The position numbers and the translations under genes are program-made. A DNA stretch of 64,000 bases, from positions 64,418,001-64,482,000 of the forward strand of contig OZ249436.1 in the NCBI GenBank assembly GCA_965235115.1, given 5' to 3'. The DNA is from Laetmonice hystrix. Taxonomy: Eukaryota. Of this stretch, positions 1 to 64,000 are shown piece by piece. The notes beneath the pieces are model-generated. The model was not told the origin of the DNA and made no database searches. It was given only the letters and a program-made list of their open reading frames with translations. The stretch's first letter is position 1. Each line of letters opens with the position of its first letter.

Positions 1-264
1 CGCCCCTGTAACCCATAGGATAGTGTAACTCCGATACCATCCCCGTTTTTAAGATTCCTTTTATGATATTGAATGCAGTTACATTTGGGACGGCCCTCAG
101 AATGATTAACACTTTATGCTAAGGGCTGGTTTTTTGTCGAACTATCATTCTCAACTTACACTAGAGAAATAATAAATAACTGGCGACTGTAAGTATGCGA
201 AAGGGAGATTGTACGCTCAAAAAGAGGGACGGGTTGGAACACATTGGGGAACCAAGGATGGGAC

Positions 265-323
265 GGGATAAAAAGTACAAAGACATGGTATGTTATGTAT
301 TAAAATAATATACAAACTTTATT
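265..323 (-). terminator. Candidate polyadenylation site
   Basis: Minus-strand AATAAA at 323-318, followed by GU/U-rich tgtctttgtactttt about 35-50 nt downstream. Confidence 0.45.
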
Positions 324-3300
324 GAGGTTGTTTTCTTTCATATATGAACTGTCTGCCCCGTTTCATAACTTAATGTGTGCAATGTCCGAATATTACCCGG
401 CGCCAATTGGCGGGGAGTTAGGGTCTCGTGAGATGCGTCCATGCTGCAGGCTGGGCCTATGTACAGTCGGCCTGTCTACACCTCATTCAACACACACACG
501 TCCATATCATAGACACACACATACACATACAGACAGCGCCCCACCGCAATACAATACATACTCCTTCCTCATCTCCTTTTATTATAAATTATAACAACTC
601 CATTATCTGTCATTTAGGTTTGTTCCCCTGATCGCGTCCCTACCGGTAAAAGAGGGAAGGTTTACACCTAAATTCCAATATTATACATGTGCCTGTTTGG
701 GTTGGATTCGACTATGCTGCAGCCTTGACGTTATGGACCTGACAAAGTGAACTAAACAACACCATATCTCGGGATAGAAAACTCAGCACGTTACTTATAT
801 ATCAACACCATATTCATACATAAGAGTATAAAAACCAGAAATGAGTTCAATCGGGCCTTCGAATTTAAAATATACGTTACAATCATTGTTCCGTTGTATG
901 GCAATTCAATAAATGACTTGTGCGGGAAATCACGTGGGCTGCTTTCAATAACAAAGCACGTGTTATAAATTATAATAATTCACGTGCCTAAGTAAAACCA
1001 ATCATGTTGCTGAGGATTTCGTCATGTTGTATACCAATGAATGCAGGAAAAGATATTTACACGCTTGAAAGTAACCAAGAACGATTCTCGCGTCTCTCGC
1101 GAGAGACGAGAAATGACGCCGTCATGACCACGTGACCAGGGCCCCTCATGTCAACGGCTCATCTTTACTTTGGCATTACTGCTGAGAAATTTGGCTTTTT
1201 AAAAATTAAAGATCATTAAAAGTAGTCAAAAAACACCATGGAGCACTGAACCTCAATCGTTATTCTATTGATTCCAAGGACATGTATAACCCGGAAACCA
1301 ACCCCTTCCCTTACATAGAGGTGATAAGAAATGAAAAACCAACATTTTAGAAAGAAACAGACCCCATTTGTCTGACCAGCTTTGGGGTTTCCTCCATCCA
1401 CGCACCATACTGTCCCTTGGCTTGAACTGCAGAGCACGGGCTCCTGCAGAGAAAGAAGCCAGCTTTTCTAAGCTTTGAAAGACTTGTCAGCACAGAGCAT
1501 CCGAGGTCCATAGAAAGGGTACATAGTACCACGCAAGGATAGCACAAGGTATCACAACGATAAATGCTCAAAACAAAACCACTGCGGGCACAATGATCAC
1601 TAGATGGTATCTGCTTAACTTCTCACCCTCACCAAAGAGATTCTCGTCACTTTTACAAATGAAGAGTTACTTTGGCAAGATTTAAAACCTACAGATGATC
1701 CTAGGTGTCAAACAGGTAGTGAAAATTTTGGCAGTATGTGATCACGAAAATACGTCTCTCTGCAAGACAAGGGACTTAGCACGGAGGAGGCAAAATAAGG
1801 ACGATTATTTGGAAAACGGAACGATATTCATGCACGCTGGTAAAACATCAGGTACCTTTACTTTTGCTGAATCAGTTATACTTATTAGTATCATACTTCT
1901 ATAAATACACCTGGCCACATTTCCTCTTCAGGCTAAAAACTCAATTGACCTTATTTCAAATACACATTGGACAAGGCAGATGCAGTTGATGCCAGACATT
2001 CATTGGATTGGTCATTTTTGAATAGGTTTTTATCTATAACTTGCTTGGTCACATCACAGAATACCAAGCAGTGTAGCCCGCTTATTTACATGCTTTAACC
2101 TTGGTCATCAACTCCTACTTACAAGATTGACCAAAATAATTTTTGGTCTTTAGGCATTGCTCAGTTTTTCACAACACTGTCAATGAACAATATGTACATT
2201 TCTGATGAAACTTTATACAATACCACAAGTTCATTGTTCTGTCTGCACAATGGCTAGCATTGAAGGCAGGTGCACCAATTCTCCAGCAAAACACCTTCCG
2301 AAAGTCTGAAGGCTCCTTTATTTGGACTTTCTCACAGAAAAATCCGTATTCCTACCGCAGAAACATACTGTGGGGAAAACTCCCCTAATACTTCATGAAA
2401 TATGAAGAGAAACACACACGTTCTCTGCACTTCATGGGCGAAAACATCCATTATGAATTTGATAAATAGTAACCTTCTTCTGGATAGCTATTTGACATGC
2501 TAGTGAAACCTAGATACTGTACAGACGCATTGCCCTGATTCTGAGTATATATGCCTGAAGCTGAACCCGTACTCTGAGCTATGTTACACTGCTTGTGCGG
2601 CCACAGTCTGGTGTTATATTGCCGGACCTATCCTGTTGGTGGGAAGGGAACCAGGGCCAATACTGGTAGCAGCCGGTCTCATCACATCTCCTACTCACAT
2701 GGCCAACCGACAGCAGCTCACATGACTTGTGTAAGTTGACCAAAACAAACAAACATAAAAAAATAGAGAAAAAACACACAAAAGGATGGACCTGACTGGG
2801 ACATGATAGCAGGAGGGGTTTGATGGACTTTAGTTTGGGGTGTAGTGGGTGGGGAACCATTCTCCTTGGACAAAAGGACATGTCGAGTTGTTCGACTGAC
2901 AGGCCAGGACCTTAGTAAACCACCGAGTTGGGCCACGTACGAGACGACCAGCCACCAGGGCCAGCCACGAGTTTCCGTACCACAACTGGGCCACAATCAA
3001 CGTGTCCTTCAGGTCAGCGTTCCGTACCCACCCAGCCGGTGTAACCCCCAAGTCATCGTTCATTGTCCACACACGTGCATTATTTGGTTGTTATCCTACA
3101 CGTCTCACCCTGACCACCAGTCAGTCGGGCCTGCTATCGGTTGGCCAGGGAACAGTGTAGCCCTAGCTCCTCGTCTTCCATCGTTTCCCACTCTCACGGA
3201 GCCGCTCTCCACACAGAGAGAGCCCTTTCCCTCCGCTTCCGGCCGAGCTCCCTGGGAGCCACTCTCCTCCCCCAGCCGGGCTACGGTCTCCAGCCCCAGT

Positions 3301-3437
3301 CCCGCTGGACCAAGTCCACTTCAAAAATATCACAATATGATTTACTGACGCACTTTTTGTCTCAGTGTTCTTTCCTTTCACCACCAGTCTGAGCGGCGCC
3401 AGCGGCGGCCACCTCAGACTCGCTGCCGGCCGCCAAC
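300..3437 (-). other. Axin: Probable long Axin 3'UTR (end uncertain)
   Basis: Follows the stop codon; four sense-strand TGTAHATA elements; AATAAA at 318-323 (an alternative AATAAA at 2317-2322). Confidence 0.5.
925..1140. promoter_or_regulatory. Housekeeping-promoter-like motif cluster
   Basis: TCTCGCGAGA 1095-1104 inside an 18-bp perfect palindrome 1091-1108; several CACGTG E-boxes (about 929, 941-946 region, 980, 1129); CCAAT near 998. Confidence 0.4.
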
Positions 3438-3564
3438 TCACTCGATCTTCTCCACCTTGCCAAACACTTTGCCCTCCCACAGCGGTAGGATGGCGCTGTC
3501 GTCCGTCACCTCCTCCAGGATCACGTCCGAACCGAACTCATTGCTCGCAGCCTTGAAGAAATAC
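3438..3564 (-). CDS. Axin: Axin last coding exon: C-terminal half of the DIX domain ([41 protein letters not shown])
   Basis: Acceptor ggctgctttcag, TGA at 3438-3440; canonical DIX C-terminus. Confidence 0.96.
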
Positions 3565-6500
3565 CTGAAAGCAGCCAAACAATAGCAGACCATTGAGCAT
3601 CATAGAATCTCACAGGCGATGGCACGATCATAAATTACATGCTGGGCACACAGAGAGTACACAGGTCACGTGATCAGATATCAAAGGGTTGTGTGAACCA
3701 TATTCAGGTATCAGGTTTCCGACGACATCAAAGAACCGTCTATTAGGAGGACGTAAAGGGAGCAAGTTTACAATTAGTTCTCTCAAGTCATCGAGCTTTT
3801 TCTCGTCTTGTTGTCATCAGCAGTAATGGATCTATTATGTCATTGCAATGTCAGTCAAGGCAGGGGGGCTTTGCTACGTGGTGTCGGTTTGCATGTCGCC
3901 GGCTCTAATAGAAACAGCAGTTAATTTATTGGAGCACCTGTGTCAGATCATTTTACAATATTCTCCACACCTCTGCGCTGCGTACTGTGGATTTTTTTCA
4001 CATCCATCCCTTATCAACTTCAGTATCTGTCACTTCAGTATATCACGTTTGTACCCCGACACGTCCCCACCCCAGTTTTTACCCCCTCCCCTTTTGCGGC
4101 AAGACCCCTTGCTAAGTCAATCACCACGCCGCTTTCTTAGCTAACCTTAGCTAACTGTACCTGGTTGAGATGGATCATCTTCTCTAATGAATACACAATC
4201 AAACCCTTTGATCGTGCACTCGCTCGGTCCTAAACATAACAAAGTGTTACACAACAGGCGGATTGGATATGTCATCAAAGGCCACTAATGTGCCGATTGT
4301 CGAGTGTGGATCCCATGCTAAACGTGGTCAGGTCATGTAGATCTTGGCTCTAGTAAACTTTACATCTCGTCTTATCTTCACCTCCCACTCCACCCACCAC
4401 GCTGTCCTTGTGCCTGACTAAAAGCAAGCAAGATAATCTCAACACAGCCTTACTAGGTTTCCTTTCATCTGGGCTTCCTTTCTCATCCTCTGTTATAAAC
4501 ACCTAACGTATGTTCCAAACTCCAACATTCTAAAGGTATAAGATAAACCATATAAAAAAAGTCAAACCGAAACCATTTGTCAGTCGTTCATCGCGGCGTT
4601 AATTCTTTCACAAACCTCATCAGTTCACCCCCCCCCCCCCCCCACACACCCAGCGGGATCTGACTGGACGAATCAGCATTCAGCCCGCCCACCGCCCGTC
4701 TGGATCAAAGTGTCGACCCCGTGGATTCACAGAGGTCCTTGTGGGATGACCCGCCTCAGAAGCAGTATCCGATGTCCAATAGCCAACTGGTGATATTAAA
4801 TTAAAGCCAGTCCGCCGCCTCCTATGGCACCCATCATTAGCACTTATTAACGACCCTGCAGTCCATTATCACCGACACATGACCACTGAACTACTGCTTA
4901 CATACATCAATCTATACCCGCCCTTACCATACCAACCCCCTGCCACGATCGAAACACAATGCTCACATATTTGGGTGTTGGCCCCTGTTGAGATGTTGCT
5001 TGTGACAGGAGGTCGTCCTTTTAGATATACATCTCTACTCTTTGATATAGGTCCCTCGTCTGTAGGAATCCGGGGGTGGGGGTGGGGGTGGGGGTGGGGG
5101 GTGGGGGCGGATGACCACGGCAGGCCGGGCACGGGCGTGGGGTGGGGTACGATGTACCCTCGTGCCTGACCGACAGTGAAGTACATAGCAGCCACTATAT
5201 CAGTACACCCGACTGACCCATCATTTGGCGAGTTGTACCTAGGACACCATATTAACACATGGCCTGATCAAAGGATGCACTGCATCTATCACCAATACAC
5301 CAACCGTATCCACCACACAATCACTGTCTATCACTGTCACTGCCACAACCGAGATGCTCCACTTTAATTACAATGACAAACTTGCAATATTGTTGCCAGT
5401 TGACGGGCAGCTGTCAAACAGTGCAAGCGAATCAAAGTCGGCCGCCGTCCCCTCCGCCTGTAATTATTGCCACCTGGACGTTGACTGACATCTTCCCCGC
5501 TTCGATTCACAGCCAAACCATGCCATTCGCCACTCAGCCAATTTCTCTCCCAAACTTGAATTGCAAATAGGGGATCTCTGTCCGCGGCTATCTCTAAGTC
5601 AGTGCCAACAAGGGTCGTTGTCAGTTATTACACTGATTCCTGGGTCATCTTGACTGTGGTACAAAGGCTGAAATACACCATAAATCACGTCTATTACCTG
5701 GCTCTCCGAACCTCTCTAGGCTGAGATCTTACTGGTTACACACAGCTCTACAAGCTTACAGTTAGCTCCTCTCGAGAACCATTTTACCTGATACTCTGTA
5801 GCTCAGACCCTCCAATACCAACCCATCCCAACCCTACTCCTGGCCACACCCGGCTTGCTTCCTCTCCCACTCAGGGGTTTTTAAGAGGGAGAGGTGTGAA
5901 CTCCTTACGAGGTTTTAACTTTCATCTGGAAGCCATCACTTATTGGACCTTCCACGATCGTTCAGTGTATCTTCCTTGCCCTGCTCCTGAACACGGCCAA
6001 GGGGGCCACGTGACTAAGGTAGGGTTGAGAGGCGCGATTATTTTTTATGTTGTGGAATCTGGAAACAGTCAGCCGGGAGGGTGGGTTAGGGAGGGGTGGG
6101 GTAGGGAGGGTGGGGTAGGTGAGGAGATGGATGCAGTGGGAAGCCACACACAGAGATGGGAGGGCGCGTGCGGTGTGGGGTCGACAAGATGGTAATTAGT
6201 GCTGTTACCACCGGCACCCAGGGGGGTAGGGTGTGCGAGCCTGAGGGCTCCATGCCCCCCTCCACCCCACCCCCACTCTATCCACAGCTGGCCTCCACAT
6301 CTCCTATCCTCTTCCTCTCAAGGTGATGGGGGCTCCCACAGGTATACCCTCACCTGGCCGCCGGGGGTTGCGGTGGGTGTGTAATAGGGCCAGAACAGAG
6401 GACCATCTAGATGTGATGTCCAGGTGCTTGCCTTGAACAATCTAAAACACAACACAAGCTGGCCATTGTGCAGAACGGCACAGGTTGTCGTAGCGATAAC

Positions 6501-9500
6501 TGGCTGAGGTCAATACACCTCCGAGCAGGGCAATCGGGCGATAATAGGGCCACCGCCGGGCAAAAACAACCCACAGCATTCCTTCATGGTTATAAACTAT
6601 ACAGCCGGCTTTGGCTGGGGTGGGGGTCGGGGTGGTGTCAAGAAGGCAAGGGGTTTCTAACACCGTATACCACTACCGCCCCAAATCACCATCTGCTTGC
6701 TATAATAATGATAGATCATAACAACAATTTCTCACATTGGTAGAAGACGGACCCACAGCACCCTGATATTTCACCACACCTATTGATCAGGAGTTCCCTA
6801 ACTTTTCATTGTCAGTGTTTGAGCCAACCCACGTGTCACTTAAACCTACACTATTCTCCGAGAACTTCAGTTTATCAAATCGACGGTTACACCGCATGGT
6901 ATCTTCCTCCATGGACTGCCTGGACCGAGTAGGGGGTTGGCCGGGGGCACGCCCCCCCCCCAAAGTTTACTGACCACAGTCTGGGCCATCCAAGGTTGTC
7001 CTGCAGTGGGGTGCGGCAGACAGTGTAGGGTTGGAGGCCGAGTCCGGCCCGTGTTATTTGTGGGCCAGTAAGTTGGGGCCGGGCGCTGACGGGCTGTCAG
7101 GCCGGGTTAGCTGTGGGCCGTGGTGCGGCCCGACTTCACAGGCGGGCCCCAATCTACCCGGACTAACACTCCGGCTCAAATATCACAGGCGCAAAGCAGC
7201 GGTAGAGATCAGTAGCAGATAGCATTACAGACAGGGCCAAACAACTGTGCAAAGGTCCTGCTGGCTGCGCGGGTTGCGCACCACTTCAGAGGCCAGCCTA
7301 CATAGCGAGTCCCTGAACCTCACATACCAACCGCCCTCTTCCTACACCAATCCAACCGGAAAGTGGCAAAACCGACTTGCCAAGGTAAACACCAGTGCAG
7401 ATTATGCTACTTTTAAAGGGTGCAGTGTTCAGAACTTGTGAAGCATCCAAGATAACGCTTCGCTTTGGTCTGGGTCGTGTGGAGTACTTCACTCCGCCCC
7501 GACCACGGCCAGGGACGAGCAAGTCGGGGCTGACAGTATTTAAGTCCTTCAACACTTCCAACTTCCGCATTGTTTAAGTTAAGTGATTCCGGAGATGTCA
7601 TGGTGATATATGAGGACGATACGAATAAAATATCATGTGTCTGATGTTACGACAAGAAAGTCTCGTGGCGTGATGTCGAGGGGATAGGAGCGCCGAAATC
7701 CTGCTCTGACAGACTATAAACTTTCAACTTTGCTCTGTGATATATTAAACCCCACCAAATGGGAAATTTGCATACACGTGCGTGACCATGTCCTAAACCG
7801 GTGGCCACAGTGACTGCGGTTTGATCCTTTTAATTTCCTCCTACCCCCTCGCCTATACGGGTGTGTGTTGGGGGGGAGGGGGGTCTCTCTTGGCTGGGAT
7901 CAAAGGGACCGGAGCTGGTACGGTTCAGGGTGGCGGGCGGCAGGGTGGTGGTCGTGATGGTGGTGCTGTCAGGGCCCTCTCACTGGCTGACCTACACCCA
8001 CACTGTCCACACCCACACCACACCCAGTCCTCTGTTGGCCGTCCTCTCACTGGCTGACCGACACCCACTGTCCACACCAAATCCTCTGTTGTCTGCCCTC
8101 TCACTGGCTGACCTACACCCACACTGTCCACACTCACACCACACCCAGTCCTCTGTTGGCTGCCCTCTCACTGGCTGACCCACACTGTCCACACCCAGTC
8201 CTCTGTTGTCTGCCCTCTCACTGGCTGACCCACACCCACACTGTCAACACCCACACCACACCCAGTCCTCTGTTGGCTGCCCTCTCACTGGCTGACCTAC
8301 ACCCACACTGTCCACACCCAGTCCTCTGTTGGCCGTCCTCTCACTGGCTGACCCACACCCACACTGTCCACACCCAGTCCTCTGTTGTCTGCCCTCTCAC
8401 TGGCTGACCTACACCCACACTGTCCACACCCACACCACACCCAGTCCTCTGTTGGCCGTCCTCTCACTGGCTGACCTACACCCACACTGTCCACACCCAG
8501 TCCTCTGTTGGCCACCCTCTCACTGGCTGACCCACACCCACACTGTCCACACCCACACTACACCCAGTCCTCTGTTGGCCGTCCTCTCACTGGCTGACCT
8601 ACACCCACACTGTCCACACCCAGTCCTCTGTTGGCCGCCCTCTCACTGGCTGACCCACACCCACACTGTCCACACCCAGTCCTCTGTTGTCTGCCCTCTC
8701 ACTGGCTAACCCACACCCACACTGTCCACACCCAGTCCTCTGTTGTCTGCCCTCTCACTGGCTAACCCACACCCACACTGTCCACACCCAGTCCTCTGTT
8801 GGCCGCCCTCTCACTGGCTGACCCGCACCCACACTGTCCACACCACACCGAGCCCTCTGTTAACCGTCACATGCTATCATCATCATCCCAGCTCCTTCCT
8901 CCCCCCCACCCCCACCATAGTCTGTGGTAATAACACCCGGTCCTTGTTCTCTGCCCACTGACCAGTCACAAATTGTCAATATTTGGGTCCTGCCGAATGG
9001 TGGCTGGTATTAGCGGCACTGCATGCCCTCTCTTTGATTCCACCCTGCCCCCTCCTGACCCGCCCCGTGCCCCAGGAAGCGATCAGCCTCCCGTTTGGCC
9101 GGGATCCAAACGCCCGTTGTCACCACTGCCTTCTTATCACACAAATCATACGCGTTTTATCTCAACTTTGACAAATTCCGTATACTGCACCTGTCTAACC
9201 GACTCAAACGCAACATTCTTTCGCCGCGGTTCCTTATCGCTGATGGCCGACTTCAAAAGGCGGTAATAAACTGATGGAAGTTGGGAATCTTTGAGCGCTG
9301 TCCCTGTCATTCAGTGGGCAGCTATATCACCAGTACGGGCCAGTCAAACATGCTAATTGTTCTCGGGCTGAGTCGTCACAAGGCGACCCACATCAAACAT
9401 GTTCGTTTCTATGTGACCTGATGTATAGACCCGAGTCCTGGCTCCGCTGCTTGCTTCCAATCAGTCCACGGCGGCGGACAATTTCTTTACACCAAACTGA

Positions 9501-12500
9501 CTTGTGATGGCCTTGTTCTACGTGGGCGAAACACACAAATAAGGACGGGAGGGGAGCTTATGACAGCTCGGTCTGTCTGCTGGTGGATGAGGTGGGGAGG
9601 GGGGGGAGGGGGGTGTCTATCATGTGTGCGGGAACGGTTACCATGTGTTAACGAGGTGAAGTAACAAAAACACACTTCAGACGCTCCTCACTGAGTTACT
9701 CTCAAGTTACCTTCGTAAACTTATTATGGTTTGGGATAAATACGAATATCTCTATTTACCTTAGATACGTTTGATCTACCCAAGCATGGCAAGTACGACC
9801 CAAAGGGTACTAAAAAATAATCGGTGTGCCAAACTGAGTACCGTGCCGGACTTGAGCGAGCAAACTCTGCCCCACCTCACACCAGTCCCCCAAGGACAAG
9901 CCGAGGGCCACTTGGTACACTTGCTGTTGGAAGACTACTCTTCTTTTTCATTCTCTCTATTCATTCTCTCTAGGTACTCGAGGTACGAGAATAAACGATA
10001 CAAGTCAACATACAAACGGACCTCTCTATACACGACCATGGATGCCCTCACCAAGGCTGGGTAGGGCCGGTCAGTGTTTGGGTAGTGTGAGATATTTTGA
10101 TTGGGCACTTTCTTGCTAACCTAACCTAACCCTACCAACGACCACCTCCATCCCCTACACCACCAGTGCCTCCGCTCTTTCCGCTCGGCTGCCCCTGACT
10201 GATGGTCGAGAATCAGTCTCCACAGCTGCTATGTGCCTCGTCCATCTTTACCTGGAGGTTACCATATCTACCCCCTCCCTGTGCCCCCAGCCGGCGGCCA
10301 TGGGTTCTACCATATATAACCTGAGATTCCACCCGCCGGGTTACTCATGCACCCTCAACTCCTCAGTCTATCTGCTGGTGGTTTTCACCAGCCGCATCAA
10401 CAGCCCCATCCCACCACCCTAACCCTCACATCAAAGCCTTACACCTCTCTTAACCTTGGCCCTGTGCCACTAGCCAAGACACTATGCATCATCTCCCTTC
10501 ATCATCTCCCCTTGCCTAAAGTAAAGGGGTCCCAAGAATTCTGTACAACTGTTGTGAGCCGGTGGGAGGGGGAAGGGGTGTAATGGTATGTCAGATGGTA
10601 TGTTAACATTAACCACACCCCGCTATGTGATGCAACATCAACTGTTGGGTACATCACTGATGTGATGGGTAAAACCTCGCCACCCCTCTCCCCCAACCCT
10701 CCAAACACACCCTCCATCCCATCTTAGATCCAGCATCTCGCACTGGCGGCCCTCGCATACCCACAATACCTCAGGGTCCCTACGCCCACTCCCACCTCTC
10801 CTGTCAACAAAGCTTCCCCCCGGACCCCCCCCCCCCCCCACATACCCAGGGGGAGTGTTTACTACATGCCGGGGAGAGATCAGTGCAGGTAAGTCATCTC
10901 AGATTAATGAACCTGGTTCTTCTCAACATGACGACAGGTGTGTAGGGCGACAAGCAACTTACCGACTTACTACCACGACAACACCAACCTATTCAACAAC
11001 CCTGCAGTATGGAGGAGGTGGGGTATCAAAAACAGGGCTCTCACAGCAAACTGAAATTACCTGATAATTTAAAGTCCTTTAAACTGCCTATGAAAAGTCA
11101 GAACTGTATCTTGATCATGTTTAGACGTTTTCTTTCTTACAAAGAAAAAGAGATTATTTCATGCCCATTTACCAGCACCTTCCTAGGACTTCTAACATTA
11201 TTCCAGGACCTTGCAGGCGAGTGAGAACCCTGTTAAAAATAACATAAAATCTTCCATGTATACGTGGCGATGTACGTACCTGTAGCTGCCTCTCTTGGTG
11301 ACAAGTTGTTTGAACTGTCCGAGGGTGACCTGTTTGCCTGGAATGGTACTCCTGTATGGGATCGTCTCCCCACAGAACAGATAGCCAACCACTGTCACAT
11401 CACCGGCCGGTGTGGTCGGCGCGCTCGTCGACTGCCGCCGTGGGTTCCTCTTGCTGCAAACACATACAACCGTTACAATGATTACACGCAACAAGGCAAG
11501 CTTCCACAAGTTTCTTGTTTCAGCGTAACGCTTCCAATGAGCTCGTTTAGACTGGTGTGAGGAAGGCAACGAAAGACCAGCCAATATTAAACAAAGTTTA
11601 ATTTTTTTTCGTTGATGTTTTCACTTGCATTCCTGGCCGGTAAAGAATTCTGTTGTTTACCTCATATTGTTAATTATTATGACCTTGTTGATTAGCTCAG
11701 TACTTACCTGAAGGAGGTTTCGGAATCCCGTGAGAGGTCGAGGGCCTGAGGAGGTGGAATGCCTTTGGTTGAGGTCATAGGGCGTGGGGTGGCAGGATAG
11801 AATGGTGGAACCATACTTCGCCGTTCCTTCGATGTACCCGTATACCTGAAACACATCAAAAACATCGAATCTCATCATCAATTCTCAATCGTTGTTCTCA
11901 TCATGTCCTCACAGGCAACTCGATATTGAAAGTTGGATCTGAAAAAGGGTATTAAAAAAAGCTCTCGACAACATGGCAATTAGCAGTCAGTTGACCCTCC
12001 CAAGTACGTCTGTTGCTGATTCGGATCGTCTATTCCCTTATGATCAAAGGGCAGGCTCACTGATGGCAGGCATGTAAGAGAACCCAGGCAGCCTCACTTG
12101 ATATGCACCACATAGGTTAGCAAAGTACATACTTGTCTTTGACAGGCGAGCTCGAAAGGCGAGGATCAAGCTCTTCAATGGTAGGAGCAGCCAGCCAATG
12201 CCTTTGTAAAACCTGCAGCGCATTTATCAACGCCAGCACATAGCAAGATGACGGGGGTCTCATCATTGCCATTTCCCTTTGAAATCACTCTCACAACACA
12301 TAAAAGGCAATAAGACAATTCCTGTTGGGGAGGAGAGGGGGGTTGGGGCAGCGCCGGCGGCCGAGGCCAGTTTAATGTGGTCAATCTTGGTCGCACTGAT
12401 GGCATTTGGCCGACTAGGCCTGACACTAAGCGAGCAGTTATTCATTCCATGGGCATCATCGCTAAACTTTCCATCCCTCTAATCTTGTACTCCGAAAACG

Positions 12501-15500
12501 AGAGAGCCCAAAGTTTTTCTTCTAATCTCGTATCCCCTTGGTGCTGATCTGACTTCGCATAAGTGTCCAGTGTATGTTCAGCGAAGACAAAGGCCAATGC
12601 AATTTAACACTCCCTGAGGGCTACGACTCTGTCAAATAGATGTGAGGCGCCCGGGCCTTTGAAGTATGCTTCCCAATGTAATGCACGTCTGTTATAAGAT
12701 TTTGCTAACGAGGTAGTGCTAGCGTAAAGGGATAAATGTAGCAATTCTATTGGGACCGGCTGAGGGCAAAGAAAGGAGTCTTGGACTCTCTTCCCAATTT
12801 GCTCTGCCTTTTTGGGTAACTACGTCGGTCCTGCAGCCATATCACCCCACCGACTCTCCACCTTCACCAACATATCTCCATGCTCCCGGGGTTTACAGAG
12901 TTTTCAGACACAAATCAACTCTTACTCCTGCTCTTACAATCTGTGTCCTTGTAGAGTTTGTTACTTTCATCACCATCACTAAATTTACTAACTTTGTATT
13001 TTTTTAGCTTTGGATAAGATGCAAGATTTCCGTCGTTGCGAGTTAACCATGGCGTAGAACTGAGGTCGTAAGGGGGCAAGAAAATTGACTGCCTCTTCTT
13101 TAGAACATCTAACTCTGCTGTGACAAACCACTGACCTTGACTTGTGTTTGGCCTTGCAGTCGTCCTCTAAACGTCGCTTGGCCTCCTCCAACTGTGTTGT
13201 CGGGTTGGGCGGGTTGAGGGGCGGCATGGAGGGGTCCTGGATGATGGGCTGGGCAGGTAGCACCAAAGGTCCTTGGTGATTCACAAAGTCGGCGGGCATC
13301 ATCGAGTGGAAGCTACGATCCAGCGAACCAGAGCGACTGGCATTGTACTGTACTGGCTTTTTGCCCAAACTGGAATCATATGAAAGGAAACGGATTATAT
13401 ATCACTGACAGAATTCACTTGGAAATATAGAGTCGCATGCACAAAGGATAAAAAAGAAATACTCAGGTGCTGTTCCGTAAGAAATACATTTCAGAAAGAC
13501 CTCAAGGGATTATCTCTTGGCTGTGAAGCGTCCGTGGTTTTGATCTCCAGAGCTCTAAGGGACAACGGCAACTTTTGTGTGCATTGCCTGTCTTCTCTGA
13601 CTTGAAAGCTTTGGAGCAAGGAGACAAGCACTGAAGGCTGTGATGTCAGACAGCCCTGCCAGGAGACGGACAAAACGTGACATCATAAGGCAGCTTCACC
13701 TCCTGTGAAGGCCACCAAGATAGCCCTCACCCCCACAAAGTGGTGGGCTTTCTGCTAGGAAATCACTTTCATCAGCATAGGATGAGGGAAAAAAAGAGGT
13801 GACTTTCCCATTTCCCTGCCAACATGAAAAGAAAACCGTGAATCATAATTAAAACGTGTACTTTAAAAATCTTGCCAACAAGCGGGCCACCAGTAAGGAA
13901 GCGCTGGTCAGGATATGCCAGACCATCATCAAAGTTCTCTTTGGGCGGCCACATGAAAGCGAAACTGGACCAGGCCTGGGTGTCGATACATGCCCCCACC
14001 TTTGAGGCGCTCTCATAAAGAACAATAAAGATTGCAATCTCTTGGGGAGAAGCTTGCTGCCACTAGAGCAGGCTTTGAAAGGGGCTTCACTGGCGTTGAC
14101 GTCGACAAGATAACCGACGGATCATCACTGATCTTTTTCCCGCCACATGAGACGGAAGCTAACGGCAACTGTAATTAAAATTAGCTCTTCCACGGCCACT
14201 ACAAAGGGCCAAGCATTTAACAAAAGGCTCCCTGAAGTGGGTGATTGTCGTCTTTGTGACAAGCACCGATACAGGGCTGGAGGGATTGGCTGCTCCTTGT
14301 TTACCACCGCTTTCCTGGCGGGAATTCACCTCGCGAGGGTCAGGCTACAATAAGCATTCGGAGCAAACCTTTTGTGTCCATCTACCCAATCAAACAGAAA
14401 GGTTGGTAGCAGTGAATTACTTTCCTTACAAATTTGGTTCGGATCCGGCACTAAGTGATATGATCACATCAAAGGCAGCCAGTTGAGCAGCCGACATCAA
14501 AGTGTCCCGTGCCCTCGGCACGTTAGGAAGCACGTAATTGTCGTAAATGTCTGCATTTACTCGAGGCAACTTATTTTGATAATGTAATTCTGGCGATTGA
14601 TCTGTCAAAGCGGCCAGGCCGGCTGTGATCGTCCCAAGGATCAGAGTGCAGTCCGCCTGCCCTGGGCACAACACGGCAGAGCAATGCATGTGACCGGCAG
14701 CCCGACCTGGGCCCAATGACAGGCGACGGCTGGCCGTTACAATGGTCAATGGACGTTGGACAGCGCCCGGCTGTGAGGTGGCCGCTGGCCTTTCTAACCC
14801 CCTCCCCTTGCCACCACCACTCTGGTGGTGGGTGGTGGCGGTGGTGGTGTTCATGACAGCCGGTCCTGCCGACTGATCACAGCCTGCCGCCATGGCCCGC
14901 CACTGATCATCAGTTCTCAACTCACGCCTCCAGGGTGCACCACTAAACACTCACATGACACCCCGTCTCGTACGGCCGTACGTACGACCACCACGTACGG
15001 CCGTACGTACGACCACCAACTCTGTCACACACCTCAAACTCTTCACATCCTAGACGCTACTACCAACGCAATCACATTCAGCCTCCAATGGGAAAACATG
15101 AAGACCATTTTGTAATGCGCCAGTTTGGAATCCTCCCTCGGTCGTAGTGTCCTGTATAAAGGTGACGAACTCGTAAACTAATTAGGACCAACCCCAATCG
15201 TCTTCAAAGCCAAGCCGTGATATCCACGGGGCCTGTTGCCTTTGACCACGTGCCGTATGAATTTCACATGATGCGTTTTAGCAGACTCCACCTATTACAT
15301 TGACTGCCTAGCTGCATGACCAGGATACAAAGCACCGAGTGAAAAACACATGAAAAGAACAGTTAAAAGGATCCCGTCAGATCATAACCCACCAGTTCCG
15401 GAGGGCACGGCACACGCTTCACACAGACCAATTTGCACATGAATGGCTCCCCTCTGCATATCAATCACAGTCACCTTTTAAAGCCAATTTGTCCTTTGTT

Positions 15501-18500
15501 TTCCTCGCATCGTCAGCGGGCGCCTTTTAATTGTCGGTTAGAATGGCCGTTGGGCAGTCAGAAAAATGCAGAGCAAGAGGGAAGGCGCGCGGCCTTCTCA
15601 AAGGATACTAGACGCAGGGCAGTGTGCAGTCGGTCTTTTGATCAGCGCTAACAACAGTGCGCCAAGTCTGGCGGCAAGTTTTCCTTAATGGCACCGCCAT
15701 CAGTTCCACAGCACACACAGCAGACTCAATTATCTCTTCACCTTTCACTTCACGTGTATGCCAAGGATGATCCTGGCCATTGCGACCCTATCTAAAACAG
15801 TCAGGCTAATCTCTCCTTCCTGTTTGTAAACGGATTTTTACACTGGTTGACGTTTTTGCAATTATTTGAATAAAGCTGAGTGGACGAATGATAGTAAAAA
15901 GGAAACTTTCAACGTACCCTTGGCCTGAGGATGAGGACTTTGAGGACCGCTTGTGAGAGGAACTCTTCTCCGAACTGTCCGTGGAATACTGTGTGGTGCT
16001 AGGGTGCATTTTATCATTCTCCATCATCCATGCTAATACCCTAAAAAAGAGACGGGGAGAAAAAGAGAATGATGAGTCCGTCATTAACCACTTAAGGTGC
16101 GAGTAGATTAATAAATCTTTAATAACACATCATCACATCATTAAGTGACACGCTCTGATACTGTATTCCCCGAGTGCTACAGTCTCAAGTCAATGAGCCA
16201 AGTTATGGGGCTGTTAGAAGTAATGAAATATTGGTCAACATATCTGTACGAGGCAGAGGCATCATGAAAAAGAAAGCGACCTCCAAGAATTATCCTTCCA
16301 AAACCTCAGTCATCTAACACAGCACACTTTTTTAAGCTGCCTCCACTAATAATTAACAACTTTCTGACACTTCCTTTCAAGTTCAAAGCACATTGAGGCG
16401 GGGACTAAGCCATCAGCACACTTCTGTAGCCGCTGCCCTTTCTTGTTAATATCTAAAGAAACTAGACTTTTGTTCAGTGATTAGCTGCCCGCTGCATGTT
16501 CCTTTGAAGCCAAAGTTGTTTAACCTTGCAGGCAGAGTGCCGAGGGCTAATGCTAGATTGACTGGGCCAGGCAGCAGGCTAACAGCTTCTTTGATCCTGC
16601 CAGCTAGAACAATTACCCCACACTAATCCTTTCAACTTCCTAATTAAGCCCATCTGGTTAACGAAGAAGTTCAGTAATGGTTGGGGCTTCAAGAAGATAA
16701 CTGCTTGTGAAGTTGTGCGGTACTTTGGGCCGATGGTGGGGGGCGGGGGGAGATAGTCGTGTTAAAACTGTAAGTCTCTGTCTCTCCGTCTCGGTGCCTG
16801 ATGTGAGCTGATAACGGTTGTGGCACCAAGAGTTACAGGTTCTCCACCATGGTTGGCATATATCAATGCCACACCCTGGCCTGGCAGACTTGTCTGGGGG
16901 GAGGGGGGAATTTAAACTATCCTCTTCAGGCTGAACACGTTAAAACCGGGGCAAACATTTCCACGTTGTCAGATCTCAGTAGATTAGCTCTATATTTACG
17001 TCTGTCGAGAGCATTTCCACAAGCACGTTCTGCAGACAAGCCGATTATTATGCAAACTTAGCCTCAGCACAGATGAAACGATTTTTTTCTGTGGGATGGA
17101 TTCCAAAACACAGTACTGCAGGCGAGAGACTGCACTTGAACATATTCTAAATCTCCACGCAGACTCCTTAATTGACCTTATATCTACGACTCGCCGAGTA
17201 CACGGCAAACATTCCTTCGACTCCAGCTTCGGTTTAGAAACGTTCAATCAATCTGCACCTTCCCAAGTGCTGTCATCACAACAGAAATGGAGGTTTCTCT
17301 ACCACAAAGCAAGTAGATTAAAGCTTGAGAGAGAGTTGAAAGAGGCAACAACAAAGACGGGGTAGATCTACACTTTCAAGACTCTGAACTACAAACCATT
17401 AATATTCAGTCTGTCTGAGGCAAGCTCTAAATGCATGCACTGAGACTACATGTTGAAAAGAAAAGCTCGGAGCCAACACGGCCATACTTCTTGGAAGTTC
17501 TACATAGATCCGTCCTTAAGTATGAACTTGAAAGGAGCAAACATCTAAAATGTCAATGTTTCTCCGAGGGGTTTCAGTCTCATCTTCAACAACAAAGGCT
17601 TTGCTGAAGTTCCTCATCATTTGCCACTTCATGAACTTTATCCACTCATCTTTAGGCAAAAGCTTTGCAAGTCTCTTTGGGCCTGCTTCTCTCAGGAAAG
17701 AAACTCCTTTAAAGACAAATTTAAAGATTATTCTCGTTAGCAGTCTTTTCTGAATGTAAGGTTTTCTAGAACCAGCCTGAGGGGATGTAAACCAAAAGAC
17801 CCTTAAAGGATTCTCAGTCAAAAACTGTTGCTTTCCTTTTGAGGCGGTTATTAAAGCAGCTTTATGAAGTCCTTGTGTCCTAAATGAAAGCGGTCGTTTC
17901 TGCCTGCTCCTCGTCGATAATCGCCGCCTGCCACGTTGATGACGAGGAATGGCAGTTTTCTGAGTGAAAGCACAAGTGTCATCCCTCCTGCATCTTTTAG
18001 CCTTTGCTTCCCTGGCCGACATAGCCCTGTTGCAAGGCCGCTCTGTATGCCTTGTAATTACACAGGCAGCAACAAGTCTCTAATGTTGAATCAAAGCCTC
18101 GGATTAAAACAATTGTTTCCTTTTATGTGTTTTGAGCGAAACATCATAATGGCCCTCCAGTGGCCACCCAAAGGGATTAATAAGAGGCAGCTTCGATCAA
18201 ATGAAAAACTTCAAAAAGATTCCAAGGGAAATCCTCTAAGACCAGTGCCTGATTACTGGCCTGTGCCATCAAAGTGAGCATTGGGCAGTCGACTTCTGAG
18301 GCAGCCTAATTCTAGGTATAACTACGTCAAGGCAGGTGCTACAACCAGGCACAGCACTTTGATGCTTTGTGTACTAATTGCGCTGATAGATAATTTGAAT
18401 TAAAAAGTCTTTGTACCATTTGATCACCAGGAGCGCTATTACCGCTAAATGGCAGCACATCAAAGAAGCGGCCGTACATCAAGCCCTGGCAGCGACAGCT

Positions 18501-21500
18501 GATATGCATACATCAGAGCCACGCAGATCAGAAGAACAATTTAAATCATATAATCCCCGTTCAAAGACGAGGCCATACTCATCATGGGCCACTTCAAATG
18601 CTGGCCCCAGAACTGCTTTCTTGTAGCTTGGTGGCAAGCCGCTCTGACCCTGCCTGCTGCTCGCTTTTTTTCCTACCCCAACAACCACTTTATGCATGGC
18701 TAATCATTTCCACTATTCACCACTTTCATCGGGGGGGGGGGGGCAGTCCTCCTCCCTCCTTCAACCCCTCTGCCAAACAACGTGTGGATCGGCCTCTAAT
18801 TAGCCAGAAATTTCACGACCAAGATGGGGCAGCAGGCTCCTACTTGGACCCACTGTTTGCTGTGATCATTCCGACGGCCGTCCCTATCTCGTTTGAAGCT
18901 TAGCTACTGAGGCATGGTTCCAGAGTCAGCCATGTATCAAGTGTCGCTTGGGCTAACCGTACTACCGCATCTCCTTGATCCCCTTCACCACTGCAGGACG
19001 AGGTTAAACTGAACGTACTACCACTGCATACGTCGGCCACAGTACTCGGACCGAGCTCAACAACAGTTACTGGCAAAGACGGTCAAAGCTCAATATATTG
19101 TACATCGTCCCATTTGTTACAGCTCTACGTATGTACTACTTGCAGCGTTCTGATTGCGGGCCATCCCTTTACAATGACACTTCTTCGCCACTCACAACAC
19201 ACACTTTAAATGCACTGTCTCCTCTAATACCGCTTGCCCCCTTGGCAATGAAGGCAGTCCTTTTTTGCCACCGTGGTTTGATGGCTGTGTAATTCTGAGC
19301 GTGCTTGTGTCTCCATTGTCAGAGCAATTAGATTGCCTCAAAGTATATAGTGTCTCGATTCAATCACTATCCTTTCATCTTCCGAGGATGGGTTCACTAT
19401 CAAAAGGACCCGACAGAAAACCTATACAGTTGTGGCATGGCTTCACACCAATTTAATCCCCCCACATAGATTTCTTTATGCCGTCCTTTTTCTCTCCTGC
19501 CATATTTCATGAATTACAGTGGTCCCCTTCTAAAACACGACTTTCTCCTGTTCTTTGATCTTGCGGATCCATCTCTTCTCTTCACACATTTTATCAGATA
19601 CTTGTCCGCTTTGACACCTCTCACATTTCAAACAATATGCTTCCTTTCATCTGGAAAAAAAGTAATTTCAATGTGCGATCATTTCCTGGATGATCTCATT
19701 TATTTCACGGCTGCCTCTTTACAAATACCGAATTTCACATCCTTTTATCTCCGGTAAAAACCAATATGGCTGTGTACTTTTTGCCTGCTGTTCCCTCCGT
19801 TTACCAATTATTGCCACCCTCGTCAACAATTCTACTGAGAATACAGTAAATTTAAATGCCTCTGTGCTCTTTCATCTTTGATAGAAAGCCAATAGAACAG
19901 CAACCCCTTTTCGAAATGCCGTCTGTGCCCACTTCAACAAATTTACATTAAACTCTCTCCCAAATATCAATTTCAAAACACTTCTCTTTCAACATTGCCC
20001 ATTAGTGCTTATTGATCTTGTCCGCTAACTCATCAATGAGTTGGTGCTGCTCGGATCTCTCCCAAGTCACACCAGCCACTAATTGGCAAATTGCAGGCGG
20101 ACCTTCAAATTATCAGCCCACCCCCTACCTTCCCTAGTCATTTCACTCTTCCCATGGTATTAATCCAATGTGTTTATTGCACTGCAATCGCCGGTATTTC
20201 TCTGGTTGAGATTTTTAAGGATTTCCAATTGTGAGTTCGCAGTGATCCAAGCGGCGAGTGAGCCTATTGTTGCAAGGCCTGCAATAGAGTGGCCGTGGTC
20301 GGTGGGTCGTCCTTGATCATTTGGTGTGGGTGCCGGCTGGATGACAAGGCGCCAGGCTCTGGTAATGGTGGGTGTACGCCCGCCTGACGACAGGCGTCGC
20401 TGACAACGACCATGGCAACAACAACAGGCGCCACATCACAGGCGCCAAGCTCGGCCCCATTTTACTGGGTGCCTTCAATCAATGACCTGGACCCATCCAG
20501 AACTGCTGGAAGCAGCCACAACTAGAACCAGTTTGGTTACTTGTCATCTTGTTGGTTCCTGTGCCACCTTTACTGAGCCTTTCCATTTAGACAGACTTAC
20601 TCATGTACTTCCATCAAAACGTTCACTTGAGGAATGATTTTCAAGATGCTGAGAGGAAACACATTTCTTCATCTTGTTACATTGATCTATTCATTCAAAG
20701 TAGCAAATGAAAAAAACACCTAAACGTTATTCTGCTCGGCTGACTAATTATTTGATTCATTCAAAAAGATGTGCAAAGGAAAGGTACTTACTTTTCATTG
20801 GTAGGGTTTCCTGTCGGTTCGTACCGCAAGCTTACTCCACTGTCAATATTACTAGTTGCGTCCATGCTCTTTTTCGCATTGGAGCGTTTGGCGTCTCGTG
20901 AACGCCCCCTCAACACAGAATCGTCCCAACCCCGTGGGGTGGTGACGTGAGGGTCCCGTAACCGCGAATCGCGGTAATATTGCATACTCTGTTGTTGTGC
21001 CTCCAACTCGAGGATTTTGCTAGATTTCGAGTCTTTACTCAGATGGTGATGGTGATGGTAATGGTGAACATGTTTATGGTGGTTCTCGTCGAAACCGTAC
21101 ACACCCGATTTGTCCTCACCCATGCCACTGTCAAAGGAGGAGGTGGACATAAAGTGGCTGCCATCTTTGTCTTTTGTCCGCTTGTGGTGCGGCTTGTTGA
21201 ACACAATCCCTGAAACATTGGGCGAAGGGCCAGCAATGGGTCTCCGCCCAGAGAAACTTCTATCACGGTCCCTGCGCTCCGGAGAGTGCCTCCCAGGTGA
21301 GCGGCTTGGGGTTTGACCAGCCGAACTGTCCCATATCCTAGAGCAGTGTTCCTCCAGGATGCTCTGAGCATTGTCCTCCCGCTCCTGCTCGGCCATAGCA
21401 GTTGCCATCAGCTCCATCATGGACACAGACTTGTTGTGTGCCGACATTGATGACTTGTTCAGGTCTTCCTCATCAGTCATCTGCTAAAAAATAACCAGTC

Positions 21501-22217
21501 AAAAATTACTTAAATGAAACAGAAAAAAATACAGTCCAAAACGAACAGATCTACAAAAACAGGTATCATTTTTTACAATTAAATGTTCAGACATGTTTCA
21601 GATTATGTAACAGAAAAATATATAAAAATATGTGAAAAGTCCTGGATGAAAAGTAGTTGTTTTTCTAAAGCAATGTTTCCACTATGTTTATAATGATGTA
21701 CACACACCTTTATGTAAATATACAAGATAACCAATCATTAGGCCACATTTCATATGTTATCCACAGATTCCATATACTGAGAGTATTCCACAAGCCTCCC
21801 CTTCAGGAGTTCTTCATCACGAGCTCTCCCAGAACCCCAAGGCTTCCAAACAACGCCGTCAATATGACAGAAAGCATGCCGCTCGTCTGGCACCCTGAGC
21901 TGATGAATGAATGACTGCAAGCATGCCGCTCGGAGCAGTGCCATGCTGTGAGCAATGATGCTCCCATTGCCACTACACCCAGGTGACGGTGCTGTCAGTG
22001 AATGTGACAACAGCAATCACACAGCCTCCCTCAGTGCCCCACACCGCCAGCAGACAACCCCACCCCTCCCACTGTCTGACATCAGGAGATATTAATCATT
22101 CTCACAGATACCCCCAGACTTGGCACCCTGCTACACAGGTACTGAGAGACCCGGTCTATCTGTCACCAGTTACAGACAGGCTGCACTAGCCTGAACACAA
22201 CAGTCGGCAGGTTACTG

Positions 22218-22260
<43 letters not shown>

Positions 22261-25200
22261 TTGCGTTAGCGACCAATTGTCAATAACAAAACACACATTA
22301 GAATAAAGCAGTGTTGCTAGCAGTGGTGATAAATCTGCGATTATTGGTCACCTTTTCCGGACAGTAAATGGTACGTCAGGTTCCGTACGCTGAATGTGAC
22401 TGTCTGATGTTCTGTCACCTTCTATAACTGATCCCCTGAATTCCCTGACACCACTTCGATCCGTTCACGACACAACAATGCCACCTGGTGGGCACTTCTA
22501 GCTTCAGATTCCTGGCGTGTTGGAGACGGTGGCGGAGTGTGCGCTGGTTAGAGAACTAGTGCCGCTTCATCCCCACTACACCACCACGCGGGCTAGGACT
22601 TACCTGGGCTCTGAACAACAATGGTACGTAGCTTCTACTCTACATTTCAGGTAAAGAAAACCCACAGGGAACAGGGTGAACGAATCATGACTAGATTACA
22701 CCTGTCTCCCGGCACTGCTGGACACAAGACAGACTAAAAATAGCATGTAAGGTTTGGCACTATGCAAACATTATGGCAGCATCCATCGCTATGGATGATT
22801 TCACGGGGCTAACTGATGAATGTGAAAGCTGTATGCTACAGGAAATCACAGTGACGGCTAGGTCATCAAGCGACAGTTTTAACTACCTTCTCAATCTGCT
22901 GTGTTCCCCCAGCTGTCAATCTGGTGGGGACTGAAGCCAGAAAGCTAGACAGGTGTCAAACCGCTCAGCCTGTTCTCTACAGGCTTCAGGTAAGGTTGGC
23001 GTCGCCTGGCTGGCCTTGTTACCGTTGTTACAGCCATCATAGACAGGGATAATTCACTCACCATTCGCTTGTTGTTCACGTTCTCCGCAATCACATCGAG
23101 CTTTCTGCTAACGTTCAGATTATTATAACAATGGTAGTTCCTGTTGTGGTGGTAGCTGCTGTCATGTGTCATTGCTAACTTCCCTCCTTTCGAGGTTGTA
23201 ACGCCCATGTTCTCGAGACCGGCTTTGAGCGCCTGTCGGATTTCATTCTCCACGTTCTCCGACATGACATTACCGACGGTGACTGGCATGACCCCGTTAC
23301 CGTTAGCCAGCATGGTCCAGGCGTGCTGGTCCTCCATGTTGATGTCTGTCTTCTGGTGGTTGGCCATGTAATACTCCGTCCCTTGTCGGTGAATCACCTT
23401 AATCAGTGAGATACTGCTGCCCAAAACAACAGAGTCTCCATCAGACATCAGCTTGAGCATCTTCATCATGAACCCACGCTGCCGCCACCAGTCACCGCCC
23501 TGCAGGCAATAACTGCATCACTACTACAACACTCACTCCAACAATGATGACACTGCGGCTGAACTGGGGTGGACTCGGTTCGCTGAGTGTGACAGCAGCC
23601 GCGGGTAAATATAGACCGCTATCGCTGGAGCCACCTGTCCTCCACCCAAACACAGCGCCGCTCCAAGTCTGTGAGCGATTGTTTATATATGACGCCGGTA
23701 GCTTGTATCACCGCCACCGTACCTATACTCCGGCTAACACGTTCGTTGTTGACGTGCTGCTTGTCGACTCCCTTCGGCCGTGCCTGCCAGCCTGCCTGTC
23801 ACAAAACGCTCATGTATGCTTTATAGTACTCCAACCTCTTCTTTCACTCTTCATGTGATCTCTCCACAAGCGACGCCGGCTCTGACAGTGATAGCCACAA
23901 ACGTGGCGGCCTCCTGTCATTGGCTGAGGTGGCGCCACAGTGCTGCCACCTTCGGGCGAAGCGTGCGTCGGTGCCTCGTTAGATTGGCTGACTGGCTGAG
24001 TCACTCTCTCACGTGGGAGCTTGGCCTCAGATCGTCCCGACAACCATTGATCTGTGAATCCAACTCTACATGTGCAGTGTGCATGACATTTGTTTGGACC
24101 TAGAATCCCGTCCCCAACGTCCACATTATATCCCTAACCCGAATCCTTTAGCAGAGCCGACATTCTTTTTGACATCACCTTAAACTTCGAGTTGCACGAG
24201 GCCAACCACGAAATCCTTCAAAGTCAGCCTGTCCGCATCCGTGGCTTGGACATCGCACTCGAGTGTGTGGAAATTCTGTTTGGGAGATCACATGAAGCCA
24301 CGTTTGGCTATTAAACGCCCCTTCTGGGAACCGGTTGAGCTTTTTAAACCGCCGTCTGTGTGGGCCTACCTGTGCTCCCAGGAATCAATATGTGTTCAAA
24401 GGAGGGCCGCCGGCTTTGATGTGTATCTGATGGCACGATGCGGGGTGCGCATAAAGCGGCCGTAATATCCTTTACCAGGGTATCGGTAATGTTGGTCAGC
24501 AGCCCCGACACCCAGGGCCTTTTGATCCACCCAGGGCAACTCTCAAAGCCACACACAGAGCGCCATCTACTGCTGGCCTGTTTCCTCTGATGTCAACTTC
24601 AAACCAAACCTAAATAGGTTCTAAATCAATCGACAGGGATCAAGTCTTTTCTCATAAAATCAATTAGCTTCGGTATCGGCGGCACTACGCATTTCACAAA
24701 GTTGACACTGTGACTTTATGACGGCATAAAACCACTCGGAATTCCGTTTATTCTGACCTATGTTAGTCCTTGATAAAAATCGGATGTAATCTAAAGATAA
24801 GCCCCAGTGTGTGAACATGGTCGGGATAATCCTTGGCCCAGGAATGATGCTGATCGCCTCGCTCGAGATCCCCTTACCCCACACCTGGGTATGACATTTA
24901 TATAACACACCCAGTGAAATTCTGTGCTTCCATGTACAAATCTGTCAGGACGCCTTGATCTCAGAGGAAGTAAGATCACAGGAGTATGAAGCCTTTCACA
25001 AACGGCTTAATTCCTGACTTTCCCCCTTAAATCCATCTTGTACCAAACAAGTGTTTGCGTTTTTATCCTTTAGCCTTCCTTCTATGCCGACAACCTCCCC
25101 ATTACCCCTCAGCAACTCCCCAAGCAAGGCTGAGGCTACAAAAGCAGGCGAACAAAGCTGACTTTCTTTGTAGTTGGTTATCCTTCCTTAGATCCCTCAA

Positions 25201-28200
25201 GATTAACACAAAAACACTGAAGCTAATCCAGCAATCATCACCATCTAACTTTGTGTCAGGTCGGCCTCGCGCGTCCACTGCCTTGTGATTGCCACTGCCA
25301 GGAAAACTACTAGAGGCCTAATGAGTGGCCTCATTTTCATTTTCACTTCCACAAATACATCTCTTAATCCACCTTCAAAAAGGGGCCTGCAGCTACGGCT
25401 TTCATCCCTCGGTGTTTTCGCCATGCCTCGTCATATGGCCGTCCTTCAGCACGCCAATGTGCCTCTAATGGACGGCCAAAAGATTCCAAATTCAAGGCGC
25501 CTGCCCGCACCGCCGATTCTTAGAAGATTAAACAGACCAGAATATGGAGATCAACTTCAGTCCGCCTCAGATTCGGCGGCATGACTCGCGCTAAACGTGC
25601 GAACACAGAGACTAAACATGGCCAGCGTTGCTCTCACAAAGACTGCCACATAAAACCGAATCAACTCGGCTGGAAGATAAAAAAAGACAAAGAGGCGGAC
25701 GAAACAGCGTTTCCTGTTTTCAGGCGTTTGAATTTATATATTCTGCATGGAAGTTTACCGTTGAGAGGCCCGATCATGTGAGCAGGCTTTCATCTCTGTA
25801 TCTTCTTCATGCTCATTGTGAGGCAGCGAGCGCGAGCTGGGCGAGGCAGCTTTCTTATGCCAACAACATATCCTCAGCTGCTGGTCCATAGCGTCGGCGC
25901 CATCGGGCCCCTTTCATGTCATCGCAATTTTTTCCCATTTTTATAATCCAAATGTGTCTTTTCAGAGAAACAAAGTGTTGGCTCTCTGTTTGCAAATAGC
26001 GCCTGTGCAGTCGGCTAGATCCTACTGTCAAAGGAGATTGCTTTTCCGTCATAAAAGCTATCGAATCTCCTCCCTGGAATTAGGATGATGAGCTCGACTA
26101 TATTCGCATCATCATCAAATTTGTGTTCACCAAACAAAACGTATGATACTGTAACAAAGTACAAAGTTCGAGTAGAGTATACAGATAGTGAGAGAAGTAA
26201 AGATAACACTTGCCTCATGGTAACCTACCTCCGGTGTCGTCATCATCTCTACCAGGTGTTTCATCTTGTCCTGTTCGTCCTTTACTTTGTCCAGGCGCTC
26301 AATTAACATTGTGGCGAACTTGGAGGGGTCAGTCTCCGCCACATTACGATCTTTAGGCGCACGGTCCGTACGCTGCAAGAAGAATAGGTGTAAATAAGGT
26401 ATAAATTCATATAGAAATCTGGGATCGCACCCCTCTCCCTGCCTTGCAATTATCTCATCATAACAAATAACCAGGGTGGAGATATGACAGACTCTCCACA
26501 GAACCCAGGTTCCTAATGTGATTCTTTTATCTGAAACTCCAACCTTACGATATACCTAAAACATAATCTAACACCTTCTTACACCTGGAGTTGTTGCGAC
26601 ATGTTTTTCCCTAACTGACCACCAAGACGGTCTGGTAAGCGGGTATGGCAGCCTGGCAGCATCATTGTTGATGTCATGCAATCCATTACTTCATCAATCC
26701 CACACAGTTGTATACAGAGTGAAGTAGTATCAATACACCTGCCTTCATAAAGTACACCGCCATGCACTGCACACTGGTTAGACTAGCAAACTTATACTTC
26801 AGTTTTAACACAAATAGAGGTACTCTTCAGGCGTCTCAGTTACCTAAGTGGGGAACCTTTGGCGAAGACTTTAATTTTTAATTTGAAGAGTCCCAGTATT
26901 GTTCATCCTCAGCATTATTTTCTCACTTGTATTTTCCAAAGGTCACAGGAAAAAGTTTAACGAATCGCCAAATTCATTTCAGGATTAGCCACTGATGATA
27001 GAATTGAGCTCATTTTGTTGTCGGACATGTGTTTATATGTTACTAGTGCACCACGTGTATCGTGAACTCAAACACTGGGAGTCCTGGCGTGCAGCCAGGG
27101 GATTGGCTGGCGGGCCGTCAGTGGATGACTGGATACTGCGCTGCCCGCCCCGTCCGAGCTGTCCACCCTGGCTTCACAGCCATAACAACTAATTTCAACA
27201 TCAAGGGTATCAGTGGGAAGGGGCCAGCTAATAGTGCGCTCTCACGTCCCCAGAGTGTTGACCTGACCACTGGATCTGGCACGCTTCATTTCACTCATAA
27301 CTTTTACAATATTTCATTAGGCCAACTGTGTCAGACTTAATCCACCAACTCAGCAGCGATAAGCACATTTTCGCCGGGCACCCATATCCACAGGGCCTAC
27401 TCAATTATAACATCCCATGACCAAAACCTTCATACACATTCCATGTCCTGGCGCATGTAGAGAACAAATGCATGCAGATTACCATCAAAGCCGACAATGC
27501 CCTTCCGTGTCGGCACACTACTCGCGGACAACAATGAGCATATGCAGATGAGGCAACAACTTCAAAGGTGCCGCCGCACTTGGGGCATAAAAGGCCCACT
27601 CATAGCACGCATGAAGTCAGGGGTGCAAGCCTGCACGGCACAATGGTGCTCACTGTACGGGCCCAGATGGCGACAACACCACCACTGCCGCACCTCAATG
27701 CTGCCTTGCAATTATCAGTAAAACACCACCGGCTTCACTCTACTTGGTATTAACACCACTCTGCTCAATTTAGTGTGTATAATGAAAAATTGATCTGACT
27801 GCTGAAAAGTTGCAATTTGTGGGCTGGCAGCTCAGCGGCGGGTAATCTCATCAGGGCTGTCAATGAGTGACAGGCTCGCCATATGGACGGGGGTGGGAGG
27901 GATCCACACTGGGGGCCGATTATAGGCGTGACGAGGATCAACCATTGTCCACCGACCCAATATTCACAAAGTGTGCCGTTCCAAGTGGAGTCTCTCATCC
28001 TTTCACATTATATCGGATCCCTAAGTGAATATTCACCGAAGCAGGGGCAAGAAAAGGAAGAAACCCAAATTCAGAACTTTTAGTACGGAACTCTGCTATC
28101 AACCTACACCATGAAACTTTTTAGACACGCTCACCTCGAACTCAGTCCCGATAATGGTAAAAAAAATAGAGTACTAAACATATACTACTTACCGGAATGA

Positions 28201-31200
28201 AATTGAGTTGGTTGAGTTCAGGACACTTGTTAAGCTGTGCATTGCGATGCATCGCCTTCCGATGCTGTTTCCATTTTTTGCTGCCGAACGGTGGGCCTTC
28301 TCTGCCGTCTCTGTAAGAAGAAGACGTTGTGACACCATGAGATCCTGCCTACTGTATACAGACACCTTCACAAACTGTCACGAGTACCCTCACAACCAAC
28401 CCTTATAGCAATCACCCTGCACCTGTCCTATGTTCAGAAAATAAAACTTGGCTCATGACGGTGGGAGGGTGGGATGGGGGGCTTTGACTCGGGTTCGTTT
28501 AACTATAGTAGGCCTGTACCTAAGGATAAAGGTGGTTACTGGCGAGTTGGGGATGGGGCGGGTGGAGGAGGACATGAGCAGCTCACCAAGCCGAGTATCC
28601 GACCAGATCGTAGTATTAAAGCTGTGAGGCGCCTCCCCGCTCACTGTTCAACCACTAACCAACCAACCACCACCAGCCTCATCCCAACCATTTGGTCCGG
28701 GAGTCATTCGGTCGGTGATCAAAGGCTTCCAGTACCGATGATCACAGGGGCGGGCTCCCGATCACCAGCGGTGGGGATCGAGTTGTGAATTGGCCTCCTC
28801 CTCCTCCTGCCGCCCGTACCCACTGCCGTCCGCGTGTTGACGCAGCCGTACCTCTCATACCGACGGTTATGTCATAGGTTTGTGGTGCCCGCCGCTCACA
28901 GCCGACCCCCGGATCTGAGGATCAAGTGATTTCACCTTGCCTTTCTATAACGAGGCCTTCACTTGTTGTCAGGCTCAGCAATCGACATTACCAGTAGATC
29001 TACTCTGGCCTTGTACGATAGACGTCATTAGGGGCAGTGTTACGTATCATACAAACTGTTTGTTAGGGACAAAATCTAACTAAGGGACTTAAGATGGAGT
29101 TGAGATCACAGGGGATGGAAGGCGGGCATTTCCGAGTCTCTTTGAACTGGTGAAAAGCAAGATAAACAGACAAAACAAATAAACTGCTGCTTCCCCCTTC
29201 TTACGGCGACACGTGATAGGTCTTGTGCTGATCTTACACGAAAAACAGTCGAAGGTGGGCTGAAAAATCGCCTTCAAAATCTACTTGTGGGTTGTTGCCA
29301 ACGCCCTCGACCATGCCCCTTAACATCTGGGGGTGAGTTTGGGGTGGTGATGGCCTTGGGGTATAGAGATGTGGGGTTGGGTGGTGAGTTTGGGGTGAGG
29401 GTTAGTCATCTCTAATTAGCCCTATTGGGCGGTGGTCATCTCTGTAACATTGCCAATCTGAGCGGAGCCGTGCGTGAGGCGGTTCTCTTTGAGGTCTGTG
29501 GGATCGAAGTGGCTCTGGCCGGAGTCAGTGTGGGCGGGGGTAGGGGTTAGGGGGACGGGTGGGCGGCGGCATCCAGCCACAAAGGCTACACTTCTCCCCC
29601 GGATTCTCTCTGATCTTCCCCGCCACAACCCCGACAAACAGAATCTCCTCACTAACCGAATCAGCACGGCCCTTACACTGCCGGTTCATGGGGCCCCGTG
29701 CCCGCTGACTCGGCCCACACACACCCTGACACAGTGTCAACACGCCGCCACTGACCACCCGAGCACGTGTAATTCACCCCCCTCCCCCGCCCACACTCCA
29801 TACGGCTGTAACCGATCTCCCCTAACTCTCCGCCGGTCCTATCTCTCTCACCGTGTACCGGTCTCAACACAACCCCGTACTACTACAGTTCAACATCAAA
29901 GCTTGCTCGTTCTAAGCATTCACTTCTATCTAAGTATCTGTTAAATCATGAAAACACATAAAGCATATCAATGACAAAGGAAATGAAATCTTGCACCAGT
30001 CATTCATGCATATAACATTATTCCTACGTACATTAGCTCATATAAGTAACATCTTTCCGGTGCGTTAACCCCATCAGTTATTAAAAATACAACAACTGAT
30101 ACATGCAAGTATTTCAGATTTTTCAAAACATGGCAATATCGTTATGTACTCCGGTCACTGAAACATCTATTCCAAAACGCTGGGATGTGGATCTGAAAAA
30201 GATTTTAATGAATATTAAAACCAAAGTCATAATTCTGTCACTAGGGCCATTACTCTTCTTCTAAACAAATTATCTGCGGGGCCACCCGCTTTCTTTGCCT
30301 TTGTTACTTGCCACGTCAATACATAAAACATCAATAAACACTGATTGTTACTCTGTGGCGAATTGTAGTTGATCGTCCATTGATGCCGCTTCCTTTGATG
30401 TTGTAATGGATGAGTTCGGGCTGACCCCTAGTGGCAGATCATGACATCAACTTTTGATACTGTCTCTACCTTTTGTAACTTGATCATCAGCCGTCAACTT
30501 TAAGTCCCATGTGTACCACAACACCTGCTCTGAACCCCAGCTAGCTTAAGTGTTTAACCAACATAACACTTTAAATCCATTCCTCAGAGAATATATAGTC
30601 TGTCAGCAAGTGTTTAAGTCTGCCCGTCGGCCTTTTGGTTGCCGTGTCGATTTGAAACAATTTCGGCAGAGCGCTGGCTCGGTCGAGCCTGGTTGGTTCG
30701 ATATAAACCGAACCGCAGCCGACTCCTGACAATCACTTGTCACAGGGGAACTTAGATCTACAGAACACACGATTTCTCTCATTGTTTATCAATCAAAACA
30801 TTCTGAAAACTGAGTGGATATAGAAAGATGATGAGATCTCGTGCAAGCAGACTACCGTCGTCCAATCGGTCTCTGAGGACGGAGTGTGTATTATTGTAGT
30901 GACCAGCTAACAGTGGAAACAAAACCGTCCCGCCACGCCTCGGTGACTCTCCCTGGTCCCCCAACATCCCGACACTCGTCGTTATGCCTGAGTGGTTCAC
31001 CCTCACGACCACCACCACCCGTACACGAGCAGGACTCTAGGGGAGGGTGTGATGACGCAGGAATGCACACACGGGTAGGGGAGGGGTAGGAACACCCCCC
31101 CCCCACCCTCACCTGTCACTCTCCTTTGTACACCTCCCCTTCCATGTCGGGCGACGGGGGAGCGTCTCACAACATGTACAGGTATGTCTCCGTCCTCACA

Positions 31201-34200
31201 ATGCTGGCTGGTTGGAGCTTTGATCTTGGTCATTGTCGGCAACTCGACGCCACCGGGCACAACAGGTGGTACACAAGGCGTGACCCTACAGCTCTACGGT
31301 TTACTTCCCAACCACTGCAACCCCTCGGGCGACCTTCGACTAATCACATTACATATGGATCCATGACCAGTTCTCTCAAATCATCACTCATACACACTCC
31401 TAACAATGTATCTCGTTTAATGTACATTTTTTACCGGTTCCCCCCAACTATTCATGGTGCGCTTCGGCTATATTGGTACTCGCAACAATCCATCTTCAAT
31501 ATTTGCCTCGGTGGAATACACTTTACTGTAATAGTCCTAAGTGACATGTCACATCAAAAAGGCACTTTTCATCAATCATAAAACGTCCCCGAACAAGTAA
31601 AGTTCACAGCATGTGAAATGCGTCCATGATTTGATCTCTATGCTGTTTGCTATGGCTCAGGTCAAGCATGAGAAATATCACCGAGACCCATGGCCATTGA
31701 GATCATATGTGGCATAGCTTTGCGCACATAACCGTGGCTTTTTGAGGTAGTCCCTCCATGCTCGGCGGCCCCTGTCCCCAAAAGCAGCAGGCCCGACCTT
31801 TGACCCACAAACAACATCAAAGGGACCGACACGGCGCAGTTGTCGGCATGTCGGCACGGTCTGCACAAGGAGACTCCGGTACACACACGGGCTCGCTCGG
31901 CCCCCTCTCACTCCCCGCCAGGGTTGTCAATCACCTACCAAACAGTCTCCCTTCAAACTTTACACTGGTAGCAAAATGAATAGGCCCAAACTATCTCTAC
32001 TATCAAAACCAACTCGGCAACCAACTTTTCCACCCATCACCCACATTTTTTGTCTGATCTTCCGATGGCATCATCGCTATTTCCAAGTGAATGTAGCAAT
32101 TGATACAGGTTAATAAGGCGCCTTGAAGATAAAATTTTAGTTTTTTTTCTGCTGGCAGGGTCGGGAAGAACAGTTAAACGGTCACGCCATCACTGGAGGG
32201 CTGGTATGTGTTCTTTCAAGATGCGGCAGTGGGGTGGGTAGGGGACAATTCGAACTATTTAACCCACTGACCTAACCGTGAGCCAAGCCACAACATGTGC
32301 ATACACTGCCTGTTCCACTTTTTCATCTTGTATAACACTCAACGATTTGTCCCTGCTGCCTTTCGTGGAGTCGACACCTAGTCCTTATTAATCTGTGGAT
32401 TCTTCCCTACTGTATAATAGAACAGAAAAAAATTCAATCAAGGAAAATCCAGACAAAGCTCCGAAAGGGTCTCTAAAACCATAACGCTACGTGTCCCTTA
32501 CAAAGTGACGCAGTCTAAAAGCTCCGAAATAACTACCCCACCGATTAGAGGGGACTTCACCGTGCGTTAAGCACAGAACAATACCAGTTTGTGACAGTCT
32601 GCCATTGAGTCATCAGTCTGTACTCAATAGGAAGCAAACCAATTATATTCTCAGAAAATTGCTTCACGACGCCACTTGCAAAAATGGAAAATCAATGGAG
32701 AAGAAATGCCGCAATCTGAAATCACGTGCAACTTTTCCACATAACTATATCCTCATGCATTTTCCCTCCAATTTGCCCATTTATTATTGTTCTTCGGGTA
32801 CTTATTTCACAATCAAAATCACTTGGTAATGGACACTCATTTGATGTTTGGGAAAATAGATTCCTGCTAAATCAAAGGGCTCAATTAAACAGAAGAATTG
32901 TTCAGACACACATAACATCCATCAGCTAGGATTGATGGGAGGTAAAAGCAGCCCAATCGTGGCCGTTTTATTTCACTTTCCACATACGGGACAGATTGAA
33001 AATTCTAGTTGCTGTCCCACACTAATTTCGCCATAACCAGTCCGCACATGCTATACAACGATTGACTTCAAAAGCCATTTGCTCACAAATGGAAAGACGT
33101 TATCATCATTAAACACTCAACGGTACCCGCGGCCTGTAATAATCCACCTAACAGCATTAAACCTGCCCAAGCAAATTAAATCTTGCAACAACTTGACAAA
33201 TATATGGTCTCACAAAATGGGACCTGATAATCGCAATCATGAAACGAGTCTGCGGGGTAAAAAAAAGGCATTACACAGGAGTTTGCAATTGCAATTTTTC
33301 TACCCTTCAATGGAGGCAGCACCGCAGCGATGTAAATAATACTTGTAAGAAAGGTTAACTATTTTTTTGCATGTTTGCCAATAAAAAAAACCCAGCCGTA
33401 CTTATGTGCATGGGACGCCCATGCACTAATGGCAGAGCAACTTGGGTACACAGCACCGACCCACAAAGGCCACGACCAGATGCATTGATGATAACGACAG
33501 ATCAATCAAATACAATTATATAAGCATACAATATTGCAGATTAAAACGATTCACGACTTCAAAGGGATTGAGTGGCGTGGCCATCCTATCAAGGTCAGTG
33601 TTATTACGGGACGACAAAAGGGGGGCTGGGGGTGTAGTACACTTCATTAGTACTGGCTCTGCCCCGTTTCGGCTGTCTCACCCCAGTCCTTGTTTTAGTA
33701 CCGACCCACCGTTGGCTGGCTGTATCCGCACCAACCTCCTCCAGTATACAACAGCGGCCATTGTTTTGCATTTTTGACAACCTTCGCCTCCTCTGGACAT
33801 AAAAAAGGGCCTGCACAACCAAAGTTTATGATGGAACACGCACTTCAAAGCAGCGCGTGAGAAACATCAAAGGCGGTTGCACGAGGCCCGGCATTAGACT
33901 GTCCTACCTGTATCACAGGCGACACGCAACCATTACGGGGCATTTATGTCGGTATCACCACAAACTTCCCTCCCTACTTATTGCCATTAGAAGTAACATT
34001 TTTATTCATATATCAAAGGATGCCCCCAATAGCATACTAAAAGCTCCGGGGTGCACACTGCTGAGAAAATCAATGGCTTCATAGTCATCTCGGAGTACCC
34101 TTACCGTCTCTATACTGTCAGCTCTGACAGGCTACAGTTAAATAGTGTCCGGCAAACCTACTACCCAGCCTGAGCACTCTCTCTCAGTGGATTGTGCTGG

Positions 34201-37200
34201 GGCCAGCTCGAGATGGACACGAGTAGCTGAATCAGCGACCAGGCCATGCTAACTGCCAGCCCAGCATGCTGAGCCGACTTCTAACACAAGGCTAATTGTG
34301 GGAAAACTTTGATGAGATTCATTTATATTTCATGTGCCTTCTGTTTCATGCTCGGCAAACTCTTGTCAATAAGGCCTTGTTAGCGATTCCGTTTCTAGTG
34401 GTATTGGTTAACTGAGTAGCAAGCATTTCAAGCATGGATTCGGGCCACTGTAACAGTTGGCCCCCAGTGTCAGTCGTGAGTCCCTCTCCGGTGAACAGTT
34501 GGTGGCTGTGTATTTCACCGCCGGACCTAAGCGCACAAGGCCCGCTGTACTCTTCGTTACACACGCCATCACGTGCCGTCCCGTGTATATCGCTGAGCTT
34601 ACTTCATCCCTATACTTTCTAGCCTGGCGTTTCCTAGCCATCTCAAAGCCTCGGACCGTCTCGGGTCATTTCTGATCCCCGCCTCACATCCTAATTGGCT
34701 CAGTATATCTATTACCTCCACACAACAAGCTTCTTTTTACCATAAAAGCGCCCGTTCAAATTAAAGGGAAATATTTATCAATATCAAAGAGACTGTCTTA
34801 TACCTAGCTAGAGATAACCAGCTTAGTTCATTTGAAGTTCCCCCAAAGAGGGCTTGTAGTCAGGCAGCTTGGATTGCACCAGCTCGTCTTGAGAGCTCTG
34901 CCATTCGGACACAAAGTATCAGGCACAACAGCGAAGACACACATAAACTTTCACACAGGAGCTACACGCCGCCTGTGCTCTGTGTAAACCCAACACTATA
35001 CTCAACAATTCCCTTTGCGTAACCTGCTTCACATCCATCCACAAACACACACAGAAAGAATAACTTAGCATCATATCCATTACGAAAATTGCATCGATAA
35101 AAGGCATCGAATTAAAATTTCATACTGAGCAGTGGAGATGAAAGACACGGCAAAGACCTATGCTATGACTAGATCACAATTAGCTCGTCGACCCGCCCCT
35201 CTCTGAATACGGAGCCGCCACAGTCTCGGCCCGTCTTCCCACCCACCCTCTTGGGTCTATTGTCTCCTGTCTCCACCCTCACGGGCCGGCTCTCTTTGAT
35301 GCCATAATTTGGTTGTGCCCCTTTTATGCCAGTGCCGTATCCCGTCACCTATTGTGTTTGGCCGCCACCGGAGCCTTTGATCTGACGCCGCGGCCTGGCC
35401 AGATTTATAAAGCCCGGTGTCGGCCTTTTATTTGCTCAGCCCCATATTGATTTGATATCTGTGATTATCAGCTGTGCTTGACCCCAGCAACTCAATGCCT
35501 TATAATGGCAAGATAACTGTAGTGGCTGGCTGACAGCAATGTTGTGAACAAAATGATAGCCCCACCTTACGGGCCCGTTTCCAGCCTTCAAAGCTGGGCT
35601 CTCCGGGCTCTCCTTACCAGCCAAGGCCAACGGGAGCCAACTTTTGTGGCGAGCCCCCCCCCCCCCCCCCCCCACCGTCCGTTACTAGGCAGAGCACCCG
35701 GGAGCCAAACTGTGCACCGTCACCGCCGCCCTGAACTTGTGGGAACCCGGGGCCAGGTGGACGGTTGTGTGGGTAAAAAGTACAGATCCCAACCAAACAC
35801 TCACCGCGCATCAAAGGCGCCGCCGGCCAGCAGCGCCACCAAAAACGTCGCCAGATGGCAGCAGTGGGCGCTTTGATTCGCGCCGCCTGACCCACTTGAG
35901 ATTCCTTCTCCCCTAGCAGCGGCTGACCCACTTGGACAGGGCAAATAGTGGGGCCCCGAGTCGGACCTAGCACCCCCCCCACACACACACACACACAGCA
36001 ACCCCTCGGTCCGGGGCCACCATAGTCATGGCCTCTAGCTTTACAGGTGCCTGCCCGCCAAAGTAAATAACTTGTGAGGAGAGAGTCCCGCTGAATGAAG
36101 TACACGTGTAAACTTCAATTCCTGTTTTCTCCAGACTTGTCTTCTAACACTGTAGTCATAGAAACCAAGCTAACAGGATCTTCTCTTAACCTCAACATTA
36201 AACAAGCAAAGTTCAAACGGCAAATTCTTCACGCGTTACAGAGTGTGGATTAAAGCCAAGAGCCGGTTGAGAGGTCTCACATGAGAGTGCCAACCCAAAC
36301 TTCTGTTCTTTGCTTGCCGCTCTCGTTCTTTGATCACTCCACTCATCTCCGGCAAAGTTTACCTACTTACCTAACCACCGCATAATTATTGTTCCCGTGT
36401 CTCTTCTGCTCCGCCGTCGGACAGAGGTTGAGCATGCGGCTGAACCAAATCTTTAACTGCGTCATGTCGGCGGGCACAGACTGCGGCAGCGGGGCAGGCC
36501 CACACATGTGGAAGGTGTCAATGTTGTCCAAGTAGCCCTGTACTCCATCGAACGAGTGCCACCTTCTCTGCAGGTGGAGTCTGGCTGGGACGAAGGCCAT
36601 TGGGACCACCACGCGGGTCCAGCCACTCATGGGGGCCGGGTGAACCGGTGGATCAGTCCGAACAGCGGGGCCGTCGCACACCAACGGGACCCTGTCGACG
36701 GCTATCTACGGCCAGCCCTGATCATGATTCACTAGATAATAAAAGTTCAGTATCGATCTCCACCGACATCCATCCTCAAGTGCTTTGATCTCAATGTGTC
36801 CTTCCGATCACCGTATCGGCCTCATCCATCATAGTAAACTCCTTGTCTCAAATAAAACTAATATTATATAATTGTAAACTTTGTACTATTCCATCAGCCA
36901 TAATAGGTGGAATCCCGCGTGCGTGGCACGTGCGCGTGACGAGTGGCACGAGGGTCTTGAAATCGGTTGAAATCTTGGAATGCCCGAGTCCCGTACTAGC
37001 AGACTCCGATCACACACATCTATAGTGACAGGTTCACCGTTTCGCATGAATTGTCAGGGCATCATCCTAAGTGTCGAACTTTAAATCCATTGGGTAAATC
37101 CAATCCGTCCCTGAATGGTTTCACCTGTGAGGACACTGAGTACATTGGGAGGGGGTTTGGACGGAGATGGTGTAAGATTATCACTGACTGCTCCGGTAGA

Positions 37201-40200
37201 GTAGTAGTGGCATTGACAGTGTGGCTTGTGACATGTGACTGCGCTCCTCTCCCGCTAGGCTCAGTCAGTCAGGCAGTCAGTCAGCCAGCCTGCCAACCGA
37301 CTTGTGGGTTTCTTCAACCCTCCGCATTCCACTGCACACTACTACGTACAGGGCAGGTGTACCCGGGGCCGGGGGTAAAGGGGGCGGTGGAGCCAGCGCC
37401 AGCGGTTGGGGTGGGGGTAGAATTGGGGGGCGGATGCCATCAAGGGGGGCTACGCGTGTTTGGCGACTCGCCGGGGTATCCTCCCAGTTAGAGCAGGACG
37501 CTGGTGGTCAGCACCCTACCGACGTCACCAGGGTACCCTGGGTTGTTCATCTTCCCCCTCCCCTTTTACTCCTGGACACTGAATACAATGCCATCTTCAT
37601 CTTGTAATCTTGCCTTGTTAGCCACTTTAGGCCACCAACCAACCGGCCCATTACATGAGCCAATAACCCCACAAATAGCCCGTCTCCCTGTTTCTCAACC
37701 CCCTTGTCGGCAGTACATGAAAGCCCGCATTACCCCCGGTGGTCTCCCCAACCCTCCTCCACCCCCCAACCCTTTACCGGCAATGATCAAACGCCACATT
37801 TGCATAAAATTCTCATCCAGTGGGCGAGCCTGGGTCTTATTACTGGCTACAAGATGTACACAATGCCATATAGGGGCAACAACAGGGGTATCCCACATCA
37901 AAGGTGAACCAACTATCACATAGCAGGTGTGAAGGTACCCCAAAAAACAAGACAATAATGCGTTTGCGTGACCCCGACCTGTCAGGTTGTATACAGAAGT
38001 GCCCAGTAGGAGCGCCACCATCGCCCCACCCTGTCATCATCTAATTCCTGCTAAGTTTTCGCCGGCCGTGCGGGATCTCCACCGGATACTTTGATGTCCC
38101 ATTCAATATCCAGCAGACCTATTTCTCCTTTTGAACGGACTGAGTCACTGCGGACGGCTGCACCAAGTACAGCTGCTTTTGAAGTTCATTTTCAGGATCC
38201 GGCAGCAGATGGCGACAACTTTTGTTTTCAGTCTGCGGTTGTTTTAGGAAAGTGCCTAACAAGGGTACTTGAACTCCCAGACTCCCCGCTAACCTACCAC
38301 CATCACCTAACGTATTAAAAACCTCTCTAGGCCGGCGACAGACAGCGCTGTCAGACCGGCCAACTGTTTTTAACATCTTTTGTAATTAGCAGTGCATGGC
38401 CACAATGAGTGTTGTTCAAACAACAAAAGACGGATAACGAGGGTTGGTAATTTCCTGATGACTCTGACTTTGTACGCTGATGTCAATGGCTCAGCTGTTC
38501 CATATGGTGTCGATCTGTCCACCCCTGGCCCCCAAAATTCACAACTGACTGCACCCAGTTTAAACAGTCCTTCCACTACAAAGGTGGTGAGGAATTGCCA
38601 TACTTATTATCCAATCAGGGTTGACAGCCATCAATGGCTTGTTATCGTCCTTCCAACTTCTAGTCGAGCATCTCGGGTCCTGTCTTCGGATGCCTGCTAC
38701 TTAACTGTTTACAAACGGGCTAAATGAGGGCTGTGTTGGGCAACTCTAAGCTAAACAACTACTCACCGCCTTCAAAGCGTGCGGTAATTGTTGGAGCTGG
38801 ACAGAGACCTTTAATTTACAGTTGTGTGTGCCTGATCGGCACGGACAAAGGTAGGCGAAATGTGTGATAGGTGGCCGTGTCGGCTTTCATGCCTGGCCGT
38901 AAGGGTCCGCCTTTTGACATGGATAATGGGCCCATAAGACAACGGCCACTCCTGTGGTGATTGCTCAAGGGAGCAGCCAGTCCGAGATTCACCCTCGGCC
39001 GTTACACTACAAAGGGGCGGCGAGGGCGTCGGCGGCGGCGGAGAGGGGGGCTATTCAGGGCAATGTTAGTCTGTTGAGGCATTCACTACGATCAGGCTCG
39101 GCCATTGTCGGCCTTACTGTCCCGAGATCTAAGGATGATCAATCACTCCCCCCTACACTCCCGATAAAATCGTCCTCACAATAATAGACTTGGAAACTTT
39201 TCTCAGCAGCATGAAAGGCCAAGTGATGACTTATCCTCTCCTCACGGCTCAATGCTCTGCAACCTCTCTATGGTTCAGGGAGTAACCCAACCCCGGGCTC
39301 ATAGAAATCACCTCGGCCAAGTTTTATTTGCTTTTCACTAAGCCACAGTGTTTAACCTCGGCGCTTTTTGTAGCATGTTTCTTTTGATGTTCAACTGAAA
39401 AAACACCCACAGTGGAGGTGTCATCTCAAATGTCACATGCCTGCGCTCAGAGCCTTTCAATATTCAAACCACTGATAGTAGCTTTCCACATTTTCAAAGG
39501 CCCGGGACTCCCACCTAGTGGTGACCTTTTGGGTCGGCGCGGCATGACCTTGACCTGTCTGCCTTTGAGGGGACATGAAGGTGGAGCACTTTGAGGCAGT
39601 GAGGTGCTCTTCAATTGACCACATGTCTGCCCTGTCTTCCCGAGTCTCTGAACCTCAGACTACGACCTTTCACCCCCACCCTCCTTCCAGCCATAGCCTT
39701 ATAATTTAGCTTGGTGACTTACTCCGTGTCTTTAATCTAACCTCTGTAAGTGAACCTGGTTAGTGACAAAGGCTTCAGAGGGGGGAGCGTGTAATAAGTA
39801 AAGCCTACGTCAAAGCCTACAGATACCAGAGTCGGGAGAAGGCTGACAGCCTTCTGGTTATAAGACCCCAACCAAGCGCCACGTTATATCACTGATTAAA
39901 AAACCCTGAGCCTTTAATGGTCTAGAGTCTTTCTTTGTTTCTATCACCCCCATATGGCACTCAGTTGTTGTTTTTATAAGAAGGCAACAGCCCCATGTAC
40001 ATGTTCTGCTCCACCCTTATTGGCTACTTTGGATTTTTGAATGACTCTTAGTTGACCAGGTGTTTGGAAACAACTGACATTGGGCCCGGGGGCAGCCTTT
40101 GATGTGGGCGCCGCCATTGTTGTGCCTGGCTGCAACCACGAGGCCGGACGGGTGTTTTTATGAGAGAGGCTTACCCAACATTATCACCTGTACTTATAAG

Positions 40201-43200
40201 GAACACATTTTTCTGCTTCAAAGACCACGGGACCAGGACAAGCTGGGGCTTGAAACCATCCAACCAACCTTTATCGTTCTGCTTACTTCTGCTGCCCGGC
40301 CTACATGACAAAGGTCCAACAGGCCTGACCCTCAGGTTACCATGGTTTACTTAACAAGCCCCTCACTGATCAGCTCCTCTCACACTCCCCACGCTTAATT
40401 AACCCAGGTGGATGTTAACAATTCACCTGCCTCGTGGACACCGCAGTGCTTGGACACAAAAAGAAACTATTCATCGTTAAATGTGGAAGACGCCGCAGCC
40501 AGAGGCCCAGATAATTGCCCATTAGACAAACGGTTGTGGGGGTATTTTCTCATGGGAAGTTGTAGGGGTGAATGGCACCGTCTGCCCTGCCGCCTTGTGC
40601 CGGATCACTTCCCAGTCCTCTGGGGGTCTGAACCTCTTCCATTCCGTCAGTGAAATATTCTCACAAACCAACAAGTCTACTCAACCTAAACGACTACATA
40701 TTGGTCAGACTACATATTCGCTGTCGCTTTACCTAACTTAACGCTGGTTCCTTCTACTGTACCGTCTGCAGTCGCTTCCGTCACGTTAGATACATGGTAA
40801 CTAGCAGAATTTGAAGAAATGCTTAGTACTACTTACCCTGAAAACATGACATCAATCACAGCAAACGGCAAACGTTATTGATAAATTAATTGATAATGTA
40901 AAATCCCTTCAGCTGGGCTGAATGGGAACTTCTTCGGCATTAATGTGCCTGCCAAATGACCACAGCTGGAACAACATATTTAGTTAACCCCTCTGCCCCC
41001 ACCCGGTCCCCTGCCCCCAGCCTGGTCACCCATCCCCTGTTTGTAGTGCATTCTCCCGTTGGACCAGTTGATTGCTGACGGGCCCTCCGCAGGCGGCTGG
41101 ATCTCTGTCTGCTAACAGTAGTAGTACACGGGGCCGTCCCCAGGTGTCGCTTGTCCTGTGACCAACCAACCATATCCGTGCGTTACGCCCGCTAGCCAGC
41201 CCGACCCACACCCCGACTGTCCCTCTGTCTACCACTAACAAATAACGGTCTAAGATCCTGTCTTCCGGTCTTGTGACCTGCTGACATAGCGATACGCTAA
41301 TGACTGAACATAACTAACATTGGTGTGACTTGACGAGTTACTTGGAAGGAGACACAAACGTGAACATTCTTTGGATTTCTAGAAGCTCGAGGCTTCACTC
41401 ATGGCCTAACTTCAACAAGCTTTACATAAGCTCCAGTTTGCGAGAAAGATCTTCTGTCTTTCACCGAAATGGTAATTCTATCTTTCCTTTGAAGTGACTG
41501 AAAATTTCAGAAAATTACTTCCTGCAGTAAAACAGTAAAACGGCATTCATACAAATGATAACATGGAATAAAGTATAATAAAATATATAATACTTACACA
41601 CTACTATCTGTCAGAGACATGGTGTCGTCGGTGAGTGCATCGCTCGAAAGACTTTGCAGTTCACTGTCCTGCGCCGATACTGGTGCGTAGGACACATGGT
41701 AAGGATTTGGGTGCGTCCGGTTGGCTTGACTTTGAGGGTAGACCCTGTAAAAATAAAACACATTCCTTTACATTTCTATCGATTACAGCAGATCCCGTTT
41801 TAAACACAAGGCCCACAACCTAACAAATGTAATCGTACATAACTTGTTTTCTTCCACGAGACATGAAGTCGTAATCAAGTCGGGGAGGTTTACAGGTCTC
41901 AGCAATCACTTACGACACCTACTAAAAGTTGCTCTCGGCGGCGGACCTTTTCAGCTAATCCTTTGCTTTTACATTCGGTGTTGGGCCCTGTGAAGCCCTA
42001 CTTGTCCCCCCTACCCTCTGGGGTCAACAGGTCACTTCCTCCGCTCAGTGCCTGCTTTGATACATGTTGCCATAGAGACTGGTCAAGCTGATGATCCCAT
42101 TGGATGGAGCCCTTCAAGTTCTCGGTGTCTCCTTCAGTGTGCACTTTGGGTTGCCTCACCCATGGGAAGGTGGATGAATGTGGCATATTATGTCAAAGGG
42201 AGGCAGTGGGGCGTTCAAGTTGGTGATGACACTGGTGATGACACTGCCGTCAGAACATCAAAGGGCGTGGGATGACATGTCGACAGTGGCCACCCACTGC
42301 CCGGCTCCCAACCCCACTTGTCTCTACGCGAGCACCACACCCCCCTCTAACTACCATCCAATGCCTCAGCAGCAACAAATGGGCGCTGGGCAAAGAGCGG
42401 TGGCAGGCTTTTTACTTTGATACAAGGAACTTGAGTCTTAGCCGTTATCCTGCTGCCCCACCTGTCAACAGACGGGAATACGACAATCCATGAAGGTATT
42501 CTGGCGGGGGATGACAGAGGTTTAGGGTCAGCCTGTCCCCAGGATGGATACAGTCCATCAATTATGCAGCCTGATCGGCCATGAACACACCTGTCGTACT
42601 TATCTCAAGGTGGCTCTTTGATTCTTCTTATCCGTTCACAGTAAGGCATCACCAGTACAACTGTTTATCGACGCTAAATGATGACATAGATAAAAGGTCA
42701 CACATTATTTGCCTGATCCCTTCATGCTCAACAGAATAATTACACCTGTAAAAAATATACAAGGATCCTAATAAATACGACTAATTAAAGCATAGGACAT
42801 ATAGGGAGGTGACGTCTACGGTAGACATTTCATAAACCAAGCACCTTGATACTTGTTTTGCAGCTGTCTGACGTTATTCCGGATCTGCTAAATGCCCATA
42901 AACAAAGTGTCGCGACTCCATTCAGGAAGACCATGTTAAAAACTCCATACGTTTGAAACCCATGCATGTATACTCCAATTTAGGGGGACGTTGATCATTC
43001 GCTGGAGTCACAGTGAGATTGCTGACCTAATTAGGGAGGTACTTACATGCTTCAAATCCTGGTGGACTGTGGTTGGAGTGCTCGGCGCTAATTACAGTAA
43101 TGAAGTATGACCCATTACTCTGACTTCACTTGTTTTTGAGGACTCATTAACCACAGCGCCGGTATGTCAGAGGTTTCTGGGGGCAACGTCCTGATGGCAG

Positions 43201-46200
43201 TCAGACGTGAATGGTGGAGAACCTTCCCAAACATTTCCGACGGCTCCGCCACCGGAAGTACACAATGATCAAAGTTGGCCTCTGATTCAATAATCACTCA
43301 GCTTTTTTTCTCTCCCCTACGCCGCCCCAGCTCCGGTTCTTCAGTTCAGTAACATCTAAAGAAATGACCTGGCCTATGAAACCAATACCGGCACGTCAAC
43401 TGCACCAGAAACTGTCTGAAGACATCCTTGTAATTATTCACAACTGATCCCATCCATGCACCCCACTCAGGCAACGACCGCCAGTCATATTCCTATCAAG
43501 CGGATGCTTTCTGCGTTTCTTTAATTTTTTCTTCTCTTTTTGTTTAAACTTTGAAAAGGAGCATTTGAAATGGTTCCGCCCAGGTCTATGACAGATGTGG
43601 GCTCGGTGAACAAACACGAGTTGATGATACGGGGCATGGATGGTCGTAGGCTTCCTTCCGTTGGGTCCGTAGTCTGTGGGTTAGTGGGGCGTTCGCTCCC
43701 TGCCTGGCTGAGGATGCAGACGGCGACCACACGGGGCCCGCCCCTGCCGGGAGGGGGATGCCCGGCCGGCCGAGGCGGGCGGTCGGTCGGCCGGCGGCAC
43801 TCACCACAAAGCTACCTCCGAGCCACATGGGGCCATGTATCGCTTTCCGCGCCAACCTTTGATCACTCCTCTAGTTTCAACACACTTTTGCTCTTTTTCT
43901 CCTGACCAGAATTCTTGGTCAAATGAAAGCCACACGTGTATATGTTGGGTGCTGCATCAACCGTTCGCCCATCTTTAGCCTGGGCTCGGCCACGCTGAGA
44001 GACCCTAACAGCCAACGATTAGCTCCCCCTCATCACCATCATCATCATTTAAGATACCTTTACAAATGTTCTGCCACCAACATGAAGATAGGATTTTTGT
44101 TGTCCCATTTTCCAGGGCCATCTGGCTTTGATGCCTGGCCTATATTGCATGGCTCATGGAAGTTAGATGCTAATGGCTTAGCCATCTGGCCCCGGCTAGG
44201 TGAACTCTTTAGTACCTTCTCATCATTTTTGCCCCCACGACTCTTTGCCATCATGTAAGTACGGATCAGAATCCCCATCGGCCATCTGTGCACCTCATAC
44301 CTACATCTGGACCCGACTTTATCATTGTTACCGGGGCACCTTGTAAGGTCGGGGAGGGAGGGGGTCGCATGGCATTGTATTGTTTCAAAGGGACCATCAG
44401 GCAAGGAAAGCATCTGTGATTATTTCTTTCATCAACTACCCTACCAGCCTGACACATCAGATGTCAAACCACAAACTAATGCGAGACAAAGAAACTTTTT
44501 TAATGTTACAGTTTCTCACAATGATTTTGGAGGTCCGACCTCTTCAGACCCCAATCTGGAGATCAAACCACAACGTCCTGGCGTGATCGTCCATTATGGG
44601 TGGGCCCATTCTTTCAGCCAGTTTGTCTCTCTTCAAAGATAATCTGCTGAGCCATCGGAACACCCAGGCATCTTTCTCATTTGCCGGCTGTCAGGAGTTG
44701 CTGTGGTAGCACAGAGGGTTCCAGTTTTTGATGGTGAAGTTTGATAGCAGTCTCTTGTGGTGCCTCTTCCTTTGACCAACAAACTCAAAGGCATACCTCG
44801 GGTGGCTTGACCCTAGTTTTCTCAGCAGGTGGCGCTGCGTGTCCCCTTCCTCTGACCCCGCCCTCGACCCAGCCAACAGTCACATACGGGGTCTAACTCT
44901 AACATGCAGTACCCCTATCTGTCCTCCGTCTGGTCGCCCCTCATACCCCAAAACCAACCTCTCGTTTTTTTTCTCGCCCCTCTCCCCTTTAGATGAGCCA
45001 AACTCGTGTATTTTGCCTCAAGGCAAACCGCGCCTGCGGGCCCCGCCTGGTGATGGTAGGGTACGGTAAACCTTAGGCAGGATGTCAGTGGCGACCGATC
45101 TGGGAACCGTGCCTCGATAGCACATGGTGGCAGACGGCACACATTACAATACCTCGGCCACACCTACCTGCGCCTCCTTCCATGGCCTAATGCCTCTCTG
45201 AACAGTGTCTATACCCGGCCTCCTGTGACCAACTTGTCCCACTCACAATTTATGTATTTGGATCAGGTTTCTGTCCCAGTATTACCCCCAGGCAAAAACC
45301 AGATGACCTTTGACCCCATCCCCAGTTGCCATAGTAACAGACACCTGGGTGTAACCCCCCTGGCCAATTGACTAATATTACATTTCTCAACATGCTATTT
45401 TCAATGCTAAGTCAAGGTTCAAGAGGAAAATGAATTTGATTGGCTTTTGATGTATTTGCCAGGATCATGTAGATCAAAAACAATACTGTCAGCAACACAC
45501 ACTGTGCCTCTTTAGGCATGCGGTCATATAGCGTGTTTGTATACATCTGTCAGGAGATCATATTCTGAATAAACACGTCCTTCCTTTTGATGTTCGCACA
45601 TCAAAAACAAAAACAAACGTGAGAAAAACTGCTGTTATGTCGGCTTGGCTGTTTGATCTTTGTAGCATGTCCCACTTTGCCACTATTATAAATGGAAATC
45701 CTCTGTCACAGGGCTCAGACATGGCCCGGCGCAGTCCAAATCCATGACATGCCTCTGCCAGGAAGCAAACTTTTTATGGTGCATTATAAATTTTGATGTG
45801 CTTGCAGTGGACCTACACACATGGACCGTGCGCATAAACCTCTGTATTTATAGCCCATTCCGTGTCAAGAAATGCAGCAGGGCAATTTCTGATAATATTT
45901 GTTAACTATTTGTTATTTGTGAAGTAGGTGCTTATCGGACCTACACTGGTGGTTTGTTGTTTGCTCATTGGTACGGCCAGCAAACTGTGCCCCCATGAGA
46001 ACTGTGAACCCAGATGAGGCAGCCTTATCAGGAAAGGAGGAGGGGGGGGGGGGTCTGCTTGCTTTGTCTTCTGACATGGGTTCAGGTCATGTTGGATCAA
46101 AGGAAACCCACGTCAAGTGGTGTTGGCATGACCTTCCCAGGGCCCCCTCATCACCCAGTTACTGATAATGGGCCGAATGTACACCAGCAGAACAAATGAC

Positions 46201-49200
46201 CGGCCAGCAGAACAAATGACCCACAGAATGCCTGTGTCTGCTTTGACTCTACCATAGCTGACCATGTGAACGACAAGCTAAGGATCCTGGCAGCGCTGTG
46301 GCTCGGTTCAGCGCGTGTCAGTCGAGGAGGATCTTTGACTCAGAGCCGGATAGAAAGAAAGCTGACAGGAAGGGGGGCTCCCAGGACGAGTGCCTTCAAC
46401 ATCAAAGGCAACTGCTCAGCCCCTGCCTGCCGACCCGTGAGATTCGGTTCATGCTGAAAGGCCTTGAGACAAAAAGCAACAGTCACCGGTCAATTATTAC
46501 CATACCAGTCCCGCCTGACCCAGATACCAGCAACATATGTAGTTATTCTGGCACCTATTCAAGACTTGCCATGCAGAATTTTAAACTAACTGCCACAAGT
46601 GGCCACAAAGATGAGTGGTAGTACCCTTTGGAGATTTCGTTTCTCTTCTTGTACTTGAAACTACGGTTACAAAAACGACTGAGAACTTGTCGGTCACTAA
46701 TTTCCTGTACTGATTCTGTTCGTTACACTACATTACCCTTTAACGACTTACATTATATAATCAATTTAAACTGTGAAACGAGGAATCCCATTTATATTCA
46801 TAGCTATGTATGGCCCCGGGAGAATTGAAATGGTACCGATATAAATTCTTCTGAAGTTAAGACGCCACTAAAACTAGGACGGGGTACTCAGACTAGTGCT
46901 GTGGAACTTAGGTTCTGGCATGGAAGAAGATGATAGAAATTCCTCGTGAAAAGATGTCAGGCTGACGTCTTGGCCCGGTTCCTAAAATCTTAAGATCTTA
47001 CTTAAGTTTAGGCTTAACGCTTCTGATTGGCTGGTCAGGCCCAGGTGTACTTCTAATGGCTTACTCTAATACCTTATCCATGATCTTCAAAATGTTTTCT
47101 CAACTGATGATGAATCCGCCTCAGTGGAAAAAGTCGATTCAGAGTCTTTGTCTTTGATCATAAACTATAGAAAAATTTGTTCCATGAAAGTTGCACCTTA
47201 GAAACGTACACTGAAATTCTTAATACATCCACAACCTTAAAAGAAACAAATTTCTACAAATCTAAAATATCAGTGGCCTGAATCTCTTTTTGTAAGTTTC
47301 AGGGCGGACACAAGCTGATTTATATGTACGTTATGTTAGTTGTTACAGATAGAGGCCTTTCCTGTCTGTGCTATCAGTAAGCGACAATGTACGAGTTGAC
47401 AATTGCCACTTGTCATGCAAAGGCTGCATTGTAATATGCAGATTTAGTTCCCCCTATCTGAAGTACTACCCTTTCTCAATCTACCCTCTTTCATCACCAT
47501 AAACACACACCCCCCCCCCAGGGGAACTAGACATCAATATAAAGTATAGCCAGACTTGTTTTACAACCTCTGAGTTTCTTTCATCACTGCTCATTTGCAA
47601 CTTTTACAGAAGACCTATTTACCTGAGAAGCGATAACCCCAAAGTCCTGCCCACATCTGTTAAGAAGTATGGCATCTAGTGCACCAAAGCCAACGGCAGG
47701 CACTATCTAAAGGCGCTCGTTTCATGAATCCCTGCTGTACCCATGCGCTGCTGCTGGCACATTTACTTACATCTGGGAACCCTAAGCCAAGTCGACGCAA
47801 CCCTGACTCAGCCTCGGGCCAGGCCGACATGCTGCAGGCTGTGCAAAACAAAGTTGCCAACAAGAAATTTAGCCCGGCCTGTATGTGTGCCTTTGGTCAG
47901 CCAAGCATAGGGATTCAGACTGGCAGGCTGTATGTGACTGGGGTCTAGATGTTCAGATCGGGTTTCTTGGGGGAGAGACCGCAACCAGGTTGGTGGGGGA
48001 CTTAGGGGGTGGAGGTGCACAAAGGTTGCAGTATTCCCTGCAAAATATTTCCTCCGGACTGAGCATCCCTGGATGATGAAAACCCCACATCAGACAGCTG
48101 CTGCACCTCGGCCCCGCCTCCCCTCATCTCGCCCTGACACCCACATCTACACAGCTACTTCGTTATTAAATAAACTTAAAACGATTTTTTTTGGTGTTGT
48201 TGCTTAACGTCTTGGGGCACATTGATAGATGCTTTGGCCCATCCAACTTTAAGCTTCAGCATGACATGTGTTTCTCGTGAACAAGCCATGTGAACAGTGA
48301 AAGTTGCTGGGTTTGTCTATATAAAAATGTTTGCTTTTAAATGTCACCAGTTTGTTGAAGTAATAAAGCATATCATTGAGTGCTGAAGTCGGAATTACTA
48401 ATAATTACTCACGAACCAACCATAAGGCAAAATATGTATCTTATCCACCTCTCTATTATTTCTCTTATAATAGTTTTGAAACTGACCAAAGATCCTCACG
48501 ACTCAAATCACTGGTTTAGATATCATAGGATGCCATACCGGTAAGAAAACTTTATAACAAGATTGCAATCAAAACTTAGCATTTAAGCTAGCAATCTTAC
48601 CTTCAACCATTAAATGTGTTCTAATTGACTGGCCTTCGTATTTCAACTACTTGAAATGAATAAAAAGTTTTAATTTTCATGTTAGGATAAACATTTCACC
48701 ACTTTTGTTCAACCATCTGTGATTTTAAGGTCAATTTTTAATTGTATATTTCTTGTATTTCCCATCTGTCAAGAGTAGGTCTACAGTAACAAGGCTCCAC
48801 GTCAGATTTTCTCCCAAGACATCACAGAACAACTGTAGCAGACACAGACGGCATGTTAATGTTTTCATCTCGCAAAAACAACTCTGAACCCGATCAGATC
48901 ATAATTTCAAAGGGATCAAACTGTCATCTACAACATGTTTCGAAAATGAAAGACCTGGGATGACATTTCTTCCAAGATCCAGCTTTCGGAAACCCAGGAT
49001 CAGGTGTTCCTACACTACATCAGGATACGCCTACTAGAGGGGTCACCAATCGACATAGCGACTGCAATGATACTGTTGATCCAAACACAGCAAAAAAAAA
49101 ACCCAGCCCACCATCTCCGCCCATACAGAGATGTGACCAGGACTCCTACGGAAAGTGAGCTCACAGTGAGAAAGATGTCCATGCCCAGTCGACGGCGGCT

Positions 49201-52200
49201 TGAACCTAACAAGCTAGACTGCCACACGAAGACACTTCAAAGGTAATTCTCCCCAGCATGAAATTATTTGGCTGCATTCCGAACCTTTGAACAGGACAAA
49301 ACTGAAAAACATAAAACATCAGTCACTGATTGCCCAATTTCCTACTCGCCGTCTATCTACCAGCCGTAGAGCTCAGCGGCTTAGTTAACCTGTGCAATCT
49401 TAAGCTCAATTCTATGGACAAAAAAAAAGAATAATGCAGTTTTATCCATGTGTGGTTAATTTCCAAGATATAACTGCAAACAAGTACCTTGTAAATTGTT
49501 TCTGATCCATAATCAAAACATGCAAAGGTTCACTGTAGCATGACACAAAAAAAGGGGCCTACGCTAATGGTGACCCAGTTTTTACGATGCACCTTACACT
49601 TCTCAACCCTTTGATCACTAATGCGCGGCAGGCAGGCAAAGAAACGGGAAAATAACTATGTGTACCACTGGAACGCTAGAAACCAGATTTTCACCTAACC
49701 TCTGACCTTACTTGCAACCCCCTGGCTCGTACAGACTCAAAATTGCCATGGGCTGACAGACACAGAACCGCTGACTGCCCCATTTTCAGAGTACCTGCCC
49801 CATTTTCAGAGAAGCGTTTTAAGATTCCCCACACGGGGCCCCCGCCATGCCACCCTGAGAGGGAGCAGTTAGTGAATGTAACCCAGTTATCTGTGGGGCC
49901 CTACTTGGCTTGGCAAAGCCCTGACCAGATCAAAGGAAAAATATCAATCTGCCCACAGGAAATTACCATGAACTGCTTAACTAGCACAGACCTTCTACTA
50001 AAGACTATCACTTAAAGACATACAGGTACAAAGCCCTGGTTGGGACTGTGGCTCAGTTTCATGACCTGGGACTGTAACTGTCCCTTTGATGTTGTGTGTT
50101 AAGACTCAATCATATAAATATTCCACTTGTGATTTTATTGATACTTCCTTAGATTTGACATAATATTACTTGTAAAGAAATATACATTATTATAAATAAT
50201 AATAAAGGCGTCATGTTAACTGGCTCTTACATAGCACCTCAGTGCCTGGACACCATTGGCACCCAATTTTCATTCCTGGCACCTTAAAGTTAAAATGCCT
50301 AAATTATACACCCTAGTGGCTTGTAGAAAATTCTGATAAAAATTGCAAATTTTTGGCAAAGTTACTGGCTTGTAGCATGGATCAAAATATCAGATGGACT
50401 CAATCTTCAGAGGGATACTGAAGCCAGTTGAAACAAGTGCCGTGAACTCTCGATTAAAGCTGTGATTATTTATTATTAACAAAGACAAATCCTTTCTATG
50501 TGTTTTTTTTGTTCCTGTTTATAGTTTGTTTTGTTACTTTCCGATTTGGTTGTTGGGCTAGTGAGTTCTATGTCTGGCTGGTAAACCTTTTAAAAAGCCT
50601 GACTGTCTTGTTGGTAAAAAGTTAAGTTACAGTGCTGACCATAGTTCTATATATTCAGTCTGAATCTCTCACTGATGTTTTGGGACAAAAGCCACCTTGT
50701 AAGCCCATATATCACACAGCTAAGAATGCAGTATACTTAGACTTAGTTTACGTCTACCTGACAATTCTAATAGTTCAAAGGCCACGTAGGACACATAATC
50801 TCCAACCACAAAATGACTTAATCCTATTTATTCATAGTTTTTCCCAAAAGTTTCACAAACTCTGTTCAAAGATTCAAGGACTATAAAAAAAACCCTGAAA
50901 TGTTGGGGGAAAAAATGCAATTATTTCGGCTCTATGCAAAACTGATTTTGTATCCAGGATAAATAAACTATTTGTGAACGAAGATTTTCAGGTTTACCTC
51001 ACAAGTTGTGATGTGATACTGAACTTTTAAAGGCCTGCTACATACGGATGGAAATAGAGGAAAATCATAAATATGTAATTATTTACAGATCTTTCTGTAA
51101 TTCTACTTATCTAAAAAATATATACATGTAAGTATAAAGCTAATATGTTTCAACAAAATTCAGTGCAGGGCAGTAGTTTTGCGCTAGCACCTAAGGTGCA
51201 AGATCTGTGTTCAGTTAACAAGGGGTGCAGGTGGGGGCTAACTTTTATTTTAACCCTTTCTAGTCTTGCCCAGTACCCTGCCAGGGGACGGGGGGATTTT
51301 CAGCGAAAATTACACAAAAGATTCATAGGGGGGAAAAAAAGTCCATAGATTATATTTAAGCAAGTTTGATATGATTGGAGACATGTTAGACTTTCAAAAT
51401 AAATCATTATTTTGGCAGGTGTTTGACTCCTGACCATTTGATCTTTGACTTTGACCGGTCCAAAAAATTTCATCCAGTATCCCATATAGGACACGCCCAG
51501 GATGGTTTTTCATCCCGTATGTGGTACGGGATACGACTGGAAAGGGTTAACAATCATCATAAAAACAAAGTGTAAGAATTTTCATCTGATCTCATTCAGT
51601 CATCTTGTTTTAGTGAAGCTTTCCACAATAGCCTTAATTCCGATTATAAAAAATTTTCACTCTGGCAATGTTTTTTTTATTTTTCGCTTGATACTTGGGC
51701 TGTCACTATTGTATAGATTCCTTAAAATATAAAAGAAACCATTTTGCTGACAGATTTAGTTTGACCTTGTTATGACCTCCCACCTAACTGGCATTATCTC
51801 CATATTAATGGTCACTTCCTTTGAGTGTTCCTGTATGTACAATTCTTTGTTCTTTGAAATAAGGATTTTTTTTTATCCCTTATTGCATAGAGCCCCTTCA
51901 ATTCCCAGCCTGTATGTATGTATCCAGTGACTAGACTCTAAGCTCAAAGTTAATAAAAGACTGTGCTCAAACTCATTTGGTCAGGAATCCCGACCCTGAT
52001 GCGAAACAGATCGAGATTCTGTCATCTTTCATCAAGGCAACCAGTATCATTCATACTGGGGCCTGTCAAGCAATTACCCCTCTTTTAGAACTAAGCCCTT
52101 CCATTTAGACCTCCCTACAAATGTTTCTTTACATCCAAATCACATCAATTCAGGAAATTATTTATGAAATTATCCTTGTTTGAAAAGAATATGTATCCTT

Positions 52201-53614
52201 TTTATAGCATGTAATCACAGCATGTTCTTATTCAAGGATTTCCTGGGAGGATTGGTGAGAGTGGCTATAATATTCCCAGAAATATAGCCTGGCAGCTCTG
52301 TTTGAAGTGATCCGAGCAGTCGGCATAGATCAAAGGCCCGAGTGGTAGTGTTCGCCTGGGGAGTATTGGGGTGGGGGGGGGGGAGGGTGTGGCTCTTTAC
52401 ATCAGCACCATCTACTGATCCTGTTGCTGTGATCAGCCACTCTGGCTCCTAGTGTACACATGATCAGCACCACAAACGCCTTAAGATTCCTCACAGAACA
52501 AGTCTCTGGTTCTGTCTTCATACATGTCAAAATTATCTTGAAGTGAGCAGGGCAGAGAGGGCACCCTTCGACTCACAAAAGACAAGGTGAGCAAGATCTA
52601 CTTGCAAGGTCTATTGGATCTAGAGTTTAAAACAAATGACTAACATCCTTTTCATACATACCCTTCTGGTTTCTTGAAATGACTGTTGGAAGATATCCGG
52701 GAATATCGGGTGGCCATAAGTGCCGATTCTGTCAAAGCAAGTGTGCCCGGTGTTTTGAATATATCTTCCTGTTTGAGCTCTTCTCCCTCCTGTACAGTTG
52801 GCAAGGGCCCAGACATAGGACGTACACTATTAGATCCACTAGATGTGTTACTTGTTTTGGGGCTGTCACCACCCATTTGTACATATTGCACATACAAATC
52901 TGACTTGAGGAACAACGGGTAGGTGTCGTTCCTCATTGTTTCCTCGACTTCTTTCTGTGCTTCATCGAAAATTGATTGGTTGATATTTTCTTTTCTGCTT
53001 AGAAGGTCAGCCAAATTTCGCTTGATGTCAGCTCGTAATGAGAGCTGGTCACCCTTGATATATTTCCTATATATTAACTTTACTAGACTGTGTATTTTGG
53101 ATTCATCCTTTCCAGGCACCATTTTTAGACCGCGGCAGGCGAACCAAAAATCCAGAGTATATGCACATTGTTCCTGATCAAGGAACTGCTTGAAGAGTTT
53201 GACACCATCGCTGTCGTCCAACAGGTGCACCAGGTTCTCCGCCCACTTCAAGTATGGCGGTGAGCTGTTCTCTGTAAATGGCGGTGAATTTGCTGCACTT
53301 CCCTCAGGTTCAAAGCCAAGGGGAGCGTTCACTTCGTCACCATCCACTCCAGCAAGCGAACAGCTCAGAGAGGTGTTGGTCTTATCCAGGTTGGACCTTC
53401 GTGGTGTTGCAGCCGGTGAGTTGTCGCTTCTGTGAGACTTTCCAGAGGTGTGGCTCTTGGCAGACAGGTGACTCTTGTAAGAGCCGCTACTCCGCGTTGA
53501 AGTTCCTCCGTTAGAGTGCAGCTCATTCTCCTCCCCCGGTACAGGGGGTCTTGGGGCAGTCTCGGTGAAGTTCCCCCCGGAGTCGTTGAGGAATTGCTGC
53601 ACCTCTATACTCAT
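3438..53614 (-). CDS. Axin: Axin (Wnt destruction-complex scaffold), spliced CDS join of 10 exons: 52662-53614, 41598-41744, 28193-28310, 26229-26372, 20792-21480, 15918-16040, 13136-13369, 11708-11845, 11280-11453, 3438-3564; 948 aa
   Basis: All junctions are GT-AG, phases match (2,2,0,0,2,2,2,2,2) and the summed length is 2847 nt. The Axin hallmarks appear in the correct order: [33 protein letters not shown]3 helix, [23 protein letters not shown]. Confidence 0.96.
5072..5107 (+). repeat. (GGGGGT)n G-rich repeat, potential G-quadruplex
   Basis: Six G-runs of 5-6 nt separated by single T. Confidence 0.85.
7974..8862. repeat. CA-rich minisatellite, about 15 units of mostly ~56 or ~68 bp
   Basis: Recurrent gccctctcactggctgacc(t/c)acacccacactgtccacaccc[acaccacaccc]agtcctctgttg. 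Confidence 0.95.
11280..11453 (-). CDS. Axin: Axin coding exon 9: N-terminal half of the DIX domain ([38 protein letters not shown])
   Basis: Acceptor gtatgtgtttgcag, donor CAG|GTACGT, 174 nt; canonical DIX sequence. Confidence 0.96.
11708..11845 (-). CDS. Axin: Axin coding exon 8 ([45 protein letters not shown]); symmetric, possibly skippable
   Basis: Acceptor gatgtgtttcag, perfect donor CAG|GTAAGT, 138 nt, open in the phase 2-2 frame. Confidence 0.82.
13136..13369 (-). CDS. Axin: Axin coding exon 7 ([33 protein letters not shown])
   Basis: Acceptor atgattccag, donor AG|GTCAGT, 234 nt, phase 2-2. Contains the conserved QDP.MPP..PN..QLEEA.RRL motif. Confidence 0.93.
14969..15018. repeat. 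Perfect 25-bp tandem duplication containing 14-bp palindromes
   Basis: (cgtacggccgtacgtacgaccacca)x2. Confidence 0.95.
15918..16040 (-). CDS. Axin: Axin coding exon 6 ([10 protein letters not shown]...SSSGQG)
   Basis: Acceptor tctttttttag, donor GG|GTACGT, 123 nt, phase 2-2. K|VLAWMME resembles vertebrate KIMQWIIE. Confidence 0.9.
20601..20648 (-). CDS. Axin: Candidate 48-nt micro-exon (N)[15 protein letters not shown](E)
   Basis: Acceptor gtgtttcctctcag, donor GA|GTAAGT, phase 2-2, no stop. Confidence 0.4.
   Translation of the reverse strand, partial: HLENHSSSERFDGST
20792..21480 (-). CDS. Axin: Axin coding exon 5: beta-catenin-binding segment ([18 protein letters not shown]) and His-rich tract
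   Basis: 230-codon ORF; NAGNAG acceptor tttttagcag; donor AA|GTAAGT; contains [13 protein letters not shown] and NIDSGVS; phase 0-2. Confidence 0.95.
22218..22258. repeat. (CTG/CAG) trinucleotide microsatellite, about 13 units
   Basis: Perfect tgc repeats. Confidence 0.95.
22604..22639 (-). CDS. Axin: Candidate 36-nt micro-exon [12 protein letters not shown]
   Basis: Perfect donor CAG|GTAAGT; acceptor ttttctttacctgaaatgtag; phase 0-0, no stop. Confidence 0.4.
23062..23499 (-). CDS. Axin: Candidate unannotated Axin exon: cassette of 438 nt (phase 0-0) or alternative first exon from ATG 23469
   Basis: Long protein-like ORF; donor ATG|GTGAGT at 23061 in phase 0, matching exon 5; acceptor ttattgcctgcag at 23500 also in phase 0. 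Confidence 0.6.
23650..24030 (-). promoter_or_regulatory. Candidate internal promoter in the intron between coding exons 4 and 5
   Basis: On the minus strand: TATATAAA 23682-23689, CCAAT at 23919-23923 and 23983-23987, AP-1 TGAGTCA 23997-24003, E-box CACGTG 24010-24015; CpG-rich. Confidence 0.45.
24395..24420. promoter_or_regulatory. Two oppositely oriented TCF sites flanking one Helper site
   Basis: TTCAAAG 24395-24401, GCCGCCG 24406-24412, CTTTGAT 24414-24420. Confidence 0.55.
24560..24573 (-). promoter_or_regulatory. CTCF-like motif
   Basis: GCAGTAGATGGCGC matches CCASYAGRKGGCRS at 13/14 positions. Confidence 0.5.
26229..26372 (-). CDS. Axin: Axin coding exon 4: GSK3-binding helix (RTDRAPKD...[20 protein letters not shown])
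   Basis: Acceptor ttcttcttgcag, donor GAG|GTAGGT, 144 nt, phase 0-0. Resembles vertebrate EPQKFAEELIHRLE. Confidence 0.95.
28193..28310 (-). CDS. Axin: Axin coding exon 3 ([39 protein letters not shown])
   Basis: Acceptor cttcttcttacag, donor CCG|GTAAGT, 118 nt, phase 2-0. Resembles vertebrate DGIPPY..KQHRREM..PHIP. Confidence 0.93.
35290..35890. promoter_or_regulatory. Intronic TCF plus Helper composite enhancer
   Basis: GCCGCCA 35361 with CTTTGAT 35375; ATCAAAG 35810 with GCCGCCG 35819; CTTTGAT 35871 with GCCGCC 35882; additional sites near 35295 and 35587. Confidence 0.6.
36371..36691 (-). CDS. Axin: Candidate unannotated Axin exon: cassette of 321 nt (phase 2-2) or alternative first exon from ATG 36630
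   Basis: In-frame ORF with coding-like, C/G-ending codons ends at a perfect donor AG|GTAAGT (36370), in the phase exon 3 needs. The acceptor gtcgacag is weak. Confidence 0.55.
41598..41744 (-). CDS. Axin: Axin coding exon 2 ([38 protein letters not shown])
   Basis: Acceptor ttatttttacag, donor GT|GTAAGT, 147 nt, phase 2-2. Resembles vertebrate [35 protein letters not shown] as I recall it. Confidence 0.95.
44822..44835 (+). promoter_or_regulatory. CTCF-like motif
   Basis: TCAGCAGGTGGCGC, 13/14 match to the consensus. Confidence 0.5.
46184..46221. repeat. 20-bp tandem duplication
   Basis: ccagcagaacaaatgaccgg followed by ccagcagaacaaatgacc. Confidence 0.85.
49775..49811. repeat. Short tandem duplication with 20-bp period
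   Basis: ctgccccattttcagag occurs twice. Confidence 0.8.
51250..51550. mobile_element. piggyBac-type non-autonomous element (MITE), 293 bp
   Basis: TTAA at 51250-51253 and 51547-51550; inverted termini CCCTTTCTAGTC and revcomp CCCTTTCCAGTC (11/12), with degenerate extension to about 24 bp. Confidence 0.75.
52662..53614 (-). CDS. Axin: Axin coding exon 1: start codon, tankyrase-binding motifs and RGS (APC-binding) domain
   Basis: MSIEVQQF...[10 protein letters not shown]...[10 protein letters not shown]...[27 protein letters not shown]...[11 protein letters not shown]. Start context atcaccATG; donor GG|GTATGT at 52661. Confidence 0.97.
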
Positions 53615-53744
53615 GGTGATGGCATGCTATCCAAACTTAACACTCCCAGCAGACTGGCATCAGTGGCAGGATGACCGGCAAATCAGCCACAAGCAGGAGA
53701 GGTACCTTATAACTGGAGCTGATCAGTCACATCATCGAAATAAT
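53615..53744 (-). other. Axin: 5'UTR part of the first coding exon, containing three uORFs
   Basis: Acceptor ctttgttttgatgtttttcag at 53745-53765, upstream of the ATG at 53614. Confidence 0.8.
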
Positions 53745-56552
53745 CTGAAAAACATCAAAACAAAGAATAAGTTACACATATATGCAGAAAGCTCTGCCTC
53801 CTCTGCGAGGCAACATGATGCCTTGCTGCAAGGAAGCCTTCTCCAAACAGACAAGACTCACTGTAAACTTGAGATCCAAGACACCTTACACAAAAGTGAC
53901 GAGGGAAAATATAGGATACAGGTTAATAACTACCCTACTGCATTCTACCTTCAAAGAATAGCTGCTCAGTTACGCATACAGTAATACAGTGCTTGGAACT
54001 GTCAATATCTTCACTTGACCAACTCCTTAAGATCCAAGGAAAAATAAATCTGAGGTGCATCATGCAGCCTTTGAAGCCTTCCTACATGATGGGCCTCCCT
54101 CCGTTACTTCCACTGCATTTAAGCAAAATATGAAATCAATTCTTTCTATCGCGAGAACAAAAACAGACAATGCACAATTAAAACAGCAACAGCTTTCTCA
54201 CTTTGACATAGCGAGTGAAGAAGACTACTACTTCAGCCATAGAAATAAAGCTTGATTTCACCATCATGCGCAGCGGCTTTGAAGCTGGTGCATGATGAAA
54301 AAACATGTCTTTGAAGTCCCTCCACAAAGAATCCAATACTGTTGATCCCAATGTTATCATGTTCATCCACATGGCGATGTGCAGGCTTAGGTCTGAAGTT
54401 CAACACCCTCCTTCGCCGTGAGTGCAATATTTAGTCACTGTTTTCTACTGTGGTCTGAAAGTTCTACCCTGCTTTGTAAATATGATACTCATTGAAAGAA
54501 AATGTACTGCTCACAGTATCAGGATCACTAATCATGAAACTGACGCTATCACAAGAAACAGGATATTATATCCCTCAAGTTGGTTCTCAAACAGAAATTC
54601 ATGCGATCAGCACGATTACTTTTGACACTTACATCTCTGTAGATCAACTGATGGCAACAGATTCAAAATACTTTTTCCTTGTTCTTGTTTGGAGTCTTTG
54701 ATAACAGGAACACATCATGCACTGAATAATTCCTTGGAACAGACATGTCATGTCTAGTCACCTAAGAAGATCCAATAGAACCGTTAAGCGGAAATTCGAG
54801 AAATGTGCCAGTGCTGGAGATCAAAGACTAGGCCCAGGGAAGTCAATGGACATGGGGCGAGACTTGATCGCTACAAATGACACAAGGTTACCCCTTGGGC
54901 CATCACACAGATAAATCACCAGTGGTCAAAGCTTGAAATGTACACTGCTTTAATACTTCCCACATCACAGGGCCCCATTTCCCTAAGGAACATTGCCTAT
55001 CACTGGAGGAAAAGTTGTCTCAGTATCAATTAACATGGTTTGCCTGATAATACATTCAAAACATTCTGACACGAACAGGGACAAAATCAAAGGATAGTAA
55101 ATTAATGTCAGAATTAGACCGACGACGCCCGGCATGCTATCATGCTGGACGCCTGACAATTCACTGCATGCTTGCTCTTCAATTTCACTGAGTATCGGTA
55201 AAAATTTGAATCCTTAGGATACTTTTGACAGTGGAGAAACAAAAGTGTTTTCAAGCGAGTCGACTGGCTTCCCATCCCAATACACACATCATCATGTGGT
55301 GGCCATCTTGGCAGAACCGTGGGTAGTTTTCGGCGCTATTTAAACCATTTCTGGGGTAGAAATCGCATACCTATCCGTTCTACGCCATGCCCAGGGATCT
55401 TTTCACCCTAGTTTGGTGATCTATCGCTGATTGATCCATTTACGAAGCGCTGAATCGACTTCTTTTGGCACATCACACAGTAGGTCAGTATCTAGTGTAA
55501 AGGGGCCGCCATGATGTTATGCAAATGAGGGGCACCTGCAGGGTGTCGTACTGCAGACTCCACTACCAAACGTCACATTGTTTACGCCGACTAAATTGTA
55601 ACAAAAATATATCAAAAAGAGCTATTCGAAACAATGTTTCTTTCTGTTAGCCGATTCACTCACATCCTGTTTACTTTGTAATCGAAATTTGTCATAAACT
55701 CAAAAGGAAATCGCAAATTCGATACACATTGATTACCCGATAGAGTACAATGAAACGAATGTGTATATTTTCAGTTTCATTGTTTTCTAGCATGGTTGGG
55801 TTTCAAACATGCTTCTTTAAGAGAAGGAAATCTGGCTGCAGTCATAGAAACCTTATTATATCGCTTGTATTAAAACTTCATGTTTGCAATCTCACTCGGG
55901 GCCTAGCTGGCTTCTCCTGTCCATTCAATGCATGCCCTGACCTACTTTCATTCAACTCGCAAGGGCACTGTGTAAGCTTGTTCATTCTGTAGCAATCCAT
56001 GTTTAAGTGATGAAAACTATAAAAACAATTCTTATTTCCCCCACTTTCCTGTTCTCTTTCCACTCTTATCCCGAATTCTTTTAACTTACAAACATCCGTG
56101 TTAAAAGTTTTTCAGCGAAGGCCCGTGTGCATGCGTGAAGCCCGTCAGCCGCGTTCAATATAGCCAAGCTCCGCCTATTATTACAAGAACAGGTCAGCCT
56201 CTAGTTCCCATGAGAAAAAAAAACCGTCTTCACACTCACAGCCACGATATTGATAGTACATCCTCGGACTCCAGTTTTCTTGTTTAAAACATGTGCTCCT
56301 AAAAGTTTCAGTGTGTTGAGTGGACTCATTCCGAGAGCGTGCGGTTCTGCTGCCGCCGCCCCACACACCCGGCTCGCAGTGACTGACACTCGGACGGCGG
56401 TGACCGCCCAGGTCCCCGTACACCAAACCCTCCGCACAGCAAAGGCATGTGCACCCGGCTCGAAAACTTTTCTGTCGCTCAGTGTTCCCCGATCGTAGCG
56501 CCCTACTCGCGACACGTGTAACCAAATCGCTGAAAGCAGACAAAACACCTAC

Positions 56553-56640
56553 CTTGTATCCTCCAGCAAAGTTTGTACCATCATTGATTCCGAAAGTTTC
56601 AAGATTGAGGTAGCAAAATTAGCGATTGAAATTTGAAAAG
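56553..56640 (-). other. Axin: Non-coding first exon (5' boundary approximate)
   Basis: Strong donor AAG|GTAGGT at 56552, directly below a promoter-motif cluster. The TSS is inferred. Confidence 0.6.
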
Positions 56641-56760
56641 TTTGAATCTGCTACATCAAAGCCACATGCCCGCCGCCGACAGCCCCTCTGGACGGTGACG
56701 TCACAACTTCTGAAACACCGCGCCAATCGGAGGCCAGCTAGAATCAACATCCACAAAAAT
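56640..56760 (-). promoter_or_regulatory. Axin main proximal promoter
   Basis: TCF site ACATCAAAG 56653-56661, Helper GCCGCCG 56672-56678, palindromic CRE TGACGTCA 56696-56703, CCAAT 56723-56727; CpG-rich. Confidence 0.65.
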
Positions 56761-57299
56761 GTGTCAGCCAAGTCCACCATGGGGCATAGGGGTGGTCGGG
56801 TAAGACTGAATGAAATAGTGACACATATTATTTTGGTGAAGAAAACACCGCATTTGTTGCTTGACGCCTTCGTCACAACACCACGAGCTTCTTTTAATAA
56901 AGCTTAAGATGTGAACTTTGATGCGCTTGGCTCTGGAGGGTATTTAGGACAATGGCCATACACCCCTCATCACTGACATCAGATCTGAATGATCCGTCTT
57001 GATCGCCCCCCCCCCCCGATAGGCCTAAACTAATAGCCGCCAGCATACATGTGGTGCAGTTCAAAAACCCTTGCCATCATTATAGTCCGGACTTTGAGCA
57101 ACCCATGCAGCCTATATACATGATTCAAAATACCATTTTATCTGTTCCTGACAACTTCAGTTCCACGCACCTACACTCCTCTCAAACTTCTGCAGCCCTA
57201 GCGCTGCCGACAGGATATGTTATGGAATGGTGGTGGTGTACGGCTTGGCCCGGGTTGTCTTCAGTAGAGCGCTACGGCTCGCACCCCTATAAATTACAC

Positions 57300-57710
57300 A
57301 TGTTCGCCGCCGGCTCCCTTTGAAGTTCCGGTCACTGGCTTTCGTTTGAAATTTTAATTAGATGATTGATGGGACACTTTTTACAGGACCCTTTTTCATC
57401 GCGGCTGGCCCTTTTCTTTGTTCACGGCTACTCCTTCGGCGGCTTTGGTCCCCAACACCGTAATTCTAGCTACCTTTGATGTTACTCGGTGGCTCGAGCA
57501 GAAGTTTGCCGGTTTAGACGGACCGGCCAGCTCGGATCTCGGCTGCACCACCAACCGACCGTTTGTGCACCGATAAAGCCGCGACCCGCCGGTAGGTGTA
57601 GAACTGAATAGGCCGGCTGCGGCAAAACTCTTTGATCTTCTCCGCCGACAAGAAAGTGTCTGAAACGACTTTTACACCAAGAAAGCGGCCCCTACTTTGA
57701 TGTCAATTGT
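57300..57710. promoter_or_regulatory. Upstream TCF/LEF site cluster (candidate Wnt-responsive enhancer)
   Basis: Helper GCCGCCG 57306-57312 with CTTTGAA 57318-57324; further CTTTGAT near 57474, 57630 and 57695, all in the same orientation. Confidence 0.6.
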
Positions 57711-59982
57711 ACTGCTACAAGATTAATGGCCGTAATTGTGATGTTGCGCAAAAGGTGATGAAAACAAAGAAATTTCAAGTCTAATTTGTTTAAAATAATA
57801 TCCTTTTTAATGTTACATCTAATGTGAAAGACCAAAGTTCAAACCTTGTTTATTTTCAGTATAGGCCTATTGCTGACATTGCGGAAAACGTATATTTGAA
57901 TAATTAAAGCTGTCGAGATGCCAATTTTGTCTGCGAGCATAATCTGGCTCAGGGCGGGTCATTATAGTCTATTCCGTTATCGACGAAAAGTTCACCTTGA
58001 AGAGATTATAGACGGTATAGGCCTCTATAGGCCTATAGGCCTATAATAATATTATTTTAATACTATATAGCTCATCGAAATCGTATAAAATGGCCTATTA
58101 TATCCTGCAGTTATAGATCTATAGGCCTATAGTAGGCCTATACGTGCACGCAAAATGAGCACATAGGCCTAATATAAGGTTATTCGCGCGTGTATAGGGC
58201 CTATATGCCTATAGGCCTACTGCTGGTTATACCCTCCCGGGTATAGCGATCCCCAAGCCCTAAATCCATGGCAGGGGGTTATAAGCACATTTCAAGCCGT
58301 CCATAGGCCTAGGCCTATATGCCATTAATCCGATTCCTAGCTTTAATCCAGTAGGCCTATCTTTATTTGGCATTCCTGCATGGCATATAGTATTATGGAC
58401 CAACGCAGTCGCTTTTTATATTTCTATACAAGGTCTTTCGCCTGTTGCGGGCTGTTCACTGCGAGTTACCCATTATAGATAGGCCTAACCCTTTACCCTT
58501 GAACATAATAACCCATGCATGCGCTTCCTTGTCGTTCTTATTTTAATAAGCTACACAACCTATAAGGTTCTTGACCGATGTACTCTTTTTTCCCCCTCTG
58601 CGATTCCTATATAAGGCACCTTTCATGATGTACCAGAACAATCAGACAACTATATATCCCTAAATCCTTTGAACTTAGCCGCGTCGATATCTTCAATCGC
58701 TCTTTAATCAGCGCCATGTACGCGCCCCCTGTGCAGGATATCTTAATAATTTTTACTATCTTCATGAGTAACAAAAATGCCATTATACGCATGATCATGT
58801 TTATAATGTAGGCCTATACTATTTAGCTCTGTGTTTGTTTATTCGTTACTTCATTAGAGGTGTCGCAAAGTTCAGATCGGGTCGGCAAAAAGTCTTTCAT
58901 CTTGCTCTCGGCCGGGCACCGCTTTGATCGTTTCTTAGCGGGGGGACGGTGGCGCACGGCGTGGGCTATAAGCATCGTCGCAGTGCATGCGGCGCGGTAG
59001 ATTTCAGTATACGCTTTCGCGTGACATACTGGCCTCTCCCAACATAGAGGTCTATACAGTATAAGAGTTCAAATTACGAAAAGCATGAACAAAGAGTATA
59101 TTCTCTTATCTCGGTGCCAGTTACATTTGGTAAACACAATATACATGGATTGTACGTGAATCAAATTATAGGCCTATAGGCCTATATTATGTGAAAACCT
59201 CTCCTTGAATATACCGCGTGTAGAGTCTATACACGGGGCATACTATGTGAGAAATTAATATTTTAAGCGGCGAAAAATGGCCCAAACATGCAGCATCTTC
59301 ACAGTCATAATACCTGTCCATCTATAGCTCTCCATGCAATTGTGAATACTTTTATACACCAGAAAATTAACGTGTAGGTATTATGTCCATGAATTAGTAT
59401 TATGCCCATGTAGGCCTATAATTAACATGCTTACAACTTTGTTCCGGATAAAAAAAAACTTTAAGGAGGGGCTATCTTATACGCCCTCTTCGCGGTCAAT
59501 GCTAGAAATAATGATAAGCCTATCTTTATCAATCAAGCAATTAATAGGGGTGAATGGCCGGGGACTAATGCATGGAAGGAATTATTATCAACGATATGAT
59601 CTGTGGGTATAATCATAGCTCATCTTTATTCTCCTTCTCGTATAATAGGACCGATCGTGGTCTCAGATTGTGAAAGAAATAGCCTGCACCTGCCTAACAG
59701 AAAGATTAAAAATAATTCTGACATCAAAATAATATGATCTATAGGCCTAATGATTTTGTTGTAGGCCAAAATATAATAAGTCATATAGGCTTATATAGGT
59801 GCACTATACGCCATGAAGAAACCTCAGAAGAAAACGCACTTAACTTATTTTGCATATACATGATAAAAAATTTAATATTTAATTGCTGATATCCGAAAAC
59901 ATTATTAGCCCTCCTCTATCGGGATAACCCACTTTCGTTATAAAATCAGTGGGTGCACTATTCAGTAGGCCCCTATAGGCTT

Positions 59983-60060
59983 ATTGATTGATTGATTGAT
60001 TGATTAGGCCCCTAATTGATTTACTTATACATTCATTCATTCATCCATTCATTAATTCAT
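59983..60060. repeat. (ATTG)n followed by degenerate (ATTC)n microsatellites
   Basis: attgattgattgattgattgatt...cattcattcattcatccattcatt. Confidence 0.85.
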
Positions 60061-62981
60061 TTACATTTACTTGGAGGGGCGTTACTTCCAGTTCGTTTAA
60101 ATCGGTCTGAAAAGGTCAGTTAAGGAAAGTGGATTCGCCTTGATCCGTTCTATAGGCCTAGACCTCTATATAGAGAGAGGAGGAAGTTTAGCCTTGATTT
60201 GTCTGCATGATTTTGATCACGTTATAGTCTTGTGGTCAAGCTATAACCATTCTGGATCGGCCCGGGTTTCTCTCTCCATACATCTTCTAGGCACACAATG
60301 CCAGATCTATATAGGCCTATACTTGTGATGAGGTCCGACCTATGATCAAAGATATACAAACTAGGCTAAGGACCCCTGATCTCCCCATGCAGTATATACA
60401 TGCAGTTTCAAATAATCATCTGAAGCTCGTGTATAATATGCACATGCACATACCATATTAATACGGATAAAAGCTATACATATAATCTGGAGATGCAGGA
60501 AAGATACATGCAAGGGTAGGCCTACGCCTCTTTCCTTTTTAATAAAAAAATAATTCTTAAAAAAAACCTGACAATTTAGTCAACATCAGTGGCGGGCACC
60601 ATGGATATACCACTGAACAAACTGCATGTTACAACAAGAAAGGGGTTCTTAGGGCCCTCTGTGCACAGACGCCAACTATATAGGCCTCTTGGCTTTATGC
60701 CTCAAGAGGCGTTCGTAAAGTCAGGGTTTAATCCTCAACAGCTGCACGACCCTTTCTTATAATTCCCCGAACCAGCCCGATATATTATAGTGTTCAATAA
60801 TTACCTTGTATCAACGTGGCCAACTGCTAACTTGAGCTATATCAGAATGTTACAATGGTCATGCATACCCCCCACCCCCCACCAACACACAGTTGCTGTA
60901 CCGTATCGGCATATTGCAGACTACGTTTGGACCCCTGCAACTTCATGGAAGCACGGCGATGATGTGCCATTGGTGCATGGTGAGTAATTTTGACAATAGC
61001 TGTTAACAAAGGTATAGGGTACCTCTGCGATGACTGCAAAGCGGGCAAGATCAGCGGTCGATAGACTTATACGTCGATTTCTATTTAAACGGTACATCTT
61101 GTTTCCCAAGCAAACTGTCTTTTGGAGAATATCCGTGTGTGATCAACATCATCATCCCAAATAATAGATAAGGAGTTTTTCTCTCTTATATAGGCCTATG
61201 GATCGGTTATTATTATTTCGGCAAAGCAGCCTGCAGGGTATTGAGGAGGTCCTGTATAGAGGTCTAGACCCCTACAAATTACCGTTTTAATTCCAATTGT
61301 CCTTTACGTTGTGACTTTTTGGTTGAGATCCGTAACACGCCTTCCGTATACATGTATAATGTATAAGCGGTACTTCATGAATAATTCTATGAGGCAAAAA
61401 CTCGTGAATGTGGGGTTTATAATCGCGCTTAAGGTCTATTATGTTAAAGGCGGACAAAAACCGCGATGTTCGACCAGTGTAGGCTACGAACATTAAGACA
61501 GAGAGGTCTATAATCTTACCACAACTTTCATGTGTCGTCTTAAATGCATCACAACGTTTACATTGTACATGTACTATAATGGGAACTTACCTCTATACAT
61601 GCTGAGGGTAGAATACTCTTGTGCAATTTGGTAGATATTTACTTAAAGCTATAACTGTATAGGCCGACGTTTTAGCCCTTATTGCGATCAGTCGTGTGCA
61701 AGCATTCAGATATACATACGTAATTGTATTCACAAAGGTGCTTTGATGTATTTGTATCAGCGTTCTCTTGCACAATGGACTAAACGCATACGACGGGATC
61801 GGATAAAAGGGAACATGGCACAGAGGCGCCCCCTTACGGATGATTGTGCACGGGATCCCCCACAAACGGTACTGAATGAAGCTTTTGCTAACCATAACGA
61901 CTAACACCAGGACCAGGGGGGGGGGGGGGTATTTAGCCAAATTCTGGTTCCTGCTTTACGGGGTAAAGGAACTTCAAAAAGGGTTAAGCCCCTCGCTCTT
62001 CTGATATTTATAGGTCTATATACAGGAGCCGATGCGGTTTAGGGCAGGGAGTGCAATCGTGGACCCCCTAATGGCTATTATGCCATAGTGCATGGCGGTG
62101 CACCGGGTTGGACCCTAGGCGTACGGCGGTGGGGGGGGGGCGATTCGAAGAAAGTCGGCTAATAGGCCTATGGGCAATAGTGAGGCCGAGCAAATAAAGC
62201 TGATGGTATAGGCTAGATCTATAGAGGGGCGTAGGTTCCCCCGGCTCCTACACCCCTGCGCATGTGTTTCTATACATGGATACGTAATTTCTCAAATACT
62301 TGGCCTATAAGTAGGCTACATGACTGTGTGCATTATAGAAGTTATAGAAGCATTTTAACTTTCGACGCAAGATCTGTTAATTGGATTTCCCTCGGAGGCT
62401 CCGGTTGATATAGGCTGAGACTTGGGATGCTCTGTAATCCATTAATTGTTATGGTGGGGTATTTTATCCGAAAGTCTGAAAAGGAAAAACAACGATCATC
62501 TTCTTTATATCTAACTTCACATATTCACTTCATCTTGGGTTACAAAATAAGTATAGGCCTATAATAATGTACCTAATGATACGAAGTCTTCCATACAAAA
62601 CTGGCCTATGGTGCTTCTGGGACAAGTAGGGCCGAGGTCTAGCTTCCTCTAGATATTGAATGCAACTTTGACAGAAGACATGCATGAAGAAAGATTCATG
62701 GGCGTGTCTCAGAAATACTCCGATTCCACGTGGTATGAGAAATAGCTTTGCGTAGTGCTTCAACAACCGGTGGGGTGTGTGGATATCGCCCTCTGGTGAT
62801 TCAACAGTGCAATACTGCATGGAATTCCCAAATTTAACAACAGATGGCGCTTCGTTAAAATGTACAGAACCATTTCAAACCCACGGCTGGGTGTCTCCAT
62901 ACTGAAGGTTGAGTTGAGCTGACCGATCCTTGCATCCACCCACACAGCTGTACCCCCCCCCCCCCCAAAAAAAAAATCCTG

Positions 62982-63405
62982 AACCAGTTCGAATCCCGCG
63001 GCAGATAGGTATATAGCCAGTCAATCCCACGACAGATATATCCAGTCCGAACACCGCGGCAGATAGGCCTATAACAGTCAATCCCGCCGCAGATAACCAT
63101 GCAGTCAATCCCAGGACAGATATCCAGTCCGAAGAAAGCGGCAGATAACCAGTCAATCCCACGACACATAACCAGTCTGAACCCCGCGGCAGATAACCAG
63201 GATGCAGCCGAACGCCGCGGCAGATATAACCAGTCAATCCCGCCGCAGATAACCAGTCCGAACACCGCCGCAGATTACCAGTCAATCCCACGACAGATAA
63301 CCAGTCTGAACCCCGCCGCAGATAACCAATAATCAGACGAACCCCGCGGCAGATTACCAGTCAATCCCGCGGCAGATAACCAATCACCCCGCGCCAGATA
63401 ACCAG
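62982..63405. repeat. ~23-bp minisatellite, about 18 copies
   Basis: Recurrent cccgcggcagataaccagtc(aat/cgaa) and variants cccacgacagat... Confidence 0.9.
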
Positions 63406-64000
63406 ACAGATTGTATATAATTGGATGTTTCAGAAAACAATATTCTTTTTACATTCATCTCAAAAGTCAGATTCATGATCTTATTTACAGGCCAGCAAGT
63501 CGGGAATATTTTGTGCTGGTAAAGTCTTAGACAACAGTTACACAAACGTATCACAAGCAAAAATTTATGCGAAGAATCGGCGACATAGGCTTACCGGCCA
63601 CTAAGTATATTAACAAAAAAAGACGACTGACAAAGGAAATCCATTTTCTTTATATATTTTAATAATCCTGCCAGGACTAATACAAAAGGATGCTTCAACA
63701 TATCGATATGTTGCTCATTCCCAATTACAGTGTATAAACTGAAAGTAGATCATATATAATGTAGATATCTCTCAAATCTATAGAAATATATCGCGCTAAA
63801 AGTAAAAAAAAACTTTTTGCCCCCAATCCCGCTACTATTCTATAAAAAAGGACGACACTTTTTTGCCATGTGTATCGAACTGTAATATAGTTACACTGTC
63901 CGTGTAACACTTTTGACAAACGGTGACAAAAAATGATATAAAACAAATAAATGGTTATTACAATACAGCATATCCTTTCTGTCAGACAATTGTTACGGAC

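Follow-up and report, generated by a model that had tools for sequence, protein, structure and literature searches.

Candidate alternative first exons in two introns of the Laetmonice hystrix Axin gene

The tuning of Axin dose and of Axin modules is a central question in Wnt signalling, and at the locus described here the question is whether one Axin gene encodes, besides the full-length scaffold, shorter proteins that start within its introns. A preliminary description of the window (the whole stretch of 64,000 nucleotides that was analysed) had proposed that three long intronic reading frames on the Axin strand, here ORF1, ORF2 and ORF3, are alternative first exons of a nested series of isoforms that progressively lose scaffold modules. 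In our assessment, the better part of the evidence points to ORF1 and ORF2 as genuine conserved coding exons, most likely used as alternative coding first exons; the third member of the series is not supported.

The Axin gene model and the three intronic reading frames

The gene was identified as Axin by Pfam, with AXIN1_TNKS_BD and RGS in the N-terminal part and Axin_b-cat_bind and DIX further on, all on one strand and in one open spliced frame. The rebuilt gene model is stop-free from the first coding exon through the first DIX exon, with the following canonical exons (amino acid identities are with the relative used for comparison):

52662-53614, minus strand: first coding exon, with the tankyrase-binding motif (AXIN1_TNKS_BD, E 7.5e-10) and the RGS domain (E 4.1e-25); donor GAAGG/GTATGT leaves 2 nt
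28193-28310, minus strand: exon 3, upstream of the GSK3-binding helix; acceptor takes 1 nt, in equal phase in the relative; 70% identity
26229-26372, minus strand: exon 4, presumed GSK3-binding helix; phase 0/0; 86% identity
20792-21480, minus strand: exon 5, beta-catenin-binding motif (Axin_b-cat_bind); begins in phase 0, end leaves 2 nt
15918-16040, minus strand: exon 6; 84% identity; start matches a loose end of the X4 contig (see below)
13136-13369, minus strand: exon 7, proposed partner of ORF3; 67% identity
11280-11453, minus strand: first DIX-domain exon (Pfam DIX)

The assignment of exon 4 to GSK3 binding follows vertebrate Axin, and a PDB sequence search with this exon gave no match. 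Searches for sequencing runs returned only four, of which X1-X3 are genomic DNA and X4 is small, spliced and RNA-like; a spliced contig of X4 confirms the junction between the beta-catenin exon and the next exon. The likely main 5' region lies at 56-58.5 kb, with a CpG observed/expected ratio of 1.0-1.24.

All three reading frames were found on the minus strand as described:

36705-36370, minus strand: ORF1, stop to stop, 112 codons; donor TTAG/GTAAGT, last exon base 36371
23517-22948, minus strand: ORF2, stop to stop, 190 codons; internal donor ATG/GTGAGT, last exon base 23062
14950-14429, minus strand: ORF3, stop to stop, 174 codons; donor ATTT/GTAAGG, last exon base 14430

Each contains internal ATGs and has a donor GT in phase with the next Axin exon, as had been claimed: the 2 nt left by ORF1 are completed by 1 nt from the exon at 28310, for ORF2 both its end and the start of the exon at 21480 are in phase 0, and the 2 nt left by ORF3 are completed by 1 nt from the exon at 13369. 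Every modelled spliced product is free of stops. The CpG-rich setting attributed to them is only mild, with observed/expected ratios of 0.78-0.91 at the three sites against a window median of 0.64; near ORF1 and ORF2, neither CpG content nor the count of TCF motifs is distinctive. Length and phase alone prove little, because 34 minus-strand reading frames of at least 80 codons lie within 11.0-38.2 kb, among them non-exonic frames as long as 187 and 166 codons.

Donor strength was scored on 2772 GT sites with a rough matrix built from general consensus frequencies. On this scale the canonical Axin donors reach 3.1-6.4 bits, the ORF1 donor 7.0 bits (among the best 4 sites) and the ORF2 donor 6.2 bits (among the best 9), and the 0.3 bits of the ORF3 donor are matched by 380 sites. 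When the 34 reading frames were compared with the relative, matches at E < 1e-3 were obtained for the canonical exons, an alternate frame of exon 5, ORF1 and ORF2 only. A repeat or transposon origin was ruled out for all three ORFs, each being single copy in its own 627-Mb genome.

For ORF3, tblastn yielded no match in the relative's intron between the counterparts of exons 6 and 7, which is covered in full, and a search of the protein collection gave no homologue. At the corresponding place the relative has 13-25 open codons before a conserved GTAAGG. With no homologue, no open counterpart and a 0.3-bit donor, ORF3 is not supported as an Axin exon; judged by these comparisons, it is a chance reading frame and not a conserved exon. 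What is conserved at this place is a non-coding element beneath its 3' end:

14430-14950, minus strand: ORF3, chance open reading frame, not conserved, with a weak donor
14416-14508: conserved non-coding element under the 3' end of ORF3 (blastn, 75% over 60 nt, collinear in the relative)

Read on the Axin strand, this element holds two CTTTGAT motifs of the TCF/LEF type, starting at 14502 and 14474 and followed by the conserved TTTGTAAGGAAAG; the pair is present in both species, with spacings of 28 and 29 nt, and is a candidate feedback enhancer. Of the proposed nested series, two members lie in exons under protein-level selection (ORF2 certainly, ORF1 probably), and the 'DIX-only' member is left with no homologue and a donor at background level; in the suggested tblastn comparison, ORF1 and ORF2 were conserved in the relative and ORF3 was not.

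ORF2: conservation between ATG and donor

Homologous reading frames of ORF2 were found in four other assemblies, and the exon was delimited by comparison as follows:

23062-23469, minus strand: ORF2 exon, beginning with ATGATGAAGATG, with conservation setting in at 23466; donor GT at 23061-23060; encodes a lineage-specific peptide of 135 amino acids and would join the beta-catenin-binding exon at 21480 in phase 0

All five sequences start with ATGAAGATG and end at ATG/GTGAGT, and the invariant blocks of their alignment end exactly at this donor (M/VS at the protein level). Similarity to the relative runs from the ATG at 23466 to 6 nt past the donor, and in this species replacement changes and a 2-nt insertion set in directly behind the donor. 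Upstream of the ATG, which has an A at -3 in all four sequences whose DNA was read, the peptides are unrelated and meet in-frame stops after 10-18 codons (4 sequences). The dN/dS of about 0.15 is like that of the canonical exons, with dS saturated (pN 0.19, pS 0.65), and within species 9 of 10 SNPs are synonymous (7 of 8 between the haplotypes of the relative, 2 of 2 in this species). In both assemblies with readable context, ORF2 lies upstream of the Axin_b-cat_bind exon, between the counterparts of exons 4 and 5, that is, between the GSK3-region and beta-catenin exons. On the strength of these comparisons we regard ORF2 as certainly a coding exon under purifying selection.

For the ORF2 peptide, a profile search of 1.84 billion representative proteins retrieved only the four known ORF2 reading frames and one low-complexity match, and no longer protein joining the peptide to Axin sequence. 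Pfam returned no family for the new ORF1 and ORF2 peptides and the ESM Atlas gave nothing usable; an AlphaFold model of the ORF2 peptide has a mean pLDDT of 36. Over 20600-26500, run X4 covers only 20791-21223, part of the beta-catenin exon, with neither ORF2 nor exon 4 covered.

ORF2, instead of serving as a first exon, could be an in-frame cassette of full-length Axin (as could, perhaps, ORF1 in this species). It would then lengthen the stretch from the GSK3-binding part to the beta-catenin-binding part by about 146 residues, and the gene would make no truncated isoform. The exon is indeed symmetric (phase 0/0), an acceptor-like ctgcag at 23500 (23500/23499) would define a 438-nt in-frame exon with a stop-free full-length product, in each of the four species a phase-0 AG is found after the upstream stop and before the ATG, and pyrimidine-rich tracts are present in the relative and in assembly L008. 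These AGs, however, precede the ATG by differing distances (33, 27, 54 and 0 nt), the residues gained would be unrelated among the species in both sequence and number, conservation sets in sharply at ATGAAGATG, and the best acceptor in assembly L005 is out of frame and would lead into a stop. In our estimate, use as a cassette is less likely than use as a first exon. Against first-exon use, the DNA upstream of ORF2 is without a conserved block until 25.3 kb, and its CpG enrichment is mild; in a third species, the SNPs among three runs were not numerous enough to tell whether the DNA upstream of the ATG is coding or non-coding.

ORF1: conservation in the relative and competing readings

The ORF1 exon and the conserved blocks upstream of it are:

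36371-36600, minus strand: ORF1 exon, from the ATG at 36600-36598 to the last base at 36371; donor GT at 36370-36369
37973-37942 and 37680-37599: two short conserved non-coding blocks lying 1.0-1.4 kb upstream of the ORF1 ATG, candidate regulatory elements (blastn against the relative, collinear; 91% over 32 nt and 77% over 82 nt)

Upstream of this ATG the frame stays open as far as 36705 and contains another in-frame ATG at 36630. With tblastn, ORF1 matched the collinear place in the relative with 41% identity over 54 amino acids (E 4.5e-8); the score of 41.2 bits compares with a best of 27.3 bits in 300 shuffles, and the similarity is confined to the frame of the ORF, far above the score of the other frames. 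The nucleotide search against the relative gave a match of 14 nt only. There, the counterpart starts at an ATG 4 codons (12 nt) after an in-frame TGA and has a donor option, TG/GTAGGT, that leaves 2 nt, the same phase as here. Both SNPs between the relative's haplotypes are synonymous, and indels occur just downstream of the frame, none inside. With conservation drawn from one relative and a 54-aa alignment, ORF1 is probably a coding exon under purifying selection, its conserved part beginning at the ATG.

For inclusion as a cassette, ORF1 has a right-phase AG 25 nt before its ATG in this species (acceptor 36625). In the relative, in-frame inclusion after the RGS exon is impossible, because the TGA stands 12 nt before the ATG and neither intervening AG is in phase. 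Both exons share a conserved ATG start preceded by non-conserved DNA that soon meets an in-frame stop, which fits their most likely use as alternative coding first exons, or as first coding exons of transcripts with their own start further upstream.

It is also rather improbable, in our view, that ORF1 is a conserved non-coding element that is open by chance in both species, with ORF2 the only real exon. In favour of this are the modest identity over a short alignment with a single relative, the absence of a match in the protein collection, the near absence of ORF1 from run X4 (fewer than 1 in 20 of the sampled ORF1 words, against 37% of exon 5 words) and, in the relative, a stronger GTGAGC donor that precedes the phase-2 donor by 5 nt and would not fit exon 3. 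Against it stand the shortness of the nucleotide match beside a protein-frame score above the other frames and all shuffles, the ATG and the same-phase donor option in both species, the synonymous SNPs and the lack of indels inside the frame.

That ORF1 or ORF2, or both, open a small gene of their own, nested in the Axin introns in the same orientation and spliced to exons outside Axin, is very improbable: each has its own ATG and neither peptide turned up in any Axin protein of the libraries searched, but the intervals from their donors to the next Axin exons hold no other conserved coding block (only short non-coding ones), their donor phases fit these exons, and ORF2 lies beside the beta-catenin exon in both other assemblies with readable context.

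Predicted products and relation to known Axin forms

As alternative first exons, ORF1 and ORF2 would be translated from their own ATGs and spliced from their donors to the exons at 28310 and 21480, respectively. The ORF1-first product would carry a new N-terminus of 77 amino acids followed by the GSK3 region, the beta-catenin-binding part and DIX, and would lack the tankyrase motif and the RGS/APC-binding domain. In the ORF2-first product, a new N-terminus of 135 amino acids would precede the beta-catenin-binding exon and DIX, with tankyrase motif, RGS and GSK3 region all absent.

Proteins of this module content have been assayed in frog embryos, where an Axin truncation that keeps the GSK3 site (Ax331-956) acted as a dominant negative and one that also lacks it (Ax531-956) was inactive (Fagotto et al., 1999, PMC2133179). 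Ax331-956 has the same modules as the ORF1-first product (GSK3 site, beta-catenin site and DIX, no RGS), and Ax531-956 corresponds in the same way to the ORF2-first product, also without the GSK3 site. The difference is that those proteins were laboratory constructs, whereas natural encoding is proposed here, with conserved N-termini of 77 and 135 amino acids that belong to no known family. Since one truncation was dominant negative and the other inactive, it does not follow that both natural forms would oppose Axin; by this analogy, only the ORF1 form is a predicted Axin antagonist.

Among other Wnt components, TCF-1 and LEF-1 have dominant-negative isoforms that are made from intronic promoters. 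The arrangement proposed here is similar in that an internal start in a Wnt-pathway gene would yield an N-terminally shortened protein, missing one binding module and able to act against the full-length form; unlike these transcription factors, Axin is a scaffold, and its internal start is proposed from sequence. Alternative splicing of an Axin gene is itself familiar from isoforms a and b of human AXIN1, where the difference is a short cassette inside the protein close to the C-terminus and all binding modules are retained, whereas here the N-terminal modules would be replaced. Ccd1/DIXDC1 are DIX-domain activators without destruction-complex modules; the form that would resemble them at this locus is the ORF3-first product alone, and that product is not supported. 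A full-text search of one paper collection found no report of Axin isoforms with an internal promoter or a replaced N-terminus.

More speculatively, and in our estimate doubtful, this one locus may, in this invertebrate lineage, encode the scaffold together with two truncated forms that have lineage-specific N-terminal domains and are driven from internal starts near conserved TCF-type elements, so that Wnt signalling would switch its output between a brake and a competitor, or a re-targeted beta-catenin/DIX adaptor.

For the lineage, Axin gene models miss at least one coding exon, and the ORF2 peptide of 135 amino acids is a conserved segment without family assignment at a defined place in a well-known pathway gene. 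Deletion forms of Axin without RGS have served as artificial dominant negatives for 25 years. If the proposed use of these exons is true, a natural, selected isoform with RGS-less module content would exist, and animals would use this dominant-negative trick themselves.

Axin gene model and intronic open reading frames

The window (Laetmonice hystrix contig OZ249436.1; the genome of this species comprises 35 contigs, 627 Mb) carries an Axin gene on its minus strand. Some Axin exons were assigned by Pfam matches, the others from splice sites and reading frame together with sequence similarity to a relative.

53614-52662, minus strand: first coding exon, with tankyrase-binding motif and RGS domain (Pfam)
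28310-28193, minus strand: exon 3 (splice sites, reading frame, relative's similarity)
26372-26229, minus strand: exon 4 (as exon 3)
21480-20792, minus strand: exon 5, with beta-catenin-binding motif (Pfam)
16040-15918, minus strand: exon 6 (as exon 3)
13369-13136, minus strand: exon 7 (as exon 3)
11845-11708, minus strand: small conserved exon between the 13369 exon and the first DIX exon, donor CAG/GTAAGT
11453-11280, minus strand: exon opening the DIX domain (Pfam)

The open frame of the model requires the small exon at 11845-11708. The spliced model is stop-free throughout, and a spliced contig of X4, a small RNA-like sequencing run, confirmed that the exon ending at 20792 is joined to the one starting at 16040. 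The beta-catenin exon contains a histidine-rich tract at 21000-21060, in a place that we take to be similar to that of the histidine run of vertebrate Axin1. Beyond the first DIX exon on its 3' side, at 7800-8900, is a tandem array that reads as repeated peptide units on the plus strand, with very low CpG observed/expected (0.12-0.25).

In a preliminary description, three intronic open reading frames had been proposed as alternative first exons of a nested series of Axin isoforms that lose modules stepwise.

36600-36371, minus strand: ORF1
23466-23062, minus strand: ORF2
14950-14430, minus strand: ORF3

When re-checked on the sequence, the three frames, their donors and their phase matches to the next Axin exons were all as described. 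Frame, donor and phase are weak evidence alone, since 34 ORFs of at least 80 codons, two of the intronic ones reaching 187 and 166 codons, occur on the minus strand between 11.0 and 38.2 kb (G+C about 50%), and since each ORF holds several GTs, one third of them in phase. Scored with a rough consensus matrix over 2772 GT sites, the canonical Axin donors reached 3.1-6.4 bits, the ORF1 donor 7.0 bits (within the best 4 sites), the ORF2 donor 6.2 bits (within the best 9) and the ORF3 donor 0.3 bits, a score equalled by 380 sites; donor strength already sets ORF3 apart from ORF1 and ORF2. No further copies of ORF1, ORF2 or ORF3 were found elsewhere in the 627-Mb genome.

For comparison, 47.6 kb of the Axin region of one relative (REL) was assembled from four loci. 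Exon 3, exon 4, ORF2, exon 5, exon 6, exon 7 and the DIX exon follow in this order in both REL and the window. Synonymous sites are saturated between the two species (pS 0.65-0.85), so that neutral sequence is no longer alignable. As a control, all 34 ORFs were compared with REL; 7 matched at E < 1e-3, namely ORF1 and ORF2 besides the canonical exons and exon 5 read in an alternate frame, and the best E among the remaining 27 was 0.019, over a short non-coding conserved block. The contig pairs L004/L014 and REL2/L016, which come from one sample at equal coverage and diverge by 1.6-3.3% over the compared stretches, were taken as two haplotypes of one animal and served as the source of polymorphism for the coding-constraint test.

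Coding evidence and mode of use of ORF1 and ORF2

Sequence comparison establishes ORF2 as a genuine coding exon. A protein-collection search retrieved four ORFs in other assemblies with 53-75% identity, whose alignment contains two almost invariant blocks and always stops at M followed by VS (ATG/GTGAGT), beyond which the sequences diverge or end. In both assemblies with context, the homologue shares the strand of the Axin beta-catenin exon and precedes it by 1.3-2 kb. Against REL, ORF2 has a pN of 0.19 and a dN/dS of about 0.15 (canonical exons, 0.05-0.14). With a second REL contig (same sample, same coverage, 2.8-3.3% different) taken as the other haplotype, 8 sites differ within the ORF2 exon, 7 of them synonymous third positions. 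DNA runs of the window species yielded two SNPs in the exon, both synonymous; immediately beyond the donor, the read-through sequence shows replacement changes together with a 2-nt insertion and a 9-nt deletion. The peptide matched no Pfam family, had no paralogue in this genome and gave no confident predicted fold. Upstream of ORF2, at 24049-24110, the DNA runs also revealed a second allele with 60 nt replaced by 9 nt (GGATTCTAG).

ORF1, which had no match in the protein collection, gave a collinear tblastn match to upstream-extended REL (41% over 54 aa, E 4.5e-8), scoring 41.2 bits against at most 27.3 in 300 peptide shuffles. The similarity is restricted to the ORF frame, with only a 14-nt match at the nucleotide level. 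The REL frame opens 4 codons upstream of an ATG aligned to that at 36600, and ends at the TAG within TG/GTAGGT; this donor and the window donor AG/GTAAGT alike leave 2 nt, and in both species the exon 3 acceptor supplies 1 nt. A second, stronger REL donor (GTGAGC) is located 5 nt upstream, in a phase unfit for exon 3. Between the REL haplotypes, both differences in the ORF1 exon are synonymous, and indels are absent inside it, with several just downstream. ORF1 is probably a real coding exon, held short of certainty because the case draws on one relative.

Conservation begins at an ATG in both ORFs. All five sequences share the ORF2 start ATGAAGATG unchanged, with A at -3 in the four for which DNA was read; nucleotide similarity to REL starts at this ATG, upstream of which the peptides are unrelated and differ in length, with in-frame stops 10-18 codons away. 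Both ORFs could be in-frame cassette exons in this species, and in every species a phase-0 AG precedes the ORF2 ATG, downstream of the in-frame stop, with good pyrimidine tracts in two. For ORF1 in REL, in-frame inclusion after the RGS exon is impossible: a TGA is found 12 nt ahead of the ATG, and neither intervening AG is in a suitable phase. Cassette use is regarded as unlikely overall. The ATG-bounded conservation, the divergence and stops upstream, and the REL ORF1 stop speak for translation that initiates within alternative first coding exons, a use of ORF1 and ORF2 that we regard as more likely than not. Counted against first-exon use, besides the phase-0 AGs and the possible cassette reading in this species, was that no longer protein containing the ORF2 peptide was found among 1.84 billion representative proteins.

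ORF3 and conserved non-coding blocks

ORF3 did not hold up as a coding exon: the protein collection contained no homologue, and no match was found anywhere in the orthologous intron of REL, which is fully covered. Conservation is confined to a 60-nt block spanning its last 45 nt and the presumed donor, where REL has no open frame.

14416-14508: conserved non-coding element; two CTTTGAT (TCF/LEF-type) motifs, then TTTGTAAGGAAAG, identical in REL

Across the block and its upstream flank, the CTTTGAT motifs are spaced by 28 nt in the window and 29 nt in REL. The stretch looks like a conserved TCF/LEF-type element and is a candidate Wnt-responsive enhancer inside Axin; such a function would fit Axin as a Wnt feedback target. 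Between 11.7 and 38 kb, 14 further short blocks are collinear with REL, whose synonymous sites are saturated, at 70-91% identity; they look non-coding, given indels of lengths not divisible by three.

Blocks 1-5: 37973-37942, 37680-37599, 35123-35050, 34788-34755, 33550-33515
Blocks 6-10: 32815-32758, 27783-27743, 27591-27528 (CTTTGAAG motif kept), 25420-25318, 19853-19795
Blocks 11-14: 19697-19609, 18406-18364, 18156-18106, 12745-12567

Predicted Axin products

Counted as far as the first DIX exon, the product started in ORF1 would have at least 616 aa and retain GSK3 region, beta-catenin motif and DIX; the one started in ORF2 would have at least 587 aa and retain beta-catenin motif and DIX. 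Axin truncated at residue 331 acts in Xenopus as a dominant negative that induces axis duplication; this effect is lost when the truncation extends to 531 and takes the GSK3 site with it (PMC2133179). The ORF1 form would resemble the former and the ORF2 form the latter. By this analogy, the ORF1 form is the plausible antagonist, and the ORF2 form would more probably work via its conserved N-terminal domain. The proposed three-step series would then be reduced to two members, of which the ORF2 one would not be just a weaker antagonist.

A full-text search of one paper library returned no report of such N-terminally shortened, internal-start Axin isoforms. Loss of a binding module through an internal start is a common arrangement, known within the Wnt pathway for TCF/LEF. 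The predicted internal-start forms of Axin would follow this known pattern, with a lineage-specific conserved domain attached.

Follow-up and report, generated by a model that had tools for sequence, protein, structure and literature searches.

Axin is a core brake on Wnt signalling, and an extra coding exon under selection changes what the Axin scaffold can assemble. The locus studied here, in a 64-kb stretch of annelid DNA (hereafter the window), raises the question of whether intron 4 of an Axin gene holds such an exon and, if so, how it is used: as a 5' exon it would remove the APC-, tankyrase- and GSK3-binding parts of the scaffold, and as a cassette it would push the kinase- and substrate-docking sites apart. 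We find that the candidate exon is conserved, unannotated and lineage-specific, and the sequence comparisons set out below favour a role as a 5' coding exon over one as a cassette or in a nested gene.

An ordinary Axin gene with an open frame in intron 4

Evaluating the window with Pfam, we identified the host locus as a single, ordinary annelid Axin orthologue on the minus strand, with PF16646 and PF00615 followed by PF08833 (E 1.3e-15, in the ORF at 20791-21483, minus strand) and then PF00778, all on the same strand and in that order (Table 1). The gene thereby possesses the same parts as the described Axin, Axin1 and Axin2 scaffolds (RGS, GSK3-binding helix, beta-catenin-binding motif and DIX). 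Exon 1 has one named relative, a fragment from Capitella teleta at 62% identity, with many other contigs scoring higher. Published Axin primers for Platynereis had no match in the window at 3 or fewer mismatches, so the DNA is not that of P. dumerilii. The exon for the GSK3-binding helix is conserved in relatives, its GAG/gt phase-0 donor also being found in L002, L007 and L008. Within-species variation in the beta-catenin-binding exon includes a non-synonymous SNP at 21162 (G107S, outside the binding motif, in two of the three run assemblies) and a synonymous SNP at 20806. Downstream of the Axin gene, ORFs on the plus strand at 7860-8710 lie in a GC-rich, strongly C-skewed tandem repeat and translate as repeated units of one peptide.

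The candidate exon sits in intron 4, between the GSK3-binding exon and the beta-catenin-binding exon, within an open frame of 190 codons (23517-22948, minus strand), and runs for 136 codons from its first ATG (23469) or 135 from a conserved ATG (23466). The initial annotation had described an in-phase ORF ending at ATG/GTGAGT whose donor and acceptor match exons 4 and 5, in a segment that it did not recognise in Axin. Direct reading of the sequence confirmed the ORF, on the minus strand, and reading of the flanking exons placed all of these junctions in phase 0; the unrecognised segment proved to be a coding exon that matches no known protein, an assignment backed by conservation, substitution pattern and gene position. 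The length of the ORF is unremarkable, several other ORFs of 167-174 aa occurring in the 64-kb window with none of them exons, and because that length does not exceed chance in the window, the evidence for the candidate exon is its conservation.

Table 1. Features of the Axin locus and of the candidate exon in intron 4, with positions given in the window.
Feature	Position	Strand	Details
Tankyrase-binding segment, PF16646	within ORF 52655-53614	-	exon 1; Pfam E 7.5e-10
RGS (APC-binding) domain, PF00615	within ORF 52655-53614	-	exon 1; Pfam E 4.1e-25
GSK3-binding helix exon (exon 4)	26229-26372	-	cag/CGT at 26372, GAG/gtaggt at 26229; donor phase 0
Two sense-strand CCAAT boxes, CAGCCAATCT (23990-23981) and CAGCCAATGA (23926-23917)	23917-23990	-	proposed promoter element
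TATA box, CTATAAAG	23819-23826	-	about 355 nt upstream of ATG; window only
Short motif, GCTGCTGTCACA	23586-23599	-	common to window and L003; CTGTCAC core also in L002
Acceptor-like site, ttattgcctgcag	23500-23513	-	followed by GGC; exon start 23499; 33 nt upstream of conserved ATG
Candidate exon	23062-23499	-	AG/.../GT bounds; 438 nt = 146 codons; phase 0 at both ends
Second in-frame ATG, non-conserved	23467-23469	-	directly upstream of conserved ATG
Conserved ATG (M of MKML...), proposed translation start	23464-23466	-	cross-species identity
Conserved 89-aa core	23200-23466	-	5-species alignment with 52 invariant columns; 65-88% identical to window
Conserved C-terminal motif (..C.NNLN...)	23062-23139	-	invariant C, N, L, V, I, E, N columns
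Splice donor GTGAGT, phase 0	23056-23061	-	ATG/GTGAGT; last exon base 23062
Beta-catenin-binding exon (exon 5)	20791-21480	-	cag/ATG at 21480, AAG/gtaagt at 20791; acceptor phase 0
DIX domain, PF00778	11201-11620 (about 11.4-11.2 kb)	-	Pfam E 4e-14

The open frame is conserved and evolves as coding sequence

We searched 1.84 billion representative proteins exhaustively with HMMER and recovered only four true relatives of the encoded peptide (P0001-P0004; 142-198 aa, 64-78% identity), and a word-indexed search of 5.8 billion proteins returned the same four. They come from four other species, each being a raw ORF call on a eukaryotic contig, and all four extend a few residues beyond the exon, where the GTGAGT donor is translated as 'VS'. 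The segment is lacking from described Axins and is absent from every annotated protein among the 1.84 billion representatives. Four further candidates (P0005-P0008: bacterial VCBS, WD40-like and repeat proteins) were rejected as matches to a low-complexity 'DGxxVVxGS' repeat. Gene position is shared as well: in both long contigs a PF08833 ORF follows on the same strand, 1.3 and 2.0 kb further downstream, and the window and L002 are colinear from the GSK3 exon through the candidate and beta-catenin exons to the later ones.

Comparison at the DNA level, which covered four species (the window, L002, L003 and L006) with five species in the protein alignment of the core, revealed that conservation switches on at ATGAAGATGCT and off at ATG/GTGAGT, with flanks that are unalignable. 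The donor junction itself is identical in all four species, and protein conservation ends exactly there. Between these limits the open frame is kept in the orthologues, which carry no frameshift or stop, and the substitutions bear the mark of purifying selection: pairwise Nei-Gojobori estimates gave pN of 0.18-0.30 against a saturated pS of 0.64-0.86, differences at third positions were 2-3x those at positions 1 and 2 (22/21/68 in one example), and every indel in the four species with DNA preserved the frame, from 3 to more than 150 nt, the length differences of the linker being in-frame indels of up to about 50 codons. The 89-aa core, at 65-88% identity to the window, is better conserved than Axin exon 5, which is 47% identical between the window and L002. 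Within the species, genomic contigs from three runs of one sample showed two SNPs in the candidate exon, at 23239 and 23347, both synonymous (I87 and T51), and 0 indels, versus 11 SNPs and 4 indels in the 794-bp intron just downstream.

We weighed these results against the reading that the sequence is untranslated, being instead a conserved non-coding element, a chance ORF or a transposon relic. Chance ORFs of similar length do occur in the window, and the peptide has no Pfam, PDB or fold match, both of which would suit that reading, but codon-periodic substitutions, saturated synonymous sites and indels that are all in frame speak against it, as do the limits of conservation, which coincide exactly with an ATG and a consensus donor, and the presence of a single copy in a 627-Mb genome. 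Given such patterns, we regard the untranslated reading as effectively refuted, with only a very slight chance left to it, and interpret the candidate as a genuine protein-coding exon of the Axin locus that is kept by selection and is restricted to one clade.

The encoded peptide resembles no described family

The peptide is laid out as a conserved stretch, a variable loop, a second conserved stretch (WT.L.NGNGV.P.TVG...ENVE.EIR.AL.AGL..MGV), a variable Asn-rich linker and, directly following that linker, a conserved C-terminal motif (..C.N.LN...KL.VI.EN). Searches by homology and by structure, both of which the initial annotation had proposed for this peptide, found no match in Pfam, in the PDB or among annotated proteins: Pfam assigned no family to the ORF, a feature search of the ESM Atlas gave no usable match, and a profile search of the PDB recovered only designed helical repeat proteins (E 0.002-0.06), which we judged spurious. 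AlphaFold2 models were of low confidence, with pLDDT of 37 for the whole exon and 42 for the 89-aa core (from the 5-sequence alignment). These weak models suggest that the core may consist of five beta-strands followed by one helix, and since they give no confident fold, it is conservation that argues for calling this region a domain. We therefore treat the peptide as most likely an orphan N-terminal module of about 135 aa, made up of the core, the linker and the C-terminal motif.

The exon is restricted to a small annelid clade

We assessed intron 4 in two more distant annelids, L007 and L008, in which both flanking exons lie inside the locus so that the intron is fully sampled, and a six-frame profile search of the whole intron with filters off found no trace of the exon in either. 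In two further relatives, ORFs had been called in the right place and none was matched in the exhaustive protein search. The absence of the exon from intron 4 of the distant annelids implies that a small clade, itself poorly sampled, is either where it arose or the only place where it survives. An origin from a transposon or repeat was rejected, as the sequence is single-copy, with its own locus the only match in the 627-Mb assembly, and has no Pfam match.

Being lineage-restricted without a detectable ancestor, the exon offers a clean case of a new module born in an essential signalling gene. A bolder reading is that this annelid clade evolved a new folded module with its own promoter, apparently from non-coding intron, and thus came to encode a 'headless' Axin naturally; we hold this tentatively, as a proposal with somewhat more against it than for it.

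Elsewhere in intron 4, a 20-nt element (GTTTGAAGTTGACATCAGAG, 24585-24604) is identical at 19/20 positions to L008:6899-6918, in intron 4 of an annelid that lacks the exon; it was not found in L002, L003 or L007 and may be a chance match.

The proposed start codon and the acceptor sites lean against a cassette

Where translation of the exon would begin is marked by an 11-nt block, ATGAAGATGCT, which encompasses the conserved ATG and is identical in the window, L002, L003 and L006, with an A at -3 in 4/4 species. Upstream of this ATG, the in-frame open stretch of 10-18 codons is unalignable between species. The leader between the AG and the ATG likewise varies from 0 to 11 codons and is unalignable, such that conservation starts sharply at the ATG.

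Acceptor sites upstream of the ATG differ among species in both strength and phase. By a crude pyrimidine/AG score, the acceptor-like site of the window falls at the 84th percentile of all AGs in the gene, and its counterparts lie at -27 from the ATG in L002 (phase 0, 98.6th percentile), at -28 in L003 (out of phase) and at 0 in L006. The site at -28 is the only strong acceptor in L003, L004 and L005, where the sole phase-0 AG scores at the 50th percentile; for the L003 species the -28 site was confirmed in three independent run assemblies. As this acceptor is out of phase, splicing from a phase-0 exon-4 donor, which is the phase of that donor in every relative checked, would shift the frame into a stop.

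These sites bear directly on whether the exon is an in-frame cassette of full-length Axin, in which case an additional 146 aa would separate the kinase- and substrate-docking sites. A cassette would be served by the phase-0 ends and the length of 438 nt, and by phase-0 acceptors with pyrimidine tracts and stop-free leaders in the window (-33), L002 (-27) and L006 (0); it would also suit the sequence directly upstream, which has no alignable conservation and looks like unconstrained intron. A plausible in-phase acceptor with a stop-free frame is present in those three of the four species but not in L003, L004 or L005, however, and the unalignable leader and the sharp onset of conservation at the ATG likewise speak against a cassette. 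In three species a strong acceptor-like site, irrespective of frame, precedes the ATG by about 30 nt, which suggests a short non-coding leader exon and a leader intron; an internal promoter would suit this layout no less than a cassette would.

A weak pointer against constitutive inclusion comes from one of the sequencing runs. Run X4, from the same sample and with 59 M letters of contigs, contains 37% of exon-5 words and was not listed for 22900-23620, which does not necessarily mean that the sequence is absent there. X4 is probably an RNA run, since 59 M letters are too few for a genome run, and on that footing it hints that the candidate exon may not be constitutive. Of the two uses that the initial annotation had left open, the evidence leans away from the cassette, which it put first and which is in our estimate unlikely, and towards the first exon.

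The splice partner is probably exon 5 of Axin

If the sequence is a 5' exon, its donor needs a partner, and exon 5 is the only conserved block downstream of it before the later Axin exons (window versus L002). The phase-0 donor ATG/GTGAGT fits the phase-0 acceptor of the beta-catenin-binding exon in both the window and L002. We searched 55 homologues of exon 5 for spliced protein fragments in which exon 5 is preceded by exon 4 or by the candidate exon, and all were single-exon ORF calls.

A different partner would be used if the sequence were the first exon of a separate orphan gene lying within the Axin intron, the donor of which would lead to a short, poorly conserved terminal exon within the 1.6-kb interval before the beta-catenin exon, giving a protein with nothing in common with Axin. 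The conserved ATG and possible promoter motifs would suit such a gene, and a terminal mini-exon of less than about 15 codons would escape tblastn and blastn comparisons, but no second conserved block lies between the candidate exon and exon 5 (window versus L002) and in all species the donor has the phase that the exon-5 acceptor requires. Both contigs that are long enough to show its surroundings place the ORF inside Axin, and it has no other location in this genome. We consider a nested gene improbable, and more so than a cassette.

A predicted short Axin isoform

The reading that we favour is that the candidate is an alternative 5' coding exon giving rise to a short Axin isoform in which the orphan domain would be joined to the beta-catenin-binding motif and DIX, and to this specific proposal we assign about an even chance. 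We infer the promoter, translation start, splice partner and function of this isoform as follows. Transcription would begin within intron 4, at an internal promoter with CCAAT boxes 450-610 nt upstream of the ATG, and the transcript may lose a short leader intron (about 23721 to 23500) whose end is some 30 nt ahead of the ATG. The conserved ATG (23466) would serve as the translation start, and the invariant GTGAGT donor would be spliced in phase 0 to exon 5 (23062 to 21480) and on to the remaining Axin exons. In the predicted product the orphan module would be followed by the beta-catenin-binding motif, the linker downstream of it and DIX; missing from it would be the RGS (APC-binding) domain, the tankyrase-binding segment and the helix that binds GSK3.

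A protein of this kind could bind beta-catenin, and could co-polymerise with Dishevelled or with full-length Axin, while giving no support to phosphorylation; for that reason it would be expected to modulate the destruction complex, probably as an antagonist. Its orphan module may confer an interaction partner or a localisation specific to the clade. Axin in Platynereis has been treated as a putative Wnt target (PMC5996498); by extension, an internal Wnt-responsive promoter would be a plausible, if speculative, feedback device.

Partial Axin proteins have been studied in other settings, and these allow the predicted isoform to be placed. Axin constructs without RGS or without the N-terminal third, assayed in Drosophila and SW480 cells, kept DIX-dependent puncta and lost Slimb recruitment (PMC7346726). 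Engineered Axin-deltaRGS and 'Start After RGS' from that study are like the predicted short isoform in being without the RGS region and with DIX, and by analogy the isoform should keep puncta polymerisation and be defective in destruction-complex function. Whereas those Axins are laboratory constructs, the predicted isoform would be naturally encoded, would also be without the GSK3-binding helix, and would bear a conserved orphan N-terminal module. Precedent for a natural partial Axin protein that changes Wnt output is AXIN1-295aa, which is made from circAXIN1 in human gastric cancer, competes with the full-length scaffold and activates Wnt signalling (PMC8642992). AXIN1-295aa is the N-terminal (APC-binding) part and comes from a circular RNA, in contrast to the product proposed here, which would be the C-terminal part with a new N-terminus and under germ-line selection. 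More generally, isoforms made from alternative first exons and internal promoters have the same layout, with a small coding first exon in a large intron and an in-phase join. The candidate exon differs from these in being long (135 aa), in encoding a conserved orphan module, and in belonging to a small clade rather than being deeply conserved or annotated.

The region upstream of the exon and its putative promoter

Putative promoter elements were evaluated in the three species with enough upstream sequence. The NF-Y-type motif RRCCAATSR occurs once on the sense strand of each, at -459 from the ATG in the window, -611 in L002 and -591 in L003, relative to a background of 0.03-0.12 per kb per strand, an argument that is post hoc; a MAFFT alignment of the CCAAT regions gave no extended block. 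In the window, a TATAAAG lies about 100 nt downstream of the second CCAAT, and neither L002 nor L003 matched the pattern TATA[AT]A[AT] within 1.2 kb upstream of the ATG. The short motif GCTGCTGTCACA emerged from a k-mer comparison of the 197 nt that precede the ATG. A DRE-like TATCGCT motif that had seemed common to three species was dropped, as it is polymorphic within one species (L004).

Further upstream in the same intron, 1.6-1.9 kb from the candidate exon, lies a conserved non-coding block of about 300 bp (25105-25420, minus strand) that matches L002:7108-7441 at about 74% identity, synonymous sites between the window and L002 being saturated. It holds TCF/LEF-like motifs (TACAAAG at 25172-25166 and CTTTGTT at 25157-25151), and no conserved donor site was seen within it. 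From its sequence, this block may be a Wnt-responsive enhancer or part of an alternative promoter.

The same intron also carries a structural polymorphism at 24050-24109, where contigs from all three genomic runs reveal a second allele in which 9 other letters replace 60 bases.
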